Below are positions 1-64,000 of a stretch of 64,000 bases of DNA, in pieces; position 1 is the stretch's first letter; each line of letters begins with the position of its first letter. The translations under genes were made by a program, and so were the position numbers. Below the pieces are notes generated by a model that did not search any database, was not told the DNA's origin, and was given only the letters and a program-made list of their open reading frames with translations. This DNA comes from Candidatus Eiseniibacteriota bacterium (GTDB lineage: Bacteria; Eisenbacteria; RBG-16-71-46; CAIMUX01; VGJL01). The stretch spans positions 864,001 to 928,000 of the forward strand of contig CAWBWI010000003.1 of assembly GCA_963792585.1 (NCBI GenBank), read 5' to 3'.

Positions 1-502
1 CCGTGAAGGCGGGATGGACGAGCCACTCGTGAATCCTGTCTCCGCCGATCTGCATTTTCTTCGTCCGATCTTCCTCGAAGAAGTCGACGCGGCCGCCCGC
101 GGCCTTCACCGCGTCGGCGATCCCGGAGCGGGCGTAGCAACGGCGGGGATCGTTGCAGGGATTGTCGAGCACGAGCACCGACTTCGCGCCCGCCTCGACG
201 CACATCCGCACGATCGTCCCGACCACCTCGGGGTTCGTCGTCGCGGCCTGCTCCGGAGTGCGATCCCATCCGATGTTGGGCTTCACGACGACGCGGTCCC
301 CGCGCGTGACGAAGGCGGCGATGCCGCCGAGCGCATCGATCGCGGCGCGGGTGATTGCGGCGGGTGAGGGACCGTGCGCGACAGCGAGAAGGGGGCGGGC
401 GGCATCGGCGGCGATCGCCGGTGCGGCGAATCGAGCGAATGGCAGAAGCGTTCCGGCCGCAATGCTCTCGTAACCAATCTGCAGAAACCTGCGGCGTTTC
501 AT
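1..502 (-). CDS. DUF362 domain (Fe-S-associated) protein with twin-arginine-like signal, 3' end beyond the window
   Basis: Manual translation (absent from the ORF track): MKRRRFLQIG...AAIDALGGIAAFVTRGDRVVVKPNIGWDRTPEQAATTNPEVV...EAGAKSVLVLDNPCND. The VKPN/TxPxVV motifs are typical of DUF362. The frame is open to position 1. Confidence 0.85.
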   Translation of the reverse strand, partial: MKRRRFLQIGYESIAAGTLLPFARFAAPAIAADAARPLLAVAHGPSPAAITRAAIDALGGIAAFVTRGDRVVVKPNIGWDRTPEQAATTNPEVVGTIVRMCVEAGAKSVLVLDNPCNDPRRCYARSGIADAVKAAGGRVDFFEEDRTKKMQIGGDRIHEWLVHPAFT

Positions 503-614
503 GATCACCCCCTACCCAACCCGCGTCAACGTTACCCGCCTGCATCGTGGAGTGTCAACGAGAGTTGACCACCGCCTCCGCCCTCCCTAGGATCCGATCG
601 TTCCCGGAGGGCCT

Positions 615-2492
615 TTGGAAAAAGAGACCGGCGTCCCACCATCTTCCCAGAACGGCACGCGAAGCACCGGCCACAGCGTCATGCAGATCGGTTGGCTGCT
701 CGCCTGGGCGGTTGTCTTCTGCGACATCGGGACCAGCGTCTACTACACGCCGGGTATCCTCTATCACCATGTCGGCAATCTCGCCCCTTATTTCGTCCTC
801 CTGACGACCGTCGGCTTTCTATTCCTGTCGCAGAAGTACGCGGAGGTCTCCTGGCGCAATCCTGAGGGGGGCGGTGTCGTCACGGTCGCGAAGAAGGCCT
901 TCGGGAGCTGGTGGGGGGCCTTCGGCGGAATCCTGATCACGATCGATTACTTCCTGACGTCCGCGATCTCCTCGGTCTCCGGTTTCGCCTACCTGGCTTC
1001 GATCTTTCCGAACCTCCTTCCCCATGTCGCCATGCTCGCGTGCGCCGGGATCGCCCTGCTGTGCCTGCTGAACATCATCGGGATCCGGGAGAGCGCGACC
1101 GTCGCCCTGGGGTTCGCGGCCGCCTCGTTGGTGGCGAATCTCGCGGTCATCATCGTGGCGATCGCCGGGTTCCATACGGGCAACCTTCGCGTCTTGCAGG
1201 AGGCGGCGGGGCAGTTCAAGGCGCTGCCGCTCCGCTATGTAATGATCGGCTTCGCGGGGTCGTGGCTGGCGTTTTCGGGGCTCGAGAGCATCAGCCAGCT
1301 CTCGCCGGCGTTGAAGCTCCCGACCAGGAAGACCGTCCGGTACGCGATGTTCGCCGTGGTCGGGACGATTCTCGTGACTGCGCCCACCCTGACGGCGCTC
1401 TCGATTGCGGTCATTCCGGAATCGATGAAGGCGACCCGGACCGACAGCTTCATTTCCGATCTCGCGCTGACGACGTCGGGGCCGTGGCTTCAGATCTATG
1501 TCGTCGCGGCGGCCTCCGCCCTGCTCCTCTTCGCCGCGAACACGGCCATGATCGGGGGATATCACGTCTTCCTCGCGCTCTCCCGCGACCGTTTCTTCCC
1601 GCGCATCCTCGCGAAGCGGAACGCTCGATTCTCGACGCCGCATTGGGCGATTCTCATCACAACCGCCGTTCCACTCATCACGATCCTTCTGACCCGGGGC
1701 AAGCTGACCCTCCTGGGTGACATGTACTCGTTCGGGCTGCTCGGAGCGTTCACCTTCACCTCGCTCGGACTCGACGTCATCCGGTGGCGCGAGGGGAGCC
1801 GGAGCACCCTCTTCTGGATCGGGCTGGTGACGACGTTGATGGTCAGCGGATCGTGGGCGGTGAACATGGTCGAAAAGCCGCTGGCGACCATCTACGGGGG
1901 AACCCTCGCCGTACTCGGCTTGGGCTGGGCCCTGGCGGTCAGGCGGGAGTGGATCATCCACGCGATCAACCGGATCCCGTTCATCGCCAAGCGGGCTTTC
2001 GTCGTCCGCGCGAGGACCGAGTACGCCGTCGAGGAGGAGCAGGAGATCATCACGGTCGCCTCCGCCGTCGCGATGCGATCGCTCTATCCCTCCACGACGC
2101 TTGTCGCCGTATTGGGGTACAACCGCAAGCTGATGGAGGAGGCGATCCTCAGGGCGAAGGGCGAAGACGAACACGCTCTCTATCTGATCTCGGTCACCGA
2201 GTGGCCGGGGCTCTTCTCCGGCGCGGACCAGCGCCCGTCGCCGGAGGTCGTCCAGTCGATGAACCAGATGGGCCAGGACGCCGCGAAAGAGGGTGTCTTC
2301 GTGATCCCGATCTGGGCGATCAGCGACGACGCTTCGCGAACGATCTCCGAGGCGGCCCTCGCGCTTGGCTGCACTGCGGTGATGCTGGGCGTGACCCAGC
2401 GCAGCGCGATCTACCACATGCTGCGCGGCAACGTGCTGCGCGGTCTGACCCGAAGGCTCCCCGAGAACTTCAAGATCATCACGGTCGGCTGA
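615..2492 (+). CDS. APC-superfamily permease with C-terminal cytoplasmic USP-like domain
   Basis: About 12 hydrophobic segments, DIGTSVYY, EGGG, AFSGLESISQ and SRDRFFP motifs, and a soluble C-terminal domain ending LRGNVLRGL. The start codon is uncertain (TTG 615 or ATG 681). Confidence 0.85.
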   Translation: MEKETGVPPSSQNGTRSTGHSVMQIGWLLAWAVVFCDIGTSVYYTPGILYHHVGNLAPYFVLLTTVGFLFLSQKYAEVSWRNPEGGGVVTVAKKAFGSWWGAFGGILITIDYFLTSAISSVSGFAYLASIFPNLLPHVAMLACAGIALLCLLNIIGIRESATVALGFAAASLVANLAVIIVAIAGFHTGNLRVLQEAAGQFKALPLRYVMIGFAGSWLAFSGLESISQLSPALKLPTRKTVRYAMFAVVGTILVTAPTLTALSIAVIPESMKATRTDSFISDLALTTSGPWLQIYVVAAASALLLFAANTAMIGGYHVFLALSRDRFFPRILAKRNARFSTPHWAILITTAVPLITILLTRGKLTLLGDMYSFGLLGAFTFTSLGLDVIRWREGSRSTLFWIGLVTTLMVSGSWAVNMVEKPLATIYGGTLAVLGLGWALAVRREWIIHAINRIPFIAKRAFVVRARTEYAVEEEQEIITVASAVAMRSLYPSTTLVAVLGYNRKLMEEAILRAKGEDEHALYLISVTEWPGLFSGADQRPSPEVVQSMNQMGQDAAKEGVFVIPIWAISDDASRTISEAALALGCTAVMLGVTQRSAIYHMLRGNVLRGLTRRLPENFKIITVG

Positions 2493-2510
2493 GACGCTGA
2501 GGAGTCGAGG

Positions 2511-2539
2511 CAGCGCGGCGGGACCGGCCCGCCGCGCTG
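2511..2539. terminator. GC-rich hairpin between convergent genes
   Basis: Perfect 12-bp stem CAGCGCGGCGGG/CCCGCCGCGCTG with a 5-nt loop. No U-tract. Confidence 0.5.
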
Positions 2540-2550
2540 TCACCCCCGGC

Positions 2551-3529
2551 CTATATGTGAGGGTTTTCGATGGGTGTATCCGGGAAGTCGTAGAGCGGCG
2601 TGGAGAGATATCGCTCGCCATGGCTCGCGAGGACCGCAACGATCAGCTTTCCCGCGTTCTCCGGCCGGGCCGCGACCTTGTACGCCGCCTGCGCGACCGC
2701 GCCGCTCGATATCCCGACCATGAGGCCGTCCTCGCGGCAGAGCCGACGCGCGGCATCGAATGCCTCGTCGTTCGTGACCTGAACGACCTCGTCGAGGATC
2801 TCGAGGTTCAGGACTTCGGGGATGAAGCCGGCGCCGATTCCCTGGATCTTGTGAGGACCCGGGACCAACTCCTGCCCGGCCATCTTCTGGCTGATGACGG
2901 GGGAGTGCGACGGGCTCGACGGCGATCGACCTTCACCGACGGCTTCTTCTCCTTGAGGACCTCGCCGCAGCCTGTGATCGTGCCGCCCGTGCCGACGCCG
3001 GCGACGAAGATGTCGATCTTGCCGTCGGTGTCGTCCCAGATCTCGACCGCGGTCGTCTTGCGGTGGATCGCGGGGTTCGCCGGGTTGACGAACTGGCCGA
3101 TGATGATCGAGTTCGGCGTCTGCGTCTTCGAGCTCCTCCGCCTTGGCGATCGCGCCCTTCATTCCCTTCGGCCCCTCGGTGAGCACGACCGTCGCGCCGA
3201 GGGCCGCGAGGATCTTCCGGCGCTCGATCGACATCGTCTCGGGCATCGTGAGGATGAGCGGGATCCGCTTCGCGGCGCAGATGAAGGCGAGCCCGATCCC
3301 GGTGTTGCCGGAGGTCGGCTCGATCACCGTCGTGCCGGGCCGGATGACTCCCCGGTCGATGGCGTCCTGGACCATCGAGAAGCCGATCCGATCCTTCACG
3401 CTCGACATCGGGTTGAACGACTCGAGCTTGAAGACGACGATCGGCCTTCAGGTCCCTCGAGAAGTACGGTGTGCGGACGAGCGGGGTGCGTCCGATCGTG
3501 TCGATGATGGAGTCATATATCCTGGCCAT
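2551..3529 (-). CDS. cysK: cysteine synthase A (frameshifted in this sequence near 3445, 3125 and 2925)
   Basis: Fragments in different frames: [18 protein letters not shown] (PLP lysine), [45 protein letters not shown]. Confidence 0.9.
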
Positions 3530-3638
3530 GACAGGTCTCCTTCCGGACGGTTTCTGGAATACGTTTCAACGCGGGACGCTTCGTCCCGGGGTGCCATCAT
3601 CCATCGATGAGTCTGTCGATCTTCGTTGAGGCTGAGCC

Positions 3639-4583
3639 TCAACAGCGCGCGCTGCCGGTCGGCTCGGGGCCCGGCTCGATACGCTGCTCCGAGGGGGTCG
3701 TGACGACCTTGCTCCCCGGAGGAATCGAGTGGGTGACCCAGGTGTTGCCGCCGATCACCGAGCCGCGGCCGATCACGGTGTCGCCGCCCAGGATGGTCGC
3801 GCCCGCATAGATGACCACTTCGTCCTCGATCGTCGGGTGGCGCTTCGTGCCGCGGATCAGGTCGGCCCCGCTCGTCCTTCGGGAAGGAGAGTGCCCCCAG
3901 GGTCACGCCCTGGTAGATCTTCACGTTCGCGCCGATGTCGGTCGTCTCGCCGATCACGACCCCGGTGCCGTGGTCGATGAAGAAGCTCTCACCGATCCGG
4001 GCGCCCGGGTGGATGTCGACACCGGTCTTGCGGTGCGCCCACTCGCGTCATGATCCGGGGGATCAGCGGGACGTCGAGGACGTTCAGGATGTGGGCGATC
4101 CGGTAGACCGTGATCGCCTCGAGGCCCGGGTAGGCGAGGACGATCTCGGCGAAGTTCTTCGCCGCGGGGTCGCCGTCGATAGGCGGCCTGGACGTCGAGC
4201 GACAGCAGGCGGCGCACCTCGGGCAGTTCGGCCACGAAGGCGTCGACGATGCGGTCGGTGAATTCGACACAGTGGTTGCACGGATCGTCGGCCGGGCACT
4301 CGCTGCGGATGGCGAGGTAGATCTGCTCGTCCAGCTCGTCGGCGATGTCGTCCAGCAGCGCCCCGATGTGGTAGGCGACGTTGTCGTGTGTCAGATGCTG
4401 GTTGCCGAAGAATCCCGGATAGACGACGTCGAAGATCTTCTCGATCAGCGCGACCGTGCGCTCCTGCGAGGGAAGTCGCCGGCTCTGGTCGAGGTTGTGC
4501 GCGTGCGGCAGATCGTCGCTGTAGGTGTCGACGAGGCGCCGCGTGTATTCGGCGAGCCGGTCCTGGATCGGACGCTTCTTCAT
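3639..4583 (-). CDS. cysE: serine O-acetyltransferase (frameshifted near 4180, 4040 and 3865)
   Basis: [62 protein letters not shown] and [21 protein letters not shown], distributed over several frames. Confidence 0.88.
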
Positions 4584-5227
4584 TGGAGGAAGGGGTTCGT
4601 CCGGCGCTCGTGGCCGATCGTGGTCATGGGGCCGTGGCCGGGCACGACCACCGTTTCGTCGGGGAACGCCATCAGCCGCTGCTGGATCGAGCGAAGGATC
4701 GCATCCATGTCGCCTCCCCAGAGGTCCGTTCGCCCGATGCTGCCCAGGAACAGCGTGTCGCCCGCGAAGAGGCGCGACTCCTCCTCGTGCGTTCCGCTGT
4801 TGGGCACGCTCAGGCAAAGACTGCCCGGAGTGTGCCCGGGCGTGTGGAGAATCTCTCCGCGGACCCGCCCGATGAGCATCTCCTCACCATCGGTGACGTG
4901 GCGGTCGACGGGGAGGGTGCTGGGAACCGGGAATCCGAACATCCGCGCCTGCATCTCCACCATGTCGTAGAGGAACTGGTCTTCCTGGTGCAGGAGGACG
5001 CGGGCGCCCGTTGCAGCGGCGATCCTCTCGGTCGCACCGACGTGATCGAGATGGGCATGCGTGTGGAGGAGCGCCTCGCAGGTCAGGTCGAGCCGCTGAA
5101 GCGCGCTCAGGATCAATTGAGGATCGTCTCCCGGGTCGATCACGAGGGCACGCCGGGTCTCCTCGCACCCAAGCACGGTGCAGTTGCATTGGAGGACGCC
5201 GACGGGGAAAGTCTCTATGATCATCAT
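4580..5227 (-). CDS. MBL-fold metallo-hydrolase (glyoxalase II/YcbL-like)
   Basis: C-terminal part of ORF 4580..6406: HTHAHLDH, HTPGHTPGS, GDTLF..SIGRTDL, PGHG..TTIG.ERR.NPF. Confidence 0.9.
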   Translation of the reverse strand: MMIIETFPVGVLQCNCTVLGCEETRRALVIDPGDDPQLILSALQRLDLTCEALLHTHAHLDHVGATERIAAATGARVLLHQEDQFLYDMVEMQARMFGFPVPSTLPVDRHVTDGEEMLIGRVRGEILHTPGHTPGSLCLSVPNSGTHEEESRLFAGDTLFLGSIGRTDLWGGDMDAILRSIQQRLMAFPDETVVVPGHGPMTTIGHERRTNPFLQ

Positions 5228-5296
5228 TCGGTTCCGGAATCGGTTGAACGAACGGATTACGTTAGCAGAAAGGTTCCGCAGCGAGCAACGGAGGTT

Positions 5297-6886
5297 ATGG
5301 TGCTCGAACGTCCACCCATCTACGCGCCCCGGGTCGCGGCGGCCACATCGCACGCTCTCGCGACCCAAACGGCGCTGGAACTGCTGCGACAGGGCGGATC
5401 TGCGGCCGATGCGGCCGTCGGCGCCGGGGCGGTTCTGACGGTGGTCGAACCGTGGGCGAGTCATCTCGGGGGCGACGCGTTCGCGATCGTCTGGGATGCG
5501 GCCGAGAGGAAGGCCCGCGCGATCCAGGGGAGTGGGGAGGCGCCGCGCGGCATCTCCGTGGGGCTGATCCAGGCGGCCGGCAAGATCCCGCTGCGCGGGG
5601 CGATGCCGGTCACCGTACCCGGGATGGTGGGGGCATGGTTTCATCTGCTCGCCTCGCGGGGGCGACTCTCCCCGACGCAGGTTTTCGCCCCCGCAATCGC
5701 CTTGGCGGCCGACGGCTTCCCCGTCGGTGGGCGGTGGGAGAAGGTCTTCCGCCTGCAGCGCGAAGTGGTGCGCGGCGATCCCGCGCTCGCCGGACTGGAG
5801 GTGACCGCCGGTACGCGCGTGCGGCAGCCTGACCTGGCCGCCTCGATGCGCCGCCTCGCCGACGAAGGGGCCGACGCCTTCTATCGCGGCGCCCTCGCCG
5901 CCCGGATCGCAGAAGAAGTCAACGCGCGCGGCGGCGTGCTCGGCCTCGATGATCTGCGACGTCACGAGACCGAGGAGGTCGAGCCGCTGGCAACGGAGCT
6001 CGAAAGCTGCTGCCTCCTCGAGCAGCCGCCACCCTCGCAGGGAGGGATGGTGCTCGCGATGCTCCTTGCCCTCGAGGAGGCCGATGTCCGCGGCTGGAGG
6101 ATCGAGGGGACCGACGCGCGCGCCTTGGCGCGGGAGATCCACCTGCAGGTGGAGGCCTATCGCCGCGTCCGCGCGGACCGCGACCGTCACCTGTGTGATC
6201 CGCGTTTCGGGGGCGCGCCCCTCGATCGGATGCTGGAGCGCTGGACTGCGCGGGAGCCGGCCGCCGGGCTCCTCGACGGAATCGACCTGCACAAGACGAC
6301 TGCATTGGCGCCACCGGCCGCGATCGAGGACGTTCGCGACACGACATATCTCTGCGTCGTCGACGCGAGCGGGAACGCCGTCAGCTGGATCCAGTCGATC
6401 TTCCATCCGTTCGGCGCCGGTTTCGTCGTGCCGGGCACCGGGATCCTCTTGAACAACCGCCTCAACGGCTTCTCACTCGATCCTTCCTCACCGAACGTCA
6501 TGGCGCCGGGCAAGCGGACCGTGCACACGCTCAACGCCTGGATGGCGCTGCGCGACGGCCGACCCTGGCTGATCGGCGGGACGCCGGGGGCGGAACGGCA
6601 GATCCAGACGAACGTCCAGGTCCTGCGCGCGCGCGTTGCGCGGAACCTCCCGCTCGCGGAAGCGTTGCGGATGCCGCGGTGGGGACTCGACGAGCAGGAC
6701 CGGATCGCGATCGAGGGTCGCATCCCCCGGGAGGCGCGCCGCCGGCTCGAGCGGTACGGACACCGGGTCGTCCGCGTGGGCCCCTGGGACGGCAGCGGGT
6801 ACGTTCAAGCGATCGAGCGGCTGGAAGACGGCGGCTGGATGGCCTGCACCGATCCGCGTGGGGAGGGGCTGGCCGCGGGGTTCTAG
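5297..6886 (+). CDS. ggt: gamma-glutamyltransferase family protein (no obvious signal peptide, YwrD-like)
   Basis: GGSAADAAV, LGGDAFA, VTVPG, nucleophile motif DTTYLCVVD, GILLNNR, PGKRT.HTL, GTPGA, DPRGEG. GGAGG RBS before ATG 5297. Confidence 0.88.
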   Translation: MVLERPPIYAPRVAAATSHALATQTALELLRQGGSAADAAVGAGAVLTVVEPWASHLGGDAFAIVWDAAERKARAIQGSGEAPRGISVGLIQAAGKIPLRGAMPVTVPGMVGAWFHLLASRGRLSPTQVFAPAIALAADGFPVGGRWEKVFRLQREVVRGDPALAGLEVTAGTRVRQPDLAASMRRLADEGADAFYRGALAARIAEEVNARGGVLGLDDLRRHETEEVEPLATELESCCLLEQPPPSQGGMVLAMLLALEEADVRGWRIEGTDARALAREIHLQVEAYRRVRADRDRHLCDPRFGGAPLDRMLERWTAREPAAGLLDGIDLHKTTALAPPAAIEDVRDTTYLCVVDASGNAVSWIQSIFHPFGAGFVVPGTGILLNNRLNGFSLDPSSPNVMAPGKRTVHTLNAWMALRDGRPWLIGGTPGAERQIQTNVQVLRARVARNLPLAEALRMPRWGLDEQDRIAIEGRIPREARRRLERYGHRVVRVGPWDGSGYVQAIERLEDGGWMACTDPRGEGLAAGF

Positions 6887-7003
6887 ACGGCGGGTCCGCT
6901 GCGGGAAGCGCCCACGGCGCGTCTGCGCAAAAAACCCCAAGCGCTCGCGTACGGGCGTTCGCTTCCCATCAGGCGTCGGATGGTGGATCGATCTCTTCCG
7001 CCC

Positions 7004-7030
7004 TCAAGTGCCGATGCCCGCTTCCGATAC
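7004..7030 (+). promoter_or_regulatory. sigma28 (FliA)-type promoter for motAB
   Basis: TCAA-N15-TCCGATAC versus the consensus TAAA-N15-GCCGATAA. Confidence 0.65.
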
Positions 7031-7088
7031 TCCCTTCAAGCGGCGCCGGGGACTGCCCGGTGGCGATGCGTCGGCTTGGGGAGCGTGA

Positions 7089-7988
7089 ATGTTTACCCTG
7101 ATTGGTGTTGCCGTGGTGGTCGGGTCCGTGCTCGGCGGTTTCATGATCGCCGGTGGCAAGATCATGGCCCTCGTGCAGATCTCCGAGTTCATCGTGGTCG
7201 GCGGGACGGCGCTCGGCACGATTCTCATCTCGACCCCGCTTCCCGTCATCAAGGCGCTCGCAAGGGACATTCCAAGGATCCTCAAGCCGAGTCCGTTCAG
7301 CGGCACGCTGTACCTCGAGTCGCTCAAGATGCTCTTCGAGCTGTTCCAGATGGCACAACGAGACGGACTCGTCGCGATCGAATCGCACATCGAGTCGCCG
7401 GACAAGAGTTCCCTCTTCAAGAAGTACCCGATGGTTGTCGCGCAACACCACGCCATGACTTTCCTATGCGATTCCCTTCGTCTCGTTCTGATGGGGAGCG
7501 TGCCCCCCCACGACCTCGAGATGCTCTTGGACACCGAGATCGACGTCCACCACGAGCAGGAAGCCAAGTCGGCGACCGTGCTCTCGAAGGTCAGCGACTC
7601 GCTTCCGGGAATCGGGATCGTTGCCGCCGTCCTCGGCGTCGTCGTGACGATGGCGGCGATCAGCGGCCCGGTCGAGAAGGTAGGCGAGCACGTGGCCGCC
7701 GCGCTCACCGGCACTTTCCTCGGCGTCCTCCTGGCGTACGGTTTCGTCGGCCCGCTCGGCACCGCCCTCGAGCACATCCAGGCCTCCGAGACCCGCTACT
7801 ACCACTTCATCAAGGCCAGCGTTGTCGCGGTCGCGAAGGGGTCGACGCCGATCGTGTCGGTCGAGTTCGCAAGACGCGCCATCACCAGCGAGGTCCGGCC
7901 CACCTTCGGGGAAATGGAAGAAGCCTGCAAGCGCCTGAAGCAGAAGCCGGGTGCGGCCGGGAAGCAGAATGACCAACAAGCGGCGTGA
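7089..7988 (+). CDS. motA: flagellar stator MotA
   Basis: N-terminal TMs, RDGLVAIESHIE, LPGIGIVAAVLGVV.TM, ALTGTFLGVLLAYGFVGP, VEFARRAI. Confidence 0.95.
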   Translation: MFTLIGVAVVVGSVLGGFMIAGGKIMALVQISEFIVVGGTALGTILISTPLPVIKALARDIPRILKPSPFSGTLYLESLKMLFELFQMAQRDGLVAIESHIESPDKSSLFKKYPMVVAQHHAMTFLCDSLRLVLMGSVPPHDLEMLLDTEIDVHHEQEAKSATVLSKVSDSLPGIGIVAAVLGVVVTMAAISGPVEKVGEHVAAALTGTFLGVLLAYGFVGPLGTALEHIQASETRYYHFIKASVVAVAKGSTPIVSVEFARRAITSEVRPTFGEMEEACKRLKQKPGAAGKQNDQQAA

Positions 7989-8796
7989 AGCCCCGATCCA
8001 GATCATCATCAAGAAGAAGGGTCACGGCGGCGCCGCTCACGGCGGGGCGTGGAAGGTGGCGTTCGCTGACTTCATGACCGCCATGTTCTGCCTCTTCCTC
8101 GTCCTCTGGATCGTCAACCAGAGCTCGGACGTGAAGTCGGCGATCGCGGGCTACTTCCAGGATCCCCTCGGACGCGCCGACGAGTATGGCAGCTCGATCA
8201 TGCCCGGCGAAGGCCAATACGCCTCCACCCCGCGCGTTCTCAGCGAAAGGGACGTGCTGAGCCTCCGCCGGGACCGGCTGCAACGCCTCGGCGACGCCAT
8301 CGAGGAGAAGCTGTCGGACACGCCGGCATTCGAGGAGATCCGCGAGCACGTCGACATCAGTCTCACCGAAGACGGCCTTCGTATCGAGTTGCTCGAGGAT
8401 TCCAGCGGCGTGTTCTTCGAGACAGGGAAGCCCAACTTGAGCATGCACGGGCGCGAGATCCTCGCGCTGCTTGGCGCGGAGCTGGGGACCCTCCCGAACT
8501 TCGTTCGCATCGAGGGGCATACGGACGCCTACCCGTTCCGCGGCGACGCGACCTACACGAACTGGGAGCTGTCGGCCGATCGAGCCAACACGGCGCGGAG
8601 GATCATGACCTCGAGCGGGCTGCGGGTGGAGCAGATTACCCAGGTGACCGGCTTCGCGGAGCGTCAGCCGAGGGTCGTCCAGGACCCCTATTCCCCGCGG
8701 AATCGGAGGATCACGATTACGATGTTGCTCGGCGAGGCGACTCGTCGGCCGGGCGACCCGGGTGCGGTGAAGCCGCGGGAGGCCGAAGCGCCTTGA
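7969..8796 (+). CDS. motB: flagellar stator MotB
   Basis: HGGAWKVAFADFMTAM TM motif and OmpA-like domain (IEGHTDA, NWELSADRA, NRRI). Confidence 0.95.
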   Translation: MTNKRREAPIQIIIKKKGHGGAAHGGAWKVAFADFMTAMFCLFLVLWIVNQSSDVKSAIAGYFQDPLGRADEYGSSIMPGEGQYASTPRVLSERDVLSLRRDRLQRLGDAIEEKLSDTPAFEEIREHVDISLTEDGLRIELLEDSSGVFFETGKPNLSMHGREILALLGAELGTLPNFVRIEGHTDAYPFRGDATYTNWELSADRANTARRIMTSSGLRVEQITQVTGFAERQPRVVQDPYSPRNRRITITMLLGEATRRPGDPGAVKPREAEAP

Positions 8797-9659
8797 GACG
8801 GGAGCGCGAACTCCTCCAGCAGCTCCGGATCGAGCGCGAGCGTCTAAGGGCTGCGGAAGCCGAGATCGACCAGTTGCGGTTGCTGCTCGGTGTGCGAAAG
8901 GACCGGCAGGTCGGCGCCTTCGTCAAGCTGCTGGATCGGATCCTGTTGGGGGCGGGGGACCGCGGTGAGCGGATGGCCCGATTCGCAAAGCAGATTGCGG
9001 CCCGCTTCGAAATGCAGCCCAGCTACCTTCCCGACCTCGAGATCGCGGCGCGTCTACACGAACTCGGCCGCGTGGTCATGCTCCGCCAGAAGGGCGTGGA
9101 GATCTGCAAATCGGTGGATGAGAACGACTGGGAGTATGCCCGCTTCACCAAAGGGATCCTCGAGCAGATCGACGGACTGGCCGGCGCGGCCGGGCTGGTG
9201 GGCAGCATCTATGAGAACTGGGACGGCTCCGGTGTCCCGCACCATCTCGCGAAGGGGCAGATTCCGCTGCGGTGCCGCATCCTCCGGGTCCTGATCGACA
9301 TGACGAGCGCCTTCGACGCGCACCCGGATCTGTCGTTTGAAGAGATTCTGGATCTTCTCGGTGAGCACTGCGGCACGCTCTACGATCCGATGGTCTTCGC
9401 GCACGCCAGCCAGATCGTTCTGAACGAGCAAGATGCCACCGACGGATGCCGCAGCTGCGTCAGCATTCCCGTGACCGACCTGAGTCCCGGAATGGTCCTG
9501 GCGGAAGACCTGTACGCCGATTCCGGCATCAAGCTCCTCGCGCGCGGCACGACCCTGACGCCGGGCGCCATCGAGGCGATCCTGCGCCGGCACCGGTTCG
9601 ATCCGATCGTGGACGGCGTGCCGATCCGCAATCCGGAATCGCCGCGGCGCGCGGGCTGA
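8793..9659 (+). CDS. HD-GYP-like protein with degenerate catalytic motifs
   Basis: AARLHELG, IYENWDGSGVP..LAKGQIPL..RIL, GTLYDP. TTG start overlaps the motB stop. Confidence 0.75.
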   Translation: MRRERELLQQLRIERERLRAAEAEIDQLRLLLGVRKDRQVGAFVKLLDRILLGAGDRGERMARFAKQIAARFEMQPSYLPDLEIAARLHELGRVVMLRQKGVEICKSVDENDWEYARFTKGILEQIDGLAGAAGLVGSIYENWDGSGVPHHLAKGQIPLRCRILRVLIDMTSAFDAHPDLSFEEILDLLGEHCGTLYDPMVFAHASQIVLNEQDATDGCRSCVSIPVTDLSPGMVLAEDLYADSGIKLLARGTTLTPGAIEAILRRHRFDPIVDGVPIRNPESPRRAG

Positions 9660-9731
9660 GCGAGGCGCTAGACGGCGCGCGTGCGCGATCCCTCAGGGGG
9701 ATCTCATCGGCACGAATCCGAGATCGCCGAC

Positions 9732-11090
9732 CTAGACCATCTGCAGCAGGTACTGGATCATCTCGTCGGCGACCTTGAGGATGCGCGCCGCCGCGCCGTA
9801 GGCTTCCTGCTGGCTGATCAGCGTCACCATTTCCTCGTCGACGGAGACCCCACTCACGCTCATCCTCGCGTTGTCGGCGTTGTCCGCCATCGCCTGGTGC
9901 ATCTCTCTGCTGATCGATGACTCGCTGACGCCCGAGCCGACGGAGACGGCGAACTCATCGTAGAAACCGCGCAACGTCTTGCCGTTGAGCGAGGTGACGC
10001 CCTCGTGGGCGAGGGCGGCGAGCCTCAAAGCGACGGCATTGTCGCCCGAACCGATGGTCCCGCCGGCTGCGATCGCATCCCCTGAGTCGGAGATGTCGGT
10101 CGCGAGCGAGATCGTCCGGGCGGTCACTCCCGCCGGGTCGAAGAAGTCCACGTTCGTCCGCTTGTTCAGCGTGTAGCCCGTTCGGTGGATCGCGTTGACC
10201 TCGGTGACGACCGCTTCTGCGAAGGAATCGAGCTGCTTGCGATACTCAGGCAGGATGACGGTCGTGAGGTTGGACAGAGACTTCAGGCTGCCGGCTTGAA
10301 GATCGATGCTCGGGCCGCCGGAGGCGTTGGCCACGCTCGATCCTCCCTCCGCCGCCGTGACCACTGCCAGGTGCCGCGCCGTCGCGCCCTCGACCACGGT
10401 CGCCTCGCCGGCCCGGACGGAGACGGTCCCATCCTCGTTCGACGAGACGGTGACGGATGCATAGCCCGAGAGCCTGTCGAGCAGAACATCCCGTTCGTCC
10501 TCGAGTCCCGTGATGTCCTGACGCGCGGCGGCCGCCGTCATGATCTCGCGATTGAGCGCGGCGATCCGGTCGGCGAGGTCGTTGACGTCCGCCACGCCCG
10601 CGGTGAGCCGATCGGTCGCGTCCTGGACCGACTGGGTCAGCTCCGCGTCGAGCTGATGAAGTTGCCCGACGAATCGCCCCGCCGCGGTGCGGACCAGCTC
10701 GCGGTTCGGGGAGCTGGTCGGCTCCGTCGCCAGGTCTCCGAATGCTCCGAAGAGGCCGTTCAAGGCGCCCGAGATCCCGCTGTCCGAGGGTTCCTGAAGC
10801 GCGGCCTCGATATTGCCGAGCAGGCTCGAGAGAGTCTCCGAGCCGCCGAGAAGTCCGTTGTCGCGTCGATAGGCGGCATCCAGGAAGGTGTCGCGCACGC
10901 GGATGATACCGGCATCGGTGACGCCGGTTCCCAACCCCGATCCTCCGATGTGGGAGGAGATGACCTCGAGACGTCGCCGGCTGTAGCCCGGCGTCTGGGC
11001 ATTCGCTACGTTCTGCGCGGTCACGCTCATCCCTCTCTGATAGAGCATGAGGGCGGAGCGGGCCGTGTTGAAGAGGCTCGAAAGAGACAT
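9732..11090 (-). CDS. flgK: hook-associated protein FlgK
   Basis: TAQNVANAQTPGYSRRR, LGTGV, LEDERDVLLDRLS, SGVSVDEEM..L...Q.AY.AAAR. Confidence 0.93.
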   Translation of the reverse strand: MSLSSLFNTARSALMLYQRGMSVTAQNVANAQTPGYSRRRLEVISSHIGGSGLGTGVTDAGIIRVRDTFLDAAYRRDNGLLGGSETLSSLLGNIEAALQEPSDSGISGALNGLFGAFGDLATEPTSSPNRELVRTAAGRFVGQLHQLDAELTQSVQDATDRLTAGVADVNDLADRIAALNREIMTAAAARQDITGLEDERDVLLDRLSGYASVTVSSNEDGTVSVRAGEATVVEGATARHLAVVTAAEGGSSVANASGGPSIDLQAGSLKSLSNLTTVILPEYRKQLDSFAEAVVTEVNAIHRTGYTLNKRTNVDFFDPAGVTARTISLATDISDSGDAIAAGGTIGSGDNAVALRLAALAHEGVTSLNGKTLRGFYDEFAVSVGSGVSESSISREMHQAMADNADNARMSVSGVSVDEEMVTLISQQEAYGAAARILKVADEMIQYLLQMV

Positions 11091-11091
11091 G

Positions 11092-11589
11092 TCAAACCAC
11101 CCTGTTGAGGATGACACTCGCGCGCGGGACGGTTTCCTCGGTCCGCTGGCTCGACCCATAGGCGGGGGCCGGAGCGGATGCGGAGCTGAAAAGGGCCTGG
11201 AGGTATCCGTCACCGACTTCGACGGCGCGCTTGAGGACGGCGCGGTTGATCGTCACCTGAACCGCCGCGCTTTCCACCGCGCGATGCAACTCAGCGCGGG
11301 CGTCCGCGAGACGCCGGGGCAGGGCGGCGCCATATGCGGCCTCGAGTCGGGCGAGGGAGGATGCCTCCCCGCCGGCCATCACCCGCATCCGGAGATCGCG
11401 CGCCCTGGCCAGCGTCTGGAGGATCGTCCCGACGGCGTCGGTCTGGACGTCGACTTCCTTAGGATCATCCGCAGCGACCGCGGCCCGCTGTCGAGCCAGC
11501 GCGTCTACGAGATCCCGGACGAGCCGGCACTCCTTCTCCAACACCTCCGCGAGTTCGGTCGTGGGGTCGCTATCCAGTTCCCTGTCCAT
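11092..11589 (-). CDS. flgN: flagellar export chaperone FlgN-like
   Basis: Helical protein (LAEVLEKE...Q..A...D; INRAVL) between flgJ and flgK. GAGGAG RBS; alternative start at 11625. Confidence 0.65.
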   Translation of the reverse strand: MDRELDSDPTTELAEVLEKECRLVRDLVDALARQRAAVAADDPKEVDVQTDAVGTILQTLARARDLRMRVMAGGEASSLARLEAAYGAALPRRLADARAELHRAVESAAVQVTINRAVLKRAVEVGDGYLQALFSSASAPAPAYGSSQRTEETVPRASVILNRVV

Positions 11590-11635
11590 GGGGCGGTCTC
11601 CTCGCTTGTTTGCGACCGGATCCATCGTTTCGTCC

Positions 11636-11938
11636 TTACCGCGACGCCGTTTCGTCGCCATCGAGACGCCGGGCAAGCTGGCGGTAGAGCGCGTCGCCGA
11701 GTCCCCCCTGCGACCGTCGCGCCGCCTCACTCGCGAGGCGCTCGTCCAACATCGACGTGAATGTCTCCTCGGCCAACGAGGACTCGAGCAACCCGCCCTG
11801 CGGGACGCTTTTCCTCATGGCATCGAGCATCTGCTTGAGAAACAGCCCCTCGAACTCCTGCGAAAGCGCGCGCAACTTCGCCTGGTCGCCTGCCAGCGGC
11901 GTGGTCGGGTCCGGGGGAATCGCGCCGATCCCGGTCAC
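11636..11938 (-). CDS. flgJ: short FlgJ (rod-binding domain only)
   Basis: KLRALSQEFEGLFLKQMLDAMRKSV...GLGDALYRQL. 100 aa, no muramidase domain. Confidence 0.88.
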   Translation of the reverse strand: MTGIGAIPPDPTTPLAGDQAKLRALSQEFEGLFLKQMLDAMRKSVPQGGLLESSLAEETFTSMLDERLASEAARRSQGGLGDALYRQLARRLDGDETASR

Positions 11939-13002
11939 CGGATCACCACCTGAGCATTCAAGGCGCCGGCGGCCTGGAGCCCTTCGAAGATCGCGACGAC
12001 CTCGTCCGGCTTGGCCCCCGCGGCTTGGAGTCCGGCGGCCACGTCCTGCACGGACGCGCGGGCTTCGACGCGTACGAGCCCTTCCGGCGCGGCCGACCCA
12101 TCCTGGGAGGGCTTGCCGATCTGGAGCGTGATCCCGCGATGGCTGATCACCGCCGGGCCCACGCGCACATCGCCCCCTGCGACGACCGTGCCCTCACGGC
12201 TGCTGATGATGATGCGCGCCGGCCCGTCGAATGCGACGAGGAGCGTGTCGACGGCCGCGAGGAATCCGGCGAGGTCCTCCGCCTTGTCGGCGGGTGGGGA
12301 CAGGCTGACGACGCCGGGATCCTCGGCCCTCGCCACGCCGGGACCGAAGCCGGTGTTGATCGTCTCCGCGATCTTGCTCGCGGTGCGCAGATCCGGGTTG
12401 CGCAAGTGAAGTCGCGCAGCGAGCGGCGCCGCGGCTTCCGGCTCGACCTCGAGCACGCCGCCCTGAGGAATCCGCCCGGAGTTCCCGCCGTAGGCGTAGT
12501 AAGAACGCGCCGACGCGTCGGTCTCGACGTACAGCGGGCCCTGCGCCGTCGCGATCGGCGGCGCGCCGGGGTCGGTCACGAGCGGGGTGATCCAGAGGGT
12601 CCCGCCGCGCAGCGAGGTGGCGTCTCCCAGAGCCGAGACCTGTACCTCGAAACGGCCACCGGCATGCAGATAGGACGAGAGCTCCGCGTTGACGAGGACG
12701 GCGGCGACGTTGCGCAGGCGCAGGTGCTGCACCGGGACCTCGACGCCGAAACGCTGCAGCAGGTTGATCACGGAGCGGACCGTCGGACTTGCCGAGCTCG
12801 CGAGTCCGAAGCTGCGATCGCCCGTGCCGTCCAGACCGACCACGAGGCCGTAGCCCGCCACGCGGCGGGGAATGTCCCCTTGGCGGATCGTCATGTCGCC
12901 GATGCGCGCCTCACTGCCCGGCGCGGCAGGGGAGGTCGCCGGCTGGATCGCGAGCAGCGTCCATGCGCAGCAGAGCCGCGCGATCATGCGCCGCGCCATC
13001 AT
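11935..13002 (-). CDS. flgI: flagellar P-ring protein
   Basis: GYGLVVGLDGTGD, NVAAVLV, VSALGDATSLRGGTL, GTVVAG, LQAAGAL. ATGA overlap with flgH. Confidence 0.95.
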   Translation of the reverse strand: MMARRMIARLCCAWTLLAIQPATSPAAPGSEARIGDMTIRQGDIPRRVAGYGLVVGLDGTGDRSFGLASSASPTVRSVINLLQRFGVEVPVQHLRLRNVAAVLVNAELSSYLHAGGRFEVQVSALGDATSLRGGTLWITPLVTDPGAPPIATAQGPLYVETDASARSYYAYGGNSGRIPQGGVLEVEPEAAAPLAARLHLRNPDLRTASKIAETINTGFGPGVARAEDPGVVSLSPPADKAEDLAGFLAAVDTLLVAFDGPARIIISSREGTVVAGGDVRVGPAVISHRGITLQIGKPSQDGSAAPEGLVRVEARASVQDVAAGLQAAGAKPDEVVAIFEGLQAAGALNAQVVIR

Positions 13003-13658
13003 GGCCAGATGATCCCGAGGATCTTGCCGAGGATCCCGCGCTTCGGGCTGACGTTCTTGCCCTTGTAGGTGATCGTTGCGTCTGCGATCCGACTCGAGTG
13101 GATGACGTTCGACGGCGCGACGTCTTCGAGACGAATCGATCCGCTCAATGACATCTGCTGCTGGCGGCCGTCGATCGACACCTTCTTGTTGCCCTCGATG
13201 CGGGCGACCCCGTTCTCGGCGACCGATACGATCTGGGCGGTCAGCACCCCGGTCAGGTCTCCTTGACGGTTCGCCTCGCCCTGATCCCGCTGGTTCGACT
13301 GCATCCCCGTCCGGAGGCCCGTCGCGCCGACGACCGATTCGCCGTCGGCATCGAGGTTGAAGTTGGCGGTCTGGCCACGGTCGGCCGAAGCGATCCAGGA
13401 TGTTCTCTCCCGCGCGCTGGTCTGCTCGTCGAGGATCACGGTGATGATGTCGCCGGCCCGCAGGAGCGGCCGGTTCGAGAGCCAGGCCGCCCGGGCGGAC
13501 GACATCGCCGCCGGCGGCCTGGGAATCGGCCTCGCTCCGGCGGAGTCGGGCGCGGCGGCGGGCGCCGCCGGCGTCGTCTCGGGCGCTTGCGCCCGGGCCG
13601 CGCCGCCGGTGACGGACATGGCGACGATCGCGACGATCGCGCCGCTCGGAATCCTCAT
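12999..13658 (-). CDS. flgH: flagellar L-ring protein
   Basis: GDIITVILDE, IEGNKKV.I, SGSIRLEDV..SN.I.SSRIADA.I.YKG, terminal IWP. Confidence 0.9.
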   Translation of the reverse strand: MRIPSGAIVAIVAMSVTGGAARAQAPETTPAAPAAAPDSAGARPIPRPPAAMSSARAAWLSNRPLLRAGDIITVILDEQTSARERTSWIASADRGQTANFNLDADGESVVGATGLRTGMQSNQRDQGEANRQGDLTGVLTAQIVSVAENGVARIEGNKKVSIDGRQQQMSLSGSIRLEDVAPSNVIHSSRIADATITYKGKNVSPKRGILGKILGIIWP

Positions 13659-14344
13659 CGAGCACCTCCTACGCAGAGGACTGCGGTTCCGGGCGAGGTC
13701 ACCTGCCCGGTCATGGGGTCACGCCGTCCCGCGACGCGCACGCGAACCATCTCGCCGATGCGGGCCGCATGGAGCGCGGCGCCTTCCACCGAAATGCGCA
13801 CGAGGCCCCGGGTCCACTCCAGGCGAACGGACTGGCCGGCGGTGATGACCGAAGGAGCGATCGCGGCGGGCCAGGCGACCACGTCACCCGCGCCCAATGG
13901 CCGTCGGATCTCCCAGCCGGGCGCGGCCGTCTCCGCGGTCCGCGACGGAGGCGGTCCCCAGCGCAGGCGCACCTCCTTGCGGAGATCCCCTTCGCGGAGC
14001 CGGCTGCCCAAGCTCAACGGCCTCGCGGCGACGAAGACCGTGTCGTTCACTCCCGCGCGCACGCGCAGCGCGGTCGCCCCCGCGCCGGTCGGATCGACGG
14101 CGACGGCGAACCAGCCCTCCGAGCCGCGTCCGACGACGCGGATGTCGGCGGCCGGCGACGCGGAGGCGCCGGCCGGGTCGCTCCATTGCAGGTGGATCGA
14201 CTCGGGCGGCACGCTCCACTCCTGCGCGATCCGCGCGGCGACCCTTGATGCGAAGAGCGGGTCGACCCCCACGGAATCGGACGCCGTAGTCGCCGATGCC
14301 TGGAACAGTCCGAGCAGGAGCCCGGCGCTAACGGACCAGGTCAT
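13655..14344 (-). CDS. flgA: P-ring assembly chaperone FlgA
   Basis: SAF-like region VAARPLSLG...; G.AL.AARIGEMVRV. Located between flgG and flgH. Confidence 0.8.
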   Translation of the reverse strand: MTWSVSAGLLLGLFQASATTASDSVGVDPLFASRVAARIAQEWSVPPESIHLQWSDPAGASASPAADIRVVGRGSEGWFAVAVDPTGAGATALRVRAGVNDTVFVAARPLSLGSRLREGDLRKEVRLRWGPPPSRTAETAAPGWEIRRPLGAGDVVAWPAAIAPSVITAGQSVRLEWTRGLVRISVEGAALHAARIGEMVRVRVAGRRDPMTGQVTSPGTAVLCVGGAR

Positions 14345-15120
14345 TGGTCATCTGCATGATCTCGTCGCCTGCCTGGACGGCGCGCGCATTGATCTCGTAG
14401 GCGCGTTGGGCGGCGATCATGTCGGTCATCTCCTGGACGATCTCGACGTTGCTCGATTCGAGGGCGCCCTGGGAGATCCTGCCGAACCCGTCCTCCTGGG
14501 GGAATCCCGATGTAGGGCTCGCCCGACGCGGTCGTCTCCGAGAACTGGTTCTCGCCGATCGCGGCAAGCGCCGAGGGGTTGAGGAAGCGGGCCAGCTCGA
14601 TGCGGCCGACCTCGATCGGCTTCGAATTCGTGCCCGTGGTCACGCTGACGATGCCGTTGGCTGAGACCGTGATGCCGGTCGCGTCCGCTGGCACGATCAC
14701 TGCCGGGCTGAACGAGATATCCGTCTCCGGTGACGAGCGCGCCGCTGCTCGGAAAGGGTGAGACTACCGTCCCGCGTGTAGGCGATCGAGCCGTCCGGTC
14801 GTTGAACCTGGAAGAAGCCGTCCCCTTCGATGGCGAGTCGAGCGGCCGATCGGTCGTCTCGGGGTCCCCTGTCCGTTGATCCGGACGCACGGCGGCCACC
14901 CGCACGCCCTTGCCGATCTGGATGGGAGCCGACCGTCTCGGTCGCCTGGTAGTTGACGATGCTTCTCGCCCTGCAGCGTCTCGTAGAGCACGTCCTCGAA
15001 GTTGACGCGGCTGCGCTTGAAGCCGGTCGTGTTCACGTTGGCGAGGTTGTTCGCGATGACGTCGACCATGCGCTGCTGGGCGACCATTCCGCTTGCCGAA
15101 GTGTTGAGGCTCGAGTTCAT
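14328..15120 (-). CDS. flgG: distal rod protein FlgG (several frameshifts in this sequence)
   Basis: [39 protein letters not shown], [40 protein letters not shown] in successive frames. Confidence 0.9.
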
Positions 15121-15190
15121 CTGTTTCCTTTCCGAGCGACGGCGGGGGAGAACGACCTCCGCCCCGTCTCCGGTGGCGGGATGCCGCCGA

Positions 15191-15880
15191 TCAGACCCTT
15201 CCCACGTCGTTCGCGACGCCGAGGACGCTGTCGATCGTCTTCAGCGCGTCGATGTTCGCCGCGTATGCCCGCTGGATCGTGATCAGATCGACGAGGGTCA
15301 TGATCGGATCCATGTTCGCCTCCTCGATCGATCCCTGCCGAACCGTGGTCGTGCCATCGTCGACCGGCCGCAGGGGCGTGGTCGCGATGTAGCGGCCGGC
15401 CCCTTCCTTGCGCAGCATTGCGGGATCCTGCACCGTGTCGATCCGCAACTGCCCGGCCGCGCTTCCGTCCACGAAGACCGATCCGTCCCCTTGGATCTCG
15501 ACCTTGGACCCGTTGAGGACGACGACCCCCTCCCGACCGAGGACCGGGTTTCCGTTCGCGTCGGTCAGCAGGCCGTCGGCGCGGATCGCGAGGGCGCCGC
15601 CGCGCGTGAGGCGCTCACCCTGCGGGGTGCGCACGACGATGAACCCGTCGCCGCTGAGCGCGAGATCGAGGGGACGCCCCGTCTCCCGGAGGACCCCTTG
15701 CTGGAGATCGATCGTCTCGATCGGCGCCGGCCCTTCCACGTTCGGCCGGTTCTCCGCGGCGACGCGCACGGCCTTGAAGGCGTCGGTGTTTGCATTGGCG
15801 AGGTTGTTCGACGTCACCTCATAGAGACGCTGGTAGTAGGAAAGCGACTGGGCGCTGTTGGCGATGCCGTTCAAGGACAT
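15191..15880 (-). CDS. flgF: proximal rod protein FlgF
   Basis: [41 protein letters not shown]...QRAY. Confidence 0.9.
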
Positions 15881-15926
15881 GCTTCCTCCAAGGGGCGGAG
15901 ATTCCGGGATGCCCCCAACAGGACAT

Positions 15927-15942
15927 AGCAAGCGCCGTACCT
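15927..15942 (-). promoter_or_regulatory. sigma54 -24/-12 promoter of the flgF operon
   Basis: Minus strand AGGTAC-GGCGC-TTGCT (GG-N10-GC). Confidence 0.7.
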
Positions 15943-15967
15943 GCAGGACGCGAATCGGCGCGATGCG

Positions 15968-16519
15968 CTAACTTCTTTGTTCATAATGCCTTCCGGATTG
16001 GGGCCGGAGGCGCGATTGGAGTTCCGAGGCAAAAGAGGGCGGCGCCGACCGGAAGGACTTGCCGCTCTCCGGGGCGCGTCTCGCAGGCGCCATCTCGGCG
16101 CGCATCATCGTGCGCACCGCGTCCTGGGACATCCGTCGCCGTCGCGCGATCCCGCTGATCGACGGCCCTTGCCGGATCGGAGAGATGCTCCGCGGACGGC
16201 GCGCCCACGAAAACCGAACGAGGCGTGATCCGCGCAATCCCGCGATCGTGAGCGCGATCAGTCCACCGAGGATCCCGATCCACGGAAGCACGTCCTTCGA
16301 GCCGATCGCTCGAACGACTCCCGAGTGGCCGACAACCGAATGGGCGATCCCGGAGCTGACGAATTCAGAGCCCGCGGACCCCGACCGCGCAATCGCGGAG
16401 CCCGCCGAGCGGGCGCCTCTCGCGATCGCGGCGCGATTCTCTCCATTCGCGAGCAAGCCCGCGGCGGAGAGAATCAACGCGGTGACCATCACGGCGAACC
16501 AGACCGAGCGGCTCATCAT
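15968..16519 (-). CDS. hypothetical membrane protein downstream of fliA
   Basis: ATGA overlap with the fliA stop, GGAGG RBS, two hydrophobic segments. Confidence 0.6.
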   Translation of the reverse strand: MMSRSVWFAVMVTALILSAAGLLANGENRAAIARGARSAGSAIARSGSAGSEFVSSGIAHSVVGHSGVVRAIGSKDVLPWIGILGGLIALTIAGLRGSRLVRFSWARRPRSISPIRQGPSISGIARRRRMSQDAVRTMMRAEMAPARRAPESGKSFRSAPPSFASELQSRLRPQSGRHYEQRS

Positions 16520-17280
16520 GCCACCTCCCTCGCGGAGTTGATCCGCGCGCGGAGACGTTTCAAGGTGCGATTGTGGATCTGGCAGACCCGCGATTCCGTG
16601 ATGCGCAACATGCCCCCGATCTGCTTGAGCGTCAGGTGCTCGAAGTAGTAGAGGGAGATGATGAGCTGGTCCTTCGCCGGAAGCTCGAGGAAGGCATCGT
16701 GGAGCTGGACGAGGTCCTCGCCCGCTTCGCGATTCCCGCCCGGTTCGGGGGCGGCGGGGTCCGCGATCGTCTCGTGCAGCCGCAGCATCGATCCTTCGTG
16801 CGTCGGGCTCGGATCGTCGAGCGACACCATGACGGGACCCTTCGCGTCCTGGAGCCAGAGTTGGTAAGTATCGAGGTCGATCCCCAGATCCGCGGCGACC
16901 TCGTGATCCTCGGCGCGGCGCTGCAGTCGTCGCTCCAGGTCCGCCCGGCAGCGATCGAGTTCCTTTCGATGCTCCCGTGCCGAACGCGGCGCCCACTCCC
17001 ATCGCCGCAAATCGTCGAGGATCGCTCCCCGAATCCGCGGGACCGCATACGTGCTGAACGCCAGCCCACGCTCCGGCTCGAAGCTCTCGAGCGCCTGAAC
17101 GAGCCCGACGGTCCCGGCGCTCACGAGCTCTTCGAGGTCGAGGCCGTGCGGCACCTGCTTGGCCAGATCGCGGGCCGCCCGATGGACCAGGCCGAGATAC
17201 TGGTCGAGTAGCAGCCGCCGCGTCGCCTCGTCGCGATACCGGCGGTAGTGGACCCAGAGTTCATGGACGAGCTTCGACAT
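16516..17280 (-). CDS. fliA: RNA polymerase sigma factor FliA/WhiG (sigma28)
   Basis: EELVSAGTVGL, FSTYAVPRIRGAILDDLR, LYYFEHLTLKQIG..L.ITESRVCQIH. Confidence 0.95.
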   Translation of the reverse strand: MSKLVHELWVHYRRYRDEATRRLLLDQYLGLVHRAARDLAKQVPHGLDLEELVSAGTVGLVQALESFEPERGLAFSTYAVPRIRGAILDDLRRWEWAPRSAREHRKELDRCRADLERRLQRRAEDHEVAADLGIDLDTYQLWLQDAKGPVMVSLDDPSPTHEGSMLRLHETIADPAAPEPGGNREAGEDLVQLHDAFLELPAKDQLIISLYYFEHLTLKQIGGMLRITESRVCQIHNRTLKRLRARINSAREVA

Positions 17281-17301
17281 CTTGCTGCACCCCTCGATGG
17301 A

Positions 17302-18135
17302 TCAGGCTCGACCTTCCGCCGCGCTCGCCATGGCGAGCGGGGCGGGGAGAGTGAGTAGGGTCTCGGTGATCGTTGTGATCTCGGTGGGCTCCTCCGTGAG
17401 GAGGCCGCCCGGCACGCGAACGGCGCGCCGCAGGCAATCGTGCTCGGCGACCTCGCCCAGGAAGCCGATCTCCCGCCGCAGGAATGTTCGTGCGGCGAGG
17501 CTCAGGACGTCGAATGTGTTGCGGCCGTCGGTCTCGCCCGTCACGCGATTGGACAGGACGTCGATCGGCAGGCCGGGTGCGTGCATGGTCGTCGTCTTGA
17601 TGAGCGCGTATGCGTCGCTCAGGGACGCCGGTTCCGGGACGGCGATCACGACCAGGCGGGTCGCGCGGATGGTGGCGCGGATCGTCGCCTCGATACCGGG
17701 GCCCGCATCGACGACGACCTCGTCGAATCCCTCGTAGAGACCGGTCAGCCGCAGGTGAAGGCGGGCCCGATCCGTCGCGGTCAGCCCGTAGATCGCCTCC
17801 TCGCCCGATGAGACGGGCAGGAGGACCAGACGCTCCGACACCGGCACGAGGAGATCGGCGGCCTTGGCGTCTCCCGCGACGAGGGCGCCGAGGTCTCGGT
17901 GAGGCTTCACCCCGAGCAGGATGTGGAGGTTGCCGAGGTTCTGACATGCGTCGAGGAGCAGGACCCTGCGTCCCGCGCGCGCCAGCCCGCTGGCGAGCAG
18001 AACGGCGATCGTCGACTTCCCGACGCCCCCCTTGCCGCTGCCGATGACGAGCACGCGCGCCGAGCTCGGCTCCGTGGCGGGAAGCCGTCCGGCCTCCGAC
18101 GCGAACTTGCGGAGCCCTTCCGCTTGGTCCGTCAT
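17302..18135 (-). CDS. flhG: MinD-like flagellar number regulator FlhG/FleN
   Basis: MTDQAEGLR N-terminus, SGKGGVGKS, DAGPGI, PEPASLSDAYALIK. Confidence 0.9.
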   Translation of the reverse strand: MTDQAEGLRKFASEAGRLPATEPSSARVLVIGSGKGGVGKSTIAVLLASGLARAGRRVLLLDACQNLGNLHILLGVKPHRDLGALVAGDAKAADLLVPVSERLVLLPVSSGEEAIYGLTATDRARLHLRLTGLYEGFDEVVVDAGPGIEATIRATIRATRLVVIAVPEPASLSDAYALIKTTTMHAPGLPIDVLSNRVTGETDGRNTFDVLSLAARTFLRREIGFLGEVAEHDCLRRAVRVPGGLLTEEPTEITTITETLLTLPAPLAMASAAEGRA

Positions 18136-18989
18136 GCCGCGACCCCGTCGATGGGGGCCGGCTGTTCGGCCGAGCGAGGCGCGACGAGCGCGCGGGCTTC
18201 CAGATCCTCCGGCACTTCCTGGCCGTTGGCGATCCAGCGGATCGGTAGGCGGTACTCGGAAGCGAATCGGAAGGTTGTCTCGTCTTCCGGATACTCGTCC
18301 AGCTTCGTCACGAGCATGTGCGTGAGCCCGTAGTCACGGTGCGCCTCGATCGCGCGGCGGATGCGTTGCGGCTGGAGTCCCGCGGGAAGGGTCAGATGGA
18401 CCTCCGTCGGGCGTATCCATGAGAGCTGTCGTTGGGTCGCCGCCGCATCGGCCTGTCCGCGCGGTCCGCGACCGGGCGTATCGACGAGGATGACCTCGCA
18501 CTTGCGGAGCCTGCCGAGCGCGCGGGGGACCTCGGTCTGCTCGTAGACGATCTCGATCGGCGCGCGGGAGAGTTCCGCGAAGATCTGGATCTGCTCGATC
18601 GCGCCGATCCGGTACGTATCCAGGCAGATGATGCCCACGCTGCGTCCGCCGAAGGCGTCGGGATGGTTCGCGAGCTTCGCGATGGTCGTCGTCTTGCCCG
18701 CGCCCGTCGGGCCCACGAGCGCGATGACGGCCTTGCCGGAGCGGTCCTCCCGCGGAGCGATTCGCGCTGGCGGAGGAGTCGGCGCGTTCTTCGCCGTCGT
18801 CTCGCCCCCCATGCCCGAGTTGCGCCAGAGGGCCGCGGTTGCGGGATCGGCGGCGATCAGCTCGAACGGCGCCGTCCTGCCGCCGTCGGTGCGGCGGACC
18901 GAAATGACGATCGCGTCGTCGCCGATTCGCCGGTGAGCCTCGGCGAGGAGGTGCGGGATGTTCGGGCCGGAGAGGGTCTCAAGCGGCAT
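18132..18989 (-). CDS. flhF: SRP-family GTPase FlhF (short form)
   Basis: GPTGAGKTTTIAKLA, DTYRIGAIEQ, DTPGR, TKLDE, GQEVPEDL. Confidence 0.92.
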   Translation of the reverse strand: MPLETLSGPNIPHLLAEAHRRIGDDAIVISVRRTDGGRTAPFELIAADPATAALWRNSGMGGETTAKNAPTPPPARIAPREDRSGKAVIALVGPTGAGKTTTIAKLANHPDAFGGRSVGIICLDTYRIGAIEQIQIFAELSRAPIEIVYEQTEVPRALGRLRKCEVILVDTPGRGPRGQADAAATQRQLSWIRPTEVHLTLPAGLQPQRIRRAIEAHRDYGLTHMLVTKLDEYPEDETTFRFASEYRLPIRWIANGQEVPEDLEARALVAPRSAEQPAPIDGVAA

Positions 18990-21160
18990 CGGGCAACTCC
19001 CATGTGCCGATCGTCTGGATCGGCGTCTGTGCCGGCAGCTCCGCGAGCGAGATGACCGGGAGGCGCGGCATCGTGGGTTCGATCAGTCTGCGGATGCCGA
19101 TCCGCAGCGCCGGCGGCGTGATGAGCGGCGGCGTCGGGCCGTTCTTGCGCGCGGAGGCGACCGTCCGGGCGAGCGACTCGAGCGCGCCGGAGAGCTGCTC
19201 GGGCTCGATCGTTTTCGCCCCTTCGCGGCTGCGCGGGCTGAAGAGCTGCATCAGGGCCACCTCGAGCTTCGGCCCGACGGTGATCGCCTGGATCGGGCCG
19301 TCACGGCTGCCGACGACCTGCGTGATCACCAGGGGAAGGGAACGGCGGACGTGCTCGGCGAGAACCTCCGGGTCCTTGCTCTGGTCGGCTGCGTCCGAGA
19401 GCGATTCGAGGATGGTGACGAGGTCGCGGATCGGGATTCCTTCCCGCAGCAGCCGCTGCAGGACACGGTGCGTGGTTCCGAGCGATACGCGATTGGGGAC
19501 CACGTCCTCGATGAGCGCGGGATGGGTTTCCTTCAATCCGTCGAGCAACTCGCGGACATTCTGACGGTTCAGGAGTTCGGACGCGTGCGCGCGGATCGTC
19601 TCCATCAGGTGCGTCGAGAGCACCGTTGCCGGTTCGACCACGGTGTAGCCCTGAGCCTCGGCGCTGATGCGCCGATCGGGGGAGATCCACACCGACGGGA
19701 TGCCGAAGGTCGGATCGGTCGTCTGGATTCCCTCCAGACGGGCGGCGACCCCGGCCGTGTTGAGCGCGAGCATCTGGCGCGGGAGCAACTCGCTCGCCCG
19801 CCACGCGCGCCCCGCGCAGCTTGATCACATACTCGTTGGGGCCGAGCTGGATGTTGTCGCGGATGCGAACCGACGGCACGATCATGCCCAGCTCGAAGGC
19901 GAGTTGCTTGCGCATGATCCCGATTCGCTGGAGCAGGTCGCCGCGCTGGCCCTCGTCGACGAGGGGAACGAGGCCGTAACCGATCTCCATCTCGAGCGGC
20001 TCGACCGCCAGGATCTCACGCACGGGCGGAGCGCCCGTCGGACCGCCGGCACCGGACGGCTTCGCCGCGTCGGTCGTCTCGTCCTCGGCGTCCTGCCTGG
20101 CGGACGCGCGCTTGCCGGCCTGATACGCGACCCCGCAGGTCACGCCCGCAAGCATGAGGAACGGGATCGCGGGCAGGCCGGGAACGAGCGCGAAAAGGCC
20201 GAGGATCGCTCCCGCCGTCCAGATGGCGCGGGGATTGCGGGTCAGCTGCTGGCCGATCGACGAGCCCATGCCCGTGCCCGTGGATCCGTAGGTCACCAGC
20301 ATGCCGGCCGCCGTGCTGACGATCAGTGCCGGAATCTGGGTGACCAGGCCGTCACCGACGGTCAGCGAGCTGTAGGTCGTCAACGCTTCGCCCGCGCTCA
20401 GACCGCGCTGGGTCATTCCGATGATGAAGCCGCCGATCAGGTTGATCAGCGTGATGACGAGTCCAGCGACGGCATCGCCGCGCACGAACTTCGCGGCGCC
20501 GTCCATCGACCCGTAGAAGTCGGCGTAGCGGCTGATCTCGTCCCGCCGCCGGCGCGCCTCGGATTCGTCGATCAGCCCGGCGCCCAGGTCGGCGTCGATG
20601 CTCATCTGCCGCCCCGGCATCGCGTCCAGGGTGAAGCGGGCCGCGACCTCGGCGATGCGCCCGGCGCCCTTGGTGATGACGATGAAGTTGATCACGACCA
20701 GGATCAGGAAGATCACGAGGCCGACGACGACATTGCCGCCGATCACGAAGTTGCCGAACGCGGCGATCACCTTGCCCGCGTGTCCCTGGCTCAGGATCAG
20801 GCGCGTGCTGCTGACGTTGAGGCCGAGGCGGAAGAGCGTGATCAGCAGGAGCAGGCTCGGGAAGATGCTGAACTCGAGCGGATCCCGCGTCGAGACGGTC
20901 ACGAGCAGCACGATGATCGAGAGCGCGAAGGAGAGGGCGAGCAGCATGTCGAGCATGAAGGGCGGCAGCGGCAGGATCAGGAGCGCCACCACGGCCACGA
21001 CGCCGATCGCGAGGTAGGTCTCGGCCGCCGCCGCGAGACTCGGGCGCCGGCTGATCTGCGCGCCCCGGGAGGCGCCCTTCACGGAGACGGCTCCGCCTCC
21101 TCCTCCACCCAAACTTGCCCGCACGGCGGCGGGCGCCTCGGTCATGTGCAGTGCGCTCAC
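18979..21160 (-). CDS. flhA: flagellar export gate FlhA (one frameshift near 19795)
   Basis: FPSLLL..TLFRL.LNV.STR, AEVAARFTLDAMPG.QMSIDADL, DGA.KFV.GDA. The C-terminal half (IRDL.TILE.L) is in ORF 18979..19788. Confidence 0.93.
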
Positions 21161-22284
21161 GCATTCCTCCCGGCAACGAGGGCGATATCAGATGCGGATG
21201 TGACGGTTCCTGCGATGCTCGCTCGGTGGCGATAGACGAAGGCCAGGATCTCGGCCACGGCTGCGTAGAGCGCCGGTGGGATCGGCTTGCCGACGACCGC
21301 GGTGGCGAGCAGGGCGCGGGCCACCGGCTTGTTCTCGAGGACCGGAACACGCGCGCCGAGGGCGATCGCCTTGATGCGCTCCGCGAGCTTGCGTTGCCCC
21401 ATCGCCACCACGATCGGGGCGGGCGCCTCGTCGGTGTCGTACTTCAGAGCGATGGCGATCTCGGTCGGGTTGACGATCACGACATCGGCGTCGGGCACCG
21501 CCTGGATCATTCGCCTGCGGGCGAGCGCGCGTCCCATCGCCCGGATGCGGCCCTTGATCATCGGATCGCCTTCGGACTCGCGTTGCTCGAGGATGACCTC
21601 CTGCCGGGTCATCCGCAGGTTCTTCTCCATCTTGAACCACTGGTAGCCGTAGTCGATCGCCGCGACCACGAGGAAGGCCATCCCGGTCATGACCGCGAGC
21701 CGCAGCAGGAGGTTGCGCAGGACCATCGCGATGTCGGCCGGGGTGGTGTCGACGAGACTGACCAGCTCCGGCCAGCTTCGGGAGATCACCGTGTAGGTGA
21801 TCACGGCGAGCACTGCGAGCTTCGCCAGCGACTTTCCGAGGGTGAAGATCGCCTCTCCGTTGACGATCCGTTTCATCCCGGCGATCGGATCCACGTGCGA
21901 CCACTTCGGCTCGATCGACTTGAACGAGACGACGCCGCGGGCCTGGATCAGGTTGACGAAGAGGACGATGCCGGCGAGACCGATCAGGAACGGAAGGCAC
22001 GCGAGGACGAACCCGCCCGCGGCGGTCCGCAGGATCGTGATGCCCGAGCCGGTGGTGATCGGGTCGCTCGAGAGCCAGTTCGCCGATTCGCGCGTGAGGC
22101 GGGTCGCGTACCCCGAGAGGCTGCGCGCTCCGACCGTCGCCAGGATGACGGCGCCGCCGAGAAGAACCGCCGCCGCGGACAGCTCGACGCTCCGCGCGAT
22201 CTGCCCTTCCTCCCTCGCCTGCTCACGCCGGCGCGGGGTTGGGCTTTCAGTCCTCTCTTGAGAGCTGTTCTCTTCGGGCGCCAT
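21157..22284 (-). CDS. flhB: flagellar export switch FlhB
   Basis: RTESPTPRR, EGDPMIKGRIR, autocleavage-like motif NPTE (canonical NPTH), PLARAL-like KPVARAL. Confidence 0.95.
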   Translation of the reverse strand: MAPEENSSQERTESPTPRRREQAREEGQIARSVELSAAAVLLGGAVILATVGARSLSGYATRLTRESANWLSSDPITTGSGITILRTAAGGFVLACLPFLIGLAGIVLFVNLIQARGVVSFKSIEPKWSHVDPIAGMKRIVNGEAIFTLGKSLAKLAVLAVITYTVISRSWPELVSLVDTTPADIAMVLRNLLLRLAVMTGMAFLVVAAIDYGYQWFKMEKNLRMTRQEVILEQRESEGDPMIKGRIRAMGRALARRRMIQAVPDADVVIVNPTEIAIALKYDTDEAPAPIVVAMGQRKLAERIKAIALGARVPVLENKPVARALLATAVVGKPIPPALYAAVAEILAFVYRHRASIAGTVTSASDIALVAGRNA

Positions 22285-22287
22285 CGG

Positions 22288-23086
22288 TTACGGCCCCACC
22301 GGGTGGAAGCTGTCGACCGCTCGAAGGACGTCGGCGGGAAGCGCGTTCATCCAGCCGCCGATGTTGTTGGCGAGGAACGGGAGCGCGGCGCCGAGCATGA
22401 TCAGTCCGACCCCGATCGTGAGGGGAAGGGCCACCATCATCGCGTTCAACTGCGGAACGGCGCGGTTGAGGATCGCGAGGGCGACGTTGGTCAGCAAGAG
22501 CGCCACCATGACCGGGCTCGCCGTCCGGATCGCCGTCGAGAAGAGCGAACCGAAGAGGAGAATGCAATTGCTGCCGCTGTCGAGACCGACGGACGCGCCC
22601 GGCGGAATGCTTTGCAGGCTCTCGGCCAGTCCCCGCAACAGCATCAGGTGCCCGCCCACCGCGATGTAGATCAGGAGGCGCGAGGAGGCCCTTGATCTGC
22701 CCGACGCCCGAGACCTCCAGGTCAGCCATCGGCGAGAGGGCCGGCCCGAGAGCGAGTCCCATCTGGATGGCGACGATCTCGCCCGCGTAGGCGACACCCT
22801 GGACGATCACCGCGGCGGTGAGCCCGATGGCGACGCCGATCAGGACTTCCATCGCGAGGGGAATCGGCAGTCGAGCATCGCCGCCTCCGGCATCGTTACG
22901 CGCGGCGTGACCGGCAAGAGCATGATCGCAAAGAGGACGATCGCCGCGCCCCGGATCGTCCGCGGGAGCATCGACATCGACCAGAGCGGTCCGACCATCA
23001 TCAGACCGGTCAGCCGGGCCGTCACGAAGACGAACGTCGGCCAGTTGCCGGGTGCGAGGACGCCTGCTGATGAAATCGGGCATCAT
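22288..23086 (-). CDS. fliR: flagellar export protein FliR (frameshifted)
   Basis: ARLTGLMMVGP, EVLIGVAIG, AGEIVAIQMGL, GGHLMLL, NRAVPQLN..ALPLTI in successive frames. Confidence 0.85.
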
Positions 23087-23352
23087 CCCACCAGGGTCCC
23101 GAAGGTGTGGAGGATGCCGACGAGGTAATCGATCAGCCGGGACAGGATCCAGGGCAGTGTGATCATGAAGACCACCGCCATGGCGAGCAGCTTCGGGATG
23201 AACGTCAGCGTCTGCTCCTGGATCTGGGTCACGGCCTGGATGAGGCTCACGACCACGCCCACGAGCAGGGCGGTGACCAGCATCGGGGCGGCGACGAGCA
23301 GCGCCAGCGTGACGGCGCGGCGGAGCAGCTCGACGGCGAAGTCGGGTGTCAT
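23083..23352 (-). CDS. fliQ: flagellar export protein FliQ
   Basis: GVVVSLIQAVTQIQEQTLTFIPK. Confidence 0.96.
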   Translation of the reverse strand: MTPDFAVELLRRAVTLALLVAAPMLVTALLVGVVVSLIQAVTQIQEQTLTFIPKLLAMAVVFMITLPWILSRLIDYLVGILHTFGTLVG

Positions 23353-23358
23353 CGCGAC

Positions 23359-24509
23359 CTACCGGAAGCTCATGACGAGGTTCTGGACGACGAGCGTCCA
23401 GCCGTCGGCGAGGACGAACAGCAGCAGCTTGAACGGCAGGGAGACCATCATCGGCGGCAGCATGAACATGCCCAGGCTCATCAGCACCGACGCGACGATG
23501 ATGTCGACGACGATGAACGGCAGGAAGATCACGAAGCCCATCTGGAACGCGGTGCGCAGCTCGCTGGTCACGAAGGCGGACACCAGGGTGACCGTCGGCA
23601 TCTCCTCGGCCGAGGCGACGATCTTCCTTGCCCGAAAGCTCGGCGAACGTCGCGAGGTCCTTCTCGCGCGTGTTCGCCAGCATGAACTCGCGGAACGGCT
23701 GCACGCCCTGGTTGATAGGCCTCGACCTGCGTGATCTGGCCCTCCAGGTAGGGCTGCAGGGCGTCGCGGTTGGCTTGCTGCAGGACCGGGTCCATGACGA
23801 CGCCGGTCAGCAGCACCGCCAGCGCCACCAGCAAGCTGGGCCGGCGGCGCGGTCTGGGTGCCGATGGCGGGCCGCAGGAAGTGCAGCACGATCAGGATGC
23901 GCGTGAAGCTGGTCATCAGCAGGAACAGCGCGGGCAGCAGCGTCAGGACGCCGATCAGGACCACGAGGCCGACGGCGCCGGTCAGGTGGAGCGCATTGGT
24001 GCCCATCCCCGACCTTGATGTCGACTTGGGGGACGATCGGCTGGGCGGGTCCGGTCACGGTGGGGCCGGCCGCGAGAACCGCCTGCGCGACCGGATATGC
24101 CGGGTTCGCCCCGGATGCCGGCGTGGGCGCCAGAGAGCCGGCGAGCGCAGCCGCGAGGATGAGCCCGAACCCCAGCAGCTTCGACCACTTGATGGCGCCG
24201 ACTCTGCCGATCGGACGTGCGGGCTGCGGGGGATGCAACGCCTCCTCGAGCGTCTGCTCGGTCAGCTCGGTCAGAAACTGCGCCCCCTTGTCGTGCGGTC
24301 GAGAGGACCAGCACGCGATCACCGACACGCAGCAGCACAACCCCTTGCTTGGGCCCGATCGAGATCCTCTTGAGGACGGTCAACGGCACGCCCGCGCCGC
24401 CGCCGGTCCCCGCTCCCTGAATCCGCTTGAGCAGGAAGACGGCCACGGCGAGCATGCCGAGGGTGACGGCGAGCGCCCCGATGACGCTGATCAGACCCGA
24501 CCCGATCAC
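23359..24509 (-). CDS. fliP: probable FliO-FliP fusion (several frameshifts in this sequence)
   Basis: The FliO-like N-terminus (TM, then LKRISIGPKQ..LLRVGDRVLVL...FLTEL) runs through a linker into FliP motifs MTSFTRI.IVL, SELRTAFQMGF, MSLGMFMLPP..SLPFKLLLFVL.DGW. Confidence 0.8.
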
Positions 24510-24836
24510 GACGACGGACTCGTCGCCCGTGTTGGAAAGCAGCCGCGTGATCCGGATGCCGAAGTGCTCGCCGACCACGACCACCTCGCCCTGTGCCAGC
24601 CTTCGATTGCTGACGTAGATGTCGACCGGCTCGCCGACCATTCGATCGAGCTGGATAACCGACCCGACTCCCAGCTCGAGGACTTCCTGGATGGTCATGC
24701 TGGTCCGACCGATCTCGATCACCACCGGCATCGGAACGTCCATGAGCGCGGCGAGCGCGGTCGATTGCGCCGCGGATTCATCGGTTCCGACCTCGTGCAA
24801 TGCAGGGGCCCAATCAGACCGGGTTTCGTCCGCCAT
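24506..24836 (-). CDS. fliN: flagellar switch protein FliN
   Basis: LMDVPMPVVIEIGRT...GSVIQLDRMVGEPVDIYV...AQGEVVVV.EHFGIRIT. The expected TGA at 24506-24508 is out of frame by one base. Confidence 0.88.
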
Positions 24837-25835
24837 CAGATCACTCTCCCTTCCCGTATGTGGCCCTGCCGGCGCGATGCCGAGCCCAGGACCGACTGCG
24901 CGAGCCGTAGACCGACCTGGTTCTTGATCTGACCGGTCGTGCCGAGGAACCAGGGACGCCTGTTGACGAAGACCTCGACCGGACTGTCGATGTAGTGGGG
25001 CGTGAGAATCGTCTGGCCGACCTTCAAACCGGAGAGCGCGCGGGCGCTGAGGGAACACGCGGGCATACGGGCGGTGATCGCGACCCGTGCGTGCTTGCAG
25101 ACCGGACTCTTCCAGGGCCGCGGGCGCGGCCCAGGCGGTGAGACCGCTGGGCGCGTTCGGTCCCGTTCGGTCGTGCAGGACCGGCTCGACAACATCCATC
25201 GTGAAGCAGGTCGTGACGTATCCTGTGACGCCGCCCGAGCGGATTTCGAAGTTCGCCAGGAGGATCGGATCGTCGGGGTTCGCGATCTCGAGCATTTCCG
25301 GGTCCGACTCGTACCGCACGATCTCGGGCTCGATCGTGAGCTGTTCCCGCCACGCGTCGCGCATGATCGCCAAGGTGCGCTCGGCGATGGCGCGGACCAC
25401 CCCCTGCTCGAGGATCGTCAGGCTTCGCTTCAAGGCGTCCGATTGACCCGGGCCTCCGAGGAGGCGATCGACCAGGTGAAGCGCGAATGGGGCGCTGAAG
25501 TCGAGGACTCCGTGCACGCCCCCCGATGGTCCTGCTCGGAAGATGAACGCGGCGCAGGGGGAGGCGAGGACCATCTTGAACTCCGCGAAGGTCAGCGACT
25601 CCACGCTGGAGATCACGACGTCCGTCGGGGCGCGAAGGCGCGCCGCGAGCATTCCTTGAAGCCCGAGCGCAAAGCGGTCGTGCATGATCGCGAGGACCTT
25701 GCGACGGTGGTGCGGGACCCGCGGTGGGCGGAGGAAGCTGTAAGAAACGACCGTCGATTCCGCGCTCGAGCGCGCGTAGCCCTCATCGCCCCTCATGAGG
25801 GCGTCGATGTCCTGTTGCCGCAGAAATTCGCTCAT
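24836..25835 (-). CDS. fliM: flagellar switch protein FliM (frameshift near 25095)
   Basis: MSEFLRQQDIDALM CheY-binding-type N-terminus, VDRLLGG, LTILEQ. The SpoA domain is in ORF 24836..25195. Confidence 0.88.
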
Positions 25836-25844
25836 CGGCGGCGC

Positions 25845-26477
25845 CTACTGGATCACGAACTGCGGAAGGTAAACGCGCATCTCCGCGTCTTCCGCGTAGG
25901 GCGCGATCACTGCGGCGAGCCGGGATCTCAGGCTGTCCCGAGCGCCCGGCCGCGTGAGCATCTCCATCGACTGGTTTTCGAGGACCGAGATGACCTGGTC
26001 GCGGATGGCGATGTCGTTGGCCCGGAGCATCTCCTCGACCTTCGGGTCGTCGAACTCGAAGGCCACGGAGGCCATCAGGAAACGACTGCCCTCGGTTCCC
26101 GCCGGGTTCACGATCAAGTTCTCGATCTTGAGGACCGACCCCTCGGCTTTTCCCTCCTTGCTCGAGTGCTTCCCCTCCTTCACTTTCTTGCCCTTCTTCG
26201 CGGTCGTCTCGGTGCCCTTCGTTTCCTTCGCCTTCTCGGCGGCTTTGCCGATTCCCTGCTTGGTCGGCTCGGAAGGCTTGGCGACGCGGGCGGCGTTGAT
26301 CTTCGGGCCGAGCACGAGACCCCCTCCGGCCCCGCCGAGGAGCACGCCTCCGGCGATCACCCCGATCAGGATCAGCTGCTTGGTGCGGCCGGACGATCCT
26401 GTCCCGTCGCCGGTGGATTCCGAGTTCGCGTGTTTCGAGGAAGGCGATTCGGGCTCGGGCTTGTTCTTCTCTGCCAT
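25845..26477 (-). CDS. fliL: flagellar basal body protein FliL
   Basis: Single TM, Lys-rich linker, LIVNPAGT..RFL, IRDQVI..L, VYLPQFVIQ. Confidence 0.9.
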   Translation of the reverse strand: MAEKNKPEPESPSSKHANSESTGDGTGSSGRTKQLILIGVIAGGVLLGGAGGGLVLGPKINAARVAKPSEPTKQGIGKAAEKAKETKGTETTAKKGKKVKEGKHSSKEGKAEGSVLKIENLIVNPAGTEGSRFLMASVAFEFDDPKVEEMLRANDIAIRDQVISVLENQSMEMLTRPGARDSLRSRLAAVIAPYAEDAEMRVYLPQFVIQ

Positions 26478-26536
26478 CGTTTCTCGATCCTCTGTTTGGT
26501 TTCGGGGCGGCGCATTCCTAGGCCCCGGGGTCTCTA

Positions 26537-26552
26537 GGCAAGCGACGTGCCA
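26537..26552 (-). promoter_or_regulatory. sigma54 -24/-12 promoter of the fliL operon
   Basis: Minus strand TGGCAC-GTCGC-TTGCC, near-perfect consensus. Confidence 0.85.
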
Positions 26553-26792
26553 CGATTCGGGACTCCCCGGGCCTTTTGCGTTGGCGGAATCGGAATCGGC
26601 GTGGATCTTGAAACTATTGCAATGGCAATGAGTTATGGGTTGGGCGAGGGCGTCTTCTCACTGCGGATCGAGACGCCACGCTCCTCACCCGGGGTGGTGG
26701 GCAGGGAGTTCAGAAACTCTTGCCGGTATGCACCGGCGGAACTTGCCGTTCGGTGGAGGGGCCGTCCGGCTCCCCCCACCAAACGAGGATGA

Positions 26793-28037
26793 CTAGCGGA
26801 GCAGTCCGACGACCTCGTTGAGCATCTCGTCGGCGGTCGCGACGATCCGCGCGCTCGCCTGGAAGCCCCGCTGGGTGATGATCATGTCGCTGAATTCCTG
26901 CGAGATGTCCACGTTCGAACCTTCGAGGGCCCCGGAGGCGATCGAGGATCCGGACCCGCCGATCGCGAAGCCGATCGTGGCGGGACCCGAGTCGGCCGAC
27001 TCGGCATAGAGGGCGTCGCCCGACCGGACCAAGCCGTCCGGGTTGTTGAACGCGGCCACGGCAATCTTACCGAATACCTGGGTAGCGCCGTTCGAGAAGG
27101 CGCCGGTGATCGAGCCGGTCGCGTCGATGCTGATGCCCGAGAGGGTCCCGGCCGTCCTGCCGTTCTGGCCCCGGGTCGAGGCGCTGGAGGCGCCCGCGAA
27201 GGAGGACAGGCCTGCGCCGTCCGTGGAGGCCTCGGCCAGGATGGACACGTTGATCGACCCCCCGCCCGCCGTGGGCAGGGTGAGGCCGGCCGCCCCGTCC
27301 GGGTGGGTGAAGGCCGTGAGCTTCCCGTCGGCGTCAAAGGTAGCCGTCCCATCGGCCGTGGCGGTGACGTCGGTGCCGTCGCACGACGCCTTCCATGTCC
27401 AGGAGCCGGGGCTCACGTTCGTGAAGGTGATCGACAGATCGTGCGCGGCCCCGCTCGCGTCGTAGGCGGTGCCACCGACGACCCGGGTCGTGCCGGCCGC
27501 GGCGGTGGCGTCCAAGTTGCCGCCGATCCGGATCTCACTCGTCGCGCGGGCTGCGGAGACCGCGTCGAGGGGGATCACCAAATCCCCGATCGTCGCGGCC
27601 GAACCCACGGTGCCGTCCGCCGCTGCGGCTGCGCCCTGCAGGACCGACCCGCCCCCCGGCAGGAGCAGGTGGCCCAGAGCGTCCAGCTGGAAGTCGCCGG
27701 CGCGCGTATAGGCGATGCGGTCGCCGTCACGCACGACGAAGAGTCCCCTCCCCTGAATGGCCAGGTCGAACGTACGCCCCGTGCTCTCGAGCGCTCCTTG
27801 CGTGAAGACCGACCCGATGCTCCCGATGCCGGCGCCGGTGCCGACCTCGAGCGCGCGGGGCGCGCCGCTGCCGGAGGTCGTCCCGGCCATCATCTTCTGC
27901 GCGAACGCTTCCTTGAAGGAGACCCTCGATGCCTTGAAGCCCAGGGTGTTCGCGTTGGCGATGTTGTCGCCGATCACATCCATTCGGACCTGGTGGCTGC
28001 GGAGTCCCGACAGTCCTGCGAGCAGGGCGCGCATCAT
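26793..28037 (-). CDS. flgE: flagellar hook protein FlgE
   Basis: MDVIGDNIANANT.GFK, TG..FDLAIQG.G.F, YTRAGDF, LEGSNVDISQEFSDMIITQRGFQASAR. Confidence 0.95.
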   Translation of the reverse strand: MMRALLAGLSGLRSHQVRMDVIGDNIANANTLGFKASRVSFKEAFAQKMMAGTTSGSGAPRALEVGTGAGIGSIGSVFTQGALESTGRTFDLAIQGRGLFVVRDGDRIAYTRAGDFQLDALGHLLLPGGGSVLQGAAAAADGTVGSAATIGDLVIPLDAVSAARATSEIRIGGNLDATAAAGTTRVVGGTAYDASGAAHDLSITFTNVSPGSWTWKASCDGTDVTATADGTATFDADGKLTAFTHPDGAAGLTLPTAGGGSINVSILAEASTDGAGLSSFAGASSASTRGQNGRTAGTLSGISIDATGSITGAFSNGATQVFGKIAVAAFNNPDGLVRSGDALYAESADSGPATIGFAIGGSGSSIASGALEGSNVDISQEFSDMIITQRGFQASARIVATADEMLNEVVGLLR

Positions 28038-28756
28038 GACTTCAACTCGCTTTCCAGGGGCAGGAACCCCTTCGCGGCAGCCAACGACTGAGGCGGATTG
28101 TTTGCCGGTCCGATCTCGACGACGTCATCCATCGAGATCTCCATGCCGTCGATCTCGAGGATGATCTCGCCGTCGCGGAAGAGGATCCCCGCGACGGTTC
28201 CCCGGGAGTAGGTCGTCACCTCGACCGACTCGCCGGCGGCGTCCTTGACCTCGAGCGAGTAGGTGTAGTTGCCGGCGGGCAGATCGTCGGGGAGCGTGAG
28301 CGTTTGCTTGCCGCCGTCCACGACCCCGAGATCGCGGGTCGCGACGACCCGTCCCGTGGAGTCCCGGAGGTTCAAGGTCGCGGTCCCGCCGCCCGCGCCC
28401 ACCTCGACCCGAATCGCCGCTTGTCCCGACGAGGGCACATGAACCTTGTCGCCGGTGGCGACCACACCCCTCCCGACGAGCGAAGAACTGAAGGCGGCCT
28501 TGGTCATGATCGTCGCCAGCTCGACGGACTGGGTCTGGATGGCGAGCTGATCGTTCAGCTGGGACAGTTGCTCGACGTTGGAGAAGGACGCGAGCTGCGC
28601 GGCAAACTCCTGCGGTTCGAGTGGATTGAGTGGATTTTGGTATCGCAATTGGGTCAGAAGTAGCTGCATAAACTCATTCTTACCCAAAGAAGTGCGACCG
28701 CTCGCCTCGGACGTCGAGGTTGTCGTCGAGCTGACCGTGTTGTTCGTGTCGATCAT
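28034..28756 (-). CDS. flgD: hook capping protein FlgD
   Basis: LGKNEFMQLLLTQLRYQNPLNP...FAAQLASFS.VEQL. Confidence 0.93.
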   Translation of the reverse strand: MIDTNNTVSSTTTSTSEASGRTSLGKNEFMQLLLTQLRYQNPLNPLEPQEFAAQLASFSNVEQLSQLNDQLAIQTQSVELATIMTKAAFSSSLVGRGVVATGDKVHVPSSGQAAIRVEVGAGGGTATLNLRDSTGRVVATRDLGVVDGGKQTLTLPDDLPAGNYTYSLEVKDAAGESVEVTTYSRGTVAGILFRDGEIILEIDGMEISMDDVVEIGPANNPPQSLAAAKGFLPLESELKS

Positions 28757-28771
28757 CGTCGGCCTTCCTTT

Positions 28772-29719
28772 CTAGGAAGCGAATCGCCCATCCCGGCGAC
28801 CCTCCTCGCGGGGGGCTGCCGATCGGCCTTGGGGTCCTTCTTCCGGAGTCCGATCGCCGGGACCCCGTCGAGAGGCCGGGGCGGAATCGGGCGGCTGCGC
28901 GTGGCGAACGGTCACGTTCGCCTCGACGAAACCCTGGGTGAGGAGGGAGCGGTGAAGGTCACCGAGATCGTTGTTCCAGCGACGAACCGCGTCCCGGTCG
29001 GAGGAGACGATCGTCGCGTGGAGCGCCTGACCGCGGACGGCGAGGCGCATCCTCCCCGAGACTCCGTCCTCTATCCCGAAGCGGACGGTGACCTGGGTCG
29101 CGGAGGGGTCCTTCGGGGCGGACGGCGTCTCGGCCGGAGCGTCACCCCCCGCGGTCTGCTCGGGGGCGTTCGCCTCGTCGATTTCCACACCACGCATCGG
29201 GCCGGACTCCGAGGTCGCCCGGACACCAACGGCCGTCGCGCCGGATCCATCGGCCGGGCCGGCCGGCCGGCCCGCGTTGGCTGCAACCCCACGGTCCGCG
29301 CCCTTCGATTCGATCCTCACGGCTTCGACCTTGAAACTCGCCGGCGGGTTCTCCGACCGGGTGTCCGGCCCCGCTGGCGGCTCGGGCCCAGGCGCGGGAG
29401 ACCCTTCGGCCGGTGGCTCGGGCAGCCCCCCGGACCCCTTTTCACCCGCATGGGTCGCGCGCGTCGCCCCGTTCGTTCCCTCCGCGGGGGGCGCGTCCGC
29501 GCCGGTCATTCGCCTCGGGGCGGCCTCCGCCTGCTCGCTCCCGTCGGAGGAGGGCTCGGCCACGGTCGGGCGCAACGGCGCATTCTCCGGCTTCGGGCCC
29601 GAAAGGGCCTGAGCGAGCGCGCGATCGAACGAGGTGCTTTCGATCTTCGGCCGCTTCGCAGTGCGGGTCGGCTGCGCCGGACGGCCGGTCTGCGGGCGTG
29701 GGGGCTCTACGCGGCTCAC
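28772..29719 (-). CDS. fliK: hook-length control protein FliK-like
   Basis: Pro/Ala-rich disordered N-terminus and a C-terminal T3S4-like segment (GRMRLAVRGQALHATIV...L..SL..QGF), directly upstream of flgD. Confidence 0.6.
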   Translation of the reverse strand: MSRVEPPRPQTGRPAQPTRTAKRPKIESTSFDRALAQALSGPKPENAPLRPTVAEPSSDGSEQAEAAPRRMTGADAPPAEGTNGATRATHAGEKGSGGLPEPPAEGSPAPGPEPPAGPDTRSENPPASFKVEAVRIESKGADRGVAANAGRPAGPADGSGATAVGVRATSESGPMRGVEIDEANAPEQTAGGDAPAETPSAPKDPSATQVTVRFGIEDGVSGRMRLAVRGQALHATIVSSDRDAVRRWNNDLGDLHRSLLTQGFVEANVTVRHAQPPDSAPASRRGPGDRTPEEGPQGRSAAPREEGRRDGRFAS

Positions 29720-30399
29720 GGTGTCTCCGATTCGGGGTCCTCGAGCAATCGTCGGCTCAGGGCGGCCGCCCGCTCGGGAGGAAGCTGCGCGAGGACGGTC
29801 GCGGCCGAACGGGCGCCCATCGCGACGATCAGCCGCTGCACCTGCTCATCGGGCAGGTCTTTGAGAACCTTTGCCGCATCCGCGGGCTTCATGTTCGTCA
29901 GGATCTTCGCGAGAAGCTTCAGCTCTTTTCCGTCCCGCGCCTTCGCGGTGCCCGAAGCGACCGCCGGCTGCGCGACCGGCGGGGCCGTTTTGATGGTCTC
30001 CTCGCTCCGGGCCGCGAGCTCGGGTTGCCCCGCGGGTGGGGTCTCCACCTTCACGGCGGCATCGGGTGCTTTCAACCCCTCCGGATTCATCGCCCCATCG
30101 GGCGCCTTCGACCCCTCCGGTTCCATCGCCCCGACGGGCGCTTTCGTCCCCTCCGGGTTCATCGCCCCATCGGGCACCCTCGCGGCGTCCTCGGGCTTCG
30201 ACCCCTCGGCGAGCATTGCCGCCGGGGATTCCGCGTGTCCTGAAGGGGTTTGGGTTGCCGGGGTCCCGGGGGCGCCCGCCGACTCCACCACCGGCGCGAC
30301 GACGGGTGGGAGAGGCGGCGCGGTGAGGACGCGAATCAACGTCGAGACCACCAGCGCCGCGACGAAACCGCCCGCGCCGAAGATGATCAGCTTCTTCAT
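29716..30399 (-). CDS. MotE/FlbB(YlxF)-like protein with N-terminal TM
   Basis: C-terminal LAKILTNMKPADAAKVL...MGARSAATVLAQLPPERAAAL. Located between fliJ and fliK. Confidence 0.7.
   Translation of the reverse strand: MKKLIIFGAGGFVAALVVSTLIRVLTAPPLPPVVAPVVESAGAPGTPATQTPSGHAESPAAMLAEGSKPEDAARVPDGAMNPEGTKAPVGAMEPEGSKAPDGAMNPEGLKAPDAAVKVETPPAGQPELAARSEETIKTAPPVAQPAVASGTAKARDGKELKLLAKILTNMKPADAAKVLKDLPDEQVQRLIVAMGARSAATVLAQLPPERAAALSRRLLEDPESETP
30061..30174 (-). repeat. 36-bp (12-aa) in-frame tandem repeat, about 3 copies
   Basis: PDGAMNPEGTKA / PVGAMEPEGSKA / PDGAMNPEGLKA. Confidence 0.85.
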
Positions 30400-30845
30400 C
30401 GGTTCCCTCCGACGGCTCTCCGGTGGTGGGAGATGGCGTCGAGCTGGCTCTGCTCGAGCCTCGAGCTCTCCACGGACCACTCTTCATGCCGTTTCTCGCG
30501 AAGCCGTTCGACGACGCGACGATCCTTGCGCGCCTCGTGGAACATCTCCTGCTCCACCCGGACGACCTCCTCCGCGCTCTGGTGCGACGTCTCGGCCACC
30601 TCGACCTCTCCGGCCGCGGCATTGATCGTCAGGCCGAGATTCTGCATCGTGCCCGCGGTCGTGACGATCGCGCCTGCGCCCGCGATCTGCAGGGCGCAAC
30701 GGTCGAGCCGCGCCTCGGCCTCCTCGAGCGACCGCCGCCGCACGATTTCCGCGAGCATCGCGTCCCGAAGCAGACGGGCCCGCTCCTTCTCGGTCTTGGC
30801 GCGGAGATCGAGGATCCGATCGAGACGGAACTGGAATCCCTTCAT
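30396..30845 (-). CDS. fliJ: flagellar export chaperone FliJ
   Basis: MKGFQFRLDRILDLR...E; ARKDRRVVERLREK; EQSQLD. Confidence 0.9.
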   Translation of the reverse strand: MKGFQFRLDRILDLRAKTEKERARLLRDAMLAEIVRRRSLEEAEARLDRCALQIAGAGAIVTTAGTMQNLGLTINAAAGEVEVAETSHQSAEEVVRVEQEMFHEARKDRRVVERLREKRHEEWSVESSRLEQSQLDAISHHRRAVGGNR

Positions 30846-32213
30846 GCTGCGACTCCCTGGAGGTGTGCCCGGATCCGATCGGCGAGGGTGAGGACCTGCT
30901 TCTGGATTTCGTCCTGCTTCGGAAGATCACCGGCCGACTGGCAGAGGAACGCGCGGATCGGCTCGCGCAACGCGATCGCCGCGTCAACTTGCGGATCGGC
31001 TCCGGTGCGGTACGCGCCGACGGCGATCAGGTCCTCGTGAGCGTGATAGGCGGCCTCGACGCGCAGCACGATGTCCGCAGCCTCGAGCATTTCGGGGGAG
31101 ACCACCGCGTCCCGAACACGGCTCACGCTCTGGAGGACGTCGATCGCCGGGAAGTGCTTCACATTCGCGAGATGGCGGGAAAGGACGATGTGCCCGTCCA
31201 GGATCGAGCGGGTCGCATCGGCCACCGGTTCGTTGAAATCGTCCCCCTCGACGAGGACCGTGTAGAGGCCGGTGATGCTCCCGACCCGGGCCGTTCCCGC
31301 CCGCTCGAGCAGGCGCGGAAGGGCCGCGAATACCGAAGGCGGGTATCCCTTGGTGGTGGGCGGCTCGCCCACGGCGAGTCCGATCTCGCGCCACGCCATG
31401 GCGACGCGGGTGATCGAGTCCATCATGAGGAGAACGTTGCGCCCGGTGTCGCGGAAGTGCTCGGCGATCGTGGTCGCTACGAGCGCGCCGGTCGCACGGA
31501 CCACGGCCGCCTGGTCGCTCGTTGCGACGACCACGACCGAGCGGCGCAGTCCCTCGGGTCCGAGGTCTCGCTCGATGAACTCTCGGACCTCGCGGCCTCG
31601 CTCTCCGAGCAGCGCGATCACGTTGACGTCGGCGGTCGTGTTGCGCGCGATCATTCCGAGCAAGCACGCTCTTGCCGACGCCGCTGCCAGCCATGATGCC
31701 GATCCGTTGTCCTTGGCCGAGCGTGATGAGCCCGTCGATCGCGCGCACGCCGGTCCCGATCGGGTCGCGGATCCGCGCCCGCTCGAGCGGGTTCGGAAGG
31801 ACGCCGGTGAGAGGGCGGCGTCGCGTGAAGCGGAAGGGGCGCCCGTTGTCGATGGGCTTGCCCAGGCCGCTCAGCACGCGGCCGATCAACTCCTCTCCCG
31901 CCTTCGCGTAGAAGGGACGGTCCATCGGGATCACGACCGCGCCGGGACGGACCCCCTCGATATCCCCCAGCGGCATCAAGAGCACGCCGCGCTCGTGGAA
32001 GCCGACCGTCTGCGCGAGGATCCCCGTCCGATCATCCGGCGCGATGCGGCAGACCTCGCCCACGGCGATCGGCATCGAAGAGACTTCCACGACGGAACCG
32101 ATGACCCGTGTGACCCTGCCGCAGATCGCGAATCGGGGGAGGGCTTCGACGCGGCCGACGGCTTCGTCGACCCATCCGACCGATGGCGCGTCACTCGACA
32201 TGAAGACGCTCAT
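30842..32213 (-). CDS. fliI: flagellar export ATPase FliI (one frameshift near 31665)
   Basis: GQRIGIMAGSGVGKS Walker A, GERGREV, DSITR, GEPPTTKGYPPS, ILDGHIVLSR. Confidence 0.95.
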
Positions 32214-32868
32214 AGAGGTTCTGGAGGGCCACGTCGAGGCGGCCGTCCACGATCCTGAGGGGGCTCTCGAGGAGGAAGCTCCCCGGCCCGATCGCCGGGT
32301 CCGAGACCCATTCGACCGCCGACTTGCGCCCCTGCCCGTGGAGCCTCTCGAGATCCGCGGCGAAGGAGTCGAAGTCCGCGGGGCTCAGTCGGACTTCGAA
32401 CGGGGTATCGAGCGGCATGAGGTTGAGCGCCTGCTCGACGAGGGACCGGGCCACGGAGGGATCGGTCGCCATCTCCTTCTGAACGAGCTTTCGCGCGACG
32501 GCGACGGCAATCGCGTAGACGCATCTAGCGTGGTCGGGACCGAGTTCCTTGCGGGCGAGTTCGAGCGCGTCGATCGCTTGCTCGAGCGCCGTCACGAGCG
32601 GCTGCAATTGCTCCCGCGCTTTCGCACGGCCGTCCAGAAGGCCGTCCGCGTATCCGTTGCGGTAGCGCTCGTCGGTTTTCGGATCGGGTGGTGGGGGCAG
32701 GCCGTAGCGAGCGGGCGCCCCCGGCAGGCCGCCGAGATCAGGCAGGATCAAACCGCCGTCGGCCGCGGCCGATGGGAGGGGCACCCCGCGGGCGGCGCCC
32801 GCGGGATCGATCTCTCCCAGGTCGGGCAGGGACCAGGCGTCCGACGACTCAGACAATGATCGCATCAT
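32191..32868 (-). CDS. fliH: flagellar assembly protein FliH
   Basis: GYADGLLDG GxxxG repeats, VARKLV..E, DPAIGPG...ESP..IVDGRL. Confidence 0.85.
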   Translation of the reverse strand: MMRSLSESSDAWSLPDLGEIDPAGAARGVPLPSAAADGGLILPDLGGLPGAPARYGLPPPPDPKTDERYRNGYADGLLDGRAKAREQLQPLVTALEQAIDALELARKELGPDHARCVYAIAVAVARKLVQKEMATDPSVARSLVEQALNLMPLDTPFEVRLSPADFDSFAADLERLHGQGRKSAVEWVSDPAIGPGSFLLESPLRIVDGRLDVALQNLYERLHVE

Positions 32869-33880
32869 CTCCGCCTTCGCGACGGATCAAGATCTCGCCT
32901 GCCTGCTCGAGGAGCCGCGCCGTTTCGGTGATGCGCGCGTGCGCGCCCTCGACATCCTTCACACGCACGGCGCCGAGGAGCTCGATCTCCTCCTCGAGGG
33001 CGGCGGCCGCGCGCTCCGACATGTTCGACTTGATGTGACGCTTCAGCTCCTCGCTGGCCGCCTTCAGCGCCAGGGCGAGTTCCTTCGTCTCGATCTCACG
33101 GAGGATCTGCTGGATTCCCTTACCGTCGATCAGAAGGAGGTCCTCGAAGACGAACATCAAAGCGCGAACCTGCGTGGCCAGCTCGGCACTGCGCCCCGTC
33201 AGCATCTTGAGCAGATGCTCCTGGAGCGTGCTCGTCGTCTGGTTGAGGATCTTCGCGACCGCGAGGGGACCTCCGCTGACGGTCATCTCCTGCGTGAGTT
33301 GAAGCTCCGCGCGGTTGTCCAGCCCGGCCGACACCAGTTCGAGGACGTCGGGGGAGACCTTCTCCATCCGCCCGAGCCTGAAGAGCAGCTCCGCGACCAG
33401 TTCCTGATCCATTTCCCCGAGGATGGCCGAAGCCTGCGCCATATCGAGGTGGGACAGGATCAGCGAACTCGTCTGTGGATGCTCGTTACGCAGAATCCCC
33501 GCGAGAACTTCGGGCGCCGACTTGCGAAGCTTGACCAGCCCGCTGTCGATTCTCTGGAGCTGCACCTTCTCCAGGATCACTCCCCCGCGTGCCGCGCCCA
33601 GGGCTTGCTCGAGAATCTGCTGCGCATAGACCACGCCGCCGGAGGCAACCGAAGCCGAGCTGCGCGCGGTGTCCTGGAATTCGAGGAGCACCGACCGCGC
33701 GACGTCGGGCGGCACGGCGGGCATCGAGACGACCTCGCGCGCGACCAGTTCGACTTCCTCGGGCTGCATGTGCTTCAGGATCTTTCCGGCCTCTTTCGCG
33801 CCGATCGCCATGCAGAGGATCGCGCACTTCTGCGCCCCGGTGAGCGACTCCTTCGTCATCATGGTTCCGGCCGGGGGCAT
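32849..33880 (-). CDS. fliG: flagellar motor switch protein FliG
   Basis: TGAQKCAIL, EHPQT, GG hinge, MFVFEDL, NMSERAA. Confidence 0.96.
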   Translation of the reverse strand: MPPAGTMMTKESLTGAQKCAILCMAIGAKEAGKILKHMQPEEVELVAREVVSMPAVPPDVARSVLLEFQDTARSSASVASGGVVYAQQILEQALGAARGGVILEKVQLQRIDSGLVKLRKSAPEVLAGILRNEHPQTSSLILSHLDMAQASAILGEMDQELVAELLFRLGRMEKVSPDVLELVSAGLDNRAELQLTQEMTVSGGPLAVAKILNQTTSTLQEHLLKMLTGRSAELATQVRALMFVFEDLLLIDGKGIQQILREIETKELALALKAASEELKRHIKSNMSERAAAALEEEIELLGAVRVKDVEGAHARITETARLLEQAGEILIRREGGDDAIIV

Positions 33881-35385
33881 CAGGCGGACCTCGTCAGCCA
33901 GTCACGCAGGACCTGCGCGGTCTGTTCAGGGCGCATGTTCGCATCGATCGTGATCGGCGGTGGCGGCGGGGGTGGCGGTGGCGCCTCCACCGGCGCCGGA
34001 CCGGAGACGGCGGTCATCTGCGCGGACCGCGGGGAATCCTGTGAGAACAGGGAAGCGGAAATGGGGGCCGCACCGCCGACGGGGGTTTTCAGCGCCCGCA
34101 GGGCGAGGATCAACAGGGCCACGACGGCGATCACGCCGACCACGATGCGGCCCACCCGCTCGACGATGTACATGATGTCGGGCTTCGGCTTGCCCGCGGT
34201 GGGATTCTCCCCGGTTTCCTCGACCAGTGGTGTCACCGCCTCGAACGGAACGGCGAGCACGCTCAAACGATCACCCCGCGTGCTGTCGGCGCCGATCGCA
34301 TTCCAAACCATCGCGCGGACGCGGGTGAGATCTATCGGCCCGGAGGTTCCTTCGCCTCCGGAGACCGACTTCTCGTCGATCAGAATCGCGGCGGCCAGCC
34401 GCGTGACCCTGCCCACGGAGCCCACGCTCTTCTCGACCCTCCGCGATGTCTGGTAGTTGTTGTTGATGACCACCTGGCCGCCCGTCTCGCCGGCGGCGCC
34501 CGGCTCGGTTTCGCTCCGCTGCTCGGAGGAGAGGACCTGGGTGTCCGGATCGAAGGTCTCGACCGTCCGGTCGATCTGTTCGAAGTCGAGGGTGGCGGAG
34601 ATCTGCGCGCGCGCTCGCCCGAGCCCGACGACCGGCTCGAGCAGGTCGACGACCTTTGCGCCGAGGTTCTGTTCGATAGACCTCTGGATATCCAGTTGCC
34701 AGCTCGTCATTCCCGCCATCGAGCCGCTTCCCGCGGGCACGGAGAGCACGCGTCCGGTGTCGTCCATGACGGCGATGTTGTCGCTCGAGAGCCGCTCGAC
34801 GCTGTTGCTGACGATGAAGGTGATTCCCTGGATCGTCTCCCGCGAGAGGTTTACCCCCGCGCCGAGGGTCAGAACCACGGATGCGCTCGCCGCCCGATCG
34901 AGTTTCCGCAGGGGACTGGCGGTCGGCAGAGCGAGGTGCACCTGCGCCCTCTCGACGCCGTGGATGCCCTGGATCGTTCGCGCCAGTTCACCCTCGAGGG
35001 CGCGCTGGTAAGTGATCCGCTGGGTGAACTCGGTCATGCCCCAGGACGGCTTGTCGAACAGCTCGAGACCGGGCCGCCCGTTGCTCGGCAGTCCGTCCTT
35101 CGCGAGCGCGACGCGCGCGCGCGCGAGCTCTTCCACCGGCACCTGAATCTCGCTGCCGCCCGCGCCGAGGCGGTGAGGGATGCCGGCCTTCGTCAGGCGT
35201 TGATCGACGACACCCGCCTGGCTCAGGTCCATGTCCCGCACGAGGGAGACGTAGTTCGGGGTGGAAGCCCAGCGGCTTACGCCCCAAACGCCGAGCGCGA
35301 CGACGGCCGCCACGGCGATCATGACGAAACGGCGAGAAGCGCCTCCTGGCGCAGCCGGAAACAACGCTAAGGGTGTTCGACTCAT
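33880..35385 (-). CDS. fliF: MS-ring protein FliF
   Basis: GLELFDK..WGMTEF...YQRALEGELARTI, ASASV, two TMs. Confidence 0.95.
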   Translation of the reverse strand: MSRTPLALFPAAPGGASRRFVMIAVAAVVALGVWGVSRWASTPNYVSLVRDMDLSQAGVVDQRLTKAGIPHRLGAGGSEIQVPVEELARARVALAKDGLPSNGRPGLELFDKPSWGMTEFTQRITYQRALEGELARTIQGIHGVERAQVHLALPTASPLRKLDRAASASVVLTLGAGVNLSRETIQGITFIVSNSVERLSSDNIAVMDDTGRVLSVPAGSGSMAGMTSWQLDIQRSIEQNLGAKVVDLLEPVVGLGRARAQISATLDFEQIDRTVETFDPDTQVLSSEQRSETEPGAAGETGGQVVINNNYQTSRRVEKSVGSVGRVTRLAAAILIDEKSVSGGEGTSGPIDLTRVRAMVWNAIGADSTRGDRLSVLAVPFEAVTPLVEETGENPTAGKPKPDIMYIVERVGRIVVGVIAVVALLILALRALKTPVGGAAPISASLFSQDSPRSAQMTAVSGPAPVEAPPPPPPPPPITIDANMRPEQTAQVLRDWLTRSA

Positions 35386-35408
35386 GATCCCCTGTCGTCA
35401 GGCGCCGA

Positions 35409-35708
35409 TCACTGGACGTTCATCACGGACCGGTACGCCTCGGTCAGTTTGTTTCGGATTTCCACCAGCAGTTCGAGAGAGATCGAAGCTTCCTCGCTGG
35501 CTGCCATCACCTGGTGCAGTTCTACCGGTTCGCCCCGCAGGAACGCCTGGATCAGATCGCCCGCGTTCTTCTGTAGGTCGGACGCGTCGCCGAGGGCGCT
35601 CTTGAAGAGGTCGCCGAAGGACGGCGCGTCCTGCGAGGGCGCGAAGATCTGCTCGGGCGCCTCATAGGGGCGCAGCGTCGGGCCGTCGATTCGAATCGGT
35701 GAGGTCAT
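35409..35708 (-). CDS. fliE: hook-basal body protein FliE
   Basis: LHQVMAA.EEASISLEL.VEIRNKL.EAYR.VMN.Q. Confidence 0.95.
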   Translation of the reverse strand: MTSPIRIDGPTLRPYEAPEQIFAPSQDAPSFGDLFKSALGDASDLQKNAGDLIQAFLRGEPVELHQVMAASEEASISLELLVEIRNKLTEAYRSVMNVQ

Positions 35709-35712
35709 GGCA

Positions 35713-35988
35713 TCAACCCCGCACGTCGAGTCGCCGGCCGGTCGGCGCGTCCACGGGTTCCCGGTCCGCTCCCCCTTCGCGGTAGGTCAGAGGTCCGAGC
35801 GCCATCTGCTGCTCGAAGAAGGCCCTCTCCTCGGGTGTGAGGATTTCGATGAGGGAGGACTCCGCGCCGGCGGGCTCGCTTGCGACCTCGGAAGCCCCGG
35901 ATATCTTGCGATACTCGGCGGCAGCCTGCGCGGCGGCTTGCGGAATCCGCACGGGCGACGGAGGGAATGCGGAGACGTTCATCGACAC
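35713..35988 (-). CDS. small hypothetical protein between flgC and fliE
   Basis: Fills the gap with 9- and 4-nt spacers; GGAG RBS; motifs ILTPEERAFF and GRRLDVRG. Confidence 0.65.
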   Translation of the reverse strand: MSMNVSAFPPSPVRIPQAAAQAAAEYRKISGASEVASEPAGAESSLIEILTPEERAFFEQQMALGPLTYREGGADREPVDAPTGRRLDVRG

Positions 35989-35997
35989 CGGTTGCTC

Positions 35998-36423
35998 CTA
36001 GATCTCCAGAGCACGTCGCAGCATGCTCTTGGCTGCCTGAAAGACGGTGGCGTTCGCTTCGTGGATCCGGCGGGCGATCATCAGGTCGACGATCTCTGTG
36101 TTGGTGTCCACGTTCGGATACTCGACGAAGCCCTCGGCGTTGGCGTCGGGATGGCCGGGGTCGTAGACGAGGCGCCCGGAGTTCGGATCGGAGACGACGC
36201 GGGTCTCCATGTCGCCGGCGCGCGTGCCGCCCTCTACGACCGCGATCTGACGTCGATACGCGCCGCCCTCGGTCGTGCGGGTCGTCTGTGCGTTCGCGAT
36301 GTTCGCGGCGATGATCTCCAGGAATTTCTGCTGCACGGCCATGCCTTCCGCGCTTGTCGCCAGCGAAGGCATCAACGCGCGGACCCTTCGTCCGACCGCG
36401 GAGGTGACGAGGGGATCAGCCAC
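35998..36423 (-). CDS. flgC: proximal rod protein FlgC
   Basis: IAANIANAQTT, YDPGHPDAN.EG.V.YPNV, EAN. Confidence 0.95.
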   Translation of the reverse strand: MADPLVTSAVGRRVRALMPSLATSAEGMAVQQKFLEIIAANIANAQTTRTTEGGAYRRQIAVVEGGTRAGDMETRVVSDPNSGRLVYDPGHPDANAEGFVEYPNVDTNTEIVDLMIARRIHEANATVFQAAKSMLRRALEI

Positions 36424-36712
36424 GTTCGCGCAGAGCCGCCCGGAGCCCCGCGTAGGCTCCCTGGAGCAACTTCGCCTCCGCCTCGTAGCGGATCTCGGTG
36501 TCCGCCAGGGCCGTCATGTCACGCTGGAGGTTGGCCTCCTGCGAGGCCTTGGCCTGCTTCGCCTTCAGCGTGTCCTCGAAGCTCATCCGGCTGCTCGAGG
36601 TCGCCGCGCCCGCCACGCGGGCGGCGATCGCGCGATGCGCGGCCATCGCGTCCTCGAGACCACCGCGCAGGGCGCTCGTGATCGACGAGGAACCGAATAG
36701 ACCTTTGATCAT
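36416..36712 (-). CDS. flgB: proximal rod protein FlgB (short, divergent)
   Basis: HRAIAARVAGA, NLQRDMTALADTEIRY. First gene before flgC; GGGAGG RBS. Confidence 0.75.
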   Translation of the reverse strand: MIKGLFGSSSITSALRGGLEDAMAAHRAIAARVAGAATSSSRMSFEDTLKAKQAKASQEANLQRDMTALADTEIRYEAEAKLLQGAYAGLRAALRERG

Positions 36713-36749
36713 GCGTCCTCCCTTGGGCCCACGAACCCGCCGCCTTGCA

Positions 36750-36765
36750 AGCAACTTCCATACCA
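36750..36765 (-). promoter_or_regulatory. sigma54 -24/-12 promoter of the flgB operon
   Basis: Minus strand TGGTAT-GGAAG-TTGCT. Confidence 0.8.
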
Positions 36766-36948
36766 CACTCTCGTGGACCGCAACGGACCAGCCTCCTGCT
36801 GCCGGAGGACCAAGATTGAAGCCGAGTTACGGGACGCGACGGTGGAGTGGTCGGCGGGACGGCTCCTGCGATGGAGGGGGCGAAGAGGAAGGAACTGCCG
36901 GTCGGCGTCGGTCACACCTGCCGGACCGGGGGCCGTATCGAGAAATGC

Positions 36949-37491
36949 CTAGGCGGCCTTCCGCTCCTCATCGACAGGGGGGGAGGCCTCCGTTTTCGGG
37001 GCGGATTCAGGGGCCGATTGTGCGGGCGCACCGGAAGCCGAGTCGCCAATCATCCGCTCGCCTGGAGTCGGGAGGGCGGAGGCAAGCCGCTCCTCTCGCC
37101 CGGTGACCGCGGCGCCCTCCGGAGAAGCCGCCGCGCGGCTCAGACGTTCGATCTTGATGCGGAGTTGCTCGGCCACGAAGGGCTTCAACATGTACTCCGA
37201 GACCCCCGCCTGACGGGCCGCGATGACGTCGTCCTTCGAGTTGCGGTCCGTCACCATCAGGATCGGGATGTCGGCGGTGTCCGGGTTCGCCCGTAACTGC
37301 TTGGCCAGCTCGACCCCATCGACGCCGTCTGCAGTCCAGGAAGTGATCAGCAGCGACACGCTCGGGTCACAGGCTTCGAGCGCCTGCTTCCCGTCAGGGG
37401 CGTCGACGATGTCTTCGATTCCAAAGCGGTGGAGGGTGTTGCGGAGGATTCGGCGCATCGAGGCGGACGGATCGGCGATGACACAGCGCAT
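36949..37491 (-). CDS. CheY-like receiver protein lacking the phosphoacceptor Asp, with low-complexity C-terminal tail
   Basis: CheY-like SMRRILRNTL, IPILMVT and YMLKPF, but LLITSW where LIITDW is expected. Confidence 0.8.
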   Translation of the reverse strand: MRCVIADPSASMRRILRNTLHRFGIEDIVDAPDGKQALEACDPSVSLLITSWTADGVDGVELAKQLRANPDTADIPILMVTDRNSKDDVIAARQAGVSEYMLKPFVAEQLRIKIERLSRAAASPEGAAVTGREERLASALPTPGERMIGDSASGAPAQSAPESAPKTEASPPVDEERKAA

Positions 37492-37497
37492 GGACGG

Positions 37498-37824
37498 CTA
37501 CTCGGAATGCGTTTCCAGATCAACCACCAGGCGGCGGAGAACCTCGCCTCGGACCTCCGGGCGCCGGTAAAATCCCTGTGCGATTCGATCGAGAATCTCT
37601 CGCTGCCGCTCCTGCGTGAGTCCCGGCTCGCCGGCGTCGATCGGCTCGATCGATGCGCTGAACTCCCTCGCCGCCTCTGAGATCTCGACCGCATCCTTCT
37701 GCGCCCCTACCGGTTGCGCGTCTCGACGCTCCGGCGGCCGCGCGATCGGCTCGGGGGCGGTCCGGCGAAGCCGGCCGGCACCGGGCCGCGAGGTCGGATC
37801 GGGCTGGGTCGGGTTTACGTTCAT
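37498..37824 (-). CDS. flgM: anti-sigma28 factor FlgM-like
   Basis: KDAVEISEAAR and REILDRIAQGFY motifs; preceded by a sigma28 promoter. Confidence 0.65.
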   Translation of the reverse strand: MNVNPTQPDPTSRPGAGRLRRTAPEPIARPPERRDAQPVGAQKDAVEISEAAREFSASIEPIDAGEPGLTQERQREILDRIAQGFYRRPEVRGEVLRRLVVDLETHSE

Positions 37825-37923
37825 CGGTCCTCTCCCGGCGTCGCCATGCGACGCTCCAGGCGTTTCGTTGAGGCCGCTGCCGATGCCTTCCTGGCCTCGT
37901 GCGCATGGTCGGCCCCACTCGTA

Positions 37924-37950
37924 TTCTCGGTCCCCCGAAGGGAAACTTTA
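37924..37950 (-). promoter_or_regulatory. sigma28-type promoter for the flgM-like/cheY-like genes
   Basis: Minus strand TAAAGTTT-N11-ACCGAGAA. Confidence 0.7.
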
Positions 37951-38033
37951 GGCCCGCGCGCGGATGCGTCGATCGAACCCCGCCCACGGGATCGCCCGGG
38001 AAGGATCGCCGCTCCCGGGCTGGGGAAAAGCGC

Positions 38034-38411
38034 TCATGCCGGCGAGGAGGCCAATCCCGCGGCGATGTGGCGGTTGATGTCGATCAGGGCCTGGATCTTG
38101 GAGGACACCGGCTCCGCCAGCACCTCAAACGTCCGCTGGTCCACGAAGGCGCTCAGTTTCAGAAGGTCCAGGCGAAGATCGGCCGGCAACTCGTGATTCT
38201 CCTGCGCCAGCTCGGACTGAAACAGCGTCCAGAGGTGCAGGTTCGAGCGAAGCGCCGCGACCAGGTGCTCGCTCCGGACGGGGTCGGCCCCGGCGTCCCG
38301 ATACGTCTCCAGCATCCGCGCGATCTTGAATAGCGCGCCAGCTTCGAGCTTGCGATTCGAGTCGGTCGCCTTGCCGTTGGACTCATAGACCTGTTGTGCG
38401 TTCGTGTACAT
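38034..38411 (-). CDS. flaF: flagellar biosynthesis regulator FlaF
   Basis: RKLEAGAL..IAR.L, AL..N..LWT.F..EL....ELP..LR..LL.LS.FV, LIDINR.IA.GL. Confidence 0.88.
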   Translation of the reverse strand: MYTNAQQVYESNGKATDSNRKLEAGALFKIARMLETYRDAGADPVRSEHLVAALRSNLHLWTLFQSELAQENHELPADLRLDLLKLSAFVDQRTFEVLAEPVSSKIQALIDINRHIAAGLASSPA

Positions 38412-38790
38412 GCGTCAGCAACTCCCTTTCGTGCGCCAGGAGAGCCCGGGCGACCTTGATGGCGTGGTACAGCTTGCCGGCCACCGCGAGAGAGTCGATT
38501 TCTTCCGCAAGTGGCCGGCAGCTGGGTGCAACCTGGAGCAGTTCCTCGATGAGCCCGCGGCACGTGGTCAGGTGCTGTTGAGCCCGCTCGGGGTCGACGT
38601 ACATGAGTTGTAGAGCCAAGTAGATCCGCTCGGATGGCGTCCGAACCATGCTGGGACTCAAGATGTCGGATTCGCGCAGAACGGGAACTTCGTTTTCGAT
38701 GCGAAGCTCGGTGCGACTGTCCCCGTTCCGAATCACTGCGCCACTGATGATGACGCGCTCGTTCGGTTTCAACGTCAATTGGAGCGCCAT
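38383..38790 (-). CDS. flbT: flagellin post-transcriptional regulator FlbT
   Basis: MALQLTLKPNERVIISGAVIRNGD, VLRESDIL, TP..RIY..LQLMY, Y.A.K.AR.L..HE. Confidence 0.9.
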   Translation of the reverse strand: MALQLTLKPNERVIISGAVIRNGDSRTELRIENEVPVLRESDILSPSMVRTPSERIYLALQLMYVDPERAQQHLTTCRGLIEELLQVAPSCRPLAEEIDSLAVAGKLYHAIKVARALLAHERELLTHVHERTTGL

Positions 38791-38925
38791 TGGGATCCTC
38801 CGCGTCTCTACTTCCTCAGGCCCCGGGTGGGGCCACGTCCGTGGGGTCCGCTCCCGCGTCGGCCGCGGACCCGCCCGGGGCCGACAGGCTAGGCGCCTGC
38901 CGGCTCTCCGGTGTGTCCGCTCCGA

Positions 38926-39738
38926 TTAGAAAAGCTTCAGGATGCTTTGCTGGGTCTGCGACGTGAGCGACAGCGCGGTGATACCGAGCTGCTGCCTGGT
39001 CTGGAGCGCCAGCAGGTTTGCGCCCTCCTCATTCTGGTCTGCGGCCGTCAAGAGGTCGGCGCCGCCGGTCAGAGTGTTGATGAGGTTGACGGTGAACTCC
39101 TGGCGCGTGGTCACGACGCTCAGGTTCGCGGCCAAGCTCTTGGCGTTGGTCCGAAGCGTCACGAGGGCCGCGTCCAGGTCGGTCGTGGCCGCGTCGATGT
39201 CGGTGTCCGCAGCCCAGGCGTTCGCGGCGCCGGAGATGGACAGACCGGTCGACGTGCCGTCGAAACCGGTGATAGTCAGGGTCGAGGTGCCGTCCTCGTT
39301 GAACGTCACCGTCAGCGTGTCGCTGTCCAGCAGGTTGCGGCCACGATAGATCGCGTCTCCGGCCAGCTCGTCGATCTGGGTGAGCAATTCGTCGTACTGG
39401 GTCGAGAGAGCGGTCCGCTCGGCCGACGTCCCGCCACGGGCGGACTCGGCGATACCCTTCGCCTGCTGAATCAAACTCGTGATGGCGTCGATACCTTCCG
39501 TCGCCGTCCTCACCGTCTGGATCGCCTCGGCCATCATGTCCTTGCGCGCGGCAAGGTCGCTGGCCCGGCTCATGTGGTTCTGGGCGGCGAAGTAAGCGGA
39601 CGGGTCGTCGACCGCGCTGTTGACGCGCTTGCCGGTCGACAAGCGCTCCGTCGTCCTTGCCTGGAGGGCGGCGAACATCTGCAGGCTCGTGAGAGCCGAA
39701 CGCATCCCGCCGGCCAAGGTGATGTCATTGATCGACAT
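38926..39738 (-). CDS. fliC: flagellin, 270 aa, alphaproteobacterial-type termini
   Basis: ITLAGGMRSAL.SLQ...ERLSTGKRVNSAVDDPSAYFAA; ADQNEEGANLLALQTRQQLGITALSL..QQSILKLF. Confidence 0.93.
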   Translation of the reverse strand: MSINDITLAGGMRSALTSLQMFAALQARTTERLSTGKRVNSAVDDPSAYFAAQNHMSRASDLAARKDMMAEAIQTVRTATEGIDAITSLIQQAKGIAESARGGTSAERTALSTQYDELLTQIDELAGDAIYRGRNLLDSDTLTVTFNEDGTSTLTITGFDGTSTGLSISGAANAWAADTDIDAATTDLDAALVTLRTNAKSLAANLSVVTTRQEFTVNLINTLTGGADLLTAADQNEEGANLLALQTRQQLGITALSLTSQTQQSILKLF

Positions 39739-39819
39739 GGCTTGATACCCCTTTCTGGGTGTCCCGATGTCCATCCCGGGCATTCTGCCCGGGCGCCGAC
39801 CGTGCGCCGGCTTCGGAAA

Positions 39820-39846
39820 GTCTCGGAGGGACCCGACAGGACTTGA
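39820..39846 (-). promoter_or_regulatory. sigma28-type promoter for flagellin-flbT-flaF
   Basis: Minus strand TCAA-N15-TCCGAGAC. Confidence 0.6.
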
Positions 39847-39880
39847 GAGGGGTCCGCCGAGTTTTCGAGGTTCATCCGGC

Positions 39881-39907
39881 TAAAGTGCAGCGGCAAAGAG
39901 TCGATAC
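39881..39907 (+). promoter_or_regulatory. sigma28-type promoter for flgL
   Basis: TAAA-N15-GTCGATAC. Confidence 0.7.
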
Positions 39908-39941
39908 GCTCATAGGAGACCAAGGGATAGGAGGGAGCCGA

Positions 39942-40805
39942 GTGCGGATCACCAACCAGATGATGCTCCAGAACGCGATGCGGGGGTTGAGGTTCAATCT
40001 GGAGGCGATGGCCCGAGCTCAGCAGGAGAGCCTCACGGGCCGCCGCGTCACGCGGGTCTCCGATGACCCCCAGAGCGCGGCGAAGATGCTGCAAGTGGGT
40101 GCGGAACTCAGCGATATCGATCAATATCATCGGAATGGGGTGACGGCGGGGGTGCGGTTGACGACCGAGGACACGGTCCTGACGACGATCAACGACCTGG
40201 TGACCCGTGCCAAGGCCCTGGGGATCGATGCGATGGCGGTCGATCCCGACGGGCCGGTCAACCTCGCGACGCTGGACGAACTGGCCGACATTCGCGAGCA
40301 GATCATCTCGCTCGGCAACACGAAGGTCGGCAACGAGTACATCTTCGGCGGCGGTCAGACGTCGACGCCTCCATTCGACAACGAAGGAAACTACCTCGGC
40401 GATGCCGACACGCGACGCGTGGAGATCGACCAAGGCATCACCACCGAGACGAACCACACGGGCGATCCGCTTTTCACCGACGTTCTGGAAGGCCTCGACG
40501 AGCTGGTCTCGTCCCTGATGACGGGAAGGAGTGAGCCGGTCGAGGCCGCTGTCAGCAAGCTCGACCGCGCGAGAATCCAGATCGGGGTGGCGCAGGCGGA
40601 GGCCGGCAACCGGCAGCAGACGATCAATGACGTCTCGATGCGGATGACGAAACGGACGGCCGACCTGCTCGACCAGATGAGCAGTCTGCGCGACGTCGAT
40701 CCGACCGAGGCGGCCGTCAATGCGGTCGCGGCCCAGGCGGCGCTCGAGCGCGCATATTCCGTTGTCGGAAAGACGCTCTCGACGGATATTTTGAAGTATC
40801 TTTGA
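39942..40805 (+). CDS. flgL: hook-associated protein FlgL
   Basis: (V)RITNQMM...TGRRVTRVSDDP, YIFGG..T...PF, LRDVD..EA, S.DILKYL. GGAGG RBS with GTG start. Confidence 0.9.
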   Translation: MRITNQMMLQNAMRGLRFNLEAMARAQQESLTGRRVTRVSDDPQSAAKMLQVGAELSDIDQYHRNGVTAGVRLTTEDTVLTTINDLVTRAKALGIDAMAVDPDGPVNLATLDELADIREQIISLGNTKVGNEYIFGGGQTSTPPFDNEGNYLGDADTRRVEIDQGITTETNHTGDPLFTDVLEGLDELVSSLMTGRSEPVEAAVSKLDRARIQIGVAQAEAGNRQQTINDVSMRMTKRTADLLDQMSSLRDVDPTEAAVNAVAAQAALERAYSVVGKTLSTDILKYL

Positions 40806-40872
40806 TCGGACCTGTGCTTGGCCGTATTGCGGTCCGCCCGCGGATGGCGGGGAAAAGGGGCTAGGAAGACCC

Positions 40873-42240
40873 ATGCCGACGATTCTCTGTATTGACGAAG
40901 AGCCCGCGACCGGTGTGATGCTCGAGGACGCCCTGGGCCGCATCGGCCATCAGGCCATCGTCGCATCCAGCTTCAAGGAGGGGTTGAGCGCTCTCAACCG
41001 GGAGCCGATCGACCTCATCATCTCCGACCACCGCGTGTCGGACGGCTCGGGACGCGACCTGCTCGACCACCTCCGCGAAGAGGGGCACGACATCCCGGTC
41101 ATCATCACGACCGGGTACGCCAGCGTGGAAAGCGCGGTTCTCTCCATGCGCCGCGGGGCGGCCGACTATCTTACGAAGCCCTTCCGCTTCGAGGCGCTTC
41201 GGATCGCGGTCAACAACGCCCTCGAGGTCTGCAAACTGCGCCGCGACAACGAGGGCTTCCAGAAGGAGATCAGCTTCCGGCGGGCGATCGTCGGCCAGAG
41301 CAACCGCGTGCGGTCGCTCATGGAGACGATCGCCGCAGTGGCCCCGACGCGGGCGACGGTCCTCCTCGAAGGCGAGTCGGGGACCGGCAAGGAACTGCTC
41401 GCGCGGGCGATCCACGAGCAGAGCCCTCGATCCGCTCAGCCCTATGTCACGATCAATTGCGCCGCCCTTCCGGAAGGACTGGTCGAGAGCACTCTTTTCG
41501 GCCACGAGCGGGGATCGTTCACCGGCGCCACCACGCGTTCGATCGGCGCCTTCGAGCGGGCCCATCGCGGCACGCTCGTCCTCGACGAAATATCCGAGAT
41601 GCGACTCGACTTGCAGGCGAAGCTGTTGCGGGTCGTGCAGGAACAGGAGTTCGAGCGGGTAGGCGGCGGGCAGCGGGTGAAAGTCGATGTGAGGCTGATC
41701 GCCACGACGAACCGCAACCTCGAGGAAGAGGTCGAGGCGGGACGCTTCCGGCGGGACCTCTACTATCGTCTGAGCGTCGTTCCGATCCGTACCCCCCCGC
41801 TGCGGGAGAGGCTCGAGGACGTGCCGCTGCTCGTGCAACATTTCGTGGATCAGTACGCGAAGGAGTTGGGGCTGAAGAAGCCCGAAATCCTCCCCGAAGC
41901 GATCGGGCAGCTGATGCAACGCTCCTGGCCCGGAAACATCCGGGAGCTGGAGAACGCGATCGGGCGCGCCATGATATTGAGCCGCGACAACCGCCTCACG
42001 TCCGCTTCGTTCGACGGGGCGGGGATCGGATCGGTTCCGGGTTCGGCGGCATCCGGCGAGGCTCCGTTGTCCAGGAGCCCGAAGACCCTCAATCTGAAGG
42101 TGCTCGAGAAGGCCGTGATCGAGATGGCGCTCGCGCAGACCGGGGGACACCGAGTCCGGGCTGCCCAGCTTCTCGGCATCAGCGAGCGAACGCTGCGCAA
42201 CAAACTCAATGGGCGCAACGGCGATGGCGAAGGCGTTTGA
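40873..42240 (+). CDS. sigma54-dependent response regulator (REC-AAA+-HTH; FlrC/FleR/FlbD-like)
   Basis: REC domain with Asp (LIISDH), GESGTGKEL, GSFTGA, LDEI, FRRDLYYRL, WPGNIRELEN, Fis-type HTH. Confidence 0.93.
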   Translation: MPTILCIDEEPATGVMLEDALGRIGHQAIVASSFKEGLSALNREPIDLIISDHRVSDGSGRDLLDHLREEGHDIPVIITTGYASVESAVLSMRRGAADYLTKPFRFEALRIAVNNALEVCKLRRDNEGFQKEISFRRAIVGQSNRVRSLMETIAAVAPTRATVLLEGESGTGKELLARAIHEQSPRSAQPYVTINCAALPEGLVESTLFGHERGSFTGATTRSIGAFERAHRGTLVLDEISEMRLDLQAKLLRVVQEQEFERVGGGQRVKVDVRLIATTNRNLEEEVEAGRFRRDLYYRLSVVPIRTPPLRERLEDVPLLVQHFVDQYAKELGLKKPEILPEAIGQLMQRSWPGNIRELENAIGRAMILSRDNRLTSASFDGAGIGSVPGSAASGEAPLSRSPKTLNLKVLEKAVIEMALAQTGGHRVRAAQLLGISERTLRNKLNGRNGDGEGV

Positions 42241-43120
42241 ATTTCGTCTGACCAGGACAGCCCGCCAGGAACCGGGGTTGCTAGCGATCCTCCTGAGGAC
42301 GATCGAGGAGGCCGGCCGGCTTCCGATGTCCGCTTGGCGCCTGGTCCACGCGGTCGAGGATGCTCGAGACTCGGCCGATAGCGTGGCCGAGATCCTGGAA
42401 GACGATCTCCTCGTCTCGAGGCGCGTCATGCGTCTGGCCAACGGAGCGCAGCACGCGCAGCTCGGCCCCGTGGGCAGCCTGAACGAAGCCGTCTACCGGC
42501 TCGGCTCGACCACGATCCTGAACATGGCCTTCACCGACCACCTTCGGAAGCTCCAGGAATCAGCGACGATCTACCGGATCTCCAGTGCCGACATCGGACG
42601 GCACGGGGACGCGACCGGCGTCGTGGCGAGCATGATCGCACGTTACGTGCCCGACGTTGGAATCTCTCGCACCGTGGGCGTGGCCGGAATGATGCACGAC
42701 GTCGGCAAGGTGATGATCGCGCGGTGCATGGAGACCGCCGGCCCGGGCCGGCTGAAGGAGTTGGGGACGCCCGCGCCCCTATTCGCGGACATCGAGCGGG
42801 ACGTCGTCGGCCTCGATCATGCGGAGGCCGGCGCGCTGCTCGCACGCCGCTGGGGATTGCCCGGCGTGATCGCGATCGCGATCCAGGATCATCATCGGCT
42901 CGGCAGCGAGAACCGTGACCCGACCGCCGTCGCCGTGGCGCTCGCGAACGTCATCGCCAAGAGCATCGGTTTCGGCCCGCCGCCGGACGGGCGCGAGGTG
43001 CGACGGTGCCTGGTGTTGCAGAAGCAGATCGGGCTCGACCGCGACGATTTCTACCGGATCCGCGCCGACGCATCCAGACGCCTGCACGTGAGCCGCGGAG
43101 GCGCCGACCGCCCCGCGTAG
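42224..43120 (+). CDS. HDOD domain protein
   Basis: D..VS.RVMRLAN, SLNEAVYRLG, GMMHDVGK, DHAEAGALLARRWGLP, HH. Confidence 0.88.
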   Translation: MAKAFEFRLTRTARQEPGLLAILLRTIEEAGRLPMSAWRLVHAVEDARDSADSVAEILEDDLLVSRRVMRLANGAQHAQLGPVGSLNEAVYRLGSTTILNMAFTDHLRKLQESATIYRISSADIGRHGDATGVVASMIARYVPDVGISRTVGVAGMMHDVGKVMIARCMETAGPGRLKELGTPAPLFADIERDVVGLDHAEAGALLARRWGLPGVIAIAIQDHHRLGSENRDPTAVAVALANVIAKSIGFGPPPDGREVRRCLVLQKQIGLDRDDFYRIRADASRRLHVSRGGADRPA

Positions 43121-43188
43121 ATCGCCGGCCCGCCCCGTCCGCGGGTCCCCTCAGTCCGTGAACGACTCGTGAACGACCTATCCGTGGA

Positions 43189-44265
43189 TCAGGACGTCGG
43201 CAGCCGCAGGATCTGTCCGGGCCGCAGGCGATAGTTCTTCGGCAGCGCATTGATCCGGCGCATCTCGCGCTCGGAGACGCCGAACTGCCTGGCGATGCCG
43301 CCGACCGTATCCCCGCGACGCATGCGGACGTGGGTTGGACGCGGGCTCTTGCGCGGGGCCTCGACGCCCCCGGGTTTCGCTCTTGCCGTCGCCGCGCGGG
43401 CGAGCGGCTTGTGGAACGCGAGCCGGCGCAGGGGGGTGGAATCGAGAGGCATCGATGGGGTGGGGGTCTCCTCGAAATCGTAGTGGGACGGATCCTTCGC
43501 GATCAGCGCGGCCGCGATCAACTGGGGGACGTAGTTCGACGTCTCCGGCGCGAGCAGGCTGGCGTCGGATAGCCGGAAGAAGTCGGTATCGAGACCAAGG
43601 GAATCTGCGTCGTCATCGTCCCCATTCGAAAGACCGAGCCCATCCGACCGGCGAAGCTGCTCGAGGCCCCGACTGACGCGGCCCGCACCGGCGTTGTAGG
43701 CCGCGGCCGCGAGGTAGATCGATCCGAACTGGTCCTTCAGGTCGGCCAGGTGGCGCACGGCGGCATCGGTCGCCTTGAAAGGATCCCGCCGCTCGTCCAC
43801 GCGGCCGTCGACCCGCAGGCCGTAGGCGCGCGCGGTCTCGGGCATGAACTGCCACATCCCGACGGCGCCTTTGCGGCTGACGGCAGTGTTCCGGAATCCG
43901 CTCTCGATCAAGGCGAGGTAGCCGAGATCGGACGGAAGTTCCGCCTTCGCCAGGCGATCGCGGATCATGGGGAGATAGGCCGAGCCACGAGTCAACCACC
44001 GCGTCATCGTGGCCCGACCCGGTCCCTGGAAGTAGCGGAGATAGGAAGCGACGCGCGGGTGATCGGCATACCGATCGAGATCCAACGATTCCGCCGGGTG
44101 CTGGGCGTCGATGCGGGCCTCGGCGGCTCGCAACGGCATCGGATCGGACGCTGGGAGCGAGTCCGCGGCGCCGGAGATCGCGATGACGCGGGACGGCGCA
44201 GCGATCGCTGCAGCCGCGATCATGGCCGCAATGAACGCGACGGGAATTGGACGGGACGTGTGCAT
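43189..44265 (-). CDS. MltD-like lytic transglycosylase with C-terminal LysM
   Basis: LALIESGF, AVGMWQFMPETA, LAAAAYNAG, ET..YVP; LysM GDTV..IARQFGVS...N.L. Start is uncertain. Confidence 0.92.
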   Translation of the reverse strand: MHTSRPIPVAFIAAMIAAAAIAAPSRVIAISGAADSLPASDPMPLRAAEARIDAQHPAESLDLDRYADHPRVASYLRYFQGPGRATMTRWLTRGSAYLPMIRDRLAKAELPSDLGYLALIESGFRNTAVSRKGAVGMWQFMPETARAYGLRVDGRVDERRDPFKATDAAVRHLADLKDQFGSIYLAAAAYNAGAGRVSRGLEQLRRSDGLGLSNGDDDDADSLGLDTDFFRLSDASLLAPETSNYVPQLIAAALIAKDPSHYDFEETPTPSMPLDSTPLRRLAFHKPLARAATARAKPGGVEAPRKSPRPTHVRMRRGDTVGGIARQFGVSEREMRRINALPKNYRLRPGQILRLPTS

Positions 44266-44278
44266 CTGCGACTGTGAG

Positions 44279-44294
44279 AGCATGGAACGTGCCA
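44279..44294 (-). promoter_or_regulatory. sigma54 -24/-12 promoter of the lytic transglycosylase gene
   Basis: Minus strand TGGCAC-GTTCC-ATGCT, with paired upstream sites like those at the flagellar operons. Confidence 0.7.
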
Positions 44295-44408
44295 AGCGTG
44301 GAGACCCGTAACTTGAAGGAGTGCGGAGATCGCCCCATGCGCGCGCGACCGGGGGCGGCGGTGCTTGCCGGTCGTCCGGCGGAATCTGCCGACGTTCCCG
44401 AGGCTCCC

Positions 44409-46607
44409 CTAGCTCCCGGTCAGATATCTCCGGAGATCGACCGGGCGCATGATGCGCAGCGGCATTTGCGCCCAGGCCATGCGGCGTGTCGAGAGGTCGG
44501 TCACGATGACACCCAGGGCGTAGAGGCCGGGATCGAGTCCCGCCGTTTCGACGCGGATCGACCCGACACCGCGGCCCGACGGCGCGATCCTCACCTCGGA
44601 GACCGGGAAAAGAACGTCCGCATAGTTCTCGCGCGTCAACGTGACGCCTCCCAAGGAACGGCCGTAGCCGCCGAAGCGCGCCTCCGCTTGAACGCCGCCG
44701 GAGCCGGCCGCAGCTCGCCGCGCAAACTCCACGACGTACTCCCGCGGGAGCAGAACGTAGCGGGTCTGGTAGCGGGCGATATCGGCCGCGCCCGATTCCA
44801 GGTTGTAGATTTCGAAGGAGACGTCGGCGGGATCACCCAGGACGATCGCCCCGGTGGGGTTCGGCGTGAGAACCCCGCCGGGTGCCGGGCCCGCAGACGC
44901 CGGGGCGACTCCACCCATCGAGAGACGGACATCGCTGAGCTGCAGGGAGTCCCGCTGGAATGCTCGGACATCCATCGGCGTCGTGAAGGAGCCCTTTGCC
45001 TTCCTGCTGTCGAAGGCGATCTCGAGGGAATAACGCCCGGGATCGAGTCGGGACGTCGTCGTCAAGACGGCAAGAGAGGTCCCGGCCGCCGACGGTTGCA
45101 CGGCCGCCGGACCGAGCGAATCGGATCGCACGGTGAAACGCCGCGCCCGCGCGTCGACGATGCTGACGGAGTATGTCGCGTCCCGCCACCAGGCCGGGTC
45201 CGAACTCCAGGGCGGGATCGCGAAATCGATCAGCTGCCGCGTTCCCGAGCGATCGCCGTCCCGCACCCCGGCGGTCGCGATGAAGCAACGCTTCACTGCT
45301 CCCGCGTACGCGTCCATCGGGACGAATGGGATCGTCTCGATGGTCGTTCTGTAGGCATCCGGTTCGGCCGGGGTGAAGTGATCGTGCAAATCGGCGTCGA
45401 CGAAATCGAAGCGGAGGTCTGCGCCCCCCAGAGCGTAGTGCCACGTCTGCGTCGGGTAGCTCAAGTCCATCGCCATGGTCACCGGCATCTTCATTTTCCG
45501 CATCTCGAGCTTCACGTCGATCGGCACACTCGCGTTTCCGAGCGTCCACTGCGCAAGATCGGTCGTTGCCACATGGGGAACGCCGTAGCGGACGAGGATC
45601 TCCCCGCGCGGCGTCTGCCATCCGCGCGTTCCCGCCACGAGGTCTCCGTAGAGGACGTCGGCCAGGGTGAGGCGCTTCCAGTATTCCAGAAGGACCTCGT
45701 TGATCGGGGACAGCGGTGTGGGATCCAGGCCGTCCCAGTAGGTCGAGATGGCGCGAACCCTCGCCGTTTCGGGGAGGGACCCGATGCGCGTCATCACGGA
45801 CTCGGGCGCGCTGTAGGTCGGAAGGTAGTAGGCGACCTTCGTCTCATCGGTCGCGTTCAGGATCCCGAGACGAAAGCAGTAGTCCGCCTCCACGACGTCG
45901 CCGAGATCGAGGCACTGAACCCCGTTGAGCAGGCAGGCGGGAACGTCCGACGCATTTCTTGCGAGGATCGTCTCGGTGCATGCGCGGGCGGCCATGCTCT
46001 TCTCCAACCGCCCCGAGGCGACGAGGTTGTGTGAGATGCAGAGAAAGAGCGACTCGAGGTAGAGGATGTCCCGGTTCGAAGCAGCCTCGCCCCGCGCCCC
46101 ACGAAGAATTTCCAACGCCTCTTGCGCAATCGCATCGTCGTTGTATCGCACCGCGCTCGGAAGCAAGAGGCGTGCGCTGAGCACGCGGATGGTCGGGTCG
46201 TCCGGATTTCTGTCGATGGCCCGCTGGAAGCTCCGCCGCGCCATGTCGCGGCTGCCGCCCTCCAGCAGGGTGCGGCCCAGCTCGAGATGGTAGCGGGGCT
46301 CGTTGAAGTACCGGTGGCGGACTTTCTCGAACAGATCCTGGGCTCGCCGGCGCCCATCGACCGTTCCCGTGTTGCGATAGGCGATCGCAAGGAGGAACCG
46401 GACGGAGTCCGGATTGTCCGTGCCCTGAAGATCCTCGCGGAGTTGCCGGACGGTCGGCATCTCATCGAGGCGATCGGCGGCGAGCGATGCGGCTGGAGGG
46501 ATCAATCCGGCCCCGAGGAAGGCGGCGACGAGGAAGGGGGGGCGCAGGGAACGGCGACGGTCCAGGGTCGTCCCCGTGCGAAACGGTGAGTGTCTTCCAG
46601 CATTCAT
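44409..46607 (-). CDS. secreted TPR + GWxTD-domain protein
   Basis: Signal-like N-terminus, TPR-like helices, YW..LDPTP...NE...EYWKR..AD..Y....GWQTPRGEILVRYG.P. Confidence 0.8.
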   Translation of the reverse strand: MNAGRHSPFRTGTTLDRRRSLRPPFLVAAFLGAGLIPPAASLAADRLDEMPTVRQLREDLQGTDNPDSVRFLLAIAYRNTGTVDGRRRAQDLFEKVRHRYFNEPRYHLELGRTLLEGGSRDMARRSFQRAIDRNPDDPTIRVLSARLLLPSAVRYNDDAIAQEALEILRGARGEAASNRDILYLESLFLCISHNLVASGRLEKSMAARACTETILARNASDVPACLLNGVQCLDLGDVVEADYCFRLGILNATDETKVAYYLPTYSAPESVMTRIGSLPETARVRAISTYWDGLDPTPLSPINEVLLEYWKRLTLADVLYGDLVAGTRGWQTPRGEILVRYGVPHVATTDLAQWTLGNASVPIDVKLEMRKMKMPVTMAMDLSYPTQTWHYALGGADLRFDFVDADLHDHFTPAEPDAYRTTIETIPFVPMDAYAGAVKRCFIATAGVRDGDRSGTRQLIDFAIPPWSSDPAWWRDATYSVSIVDARARRFTVRSDSLGPAAVQPSAAGTSLAVLTTTSRLDPGRYSLEIAFDSRKAKGSFTTPMDVRAFQRDSLQLSDVRLSMGGVAPASAGPAPGGVLTPNPTGAIVLGDPADVSFEIYNLESGAADIARYQTRYVLLPREYVVEFARRAAAGSGGVQAEARFGGYGRSLGGVTLTRENYADVLFPVSEVRIAPSGRGVGSIRVETAGLDPGLYALGVIVTDLSTRRMAWAQMPLRIMRPVDLRRYLTGS

Positions 46608-46824
46608 CCGAGCCTCCAGGCCCGCGAGCCTGACATCCCCGGCTGGACGCAATGAGTATCGCCCGGTTGCGCTTCGAATCCAGACTTATCATCAGAAGCG
46701 GTTGGCCTAGTCTTGAATCCGAGCGAGTCATCTCAAGTGAATCTTCGTCCACGGGAGGCGTTGATCGTCTCCCGGCCATCGCGTTTCTGTCGACCTTCGC
46801 CGCCACTTTGCTGCGGCTCGCCCG

Positions 46825-49398
46825 CTATTCCCCGGCACCCTCCCGCGGCGCCGCATCGAACGGCCCCTTCACCAGCCTGTTGCCCTTGTAGATCAACAGA
46901 GGCGGACCCTCCCGCCGCAGTCCCAGCATGAACCGCAGCGCGTAAGGCGCGCGCCCGCCGATCGCCACGTACCCCGCATGGATCCCCCGGTGATGGTGCG
47001 TATGACAGACCACCGAGAGATTCTCCGCATCGTTCGTCCCCCCCTGCGAGCGGGGACGGTTGTGGCTCGTCTCCAGATGACTGCGACTCGTGCAACCGGG
47101 GATCACACAGCGATAGTGGTCCCGCTTCAGGATCTTCGAGCGCACCGGACGCCGCTCCGGGTCCTGCTGCTCCCAGATCTCCGTCACCTGCGCGAACAAC
47201 ACCGTCATCGCAGCCCACATCGGGATCCACGGCCGCTCCTGTTTCCGATATCGGTTCATTACGTTCGATAAATCTCCCGCAACCGTCAGCGGCGCCCAGA
47301 AACGGATCGTCACCTCCCGCCTCGCAGCGGCGGACGTTTGCCGGTCCGCATCTCCCGTCGCCGGCACGTCGTCCCACTGCCGCAACGCCAGCAGATGCAC
47401 CAGCATCTCCAACCGATCCATGAGGATCGGATTCTCGGCAGGATCGCCGGATCCACCCGGAGGCAGCGGCGGGATCCCGTGCTGGAAGAGCGCGATCTCG
47501 ATCGATTCCCGGTCCCCTCCCAGGGCCGCGATCAACGCCTCCTCCACCCGCGCCTGCGGGAACGGTTTATCCGCCACGCGCCCCAGATCGCATTTCCTCA
47601 GCAGCTCCAGCAACCGGGACTCGCGCTGGAACTGCCGCCAGGTCACCTCCCGCGCCCGCGCGACGAACGGCCGGCGGGAGAACGAGGAGGACAGCCGTCG
47701 GATCAGGTGCGCCTGCATGATCGAGATCTCCCCCGCCGCGAATGCTCTGGCAATCTCCTCGTCGCTCTCGAAAAGCAGCGACTCGGCCACCCGGTTACGC
47801 GCCGAGCGCTCGGAGAGGCGCAGGCGATCCTCCACCAGTTCGGCCATCGAGCGGTAGCCGAGCAGGTCCATCGCCTGGGTGCGCCTCAGATCCCGCAGCA
47901 GGCGGGCGAAGAGGACCTTCTGCGGGGCCCGCAGGAGGTGGATCTGCCGGAGCGAAGAGAGCGCATCGTGGGGGGACTTCGGCTCATGAGGCTCGATCAG
48001 ATCGGCCACGTCCTTGATGTAGGCCCGCACCTGGGTGAGCGTCTCCCGGGCATGGGCGATCGCTTCCTCCCGGTGCGGGACGTTGTCCCGGGGAATGATC
48101 GGAATCGACCGCCGCTCGGGATACCGCAGCGGCTCCTGTTGCGGACCGATCCCCAGCCAGTCGGTTTCCAGCAGCATGGCCTCGAAGCATTCGTAGATCG
48201 GGGCATCGCGCCCGAGCACCTTGCGCGCGAGCTCCATCATCTGTTCGAAGACGACCTGGAAGCCCGCGGGTGCCGTGAAGGAGATCGTGCGGCCCTCGGG
48301 CTCATCCGGGTGTTCCTCCCGGTGGCGGGCCCGATCGCGTTCGGACTTCTCCTTCAGGACCTGACGCGCCTGGAAGCGCAGCTCGCGGACGGAGAGGTGG
48401 GAGGTCGCCGATGCCCAGTCGAAGTCGGGGTCGGGGTGGGGGCGTGTCCCCTGCGAGGCAGGGCTCGTGGTCTCGGTCGCGTCCGCGGCCGAAGCCGCCG
48501 ATGCGGCCGCAGACGCTGCCGCGGGCGCGGCAGCTGCCGCTGTTGCAGAAGCCTCGGCCACTGCCGCCGCTGCCACGGCGGCCTCCCATTCCGCCAGGAA
48601 GGGCGCGACGGCGAGCGCCTGGCAGGCCGTCATCTTCCCGGCCAAGAACGCGCGCTCCATCGCCGGATGGCGCAGGAAGATGCGGTGCAGCGCGAGGCGC
48701 TCGCGCACCGTGCGCGGGCGGATTCCCACCACCTCGAGGGCGAGGCTGCTCAGGGATGCGAAGCCGCATTGTTCCACCCGATTGCCTTCGGCGAGCCAGG
48801 CGAGGATGGAGGCCTGGGCGCGCAGGAGTTGCGCTTCGGTCGCCCGCGTGGCGATCGCCAGGGCGAGGGTTTCTTCGGCGAGGAGACCGAGCTCGGTGAT
48901 CGGCGTGCCCAGACGGTCACCGCGCTCGGAGCCGGGCGTCGAGGGCGCGGAGTTCTTGCTGTCCGCGCGTTGGGACTTCTTGCCGTCCGTGCGTTTGGAC
49001 TTCTTGGCGCCGCGCGACCGCTTCTCATCGTGCGATCGCTTCATGTCCGTCGATCTCTTGCCCGCACGCGATCCCTTCGCCGTCGACGACCGCTTCGCGT
49101 CGCCCAATCGTTTGCCGGCCCGGGACTTCCGTTCGTCCCGCGATCTCGTCCCGTCGCCCGATTCCAGCGAGTCGAGCCAGTCCTCCCAGGCACGCACCTC
49201 TGCCGCTTCGAGAGGGTCGACGTCGCCAAGCGACTCCCTCATATCGATCCCGTCCTCCCCACCACGCGCTTCGACCGCATCGCGCGAGTCTTCCTCGCCA
49301 CGCGATTCCACCGGGTCACGCGAGTCCGTCGATCCCCGTGACTCCTCCGCGCCGCGCGACTTCTTCCCGCCCGGCGATGTGCTTCCGTCGATTGACAT
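46825..49398 (-). CDS. large HNH-endonuclease-domain protein (DUF222/13E12-like architecture)
   Basis: C-terminal RDHYRCVIPGC...HNRPRSQGG...NL..VC..HH..IH, helical central repeats, low-complexity N-terminus. Start placed at ATG 49398, downstream of a promoter. Confidence 0.8.
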   Translation of the reverse strand: MSIDGSTSPGGKKSRGAEESRGSTDSRDPVESRGEEDSRDAVEARGGEDGIDMRESLGDVDPLEAAEVRAWEDWLDSLESGDGTRSRDERKSRAGKRLGDAKRSSTAKGSRAGKRSTDMKRSHDEKRSRGAKKSKRTDGKKSQRADSKNSAPSTPGSERGDRLGTPITELGLLAEETLALAIATRATEAQLLRAQASILAWLAEGNRVEQCGFASLSSLALEVVGIRPRTVRERLALHRIFLRHPAMERAFLAGKMTACQALAVAPFLAEWEAAVAAAAVAEASATAAAAAPAAASAAASAASAADATETTSPASQGTRPHPDPDFDWASATSHLSVRELRFQARQVLKEKSERDRARHREEHPDEPEGRTISFTAPAGFQVVFEQMMELARKVLGRDAPIYECFEAMLLETDWLGIGPQQEPLRYPERRSIPIIPRDNVPHREEAIAHARETLTQVRAYIKDVADLIEPHEPKSPHDALSSLRQIHLLRAPQKVLFARLLRDLRRTQAMDLLGYRSMAELVEDRLRLSERSARNRVAESLLFESDEEIARAFAAGEISIMQAHLIRRLSSSFSRRPFVARAREVTWRQFQRESRLLELLRKCDLGRVADKPFPQARVEEALIAALGGDRESIEIALFQHGIPPLPPGGSGDPAENPILMDRLEMLVHLLALRQWDDVPATGDADRQTSAAARREVTIRFWAPLTVAGDLSNVMNRYRKQERPWIPMWAAMTVLFAQVTEIWEQQDPERRPVRSKILKRDHYRCVIPGCTSRSHLETSHNRPRSQGGTNDAENLSVVCHTHHHRGIHAGYVAIGGRAPYALRFMLGLRREGPPLLIYKGNRLVKGPFDAAPREGAGE

Positions 49399-49413
49399 GG
49401 GTTTTTGATAAAT

Positions 49414-49442
49414 ACCATACAAATGTACGTTCATGCAAGCAA
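49414..49442 (-). promoter_or_regulatory. sigma70-type promoter overlapped by a palindromic operator-like site
   Basis: TTGCTT-N17-TATGGT in an AT-rich patch, overlapping the palindrome CGTACATTTGTATG. Confidence 0.5.
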
Positions 49443-49451
49443 AAAGTTCCA

Positions 49452-49553
49452 AAGTACGGCTGAGAAAATGGGTAGCAGATGAGTCTGAGGATATGGGCAA
49501 CGGATCAGTCTGGAGACATGGGTAACAGATCAGTCCGAGGACATGGGTAACAG
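49452..49553. mobile_element. IS481-like terminal repeat remnant (25-bp tandem units, no transposase in the window)
   Basis: Units at 49468, 49493, 49518 and 49543 (ATGGGTAACAGATCAGTCCGAGGAC). The reverse complement TGTTACCCATGTC resembles IS481-family subterminal binding sites. Confidence 0.6.
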
Positions 49554-49682
49554 CCTCACACTTCGAACGCCTCGATCCCAGACGTCCTGTCTCGGTGGAT
49601 GCTCAGCTTCTTGAAACGGCGGGCGGCCGAGGAGATGGGTAAAGGACTCCTTTAAACGTCGAGGATCGCGGTCGGCGGATGC

Positions 49683-51305
49683 TCACTCAAAGTGCTTCAG
49701 CTCCGGCCACACCGCCCGCAGATCGTGGCGGGGGCTGCGTGCGACGAAGACGGGAACGCGACTCTGGTAGTCCATGCAGTACTCGCACTCATGGAAGCCG
49801 ACCTGTCGGACGTCGTCGAAGGCCTCCTCCAGATCTTCTCTCGACACGAGAACCGCGACGACAACCTGGACCGAATCCTCTCCCGGTCCCCACAGGAAGT
49901 AGTTGTTGTGGGTGCTGATCACACGGCCCAGCCCGTAACGAGGTCCATAGAACTCGAGCGATCCGGCCTGGCCATAGTTGCCGCCCACGACCACGGCGTG
50001 CTCCCGGTCATCGGGCGGGAGGGTCGCCCAGACGCGTCCGACCTCCGCGACCCTCTCCTCCCAACCGAATCGATCCGCGAACCACTGCGGAAGCTTCGCC
50101 GTCTTGCCGCGTTCGATCTCGAAGTGCATCCCCAGGACATTCATGTACTTCACGAGCGTGGCGGGCGGAAGGACCGGCGTCACGATGGGTCCGAGTACGA
50201 TCCCACCCGCCGCGATCGCGGGGATCGCGGCCCTTGCGCTCCACGATCGCCACCCATCGACGCCTTGAGCGACCGCGAGGAGCTCGACCGCACGGGCGCC
50301 GGCGGCGAAGAGGATCGGATACGCCGCGATGATGCGATCGGGACGGCTCGACCGAGACGCGACCATGATCAGGATCAGGACCAAGTACGACCACCCGAAC
50401 GTCCGGTAGGGCCTTCCTTCAGCGCGGACGAGGCAAAACCAAAGCCCCAGGAGCCACAAGAGCAGCGCGATCGGGTTCATCAACAGCACCTGCTCGAGGA
50501 CAACACCGATCGGCGCCGTGGGGGCGTTCTTCAGGAGGATCGCGTTCCGGTAGAACTCGAGGGAGGGAAATCCGTGCTGCGCCTGCCATATCAGATTCGG
50601 GAGCAGGATCGCGAGCGCGACCACCCCCGCCTGGAACAGGTGCTTTGTCCGAAGCGCCTTTCTCGATGGGCTGACGATCCATCCGATGAGGAGCGCCACG
50701 ACGTACAGGATCATCGTGTGTTTGAACTCGAGGCCGACCCCGACGAGGAGCCCCAGGGACAACCAGCGCTTCGCCCGGCCGCGGTTGCCGCGCGGGTCTC
50801 GGCTGCCGTCGCGCAGGATCTGGATCACGAGGCAACCGCAGGTAGTCCAGATCAGCAGCTCGAAGGGGTTCATCGAGTAGAAGCCGCCGATCAGGATGTA
50901 GACCGGAGCGACGAGGACGGCGAGCGCGGCCAACGCCTGGCCACGGACTCCGCACCCGAGCATGCGCGCCATCCGGCCGGTCAGGAAGACCGTGGCGGCG
51001 ACCGTGAGGGCGGGCAGGAACCGCAAGGCGGGGAGAGACTCGCCGATCAGCGCGCGGGAGAGGGCCAGAAGCCAGATCGAGAGTGGAGGGTGATCCACAT
51101 ATCCGAAGGCGAGACGCTTCGAGCAGGCGATGTAATAGAACTCGTCGATGAAATACCCGTAGCCAAGCCGTATCAGGCCGCTCGTCACGAGATGCAGGAT
51201 CGGTGCAAGGAGGGCGATTGCGAGGAGCCACCCGTTCCCGCCCCGCGCGAAACGGACGGCGGCGGAACCGGATCCGTGCTCGCACGCTCCCGCGCGGGCC
51301 GGCAT
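49683..51305 (-). CDS. GT-C membrane glycosyltransferase (ArnT/PMT_2, GT39-like)
   Basis: DEFYYIAC..RLAFGYVDHPPL, many TMs, PNLIWQ..HG.P, NYGQAG. Confidence 0.85.
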   Translation of the reverse strand: MPARAGACEHGSGSAAVRFARGGNGWLLAIALLAPILHLVTSGLIRLGYGYFIDEFYYIACSKRLAFGYVDHPPLSIWLLALSRALIGESLPALRFLPALTVAATVFLTGRMARMLGCGVRGQALAALAVLVAPVYILIGGFYSMNPFELLIWTTCGCLVIQILRDGSRDPRGNRGRAKRWLSLGLLVGVGLEFKHTMILYVVALLIGWIVSPSRKALRTKHLFQAGVVALAILLPNLIWQAQHGFPSLEFYRNAILLKNAPTAPIGVVLEQVLLMNPIALLLWLLGLWFCLVRAEGRPYRTFGWSYLVLILIMVASRSSRPDRIIAAYPILFAAGARAVELLAVAQGVDGWRSWSARAAIPAIAAGGIVLGPIVTPVLPPATLVKYMNVLGMHFEIERGKTAKLPQWFADRFGWEERVAEVGRVWATLPPDDREHAVVVGGNYGQAGSLEFYGPRYGLGRVISTHNNYFLWGPGEDSVQVVVAVLVSREDLEEAFDDVRQVGFHECEYCMDYQSRVPVFVARSPRHDLRAVWPELKHFE

Positions 51306-51328
51306 CCCATCCGGTGCCGCGAAGTTCG

Positions 51329-52519
51329 TCAGAATGCCTCCATCACCTGGAAGTAGGCCTCGCTCCCGTAACGGGTCACGCCGATATCGGCCCGCATGTG
51401 CAGCCTGTCCTTCGAGTTCAGCAGAAAGCGCAGGCCGAATCCGCCGCCGCACTTCAAGCTCCGGAACCGCAGGCGGTCAAGTCCGCGGGCGACGTCCCCG
51501 ACCGAAGCGAATGCCACGCCGCCGAATCGCCACACGATCGGGAAGCGATCCTCGATCTGCAGGAAGGCCATCGACCGGTCGGTGAGGCGGCCGCGCACGA
51601 GTCCGCGCATCACTTCCCCCAGCTGTGGCAAGTCGTGGAAGGGAACCCGGCCGCTTCGCCCGCCGGCGAGCGCCTGGATCGCGAGGACATTGCGGGCTCC
51701 GATCGGTTCGTAGTGACGGAGATCGACTCCGTAGGTCGAGAATGCGGCATCACTGCCGATCGAAGTTCCGTAGGAAGTGAAGCCGACGCGTCCCCAGCTC
51801 CCGCGTGTCGGGAAGAATGTGTTGTCGCGGTTGTCCAGGTCGATCCTCGGTCCCGTGCCGATGTAGAAGCCGCCGTCGTGACCGGGGAGGAGTCCCCGGT
51901 CGAGAAGTCCGCCCGCTGAAGGTCCCTGGATGCTCCGGTGCTTGAGATCGACGGCCAGCCCCGCGCGGATGAATCCCCGGATGCGGCGCAGGACAGACCC
52001 CTGCAATGCGCCGCCTTCGAGCGTGTAAGTTTCCTCCGCGCTTTCCGGCGTGTCATTCCCGATCCCGAAGATGCCGGTGGGGAACTTCTGGTAGTCGGCG
52101 ATCGCCTCGATCCGCCAGGTCTGGTGGTCGAGGTAGATCTCCGGTGAGATGATCGCCGCCGCCTGTTTCTTCTCGGTGAGGATCCCCCCGACGGCGAGAA
52201 CGCGCGGTCGATCGGTCGCGGAATCCCCGACGCTCCGGTGCGTGAGGATCATCCCGGCGCCGCCCGCCAGTCCGGTCTCAGGCGTGGAGTAGAGGACCGG
52301 GAACGCGGAGACGCTGAGGCCGGCCCGTTTCGATTCGGTCGCCGCGCCGCTCGCGGAGTCGGCGGGAGCCGACGCGGTCGCGGGCGTTGGGGGCGCCGGA
52401 TCGATCGCACGGGCGATCATCGGCGATATGGCCGGGCCGACCGTGAGCGCGAGCGTGAGGACGACGGCGGACGTCCGCACGGGCCGCCAGCGTCCCTCCC
52501 GGGGAACGGTTCGATTCAC
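51329..52519 (-). CDS. Omp85/BamA-TamA-family beta-barrel without POTRA domains
   Basis: P.LYSTPETG.AGG, DNRDNTFFP.RG, MRG..RGR..D, GFGLRF, terminal EAF. Start uncertain (52519 or 52480). Confidence 0.8.
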   Translation of the reverse strand: MNRTVPREGRWRPVRTSAVVLTLALTVGPAISPMIARAIDPAPPTPATASAPADSASGAATESKRAGLSVSAFPVLYSTPETGLAGGAGMILTHRSVGDSATDRPRVLAVGGILTEKKQAAAIISPEIYLDHQTWRIEAIADYQKFPTGIFGIGNDTPESAEETYTLEGGALQGSVLRRIRGFIRAGLAVDLKHRSIQGPSAGGLLDRGLLPGHDGGFYIGTGPRIDLDNRDNTFFPTRGSWGRVGFTSYGTSIGSDAAFSTYGVDLRHYEPIGARNVLAIQALAGGRSGRVPFHDLPQLGEVMRGLVRGRLTDRSMAFLQIEDRFPIVWRFGGVAFASVGDVARGLDRLRFRSLKCGGGFGLRFLLNSKDRLHMRADIGVTRYGSEAYFQVMEAF

Positions 52520-52576
52520 GGGACCAACGTTATACCGGATCGAGCGCCTGCAATCCAGCGGAGGGTGAGGCGGACA

Positions 52577-52605
52577 TTGCATCGAATGCTCCGTCCGCGT
52601 AGAAT
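52577..52605 (+). promoter_or_regulatory. sigma70-type promoter for the Cys-rich protein
   Basis: TTGCAT-N17-TAGAAT. Confidence 0.55.
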
Positions 52606-52725
52606 TACGGGCCGTAGATGGAGGCCTCGCGCAGGAAGCCGGGAAACTCCCGGGATTCACGCGCGCACGCGGCCAAATGCGAATTCGACGGCGACCTTCG
52701 TGCGACCTGGAAGGACTTGGCGGCA

Positions 52726-54489
52726 ATGAAACATCTCATTCTCCCGCTTCTGCTCTTGGCGTTTTTCGCAGCCTCCGCGCACGCGGGCCGCAATCAGAAC
52801 GGCGCACTCGTCGTGCATACAAACGACGAGGTCATCTACACGCCGGATTGGAGTTATTGTGACACTCCCTCCGGGCCGACAGACTGCGAAGCGCTGAACC
52901 CAAATGGGACTCACGGGCTCGACACCCCGCAACTGGTGTGGCTTCTGGCCGCCTTCCGACCGGAGGCTTCGCCCGGCGTGACGACGATCCAGTTTGGGAT
53001 CCGGCACAACCTGCCGGCCGGTCAGGGGTACTTCCCAACCTATTCGGCTTGCGGACCATCGCCTGTGGAATTGCGGGACGCCGGCTGGCCCGACTCCGGC
53101 TTCGGGAATCTCGTAGCCTTCGGCTCACCCGTCTACGATCATGTCTTTCGTTTCTACTTCTTCACTGTGTATGTAGACGGCCCCGACAACTACCTCGGCA
53201 CCCGCACCTACCCGAGCACGAACGAGGCGAAGTTCGTCGACGACGGAAGTCCACCCGTGGAGGATCTGTGCATCAACTTCGGCACGATGCGGTGGGATGG
53301 AACGGGGCACAACGATTGCCCGAACCCGGTGCCTCCAGGCGGCGCCTGCTGTTTCTGCGATGGTCACTGCCTCGTTCAGTCGCAGGCGGAGTGTTGGGCC
53401 GCCGGCGGCACCTACTACGGCGACGGCACGACCTGCGATCCCAATCCCTGTCCGGGGGCCGCCGGGGCCTGTTGCTTCCCGGACGGGCATTGCACGATCT
53501 TGGACTGCCTGGCGTGCCCTGAGGCGGGCGGCGTTTGGCAGGGTTCCGGCACGACCTGCACACCAAACCCCTGCCCTCCGCCGGCGGGCGCCTGCTGCTT
53601 CCCGGACCTGCATTGCATCGAGGTGGTGGAAGCGGAATGCCTGGCGCAGGGCGGTGTGTGGGGTGGAGTGGGCTCCACGTGCACGGGGTACCCGTGCGAG
53701 GAAGGCGCCTGTTGCTTCCCCCTGGGTTTCTGCACCATCACGCGGCAAGCTGACTGCGAGCAGCAGGGGGGTATCTTCCAGGGAATCTTCGTGTCGTGCG
53801 AGCCGAATCCCTGCCCGCCGCCGACCGGCGCCTGCTGCTTCCCGAATGGCGACTGCACGACTCTGACCCTTGCGGAGTGCGCGACGCAGGGCGGCGACTG
53901 GCAAGGAGCCGACACCGGTTGCACGCCGAACCCATGCGAGGGGGTGACCGGGGCCTGCTGCCTCCCCAGCGGCGAATGCCTGCCATCGACGCCCAGGTAC
54001 TGCGAGTCCCTGCATGGTGTGTACCAGGGGCCGTTCGTGTCCTGCTTTCCGAACCCGTGCCCGCAGGCTCCCCAGGCCTGCTGCTTCCCGGACGACCACT
54101 GCGAGTTCGTGCTGGTAGAGATCTGCCGGGAACTTGGCGGCATCCCCCTGGGGTACGACACGCTCTGCGATCCGAATCCCTGCCCGACGGCTCCGCAGGC
54201 CTGCTGTCACCCCAGCGGAGATTGCACCCTCGAGTCGGAGCAGGATTGCACGGCCGGTGGCGGCTCGCCGCAGGGTGATGGAACGGATTGTCTCCCGAAT
54301 CCCTGCGTGCCGCTCGGTACGGGCGCATGCTGCCTGCCGGACGCTACCTGCAGCCTCCAGACACGCGACGAGTGCGAGCAGATTTTCGGCTGGTACATGG
54401 GGGACGGTATTCCCTGTGAACCGAACCCCTGCGGCTCGAACCCGATCGAGCGCACGACTTGGGGCAGGCTCAAGGCGATCTACAGATAA
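52726..54489 (+). CDS. secreted protein with nine ~40-aa Cys-rich repeats and a C-terminal TWGRLKAIYR motif
   Basis: Signal peptide MKHLILPLLLLAFFAASAHA; repeat (G/Q)ACC-x5-C-x7-C-x3-GG-x3-G-x4-C-x-PNPC. Confidence 0.88.
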   Translation: MKHLILPLLLLAFFAASAHAGRNQNGALVVHTNDEVIYTPDWSYCDTPSGPTDCEALNPNGTHGLDTPQLVWLLAAFRPEASPGVTTIQFGIRHNLPAGQGYFPTYSACGPSPVELRDAGWPDSGFGNLVAFGSPVYDHVFRFYFFTVYVDGPDNYLGTRTYPSTNEAKFVDDGSPPVEDLCINFGTMRWDGTGHNDCPNPVPPGGACCFCDGHCLVQSQAECWAAGGTYYGDGTTCDPNPCPGAAGACCFPDGHCTILDCLACPEAGGVWQGSGTTCTPNPCPPPAGACCFPDLHCIEVVEAECLAQGGVWGGVGSTCTGYPCEEGACCFPLGFCTITRQADCEQQGGIFQGIFVSCEPNPCPPPTGACCFPNGDCTTLTLAECATQGGDWQGADTGCTPNPCEGVTGACCLPSGECLPSTPRYCESLHGVYQGPFVSCFPNPCPQAPQACCFPDDHCEFVLVEICRELGGIPLGYDTLCDPNPCPTAPQACCHPSGDCTLESEQDCTAGGGSPQGDGTDCLPNPCVPLGTGACCLPDATCSLQTRDECEQIFGWYMGDGIPCEPNPCGSNPIERTTWGRLKAIYR

Positions 54490-54516
54490 CCTCAGAACGA
54501 CCGCGCGCAGGAAGGT

Positions 54517-54541
54517 GGCCCGCCCCATCTGGGGGCGGGCC
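54517..54541. terminator. hairpin between convergent genes
   Basis: 10-bp stem GGCCCGCCCC/GGGGCGGGCC with a 5-nt loop. Confidence 0.5.
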
Positions 54542-54546
54542 CGTCG

Positions 54547-57500
54547 CTAGGCGGTGAAGTACTTCGCCTCGGGATGGTGCACGATGAGGGCCGAGGTCGA
54601 CTGCTCCGGTTCGATCTGCCAGGTGTCGGTGAGCGTGCAGCCAATCCGCTCGGGACGGAGGAGGCGCCAGATCTTCGCCTGCTCGGAAAGATCGGGACAG
54701 GCCGGATACCCAAAGCTGTATCGCGATCCGCGATACCGCTGCTGAAACAGCTCGCGAATCCGTGGGGAATCCTCGCCCGAGATGCCCAGTTCCATCCTCA
54801 TTCGCTTGTGCCACATCTCGGCCAGCGCCTCCGCGCACTCGACCCCGAAGCCATGCAGGAATAGGTACTCCGAGTACGCATCGGCCTCGAAGAGCTGCTT
54901 GGCGCGACGGGACACTTCGGACCCCACGGTCACGCACGCGAGCCCCAGGACGTCGATCTCGCCGCTCTCCTTTGCGCGGAAGAAGTCGGCGATGCACAGC
55001 CTTCGTCCGTCTCGCTGTCGCGGAAAGACGAAGCGCTCGATCTCACGATTTGGATCGTGCGGATCGAGTACGACGAGTGCGTCCCCATCGGCATGCACGG
55101 GGAACCAGCCGTAGGCGACGGAAGGCTCGAGGATTCGCTCGTTCCGGCACTGCTCTTGCAGCCGCGCGAAGATCGGCTCGACCTCATCACGGAGCACCGC
55201 TTCGAGTTTCTCCGGCGAGAGTCCGCGCTTGCGAAACTGCCATTGCCCTCGAAAGAGCGCGATCTTGTTGATGTAAGGGTAGATCTCGTCGAGATCGACC
55301 CGCTCCACCACACGATCGCCCCAGAAGGGAGGGTGGGGCACGATCACGTCGCGCGCGACGTCGCTCCTGGGCAGTGCGCGAAGGCCGCCCGGTCCTTCGG
55401 CGGGCGCCGGCCCACCGACCTCCGTGGCGCATCCGGTGCTCCCTACCACCGCCTCATGGCGCTCGCGACGCCGGGGTCCTGCGAGGCGCTCGACGCGCTC
55501 CGCCACCTCCTTGTCGAGCACTGCGATGCGACCGGTTGAGACCTGATCCATGAAGCGCAGCCCCTCGAACGCATCGTTCCCATAGTGGGTGTGCGGGTAG
55601 ATGCCGCGCAACGTCTCCTCAGCATAGGCCCGGGTGAGGGCCGCGCCACCCAGGATGACCGGCACCTCGAGTCCGAGTGTCTGCATCTCCTCGAGATTCT
55701 CCTGCATGACCGCAACCGACTTCACAAGAAGTCCCGAAAGGCCGATCGCGTCCGCGCGGTGCTCGCGATAGGCCTCCAGGATGGCGGAGATCGGCTGCTT
55801 GATCCCGAGGTTCACGACCGAGTAGCCGTTGTTGGTGAGGATGATATCGACGAGGTTCTTGCCGATGTCGTGCACGTCTCCCTTCACCGTGGCGAGAACC
55901 ATCTTGCCGCGCGCGGCGCCTCCCACCTTCGGCATGTGGGGCTCCAGGTAACCGACGGCCGCCTTCATCACCTCGGCGCTCTGGAGCACGAAGGGGAGCT
56001 GCATTTCACCCGAAGCGAAGAGGCGGCCGACCTCCTTCATGCCGTCGAGCAGATGGTCGTTGACGATGACGAGGGGGTCGTACTTCAGGAGCGCTTCGTC
56101 CAGCGAAGCGGTAAGCCCCTCCCTCTCGCCGTCCACGATGTGCCGTCGAAGCCGCTCTTCGAGCGGGAGGTCCGCGAGGTGGGCGCGCCGCGCCCCCTCG
56201 TCCGGCTCGTCCTCGTCGGCGAAGATCTGAATGAACGCGGTGAGGGGGTCGAAGGCGTCGCGTCTTCGGTCGTAGATCAGGTCGAGCGCCGCGTTCCACC
56301 GTGTGGGGTCGATGCGATTCCGCGGAAGGATCTTCGAGGCATGCACGATGGCCGATGTGAGCCCCGCCGCCACGCACTCGTGCAAGAAGACGCTGTTCAA
56401 GACCACTCGCGCCGACTGCTTCAGCCCGAAGCTCACGTTCGAGATGCCGAGAATGGTCTGGCAATCGGGGAAGCGCTCGGCGATACGGCGCACTCCTTCC
56501 ACAGTCTCGAGCGCGAGACGCCGATCCGCCTCGACCCCCGTCGTGATCGGGAGCACGAGCGCATCAAAGAAGAGATCCTCCGGGCGAAGGCCGTGCGTGT
56601 TCACCGCTAGGTCGTACATCCGCTCCGCGATCGTGAGCTTTCGGTCCGCGGTCTTCGCCATCGCCTCGCCGGGGTCCTCGTCGATCGTGCCCAGGACGAC
56701 GGCGGCGCCATGGAATCTTGCCAGCGCACAGATGCGCGCGAAGCGCTCCTCACCATCCTCGAGGTTCGTCGAGTTCAGGATGCACTTCCCCGGAGCCAGC
56801 TCCAGACCCGCTTCCAGCACGTCGATCTGGGTGGAGTCGAGCATGAGCGGCAGGGGAACCGCCGATCCGAAGCGGCGGATCACCTCGCGCATGTCGCGCG
56901 CGCCGTCCCGTCCCACGCAATCGACCGAGACGTCGATCACATGGCTCCCATCGCGGGCCTGCTCGCGCCCCATGGCCACCAGGCCGTCCCAGTCTTCTTC
57001 CGCCAGGAGTCGCTTGAACTTCCGCGAGCCGTTCGTGTTCGTCCGCTCGCCCACGATGAGGAACGAGGTGTCCTGTCGAAACGCGACGGGCGAGTAGAGC
57101 GAGGCGCACCCCGCCGGAGCCGGCGCCTTGTCGATGCGAACCGGCGCGCGATCGCCGAGGAGCGTTTTCAACCGCTCGATGTGCTCGGGCCGGGTGCCGC
57201 AGCAGCCGCCCACCAGGCGGACGCCGAACTGCTCGACGAAGCGCACCAGGGTCCGCGCGAACTCCTCCGGCTGGAGCGGGAAATCCGCCTTGCCGTCCAC
57301 GAGCGCGGGGATCCCGGCGTTCGGGATCACGCTGATGGGGCGTGCCCAGTGCCGCGACAGCCACTTCACGTGCTCCGTCATCTCGAGCGGCCCGGTGGCG
57401 CAGTTGAGGCCGAGCGAGAAGATAGGGAAGTTCCTCAGGATCTCCGCCGCCGCCGCGATCTCGGTGCCCAGCAGCATCGTGCCGGTCGTTTCGATCGTGA

Positions 57501-58080
57501 TGGAGGCCATCAGCGGGATCTCCTCGGGAGTCTTGCCGCACGTCTCGATGGCACGGATTGCCGCCGTGAGCGCGCACTTCGCCTGCAGGATGTCCTGGCA
57601 GGTCTCCACGATGAGGAGGTCGGCACCCCCTTCGATCAACCCGAGCGCCTGTTCCAGGTAGGATTCGAGCATGTCGCGCCAGGTGGTGTGGCCGAGGGTC
57701 AGCAGCTTTGTCCCGGGGCCCATGGAGCCGGCGACGAATCGCGGGCGATCGGAGGTCGAGTAACGGTCCACCGCCGCGCGGGCCACCTCGGCCGCGCGCC
57801 GGTTGATCTCGCGCGTCCGCTCGACGAGGTCAAACTCGGCGAAGACGAGCTTGTTCGCGCCAAAAGTATCGGTTTCGATCACGTCGGCGCCTGCGGAGAG
57901 AAAACTCTCGTGGATCGCCTGAATCACCTCGGGACGCGTGAGCACCAGGACCTCGGTGCAGTTCTCCCGCCCGAGGTAGTCCGTTTCCAGATCGAGCGGC
58001 AGCGGATGGATCGATGTCCCCATGGCCCCGTCGAAGACGAGGACACGCTTCTCGACTTGCTGTGCGAACCGACTGATCAT
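54547..58080 (-). CDS. metH: cobalamin-dependent methionine synthase
   Basis: DGAMGT, GLNCATG, GGCCGT, GERTN.NGS, KGDVHDIGKN, GLSGLL, RYSFGYPACP, HHPEAKYF. Confidence 0.97.
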   Translation of the reverse strand: MISRFAQQVEKRVLVFDGAMGTSIHPLPLDLETDYLGRENCTEVLVLTRPEVIQAIHESFLSAGADVIETDTFGANKLVFAEFDLVERTREINRRAAEVARAAVDRYSTSDRPRFVAGSMGPGTKLLTLGHTTWRDMLESYLEQALGLIEGGADLLIVETCQDILQAKCALTAAIRAIETCGKTPEEIPLMASITIETTGTMLLGTEIAAAAEILRNFPIFSLGLNCATGPLEMTEHVKWLSRHWARPISVIPNAGIPALVDGKADFPLQPEEFARTLVRFVEQFGVRLVGGCCGTRPEHIERLKTLLGDRAPVRIDKAPAPAGCASLYSPVAFRQDTSFLIVGERTNTNGSRKFKRLLAEEDWDGLVAMGREQARDGSHVIDVSVDCVGRDGARDMREVIRRFGSAVPLPLMLDSTQIDVLEAGLELAPGKCILNSTNLEDGEERFARICALARFHGAAVVLGTIDEDPGEAMAKTADRKLTIAERMYDLAVNTHGLRPEDLFFDALVLPITTGVEADRRLALETVEGVRRIAERFPDCQTILGISNVSFGLKQSARVVLNSVFLHECVAAGLTSAIVHASKILPRNRIDPTRWNAALDLIYDRRRDAFDPLTAFIQIFADEDEPDEGARRAHLADLPLEERLRRHIVDGEREGLTASLDEALLKYDPLVIVNDHLLDGMKEVGRLFASGEMQLPFVLQSAEVMKAAVGYLEPHMPKVGGAARGKMVLATVKGDVHDIGKNLVDIILTNNGYSVVNLGIKQPISAILEAYREHRADAIGLSGLLVKSVAVMQENLEEMQTLGLEVPVILGGAALTRAYAEETLRGIYPHTHYGNDAFEGLRFMDQVSTGRIAVLDKEVAERVERLAGPRRRERHEAVVGSTGCATEVGGPAPAEGPGGLRALPRSDVARDVIVPHPPFWGDRVVERVDLDEIYPYINKIALFRGQWQFRKRGLSPEKLEAVLRDEVEPIFARLQEQCRNERILEPSVAYGWFPVHADGDALVVLDPHDPNREIERFVFPRQRDGRRLCIADFFRAKESGEIDVLGLACVTVGSEVSRRAKQLFEADAYSEYLFLHGFGVECAEALAEMWHKRMRMELGISGEDSPRIRELFQQRYRGSRYSFGYPACPDLSEQAKIWRLLRPERIGCTLTDTWQIEPEQSTSALIVHHPEAKYFTA

Positions 58081-58164
58081 TGCCGGGTGTTTCTCCGCGA
58101 TGGTGACCGGACGACGAACCGAGAAGCCCTCGCCGCCGCGGTCGAGGGTTCCATCGTTACGCAG

Positions 58165-58268
58165 AGTCGGGCGTTGCTTGGCCCATCCGTTGAAGAGCCT
58201 GGCATCTCGTTCACCGCGGGAGCTGCTCTCGCCGGGTGTGGATCGCGGCCCACGCCCCTCGCTGAATC
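58165..58268 (-). ncRNA. putative riboswitch in the metH leader (SAH-like core)
   Basis: Minus strand CGAGGGGCG...GCCAGGCTC..CAACGG...CAACGCCC, with possible GGGCG/CGCCC pseudoknot pairing. Confidence 0.45.
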
Positions 58269-58386
58269 TTCCCTTTCACTATGACGGAACCGGCTCCGGC
58301 GAGGCAACCACTCGCCATGACATCGGGCGGCATGGGTGACGAAGGAGGATCCTCCGAGGTCCCGAATCCTCCAATCCGACCGCCGC

Positions 58387-58416
58387 TTGACCGGCCTGAC
58401 GGCGTTCTCCTAGTCT
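58387..58416 (+). promoter_or_regulatory. sigma70-type promoter, probably for a leaderless mRNA
   Basis: TTGACC-N18-TAGTCT, 6 nt before ATG 58423, no Shine-Dalgarno. Confidence 0.55.
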
Positions 58417-58422
58417 TTGCGA

Positions 58423-59496
58423 ATGAGCACACCGAGCGATGTATTCTTCTGTCCTGTTCCCGATGCCCATTCCACCGGGTGGACCAAGGCCGTGGGTCGT
58501 CTGCTGGACCACGCCGAGCTGGGCGGCTTCGTCGATTCGAATGACCGGGTCGCGATCAAGGTCCACGTCGGCGAGCCGGGCCTGAAGACGGCGCTCCCCC
58601 CGGAAATCGCCGGCACGGTCGCGCGAAGGCTCCGCGATGTCGGCGCTTCTCCCTTCTTCACCGACACGGCCGTTCTCTATCCGGGCCGCCGGAGCAATGG
58701 CGTCACCCACGCCGAGGTCGCCGTGGAGCACGGATTCACCCTCGAGCGAAACGGAGCGGTCTTCATCCCCGCCGACGGGATCGCCGGCAACCTCGAGGTC
58801 GATGTCGCGGTCGCGGGCAGGCACTTCGAGACGGTGGGCATTGCCGAGGCGATCGCCGGCGCGAATGCGATCGTAGCGGTCTCCCACATGACCGGCCACA
58901 TGCTCTCCGGCTTCGGCGCCACGTTGAAAAACATCGGGATGGGGTGCTCATCCCGGAAAGGGAAGCTCCTGCAGCACAGCGACACGAAGCCTTACATCAA
59001 GGACGGATGCGCGGCATGCGGCGACTGCGTCGACCACTGTCCCACCGGGGCCCTGAGCAGGGACGGCGACGGACGCGCCCATATCGACGAGTCCAGCTGT
59101 TCCGGGTGCGGTGAGTGTCTCGCCCTGTGCCGCTGCGGCGCGATCGGTTTCCGCTGGGATTCCGGCTCCGCCGCGATGCAGGAGAAGATGGTCGAGCACG
59201 CGCTCGGCACGATGCGCGCCATGAAGCGGAAGATCATCTGCCTTCTCGGGATCGTCGACCTCACGCAACACTGTGATTGCTGGGCGCCGGGCTCGCCCCG
59301 GGTCGCGTCCGACGTCGGCTTCGCCCTCTCACGCGATCCCGTGGCCCTCGATCAGGCCGCCCTCGATCTCGTCGCCTCCGTCACGGGCACGCCCCTCGAT
59401 CGTCTCGCGTGGCCCAATCTCGACGGGACGGTGCAGCTCTCCTACGCGGAGAGCTTGGGGCTCGGGAGCCGCAGTTACCGACTCATCGAGATATAG
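58423..59496 (+). CDS. DUF362 protein with 2x[4Fe-4S] ferredoxin domain
   Basis: KVHVGEPG, Y.GRR.NG..H, SHMTGH..GFGA.LKNIGMG, CAACGDC..HCP, CSGCGEC...C, CDC, DPVALD.A. Confidence 0.9.
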   Translation: MSTPSDVFFCPVPDAHSTGWTKAVGRLLDHAELGGFVDSNDRVAIKVHVGEPGLKTALPPEIAGTVARRLRDVGASPFFTDTAVLYPGRRSNGVTHAEVAVEHGFTLERNGAVFIPADGIAGNLEVDVAVAGRHFETVGIAEAIAGANAIVAVSHMTGHMLSGFGATLKNIGMGCSSRKGKLLQHSDTKPYIKDGCAACGDCVDHCPTGALSRDGDGRAHIDESSCSGCGECLALCRCGAIGFRWDSGSAAMQEKMVEHALGTMRAMKRKIICLLGIVDLTQHCDCWAPGSPRVASDVGFALSRDPVALDQAALDLVASVTGTPLDRLAWPNLDGTVQLSYAESLGLGSRSYRLIEI

Positions 59497-59545
59497 ATCC
59501 CGGACGGAGGTCCCTACACGGAAGTCCCGGCGGCGCCGGTGCGGA

Positions 59546-60544
59546 TTAGTCTGCCATCGCCTCCGGGCCGCCATGGATGGCATCCTCGATGCGGCGGCGT
59601 AGGCGCGGGCCCCAAGGATTGCCGTCGAATGGAAGCGCATCGGGGTCAAAGAAGGCGACCTCGAGGCTCTCGACGCCGTCAGGACGCAGCTCGCCGCCTT
59701 CCACCTCGCACAGAAAGCTCGCGACGGCCAGCCACACCTGATCGCCGTTAGGGTAGGTGCTGCGCTGCTCCGGTCCGGTGTAGAAGCCGCCCAGCCGTAC
59801 GGGGCGCACCCGAAGGCCTGTCTCCTCGAAAACCTCACGGGAGCAGGTGAGGTCGATGCGTTCCCCCAACTCCATCCCGCCGGCGGGGAGGCCCCAGAGG
59901 CCGGTGTCGCCGCGGCGATGGAGGAGGATTCGTCCTTCCGCGTCACGCACGACCGCGCAGGCGCACGGCATGAGAAGGGGCTCACTGCCGACGCGCCCAC
60001 GGAGCCAGCGGATCAACCCCTCCGGATGGGGATTCGCATCTTCGAGGCGGCCCGCGTCATGGCGTGTTGGGCCGTCGGTCGCGCGCGCGTCGTGGAGCAT
60101 CTGCTCGTACCAGGGGAAGAGCTTCGGCGCCTCCTCGATCGGGAGGAACTTCTGGCCGAGCGACTCGGTGCCGTCGGGGTGATCGGCGCCCCCCGCGATC
60201 GAACACTCGAAGCAGGCGGTCACCTGCTGGACGACGTCCCCGTTGCGGTAGTGGACATTGTATTCGGGCGATGTGTAGAGGCCGACGAAGCGGCCGGGCC
60301 GCACGTCGAACCCCGTCTCCTCGCGCGCCTCGCGCACGAGCGTCTGTCGGATCGTCTCGCCCGGCTCGAGCAGGCCGCCGGGAAGACCCCAGATCTTGAA
60401 ATCGCCGCGGTGTTGAAAGAGGATGCGGCCCTGCGCGTCGCGGATGAGCGCGGTCGCGTAGACGAGAAGAATCGGCGCATTGCCGACTCGAGAGCGGATC
60501 CACTCCAGATAGGTGGCGGACGGCTGTGGATCAGGATGCTGCAT
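59546..60544 (-). CDS. tandem (double) NUDIX hydrolase
   Basis: Two Nudix boxes: GLLEPGETIRQTLVREAREETG and GGMELGERIDLTCSREVFEETG. Confidence 0.9.
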   Translation of the reverse strand: MQHPDPQPSATYLEWIRSRVGNAPILLVYATALIRDAQGRILFQHRGDFKIWGLPGGLLEPGETIRQTLVREAREETGFDVRPGRFVGLYTSPEYNVHYRNGDVVQQVTACFECSIAGGADHPDGTESLGQKFLPIEEAPKLFPWYEQMLHDARATDGPTRHDAGRLEDANPHPEGLIRWLRGRVGSEPLLMPCACAVVRDAEGRILLHRRGDTGLWGLPAGGMELGERIDLTCSREVFEETGLRVRPVRLGGFYTGPEQRSTYPNGDQVWLAVASFLCEVEGGELRPDGVESLEVAFFDPDALPFDGNPWGPRLRRRIEDAIHGGPEAMAD

Positions 60545-60596
60545 GGCTCCACTGTAACCGATCATGGAGGCGCAGGCCCGCGTCGGGCGTCGCGTC

Positions 60597-61026
60597 GCGG
60601 GCTTCGCGTCCGGCGGGCGCCTCCAGTCGGCGCATAGCGCAGCTCCTTCCGGCGTCCGCCTCCCGCTCGCCCGTGGACCGCCGGCGGTCTGCGCGCGGGC
60701 TTCGCGTCCGGCGGGTGCCTCCAGTCGGCGCATAGCGCAGCTCCTTCCAGCGCCCGCCTCCCGCTCGCCCGTGGACCGCCGCTGGCCTGCGTGCGGGCGT
60801 CACGCCGCGCGACGCGGCGCGGGCTTCGCGTCCGGCGGGCGCCTTCAGTCGGCGCATAGCGCAGCTCCTTCCGGCGTCCGCCTCCCGCTCGCCCGTGGGC
60901 CGCCGCTGGCCTGCGTGCGGGCGTCACGCCGCGCGTCGCGCCGCGGGCGTCGCGTCCGGCGGGTGCCTCCAGTCGGCGCATAGCGCAGCTCCTTCCAGCA
61001 CCCGCCTCCCGCTCGCCCGTGGACCG
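60597..61026. repeat. four tandem copies of an 84-bp palindromic (REP/MITE-like) unit
   Basis: Units start at 60597, 60695, 60819 and 60943; core GGCGGGYGCC..GGCGCATAGCGCAGCT..RGCRYCCGCC; linkers of 14, 40 and 40 nt. Confidence 0.9.
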
Positions 61027-61040
61027 TCGGGGCGATCCAG

Positions 61041-64000
61041 CTATCTGAGGATGACCAGGCGCCGGCTCTCCCGGTACGGTCCGGCCTCGATCCTGTAGAA
61101 GTAAACACCCGCACCCACCCGCCGGTGCGCGCCGTCCGTGCCGTCCCAGACGAGGGCATGCCCACCGGCGCTTCGCGGCCCGTTCAGGAGCCTGCGCACG
61201 AGGCGACCGCTCACGTCGAATACGCTGAGGCGGACGTCGCTGGGCGTCGCGAGGTGGAATCGAAGTGTCGTCGCATCCAGGAACGGATTCGGCCCCCCGG
61301 GCAGGATTCGCGTCCGGAGTGCCGGCGGGGTGTCCCCGATTCCCGCGGCATAGAGATAGCTCACCTGGGCGGCCTCCGCGCTCTGTCGCAAATCGTCGAG
61401 GGACGAGCCGCCGATGAGAGCGAACGCGAACTCCTGCATCTCGCCCGGAGCGAGATCGAAGGGTCCGGTCGCGGCAAGCACTCCATAGTCGTCCGGGTTG
61501 GGCGCACTCTTCAAGATGTGGGCCGAGTCCGAAGCGGACAAGAATGCGAACTTGTCGGCATCCAGAATGTACTCGTTCGGGTAGACATACGTCGGATTGT
61601 GGATCAGGGTCAGATGACGGTGCACAACCTGGACGCTGTCACCGTCTCCTCCCCGTTCGCCGGCGAGTAGCCGCAGGCCGGCATACGTCGAGCCGTCGGT
61701 CAGGAAGGCGAGGCCCGGGCCCTCTTCGACGGCTCCGGTATTCGTCGTATAGGTCAAGGAGTTGATGTCCAGGTCGAGGAAGAGCCCTGCGTAAAGGCCG
61801 GCGAGCGGCTGTTCCGAGCGATTCCGAACGAGGTAACGGAGAACGACGAAGTTCTCCCTCGGAGCGGACAGGAATCCCCATGACTCCTGCTGGACCGTGA
61901 TTCCGAGCGGTTGCGCCGCTCCTTCATCAGAGAAGAACGCCTGAATGTCCTGGTCCGACTGGTTGTCGGTGCTGTACCAGATGTGCCCGTCTGGATCGCG
62001 CGATACGTCCCACTCCTTGCTCGGGTCGAGATCGTAGTCTCGATTCTCGACAGTGGCCGCATCACTCGCGATCCAGAAACTGCCGACGAAGAGCAGGTTC
62101 TGGACGCCGGCCGGATAGATGAAGCCGTTTCCCTGGGTTCCCGTCGCATCCATGAAACCGACGATCCCGCGATCCGTCACGGTCAGGCTGCAGTTGCCGG
62201 CGATCTGGTCGGCGTAGTCGCGTGACTCGGTGCAGCCAACCGGGTACGCCCCCATCAGTGCGCAGCCGGGCGGAGAGTGTGGAGCACAAGGGGAATTGTC
62301 CTGGAGATGGTAGTCCCCGTCCATGGAGTCACAATAGAAGGGATCCTGGCCGATGTTTCCGTTCAAACCGAGCTGGTCGGCGATTCCCCCCACCCAGTCC
62401 CCACCGGCATTGCCGAAGATGTCGCAGCATGAGAGGTTCGCGCCCTGAGGCTCGTCGCACCAGACGCCCGGGCCGGGCACGTTGAAGCTCACGATCGTGT
62501 TGGCAAAGCTCGCGTGGGAGCCCTCTCCCAGGTAGACGGCCGACCCATTGTCCGGCCGGCCGGACGGCGGGTAGGCGGCGTTGTTCTTGTCGATGGTCGT
62601 CCCGGAGTTGGTTACCGTGGACGAGAGCGCATAGTAGGCCGATCCGTTGGTGCCCGCCGTGTTGCCGGTGAACAGGCAGTTCACGAGGGCCGGCGTCGAG
62701 TTCAGGAAGTAGGCTCCGCCGCCGTAGATCGTCGCCCCGTTCGCGTTGAAGATGCATCGGGAGAAGATCGTCGAGCAGCTCGATCCATAGACGCCCCCTC
62801 CACGCGCGGTCGCCTGGTTGTTGTCGAACGTGCAGATGGAAACGACCGGGCTTAGAACGCCCGTGCTGTAGGTCCAGATCCCGGCGCCGCCGATCGCACT
62901 ATTGTCGATGAATGCGCAATGGCTGATCTCGGGATTGGCGTCCCCCGAGCAAAAGGCCCCGCCGCCGTCATTGGTCGCCTCGTTGTCGGCGAACACGCAC
63001 TGGTCGATCGTGGGCGAAGCGTCGATGCAGTAGATGCCGCCACCGTTGACCCCTCGTCCTCTCTTGACGGTGATGCCGTCCAGAAGGGAGCGATACTCCT
63101 CATACGTCTGGAACTTGACCCCCTGGCCGCCGCTCTGACAATCGATGATGCAGGACTCGGGGAGCCCTGAGACGGAGAAGACCGCGATCTTCTTCCCCAG
63201 GAAGTCGATGCCCCGGTTTCCCTGGCCCGTGTAGGTGCCATCCAGCAACCCGACGGCAAAGCCGTCACCGAGTTGATTGATGGCGGCCTGGACGTTGGCG
63301 TAGTCGCCGGTGCCATCCGCTTCGACGGTGGAGCCACGGACCAGGTCAATGCCGCAGGCAGTTCCATGATCGAAGAGCGCGAATTGTCCGCACTCCGACT
63401 GAAACATGCTCGTCGCGCTGTGTCCGACGCCCGGAACGTCGGCCACTGTCTGGATGCATGGGCGGGAGGTCTCGGCGTAGAAATGAGCCAGGTAGTTCTT
63501 GTAGATGATGCCTCGGTCGTACCGACGCCGACCTTGGAGATTGGCCGCGCACACCATGTCGAGCTGATCGGTGAGCGTGTCGGCGGTGCCGAGGAGGTAC
63601 ATGACGCGACGCAAGCGAAACGACTCGATCAGGGTCAGGTCGCCGACGCGGCCCATGTAGTGGCCCACTGGGATCGCTTCAAAGCCATACTTGTAGTGAT
63701 TGAAGGTCGGACAGTCGGCAATGGTCTGCGCGTCGGGGATCGCGTAGTCGTACTGGGTCCCCTGAATCCATCGCGTTTGGTCGAGATACATGTAGGAAGA
63801 CGGATTGGCGACCGTGTAGCTCACCGTGATGCCGTAGTCGTCGAGCAGGTCTTGTTCGACCTGGTTTCCGATCGAGTAGCGATTCACGAACTGACCGCCT
63901 GCGGAGTGGCCGGCGACGACGATCTTTCGGAGGTTGACGTTGTTCTGCGCCAACCGCGTCAGAATCGAATCGACAACGGAGTATGAGCTAATCGAGGCGG
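61041..64000 (-). CDS. large modular, probably secreted protein: alpha/beta-hydrolase + beta-helix repeats + C-terminal FlgD-Ig/T9SS-like domain (5' end beyond the window)
   Basis: GHSAGGQF, ANPSSY, GVGH; GGGIY/FxxN repeats; PNPF...T.LRF.L...V.L.VFDVSGRLVR.L...WDG...GVYFY. The frame is open to the window edge. Confidence 0.85.
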   Translation of the reverse strand, partial: ASISSYSVVDSILTRLAQNNVNLRKIVVAGHSAGGQFVNRYSIGNQVEQDLLDDYGITVSYTVANPSSYMYLDQTRWIQGTQYDYAIPDAQTIADCPTFNHYKYGFEAIPVGHYMGRVGDLTLIESFRLRRVMYLLGTADTLTDQLDMVCAANLQGRRRYDRGIIYKNYLAHFYAETSRPCIQTVADVPGVGHSATSMFQSECGQFALFDHGTACGIDLVRGSTVEADGTGDYANVQAAINQLGDGFAVGLLDGTYTGQGNRGIDFLGKKIAVFSVSGLPESCIIDCQSGGQGVKFQTYEEYRSLLDGITVKRGRGVNGGGIYCIDASPTIDQCVFADNEATNDGGGAFCSGDANPEISHCAFIDNSAIGGAGIWTYSTGVLSPVVSICTFDNNQATARGGGVYGSSCSTIFSRCIFNANGATIYGGGAYFLNSTPALVNCLFTGNTAGTNGSAYYALSSTVTNSGTTIDKNNAAYPPSGRPDNGSAVYLGEGSHASFANTIVSFNVPGPGVWCDEPQGANLSCCDIFGNAGGDWVGGIADQLGLNGNIGQDPFYCDSMDGDYHLQDNSPCAPHSPPGCALMGAYPVGCTESRDYADQIAGNCSLTVTDRGIVGFMDATGTQGNGFIYPAGVQNLLFVGSFWIASDAATVENRDYDLDPSKEWDVSRDPDGHIWYSTDNQSDQDIQAFFSDEGAAQPLGITVQQESWGFLSAPRENFVVLRYLVRNRSEQPLAGLYAGLFLDLDINSLTYTTNTGAVEEGPGLAFLTDGSTYAGLRLLAGERGGDGDSVQVVHRHLTLIHNPTYVYPNEYILDADKFAFLSASDSAHILKSAPNPDDYGVLAATGPFDLAPGEMQEFAFALIGGSSLDDLRQSAEAAQVSYLYAAGIGDTPPALRTRILPGGPNPFLDATTLRFHLATPSDVRLSVFDVSGRLVRRLLNGPRSAGGHALVWDGTDGAHRRVGAGVYFYRIEAGPYRESRRLVILR

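Follow-up and report, generated by a model that had tools for sequence, protein, structure and literature searches.

The analyzed window, a stretch of 64,000 nt from a Candidatus Eiseniibacteriota genome, probably carries a second, non-native flagellar cluster that works as a three-tier cascade and in which flagellin, flbT and flaF occupy the slot that relatives fill with fliW-fliC-fliD-fliS. In the usual view, FlbT and FlaF stand in for sigma28/FlgM and FliD/FliS in Alphaproteobacteria. The present cluster contains both FlbT/FlaF and sigma28/FlgM-type genes, and clusters of this FlaF type span five families. In the proposed cascade, basal-body genes would be switched on by a sigma54 activator. 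Once FlgM has been exported, the FliA encoded in the cluster itself would direct transcription of the flagellin gene, and FlbT would block translation from the structured leader until FlaF has passed flagellin on for export. This assumes that FlgM, FlbT and FlaF behave like their model counterparts. FlaF would take the place of FliS, and FlbT that of the FliW-CsrA translational checkpoint. Two hook-completion checkpoints would be stacked, as had been proposed in the first-pass annotation of this DNA, and the second would be a swap of translational controls, not an added layer. The features are compiled in Table 1; the whole cluster, from motAB to flgL with its regulators, is referred to as the chassis.

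Table 1. Features of the flagellar cluster (window positions) and of one gene outside the window (genome:contig:positions)
Feature	Position	Strand	Basis or remark
Whole flagellar cluster (chassis), motAB to flgL plus regulators	7089..43120		related to FliG named Gemmatimonadota
FliA (sigma28), cluster-encoded	16516..17280	-	TIGR02479 217 bits, cut-off 189.6; NF005413 204 over 201
CheY-like receiver protein	36949..37491	-	follows flgM; synteny kept in several FlaF-type clusters
FlgM-like ORF, predicted anti-sigma28	37498..37824	-	ESM Atlas clusters and synteny
Sigma28-type promoter of flgM-like gene (TAAAG...CCGAGA)	37923..37950	-	motif search
flaF, predicted flagellin secretion chaperone	38034..38411	-	Pfam PF07309 100.5 bits, cut-off 23.6
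flbT, predicted translational regulator of flagellin	38383..38790	-	Pfam PF07378 130.9 bits, cut-off 27
Flagellin, 270 aa (CDS)	38926..39738	-	Flagellin_N 54 bits; FlaF-associated, Caulobacter-like family
Flagellin 5' leader, three conserved hairpins, candidate FlbT target	39739..39812	-	fold z -4.1
Sigma28-type promoter of flagellin (TCAAG...CCGAGACT)	39819..39846	-	conserved position, 16/22 related flagellins
Sigma28-type promoter of flgL	39881..39906	+	back to back with flagellin promoter
flgL, chassis gene at one edge of filament slot	39942..40805	+	TIGR02550 175.9 bits, cut-off 127.2
Sigma54-dependent response regulator	40873..42240	+	profile match
TPR plus beta-sandwich protein, 396 aa	G000:C3:1305646-1306833		carries the genome's best-scoring sigma28 site

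The arrangement of a 270-aa flagellin followed by flbT and flaF, noted in the first-pass annotation, was borne out by a match to Flagellin_N and by matches above the cut-offs of the Pfam FlbT and FlaF models. FlaF also exceeded the cut-off of NCBIfam NF009435 (106 bits vs 91); the FlbT score lay below both NCBIfam equivalog cut-offs. The top PDB matches of the flagellin were Caulobacter Flj flagellins (E 2e-21). A single-sequence structure model of it was poor (pLDDT 50), and no reading was drawn from this model. Some relatives carry two near-identical flagellin copies.

Comparison of the slot next to flgL included the 32 of 80 metagenome loci whose sequence upstream of fliG was 4.5 kb or longer. 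On the same chassis, the slot content was of the FlaF type in L235, L236, L240 and L255, and fliW and/or fliC-fliD were found in L225, L226, L232, L249, L264, L268, L296, L297 and others. ORF inspection of L249 yielded the order flgL-fliW-fliC-fliD-fliS. In a concatenated tree of FliG, FliF, FlgC and FliE, the 11 FlaF-type rows grouped as a single clade (100/100), nested within two layers that contain FliW/FliD-type rows (each 100/100), with six native rows outside; the FliD-type rows are metagenome loci without taxonomy, and named Gemmatimonadota proteins are few. Grouping of the FlaF-type with the native chassis rows was rejected (AU test, p 8e-38). The nesting upholds the proposal of an in-place replacement, and the states before and after the swap are visible in the same chassis.

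The distribution in the phylum was mutually exclusive. FlaF was detected in 37 of 201 genomes and FliD_C in 30, with an overlap of 0, and the 65 FlgK-bearing genomes comprised 32 with FlaF, 30 with FliD and three with neither. A FliS match occurred in one of the 37 FlaF genomes (G123). As first reported, fliD, fliS, fliW and csrA are absent from the cluster. A profile search of the whole genome, which is 84% complete, recovered no FliD_N, FliD_C or FliS, and the window's flagellin was the sole flagellin found, in addition to FlgL. At this completeness a fliD contig may have been lost, though FliD was present in none of the 37 FlaF genomes. The absence of FliW and CsrA held for the cluster only, because both are encoded on another contig (C4). 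None of the unassigned ORFs of the cluster proved to be restricted to FlaF-type clusters. These results suggest that the filament part of the flagellum is exchangeable as a unit and can be built without the standard cap; filament, chaperone and translational control would move together onto a foreign hook junction.

Identity between the chassis itself and the native system in the host's order is only 25–50%. Several of its genes are frameshifted, likely as a result of long-read errors. A remnant of the native system lies on contig C4, where fliW-csrA-flgM-like-pilZ-kinase-regulator-flhG-fliA represents the native order minus the structural blocks; two non-flagellated members of the family keep the same skeleton. 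In the FliA tree the cluster FliA falls outside the native set, and the native FliA is the one on C4 beside fliW-csrA, to which the cluster FliA is 34% identical. The trees and the AU test thus place neither the basal-body genes nor FliA of the cluster in the native Eisenbacteria clade, and the earlier view that the filament module had been placed under the host's sigma28 is contradicted; FliA, motor and hook genes alike are not those of the native set.

We infer that one replacement occurred in the history of the chassis, that its donor was not necessarily alphaproteobacterial, and that the finished hybrid cluster later passed between Eisenbacteria lineages in which the native flagellum had already been lost. 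In the RpoB tree the host's family stands beside FliD-type families (100/99). In the tree of cluster-type FliA, sequences group by family (f1; f6 with f16; f5 with f14), a pattern equally compatible with repeated transfer and with an early acquisition followed by differential loss. It is possible, though doubtful, that the hybrid cluster already coexisted with a native flagellum of the FliD type in the class ancestor, with loss of one or both in every lineage; this would leave the hybrid and the way it works unchanged and would only make the later transfers between Eisenbacteria unnecessary. The FliA grouping, a cluster GC content that matches the genome and the wide distribution over the five families agree with such an ancestor, but both systems were kept in 0 of 201 genomes, and the position of f1 differs between the flagellin and chassis trees. 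Moreover, the RpoB tree pairs each FlaF-type family with a sister family that has FliD or FliW (f1/f3, f6/f7, f5/f9), so that many parallel losses would be needed. It is very improbable that the cluster is decaying or mis-binned and the combination non-functional. Many basal-body genes are frameshifted and in G088, a member of the family, only fliA-flhG-regulator-flaF-flgM is left, but rpoB is frameshifted likewise, which points to read errors, the cluster lies on a 1.33 Mb contig that also bears this rpoB, and short-read relatives have open frames in the same order.

Acquisition of an alphaproteobacterial module by the host's own flagellar system, under its native sigma28, had been the original proposal and appears quite improbable. 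Among solved structures and NCBIfam models, the flagellin matches alphaproteobacterial entries best, the order flagellin-flbT-flaF is common to alphaproteobacterial loci, and four alphaproteobacterial leaders share a CCTAG(A/G)AAAGG ribosome-site hairpin. Against it stand, besides the non-native chassis and FliA, the flagellins themselves: in a quick tree of mostly unnamed rows, with unsettled deep forks, those of the Eisenbacteria formed their own clade (100) outside a clade (96) with the six named alphaproteobacterial rows. Names could be attached to 3 of 20 clusters of flagellin relatives. FlaF is named in five non-alphaproteobacterial groups (Pseudomonadota, Gallionellaceae, Thiobacillaceae, Thermodesulfovibrionales and Geobacterales), and the window FlaF is 38–47% identical to these proteins vs 37–41% to those of alphaproteobacterial loci. 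Lineages of the beta/gamma and delta groups and of the Nitrospirota have FlaF as well. Nine of 11 organism-named flagellin matches were from Eisenbacteria, and plasmid searches returned only Azospirillum FlaF and a distant FliG. Database annotations already name FlaF in several non-alphaproteobacterial groups; literature on FlaF/FlbT in Eisenbacteria or Gemmatimonadota was not found, subscription papers being outside the scope of the search.

The upper tiers of the proposed cascade depend on promoters and regulators. Among 22 distinct related flagellins, 16 had the motif T[CA]AA-N16-C[CG]GA in the upstream region, 15 of them at 102–110 nt and one at 128, compared with a mean of 0.22 and a maximum of 1 in shuffles; duplicates and rows with less than 115 nt upstream were left out of the count. 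The sigma28-type flagellin promoter predicted earlier was confirmed as a conserved putative site. The same motif preceded 8 of 17 flgM-like genes and 2 of 7 flgL genes, and none of the 28 flbT and 30 flaF upstream regions. At the flagellin promoter, the -10 box is degenerate (CCGAnnCT vs CCGATA at flgM). Contigs of RNA from a related strain cover the region in three metatranscriptomes. One contig (38497-39804) ends near the predicted start and was considered as start-site evidence, but this was rejected because contigs do not reveal where transcription begins and because, in two further runs, coverage continues past that position. Candidate -24/-12-like sites were found upstream of flgB, fliL and flgF. 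The annotation of fliA and a flgM-like gene was confirmed for presence of both, with a profile behind FliA; the identity of FlgM lacks an HMM match, as the ORF had no Pfam or NCBIfam match. Its nearest ESM Atlas clusters have FlgM on 20–73% of their members (score 0.94), it comes after flaF in relatives too, and it shares a 28-residue C-terminal likeness, without a profile match, with the FlgM-like protein of C4.

For the lowest tier, the flagellin leader was analyzed. The third hairpin pairs the Shine-Dalgarno sequence in 26–28 of 30 leaders. In the alignment of FlaF-type leaders, 84.8% of cells were paired, vs 26–56% in slid controls, and 6 of 13 pairs showed two-sided change (0 of 500 shuffles), although these changes do not beat the slid controls and the pair counts come from related sequences. 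On the plain, unrefined alignment RNAalifold returned only three pairs, and the fold z was below -2 in only 16 of 30 leaders. A leader model matched the held-out leaders of one genome, G143 (61.8 and 27.7 bits), had its own site as sole strong match in the window's genome (G000) and matched no alphaproteobacterial or native leaders. The native flagellin leaders carry a GGGT-AYGGAW-ACCC hairpin (16 loci), which we take to be of the CsrA type, unlike the hairpins of the FlaF-type leaders. A search of positions 37000-41000 against Rfam gave no meaningful match. Judged from comparative folding, the three-hairpin leader, which would hide the ribosome site, appears to be new here and is a candidate FlbT target; it offers a handle on the undefined FlbT recognition element. 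It is rather unlikely that FlbT and FlaF serve only as activator and chaperone, that FlgM alone senses hook completion and that the hairpins are stabilisers with no repressor site. Two reports are in line with such roles, describing FlbT as an activator in Brucella (PMC9812332) and a special paralog, FljJ, as necessary for flagellin repression in Caulobacter (PMC7591256), whereas a single flagellin is present here. The pairing of the Shine-Dalgarno sequence by the third hairpin and the position of flbT beside the flagellin in nearly all loci inspected speak against them. If FlbT represses, the single flagellin would be both filament subunit and co-repressor, and the system asks whether FljJ-like co-repression needs a paralog.

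The absence of FliD raises the question of the cap. The filament had been called cap-independent; the lack of FliD stood, but this wording is too strong, as two papers name FlaY as the FliD analogue in Caulobacter (PMC13277936, table; bioRxiv 2024.09.25.614892). No FlaY candidate was seen in the window cluster, and no cap substitute was identified in this genome. A further new element, an unnamed TPR protein whose gene has a promoter of the same sigma28 type, was detected in 18 of 37 FlaF and 0 of 30 FliD genomes, and in a distant proteobacterium (L033) its gene lies directly upstream of a flagellin of the same type. Fold searches matched the TPR part only. As an obligatory cap it was rejected, because it is missing from 19 of 37 FlaF genomes; a profile recheck of 17 of these 19, with at most 67 candidates scored each, found none. 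It remains a speculative idea, and an unlikely one, that flagellin-FlbT-FlaF is a portable cassette that has taken over from fliC-fliD-fliS in several phyla with sigma28 flagella, with filaments polymerising without FliD or FlaY, uncapped or helped by the TPR protein, which would then represent a third kind of factor for filament assembly. FliD-less filaments without a known cap offer a handle on assembly.

Among known systems, Caulobacter crescentus shares with the window the flagellin family, flbT-flaF beside the flagellin, a structured leader over the ribosome site and the lack of a detected FliD or FliS. The window differs by its sigma28-type promoter, FliA and FlgM-like gene; to our knowledge, Caulobacter is without FliA and FlgM, and the FlgM profile had no match in a Caulobacter control. 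Caulobacter has six flagellins vs one here, no separate regulatory paralog like FljJ is present here, and the flagellins of the cluster appear to lie outside the alphaproteobacterial clade.

The relatives of the window's FliG and FlgM are named Gemmatimonadota. According to PMC13277936, Gemmatimonas aurantiaca shares FliA, FlgM and a sigma54 regulator with the window and, as inferred from the run of accession numbers, its gene order. In contrast, its filament slot holds FliW, FliC, FliD, FliS and FliT, and no FlaF/FlbT is listed for it in Table S1, which has no Eisenbacteria row. In Bacillus subtilis a FliW-CsrA-Hag checkpoint operates under SigD/FlgM (PMC13443453), so that a translational flagellin checkpoint is stacked on sigma28/FlgM, as is proposed here. 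The native Eisenbacteria locus has FliW-CsrA checkpoint genes like those of Bacillus subtilis, whereas in the hybrid cluster FlbT/FlaF would do the FliW-CsrA job, and fliW-csrA stands apart from any flagellin.

The window carries a full flagellar cluster, motAB through flgL, of the genome under study (G000; 5.4 Mb, 7 contigs, 84%-complete; C3:864001-928000). The host likely belongs to Ca. Eisenbacteria: that name stands on 9 of the 11 organism-named flagellin hits, and a relative from the same family encodes a flagellin identical to one bearing it. On the minus strand, flagellin (270 aa) is succeeded by flbT, flaF and a 108-aa ORF, and gene calls and families confirmed the flagellin-flbT-flaF succession claimed by the first-pass annotation. 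Caulobacter Flj proteins were the best solved-structure relatives of the flagellin, and the cluster's FliA was genuine by a family-model check. The flgM-like gene is less clear: the nearest Atlas clusters of the 108-aa ORF are FlgM clusters, commonest in Gemmatimonadota, but no HMM matched it. A whole-genome search of the 84%-complete G000 found no FliD, FliS or second flagellin. FliW and CsrA are indeed missing from the window cluster, but the genome encodes both on contig C4. The window holds no unassigned gene peculiar to FlaF-type clusters; a small ORF (Table) is kept in FlaF- and FliD-type clusters of the same chassis, i.e. the flagellar cluster minus its filament genes.

Among 201 genomes of the phylum, FlaF was found in 37, FliD in 30 and both in none; the 65 FlgK-bearing genomes comprised 32 with FlaF, 30 with FliD and 3 with neither. 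FliS accompanies FliD, except in G123, where canonical FliS occurs with FlaF (C292). The three other families of G000's order are among the FliD-type genomes, and RpoB places G000's family beside FliD-type families of its order (the G000 branch is long through frameshifts). The native, FliD-type locus has the order flgK-flgL-fliW-csrA-fliC-fliD-fliS-flgM-like-pilZ-kinase-regulator, followed by a basal-body block ending flhG-fliA. G152 has a third, divergent FliD-type system (L107, L180), and G088 (L086) retains just fliA-flhG-regulator-flaF-flgM.

A metagenome scan with FliG relatives yielded 80 loci, 32 of which extend at least 4.5 kb upstream of fliG, and about a third of these 32 stop short of the filament slot. 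In these 32 loci, flgL of the same chassis is followed either by fliW and/or fliC-fliD or by flagellin-flbT-flaF-flgM; inspection of one locus (L249) revealed flgL-fliW-fliC-fliD-fliS. In a four-gene tree of 34 rows, from which near-duplicates and most loci of unknown state were omitted, the 11 FlaF-type rows form one clade within two supported layers holding FliW/FliD-type rows, and the native system falls outside those layers; an AU test rejected the grouping of FlaF-type with native rows (p 8e-38). The two slot contents on one chassis and the nested clade indicate that the proposed replacement of fliC/fliD/fliS was real, but that it took place in the history of the chassis and not in the host's native flagellum. 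A Table S1 row of PMC13277936 matches G. aurantiaca to the FliD-type state, and a supplement row of PMC10581226 records FliD in many Gemmatimonadota MAGs.

The order of the C4 remnant (Table) is the native order minus the structural blocks, and the non-flagellated G013 and G135 have the same order. In one tree, the C4 FliA clusters with native FliA (100/98) and the window FliA with cluster-type FliA (100/99), which indicates that the sigma28 arrived with the cluster; control by a "host sigma28" is thus contradicted. Movement of the finished hybrid between Eisenbacteria lineages is favoured by the absence of genomes with both systems (0/201), while the grouping of FliA by family allows inheritance beside the native system. 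A FliA-like factor is present in 186/201 phylum genomes, most of them non-flagellated, and therefore it probably has another role.

The predicted sigma28-type promoter of the flagellin exceeds chance: a site at fixed distance precedes 16/22 flagellin genes (shuffle mean 0.22). Such sites also precede 8/17 flgM-like genes (shuffle mean 0.08), 0/28 flbT and 0/30 flaF genes. Upstream of flgB, fliL and flgF there are sites of the -24/-12 type (no chance control), and a sigma54 activator gene adjoins this region. The relatives' promoter matrix gave 19 genome-wide matches in G000, the first-ranking one before a 396-aa protein. Two further high-scoring sites have no downstream ORF called (Table).

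Features and their coordinates
Feature	Coordinates	Content or remark
396-aa TPR + beta-rich-domain protein	C3:1305646-1306833 (L300:7644-8834)	best-scoring promoter-matrix match
Native-locus regulator remnant	G000:C4:68605-75952 (L001:2606-10070)	fliW, csrA, FlgM-like, PilZ, kinase, sigma54 regulator, FlhG-like, FliA
Small unannotated ORF between flgC and fliE	window 35709-36000	ends ...LGPLTY...RRLDVRG
Long ORF	window 46825-49500	weakly HNH-like at residues 786-838 (IscB model; score well under the cut-off)
Sigma28-type sites	C3:1099384 (L301), C3:1149809 (L302)	both minus strand
G202 flagellar locus	L033:8547-10321, L185	
Insert between flagellin and flaF in a relative	L255:1996-6245	read from sequence

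The 396-aa protein is encoded in 18/37 FlaF genomes, 0/30 FliD genomes and 3/134 others, and the promoter precedes 16/19 full-length copies (shuffle 0.28). It is 33% identical over its full length, and 45% in its C-terminal part, to a gene directly upstream of flagellin in the proteobacterium G202. Its model (pLDDT 85) combines TPR repeats with a beta-rich C-terminal domain that has no Pfam match. The protein is likely a late flagellar accessory of the cassette; an obligatory cap is ruled out, as 19/37 FlaF genomes lack it. The suggested label "cap-independent" is too strong: Caulobacter is not simply cap-free, since FlaY is listed as a FliD analogue.

Alignment of 30 flagellin leaders revealed three hairpins behind the -10 box. 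The first two are GC hairpins, of which the second has an AGAA loop; in the third, CCC-NAGAAA-GGG, the ribosome site is itself paired. Of the cells at these pairs, 84.8% were paired, with two-sided changes at 6/13 pairs (0/500 shuffles); slid controls reached 26-56% with a similar number of two-sided changes, so that the leader is likely structured and covariation is modest. Rfam gave no match to the leader. Of the three hairpins, just the third recurs in four alpha leaders; native leaders carry a different hairpin, with an ANGGA loop, which is absent from G000. FlbT is described as repressing translation until FlaF-driven export lifts the block (PMC7591256, PMC9812332). On this description, the simplest reading would be that FlbT/FlaF took over the functions of FliW/CsrA and FliS. 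However, Caulobacter flagellin control is reported to require the paralog FljJ (PMC7591256), Brucella FlbT is reported to be an activator (PMC9812332), and G000 has a single flagellin.

The eisenbacterial flagellins form one clade (100) outside the one that contains the named alpha rows (96). They branch at the same level as a group, itself weakly supported, with Desulfuromonadales, Hydrogenophilales and Smithellaceae proteins. FlaF-named proteins also occur in Thiobacillaceae, Gallionellaceae, Gammaproteobacteria, Geobacterales and Thermodesulfovibrionales. "Alpha-type" is a fair label for the module, but these data do not establish an alphaproteobacterial donor. In one relative, TPR-glycosyltransferase-like and HAD-like genes between flagellin and flaF suggest FlmG-like flagellin glycosylation. 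G202 combines the window flagellin type and flaF with a beta-type flhA-flhF-fliA-motAB order, without a FliD match, and is a second, independent hybrid on a different chassis; a 167-aa ORF of no assigned family occupies the flbT place. Taken together, the hybrid set is real and conserved, and it is built from known parts.
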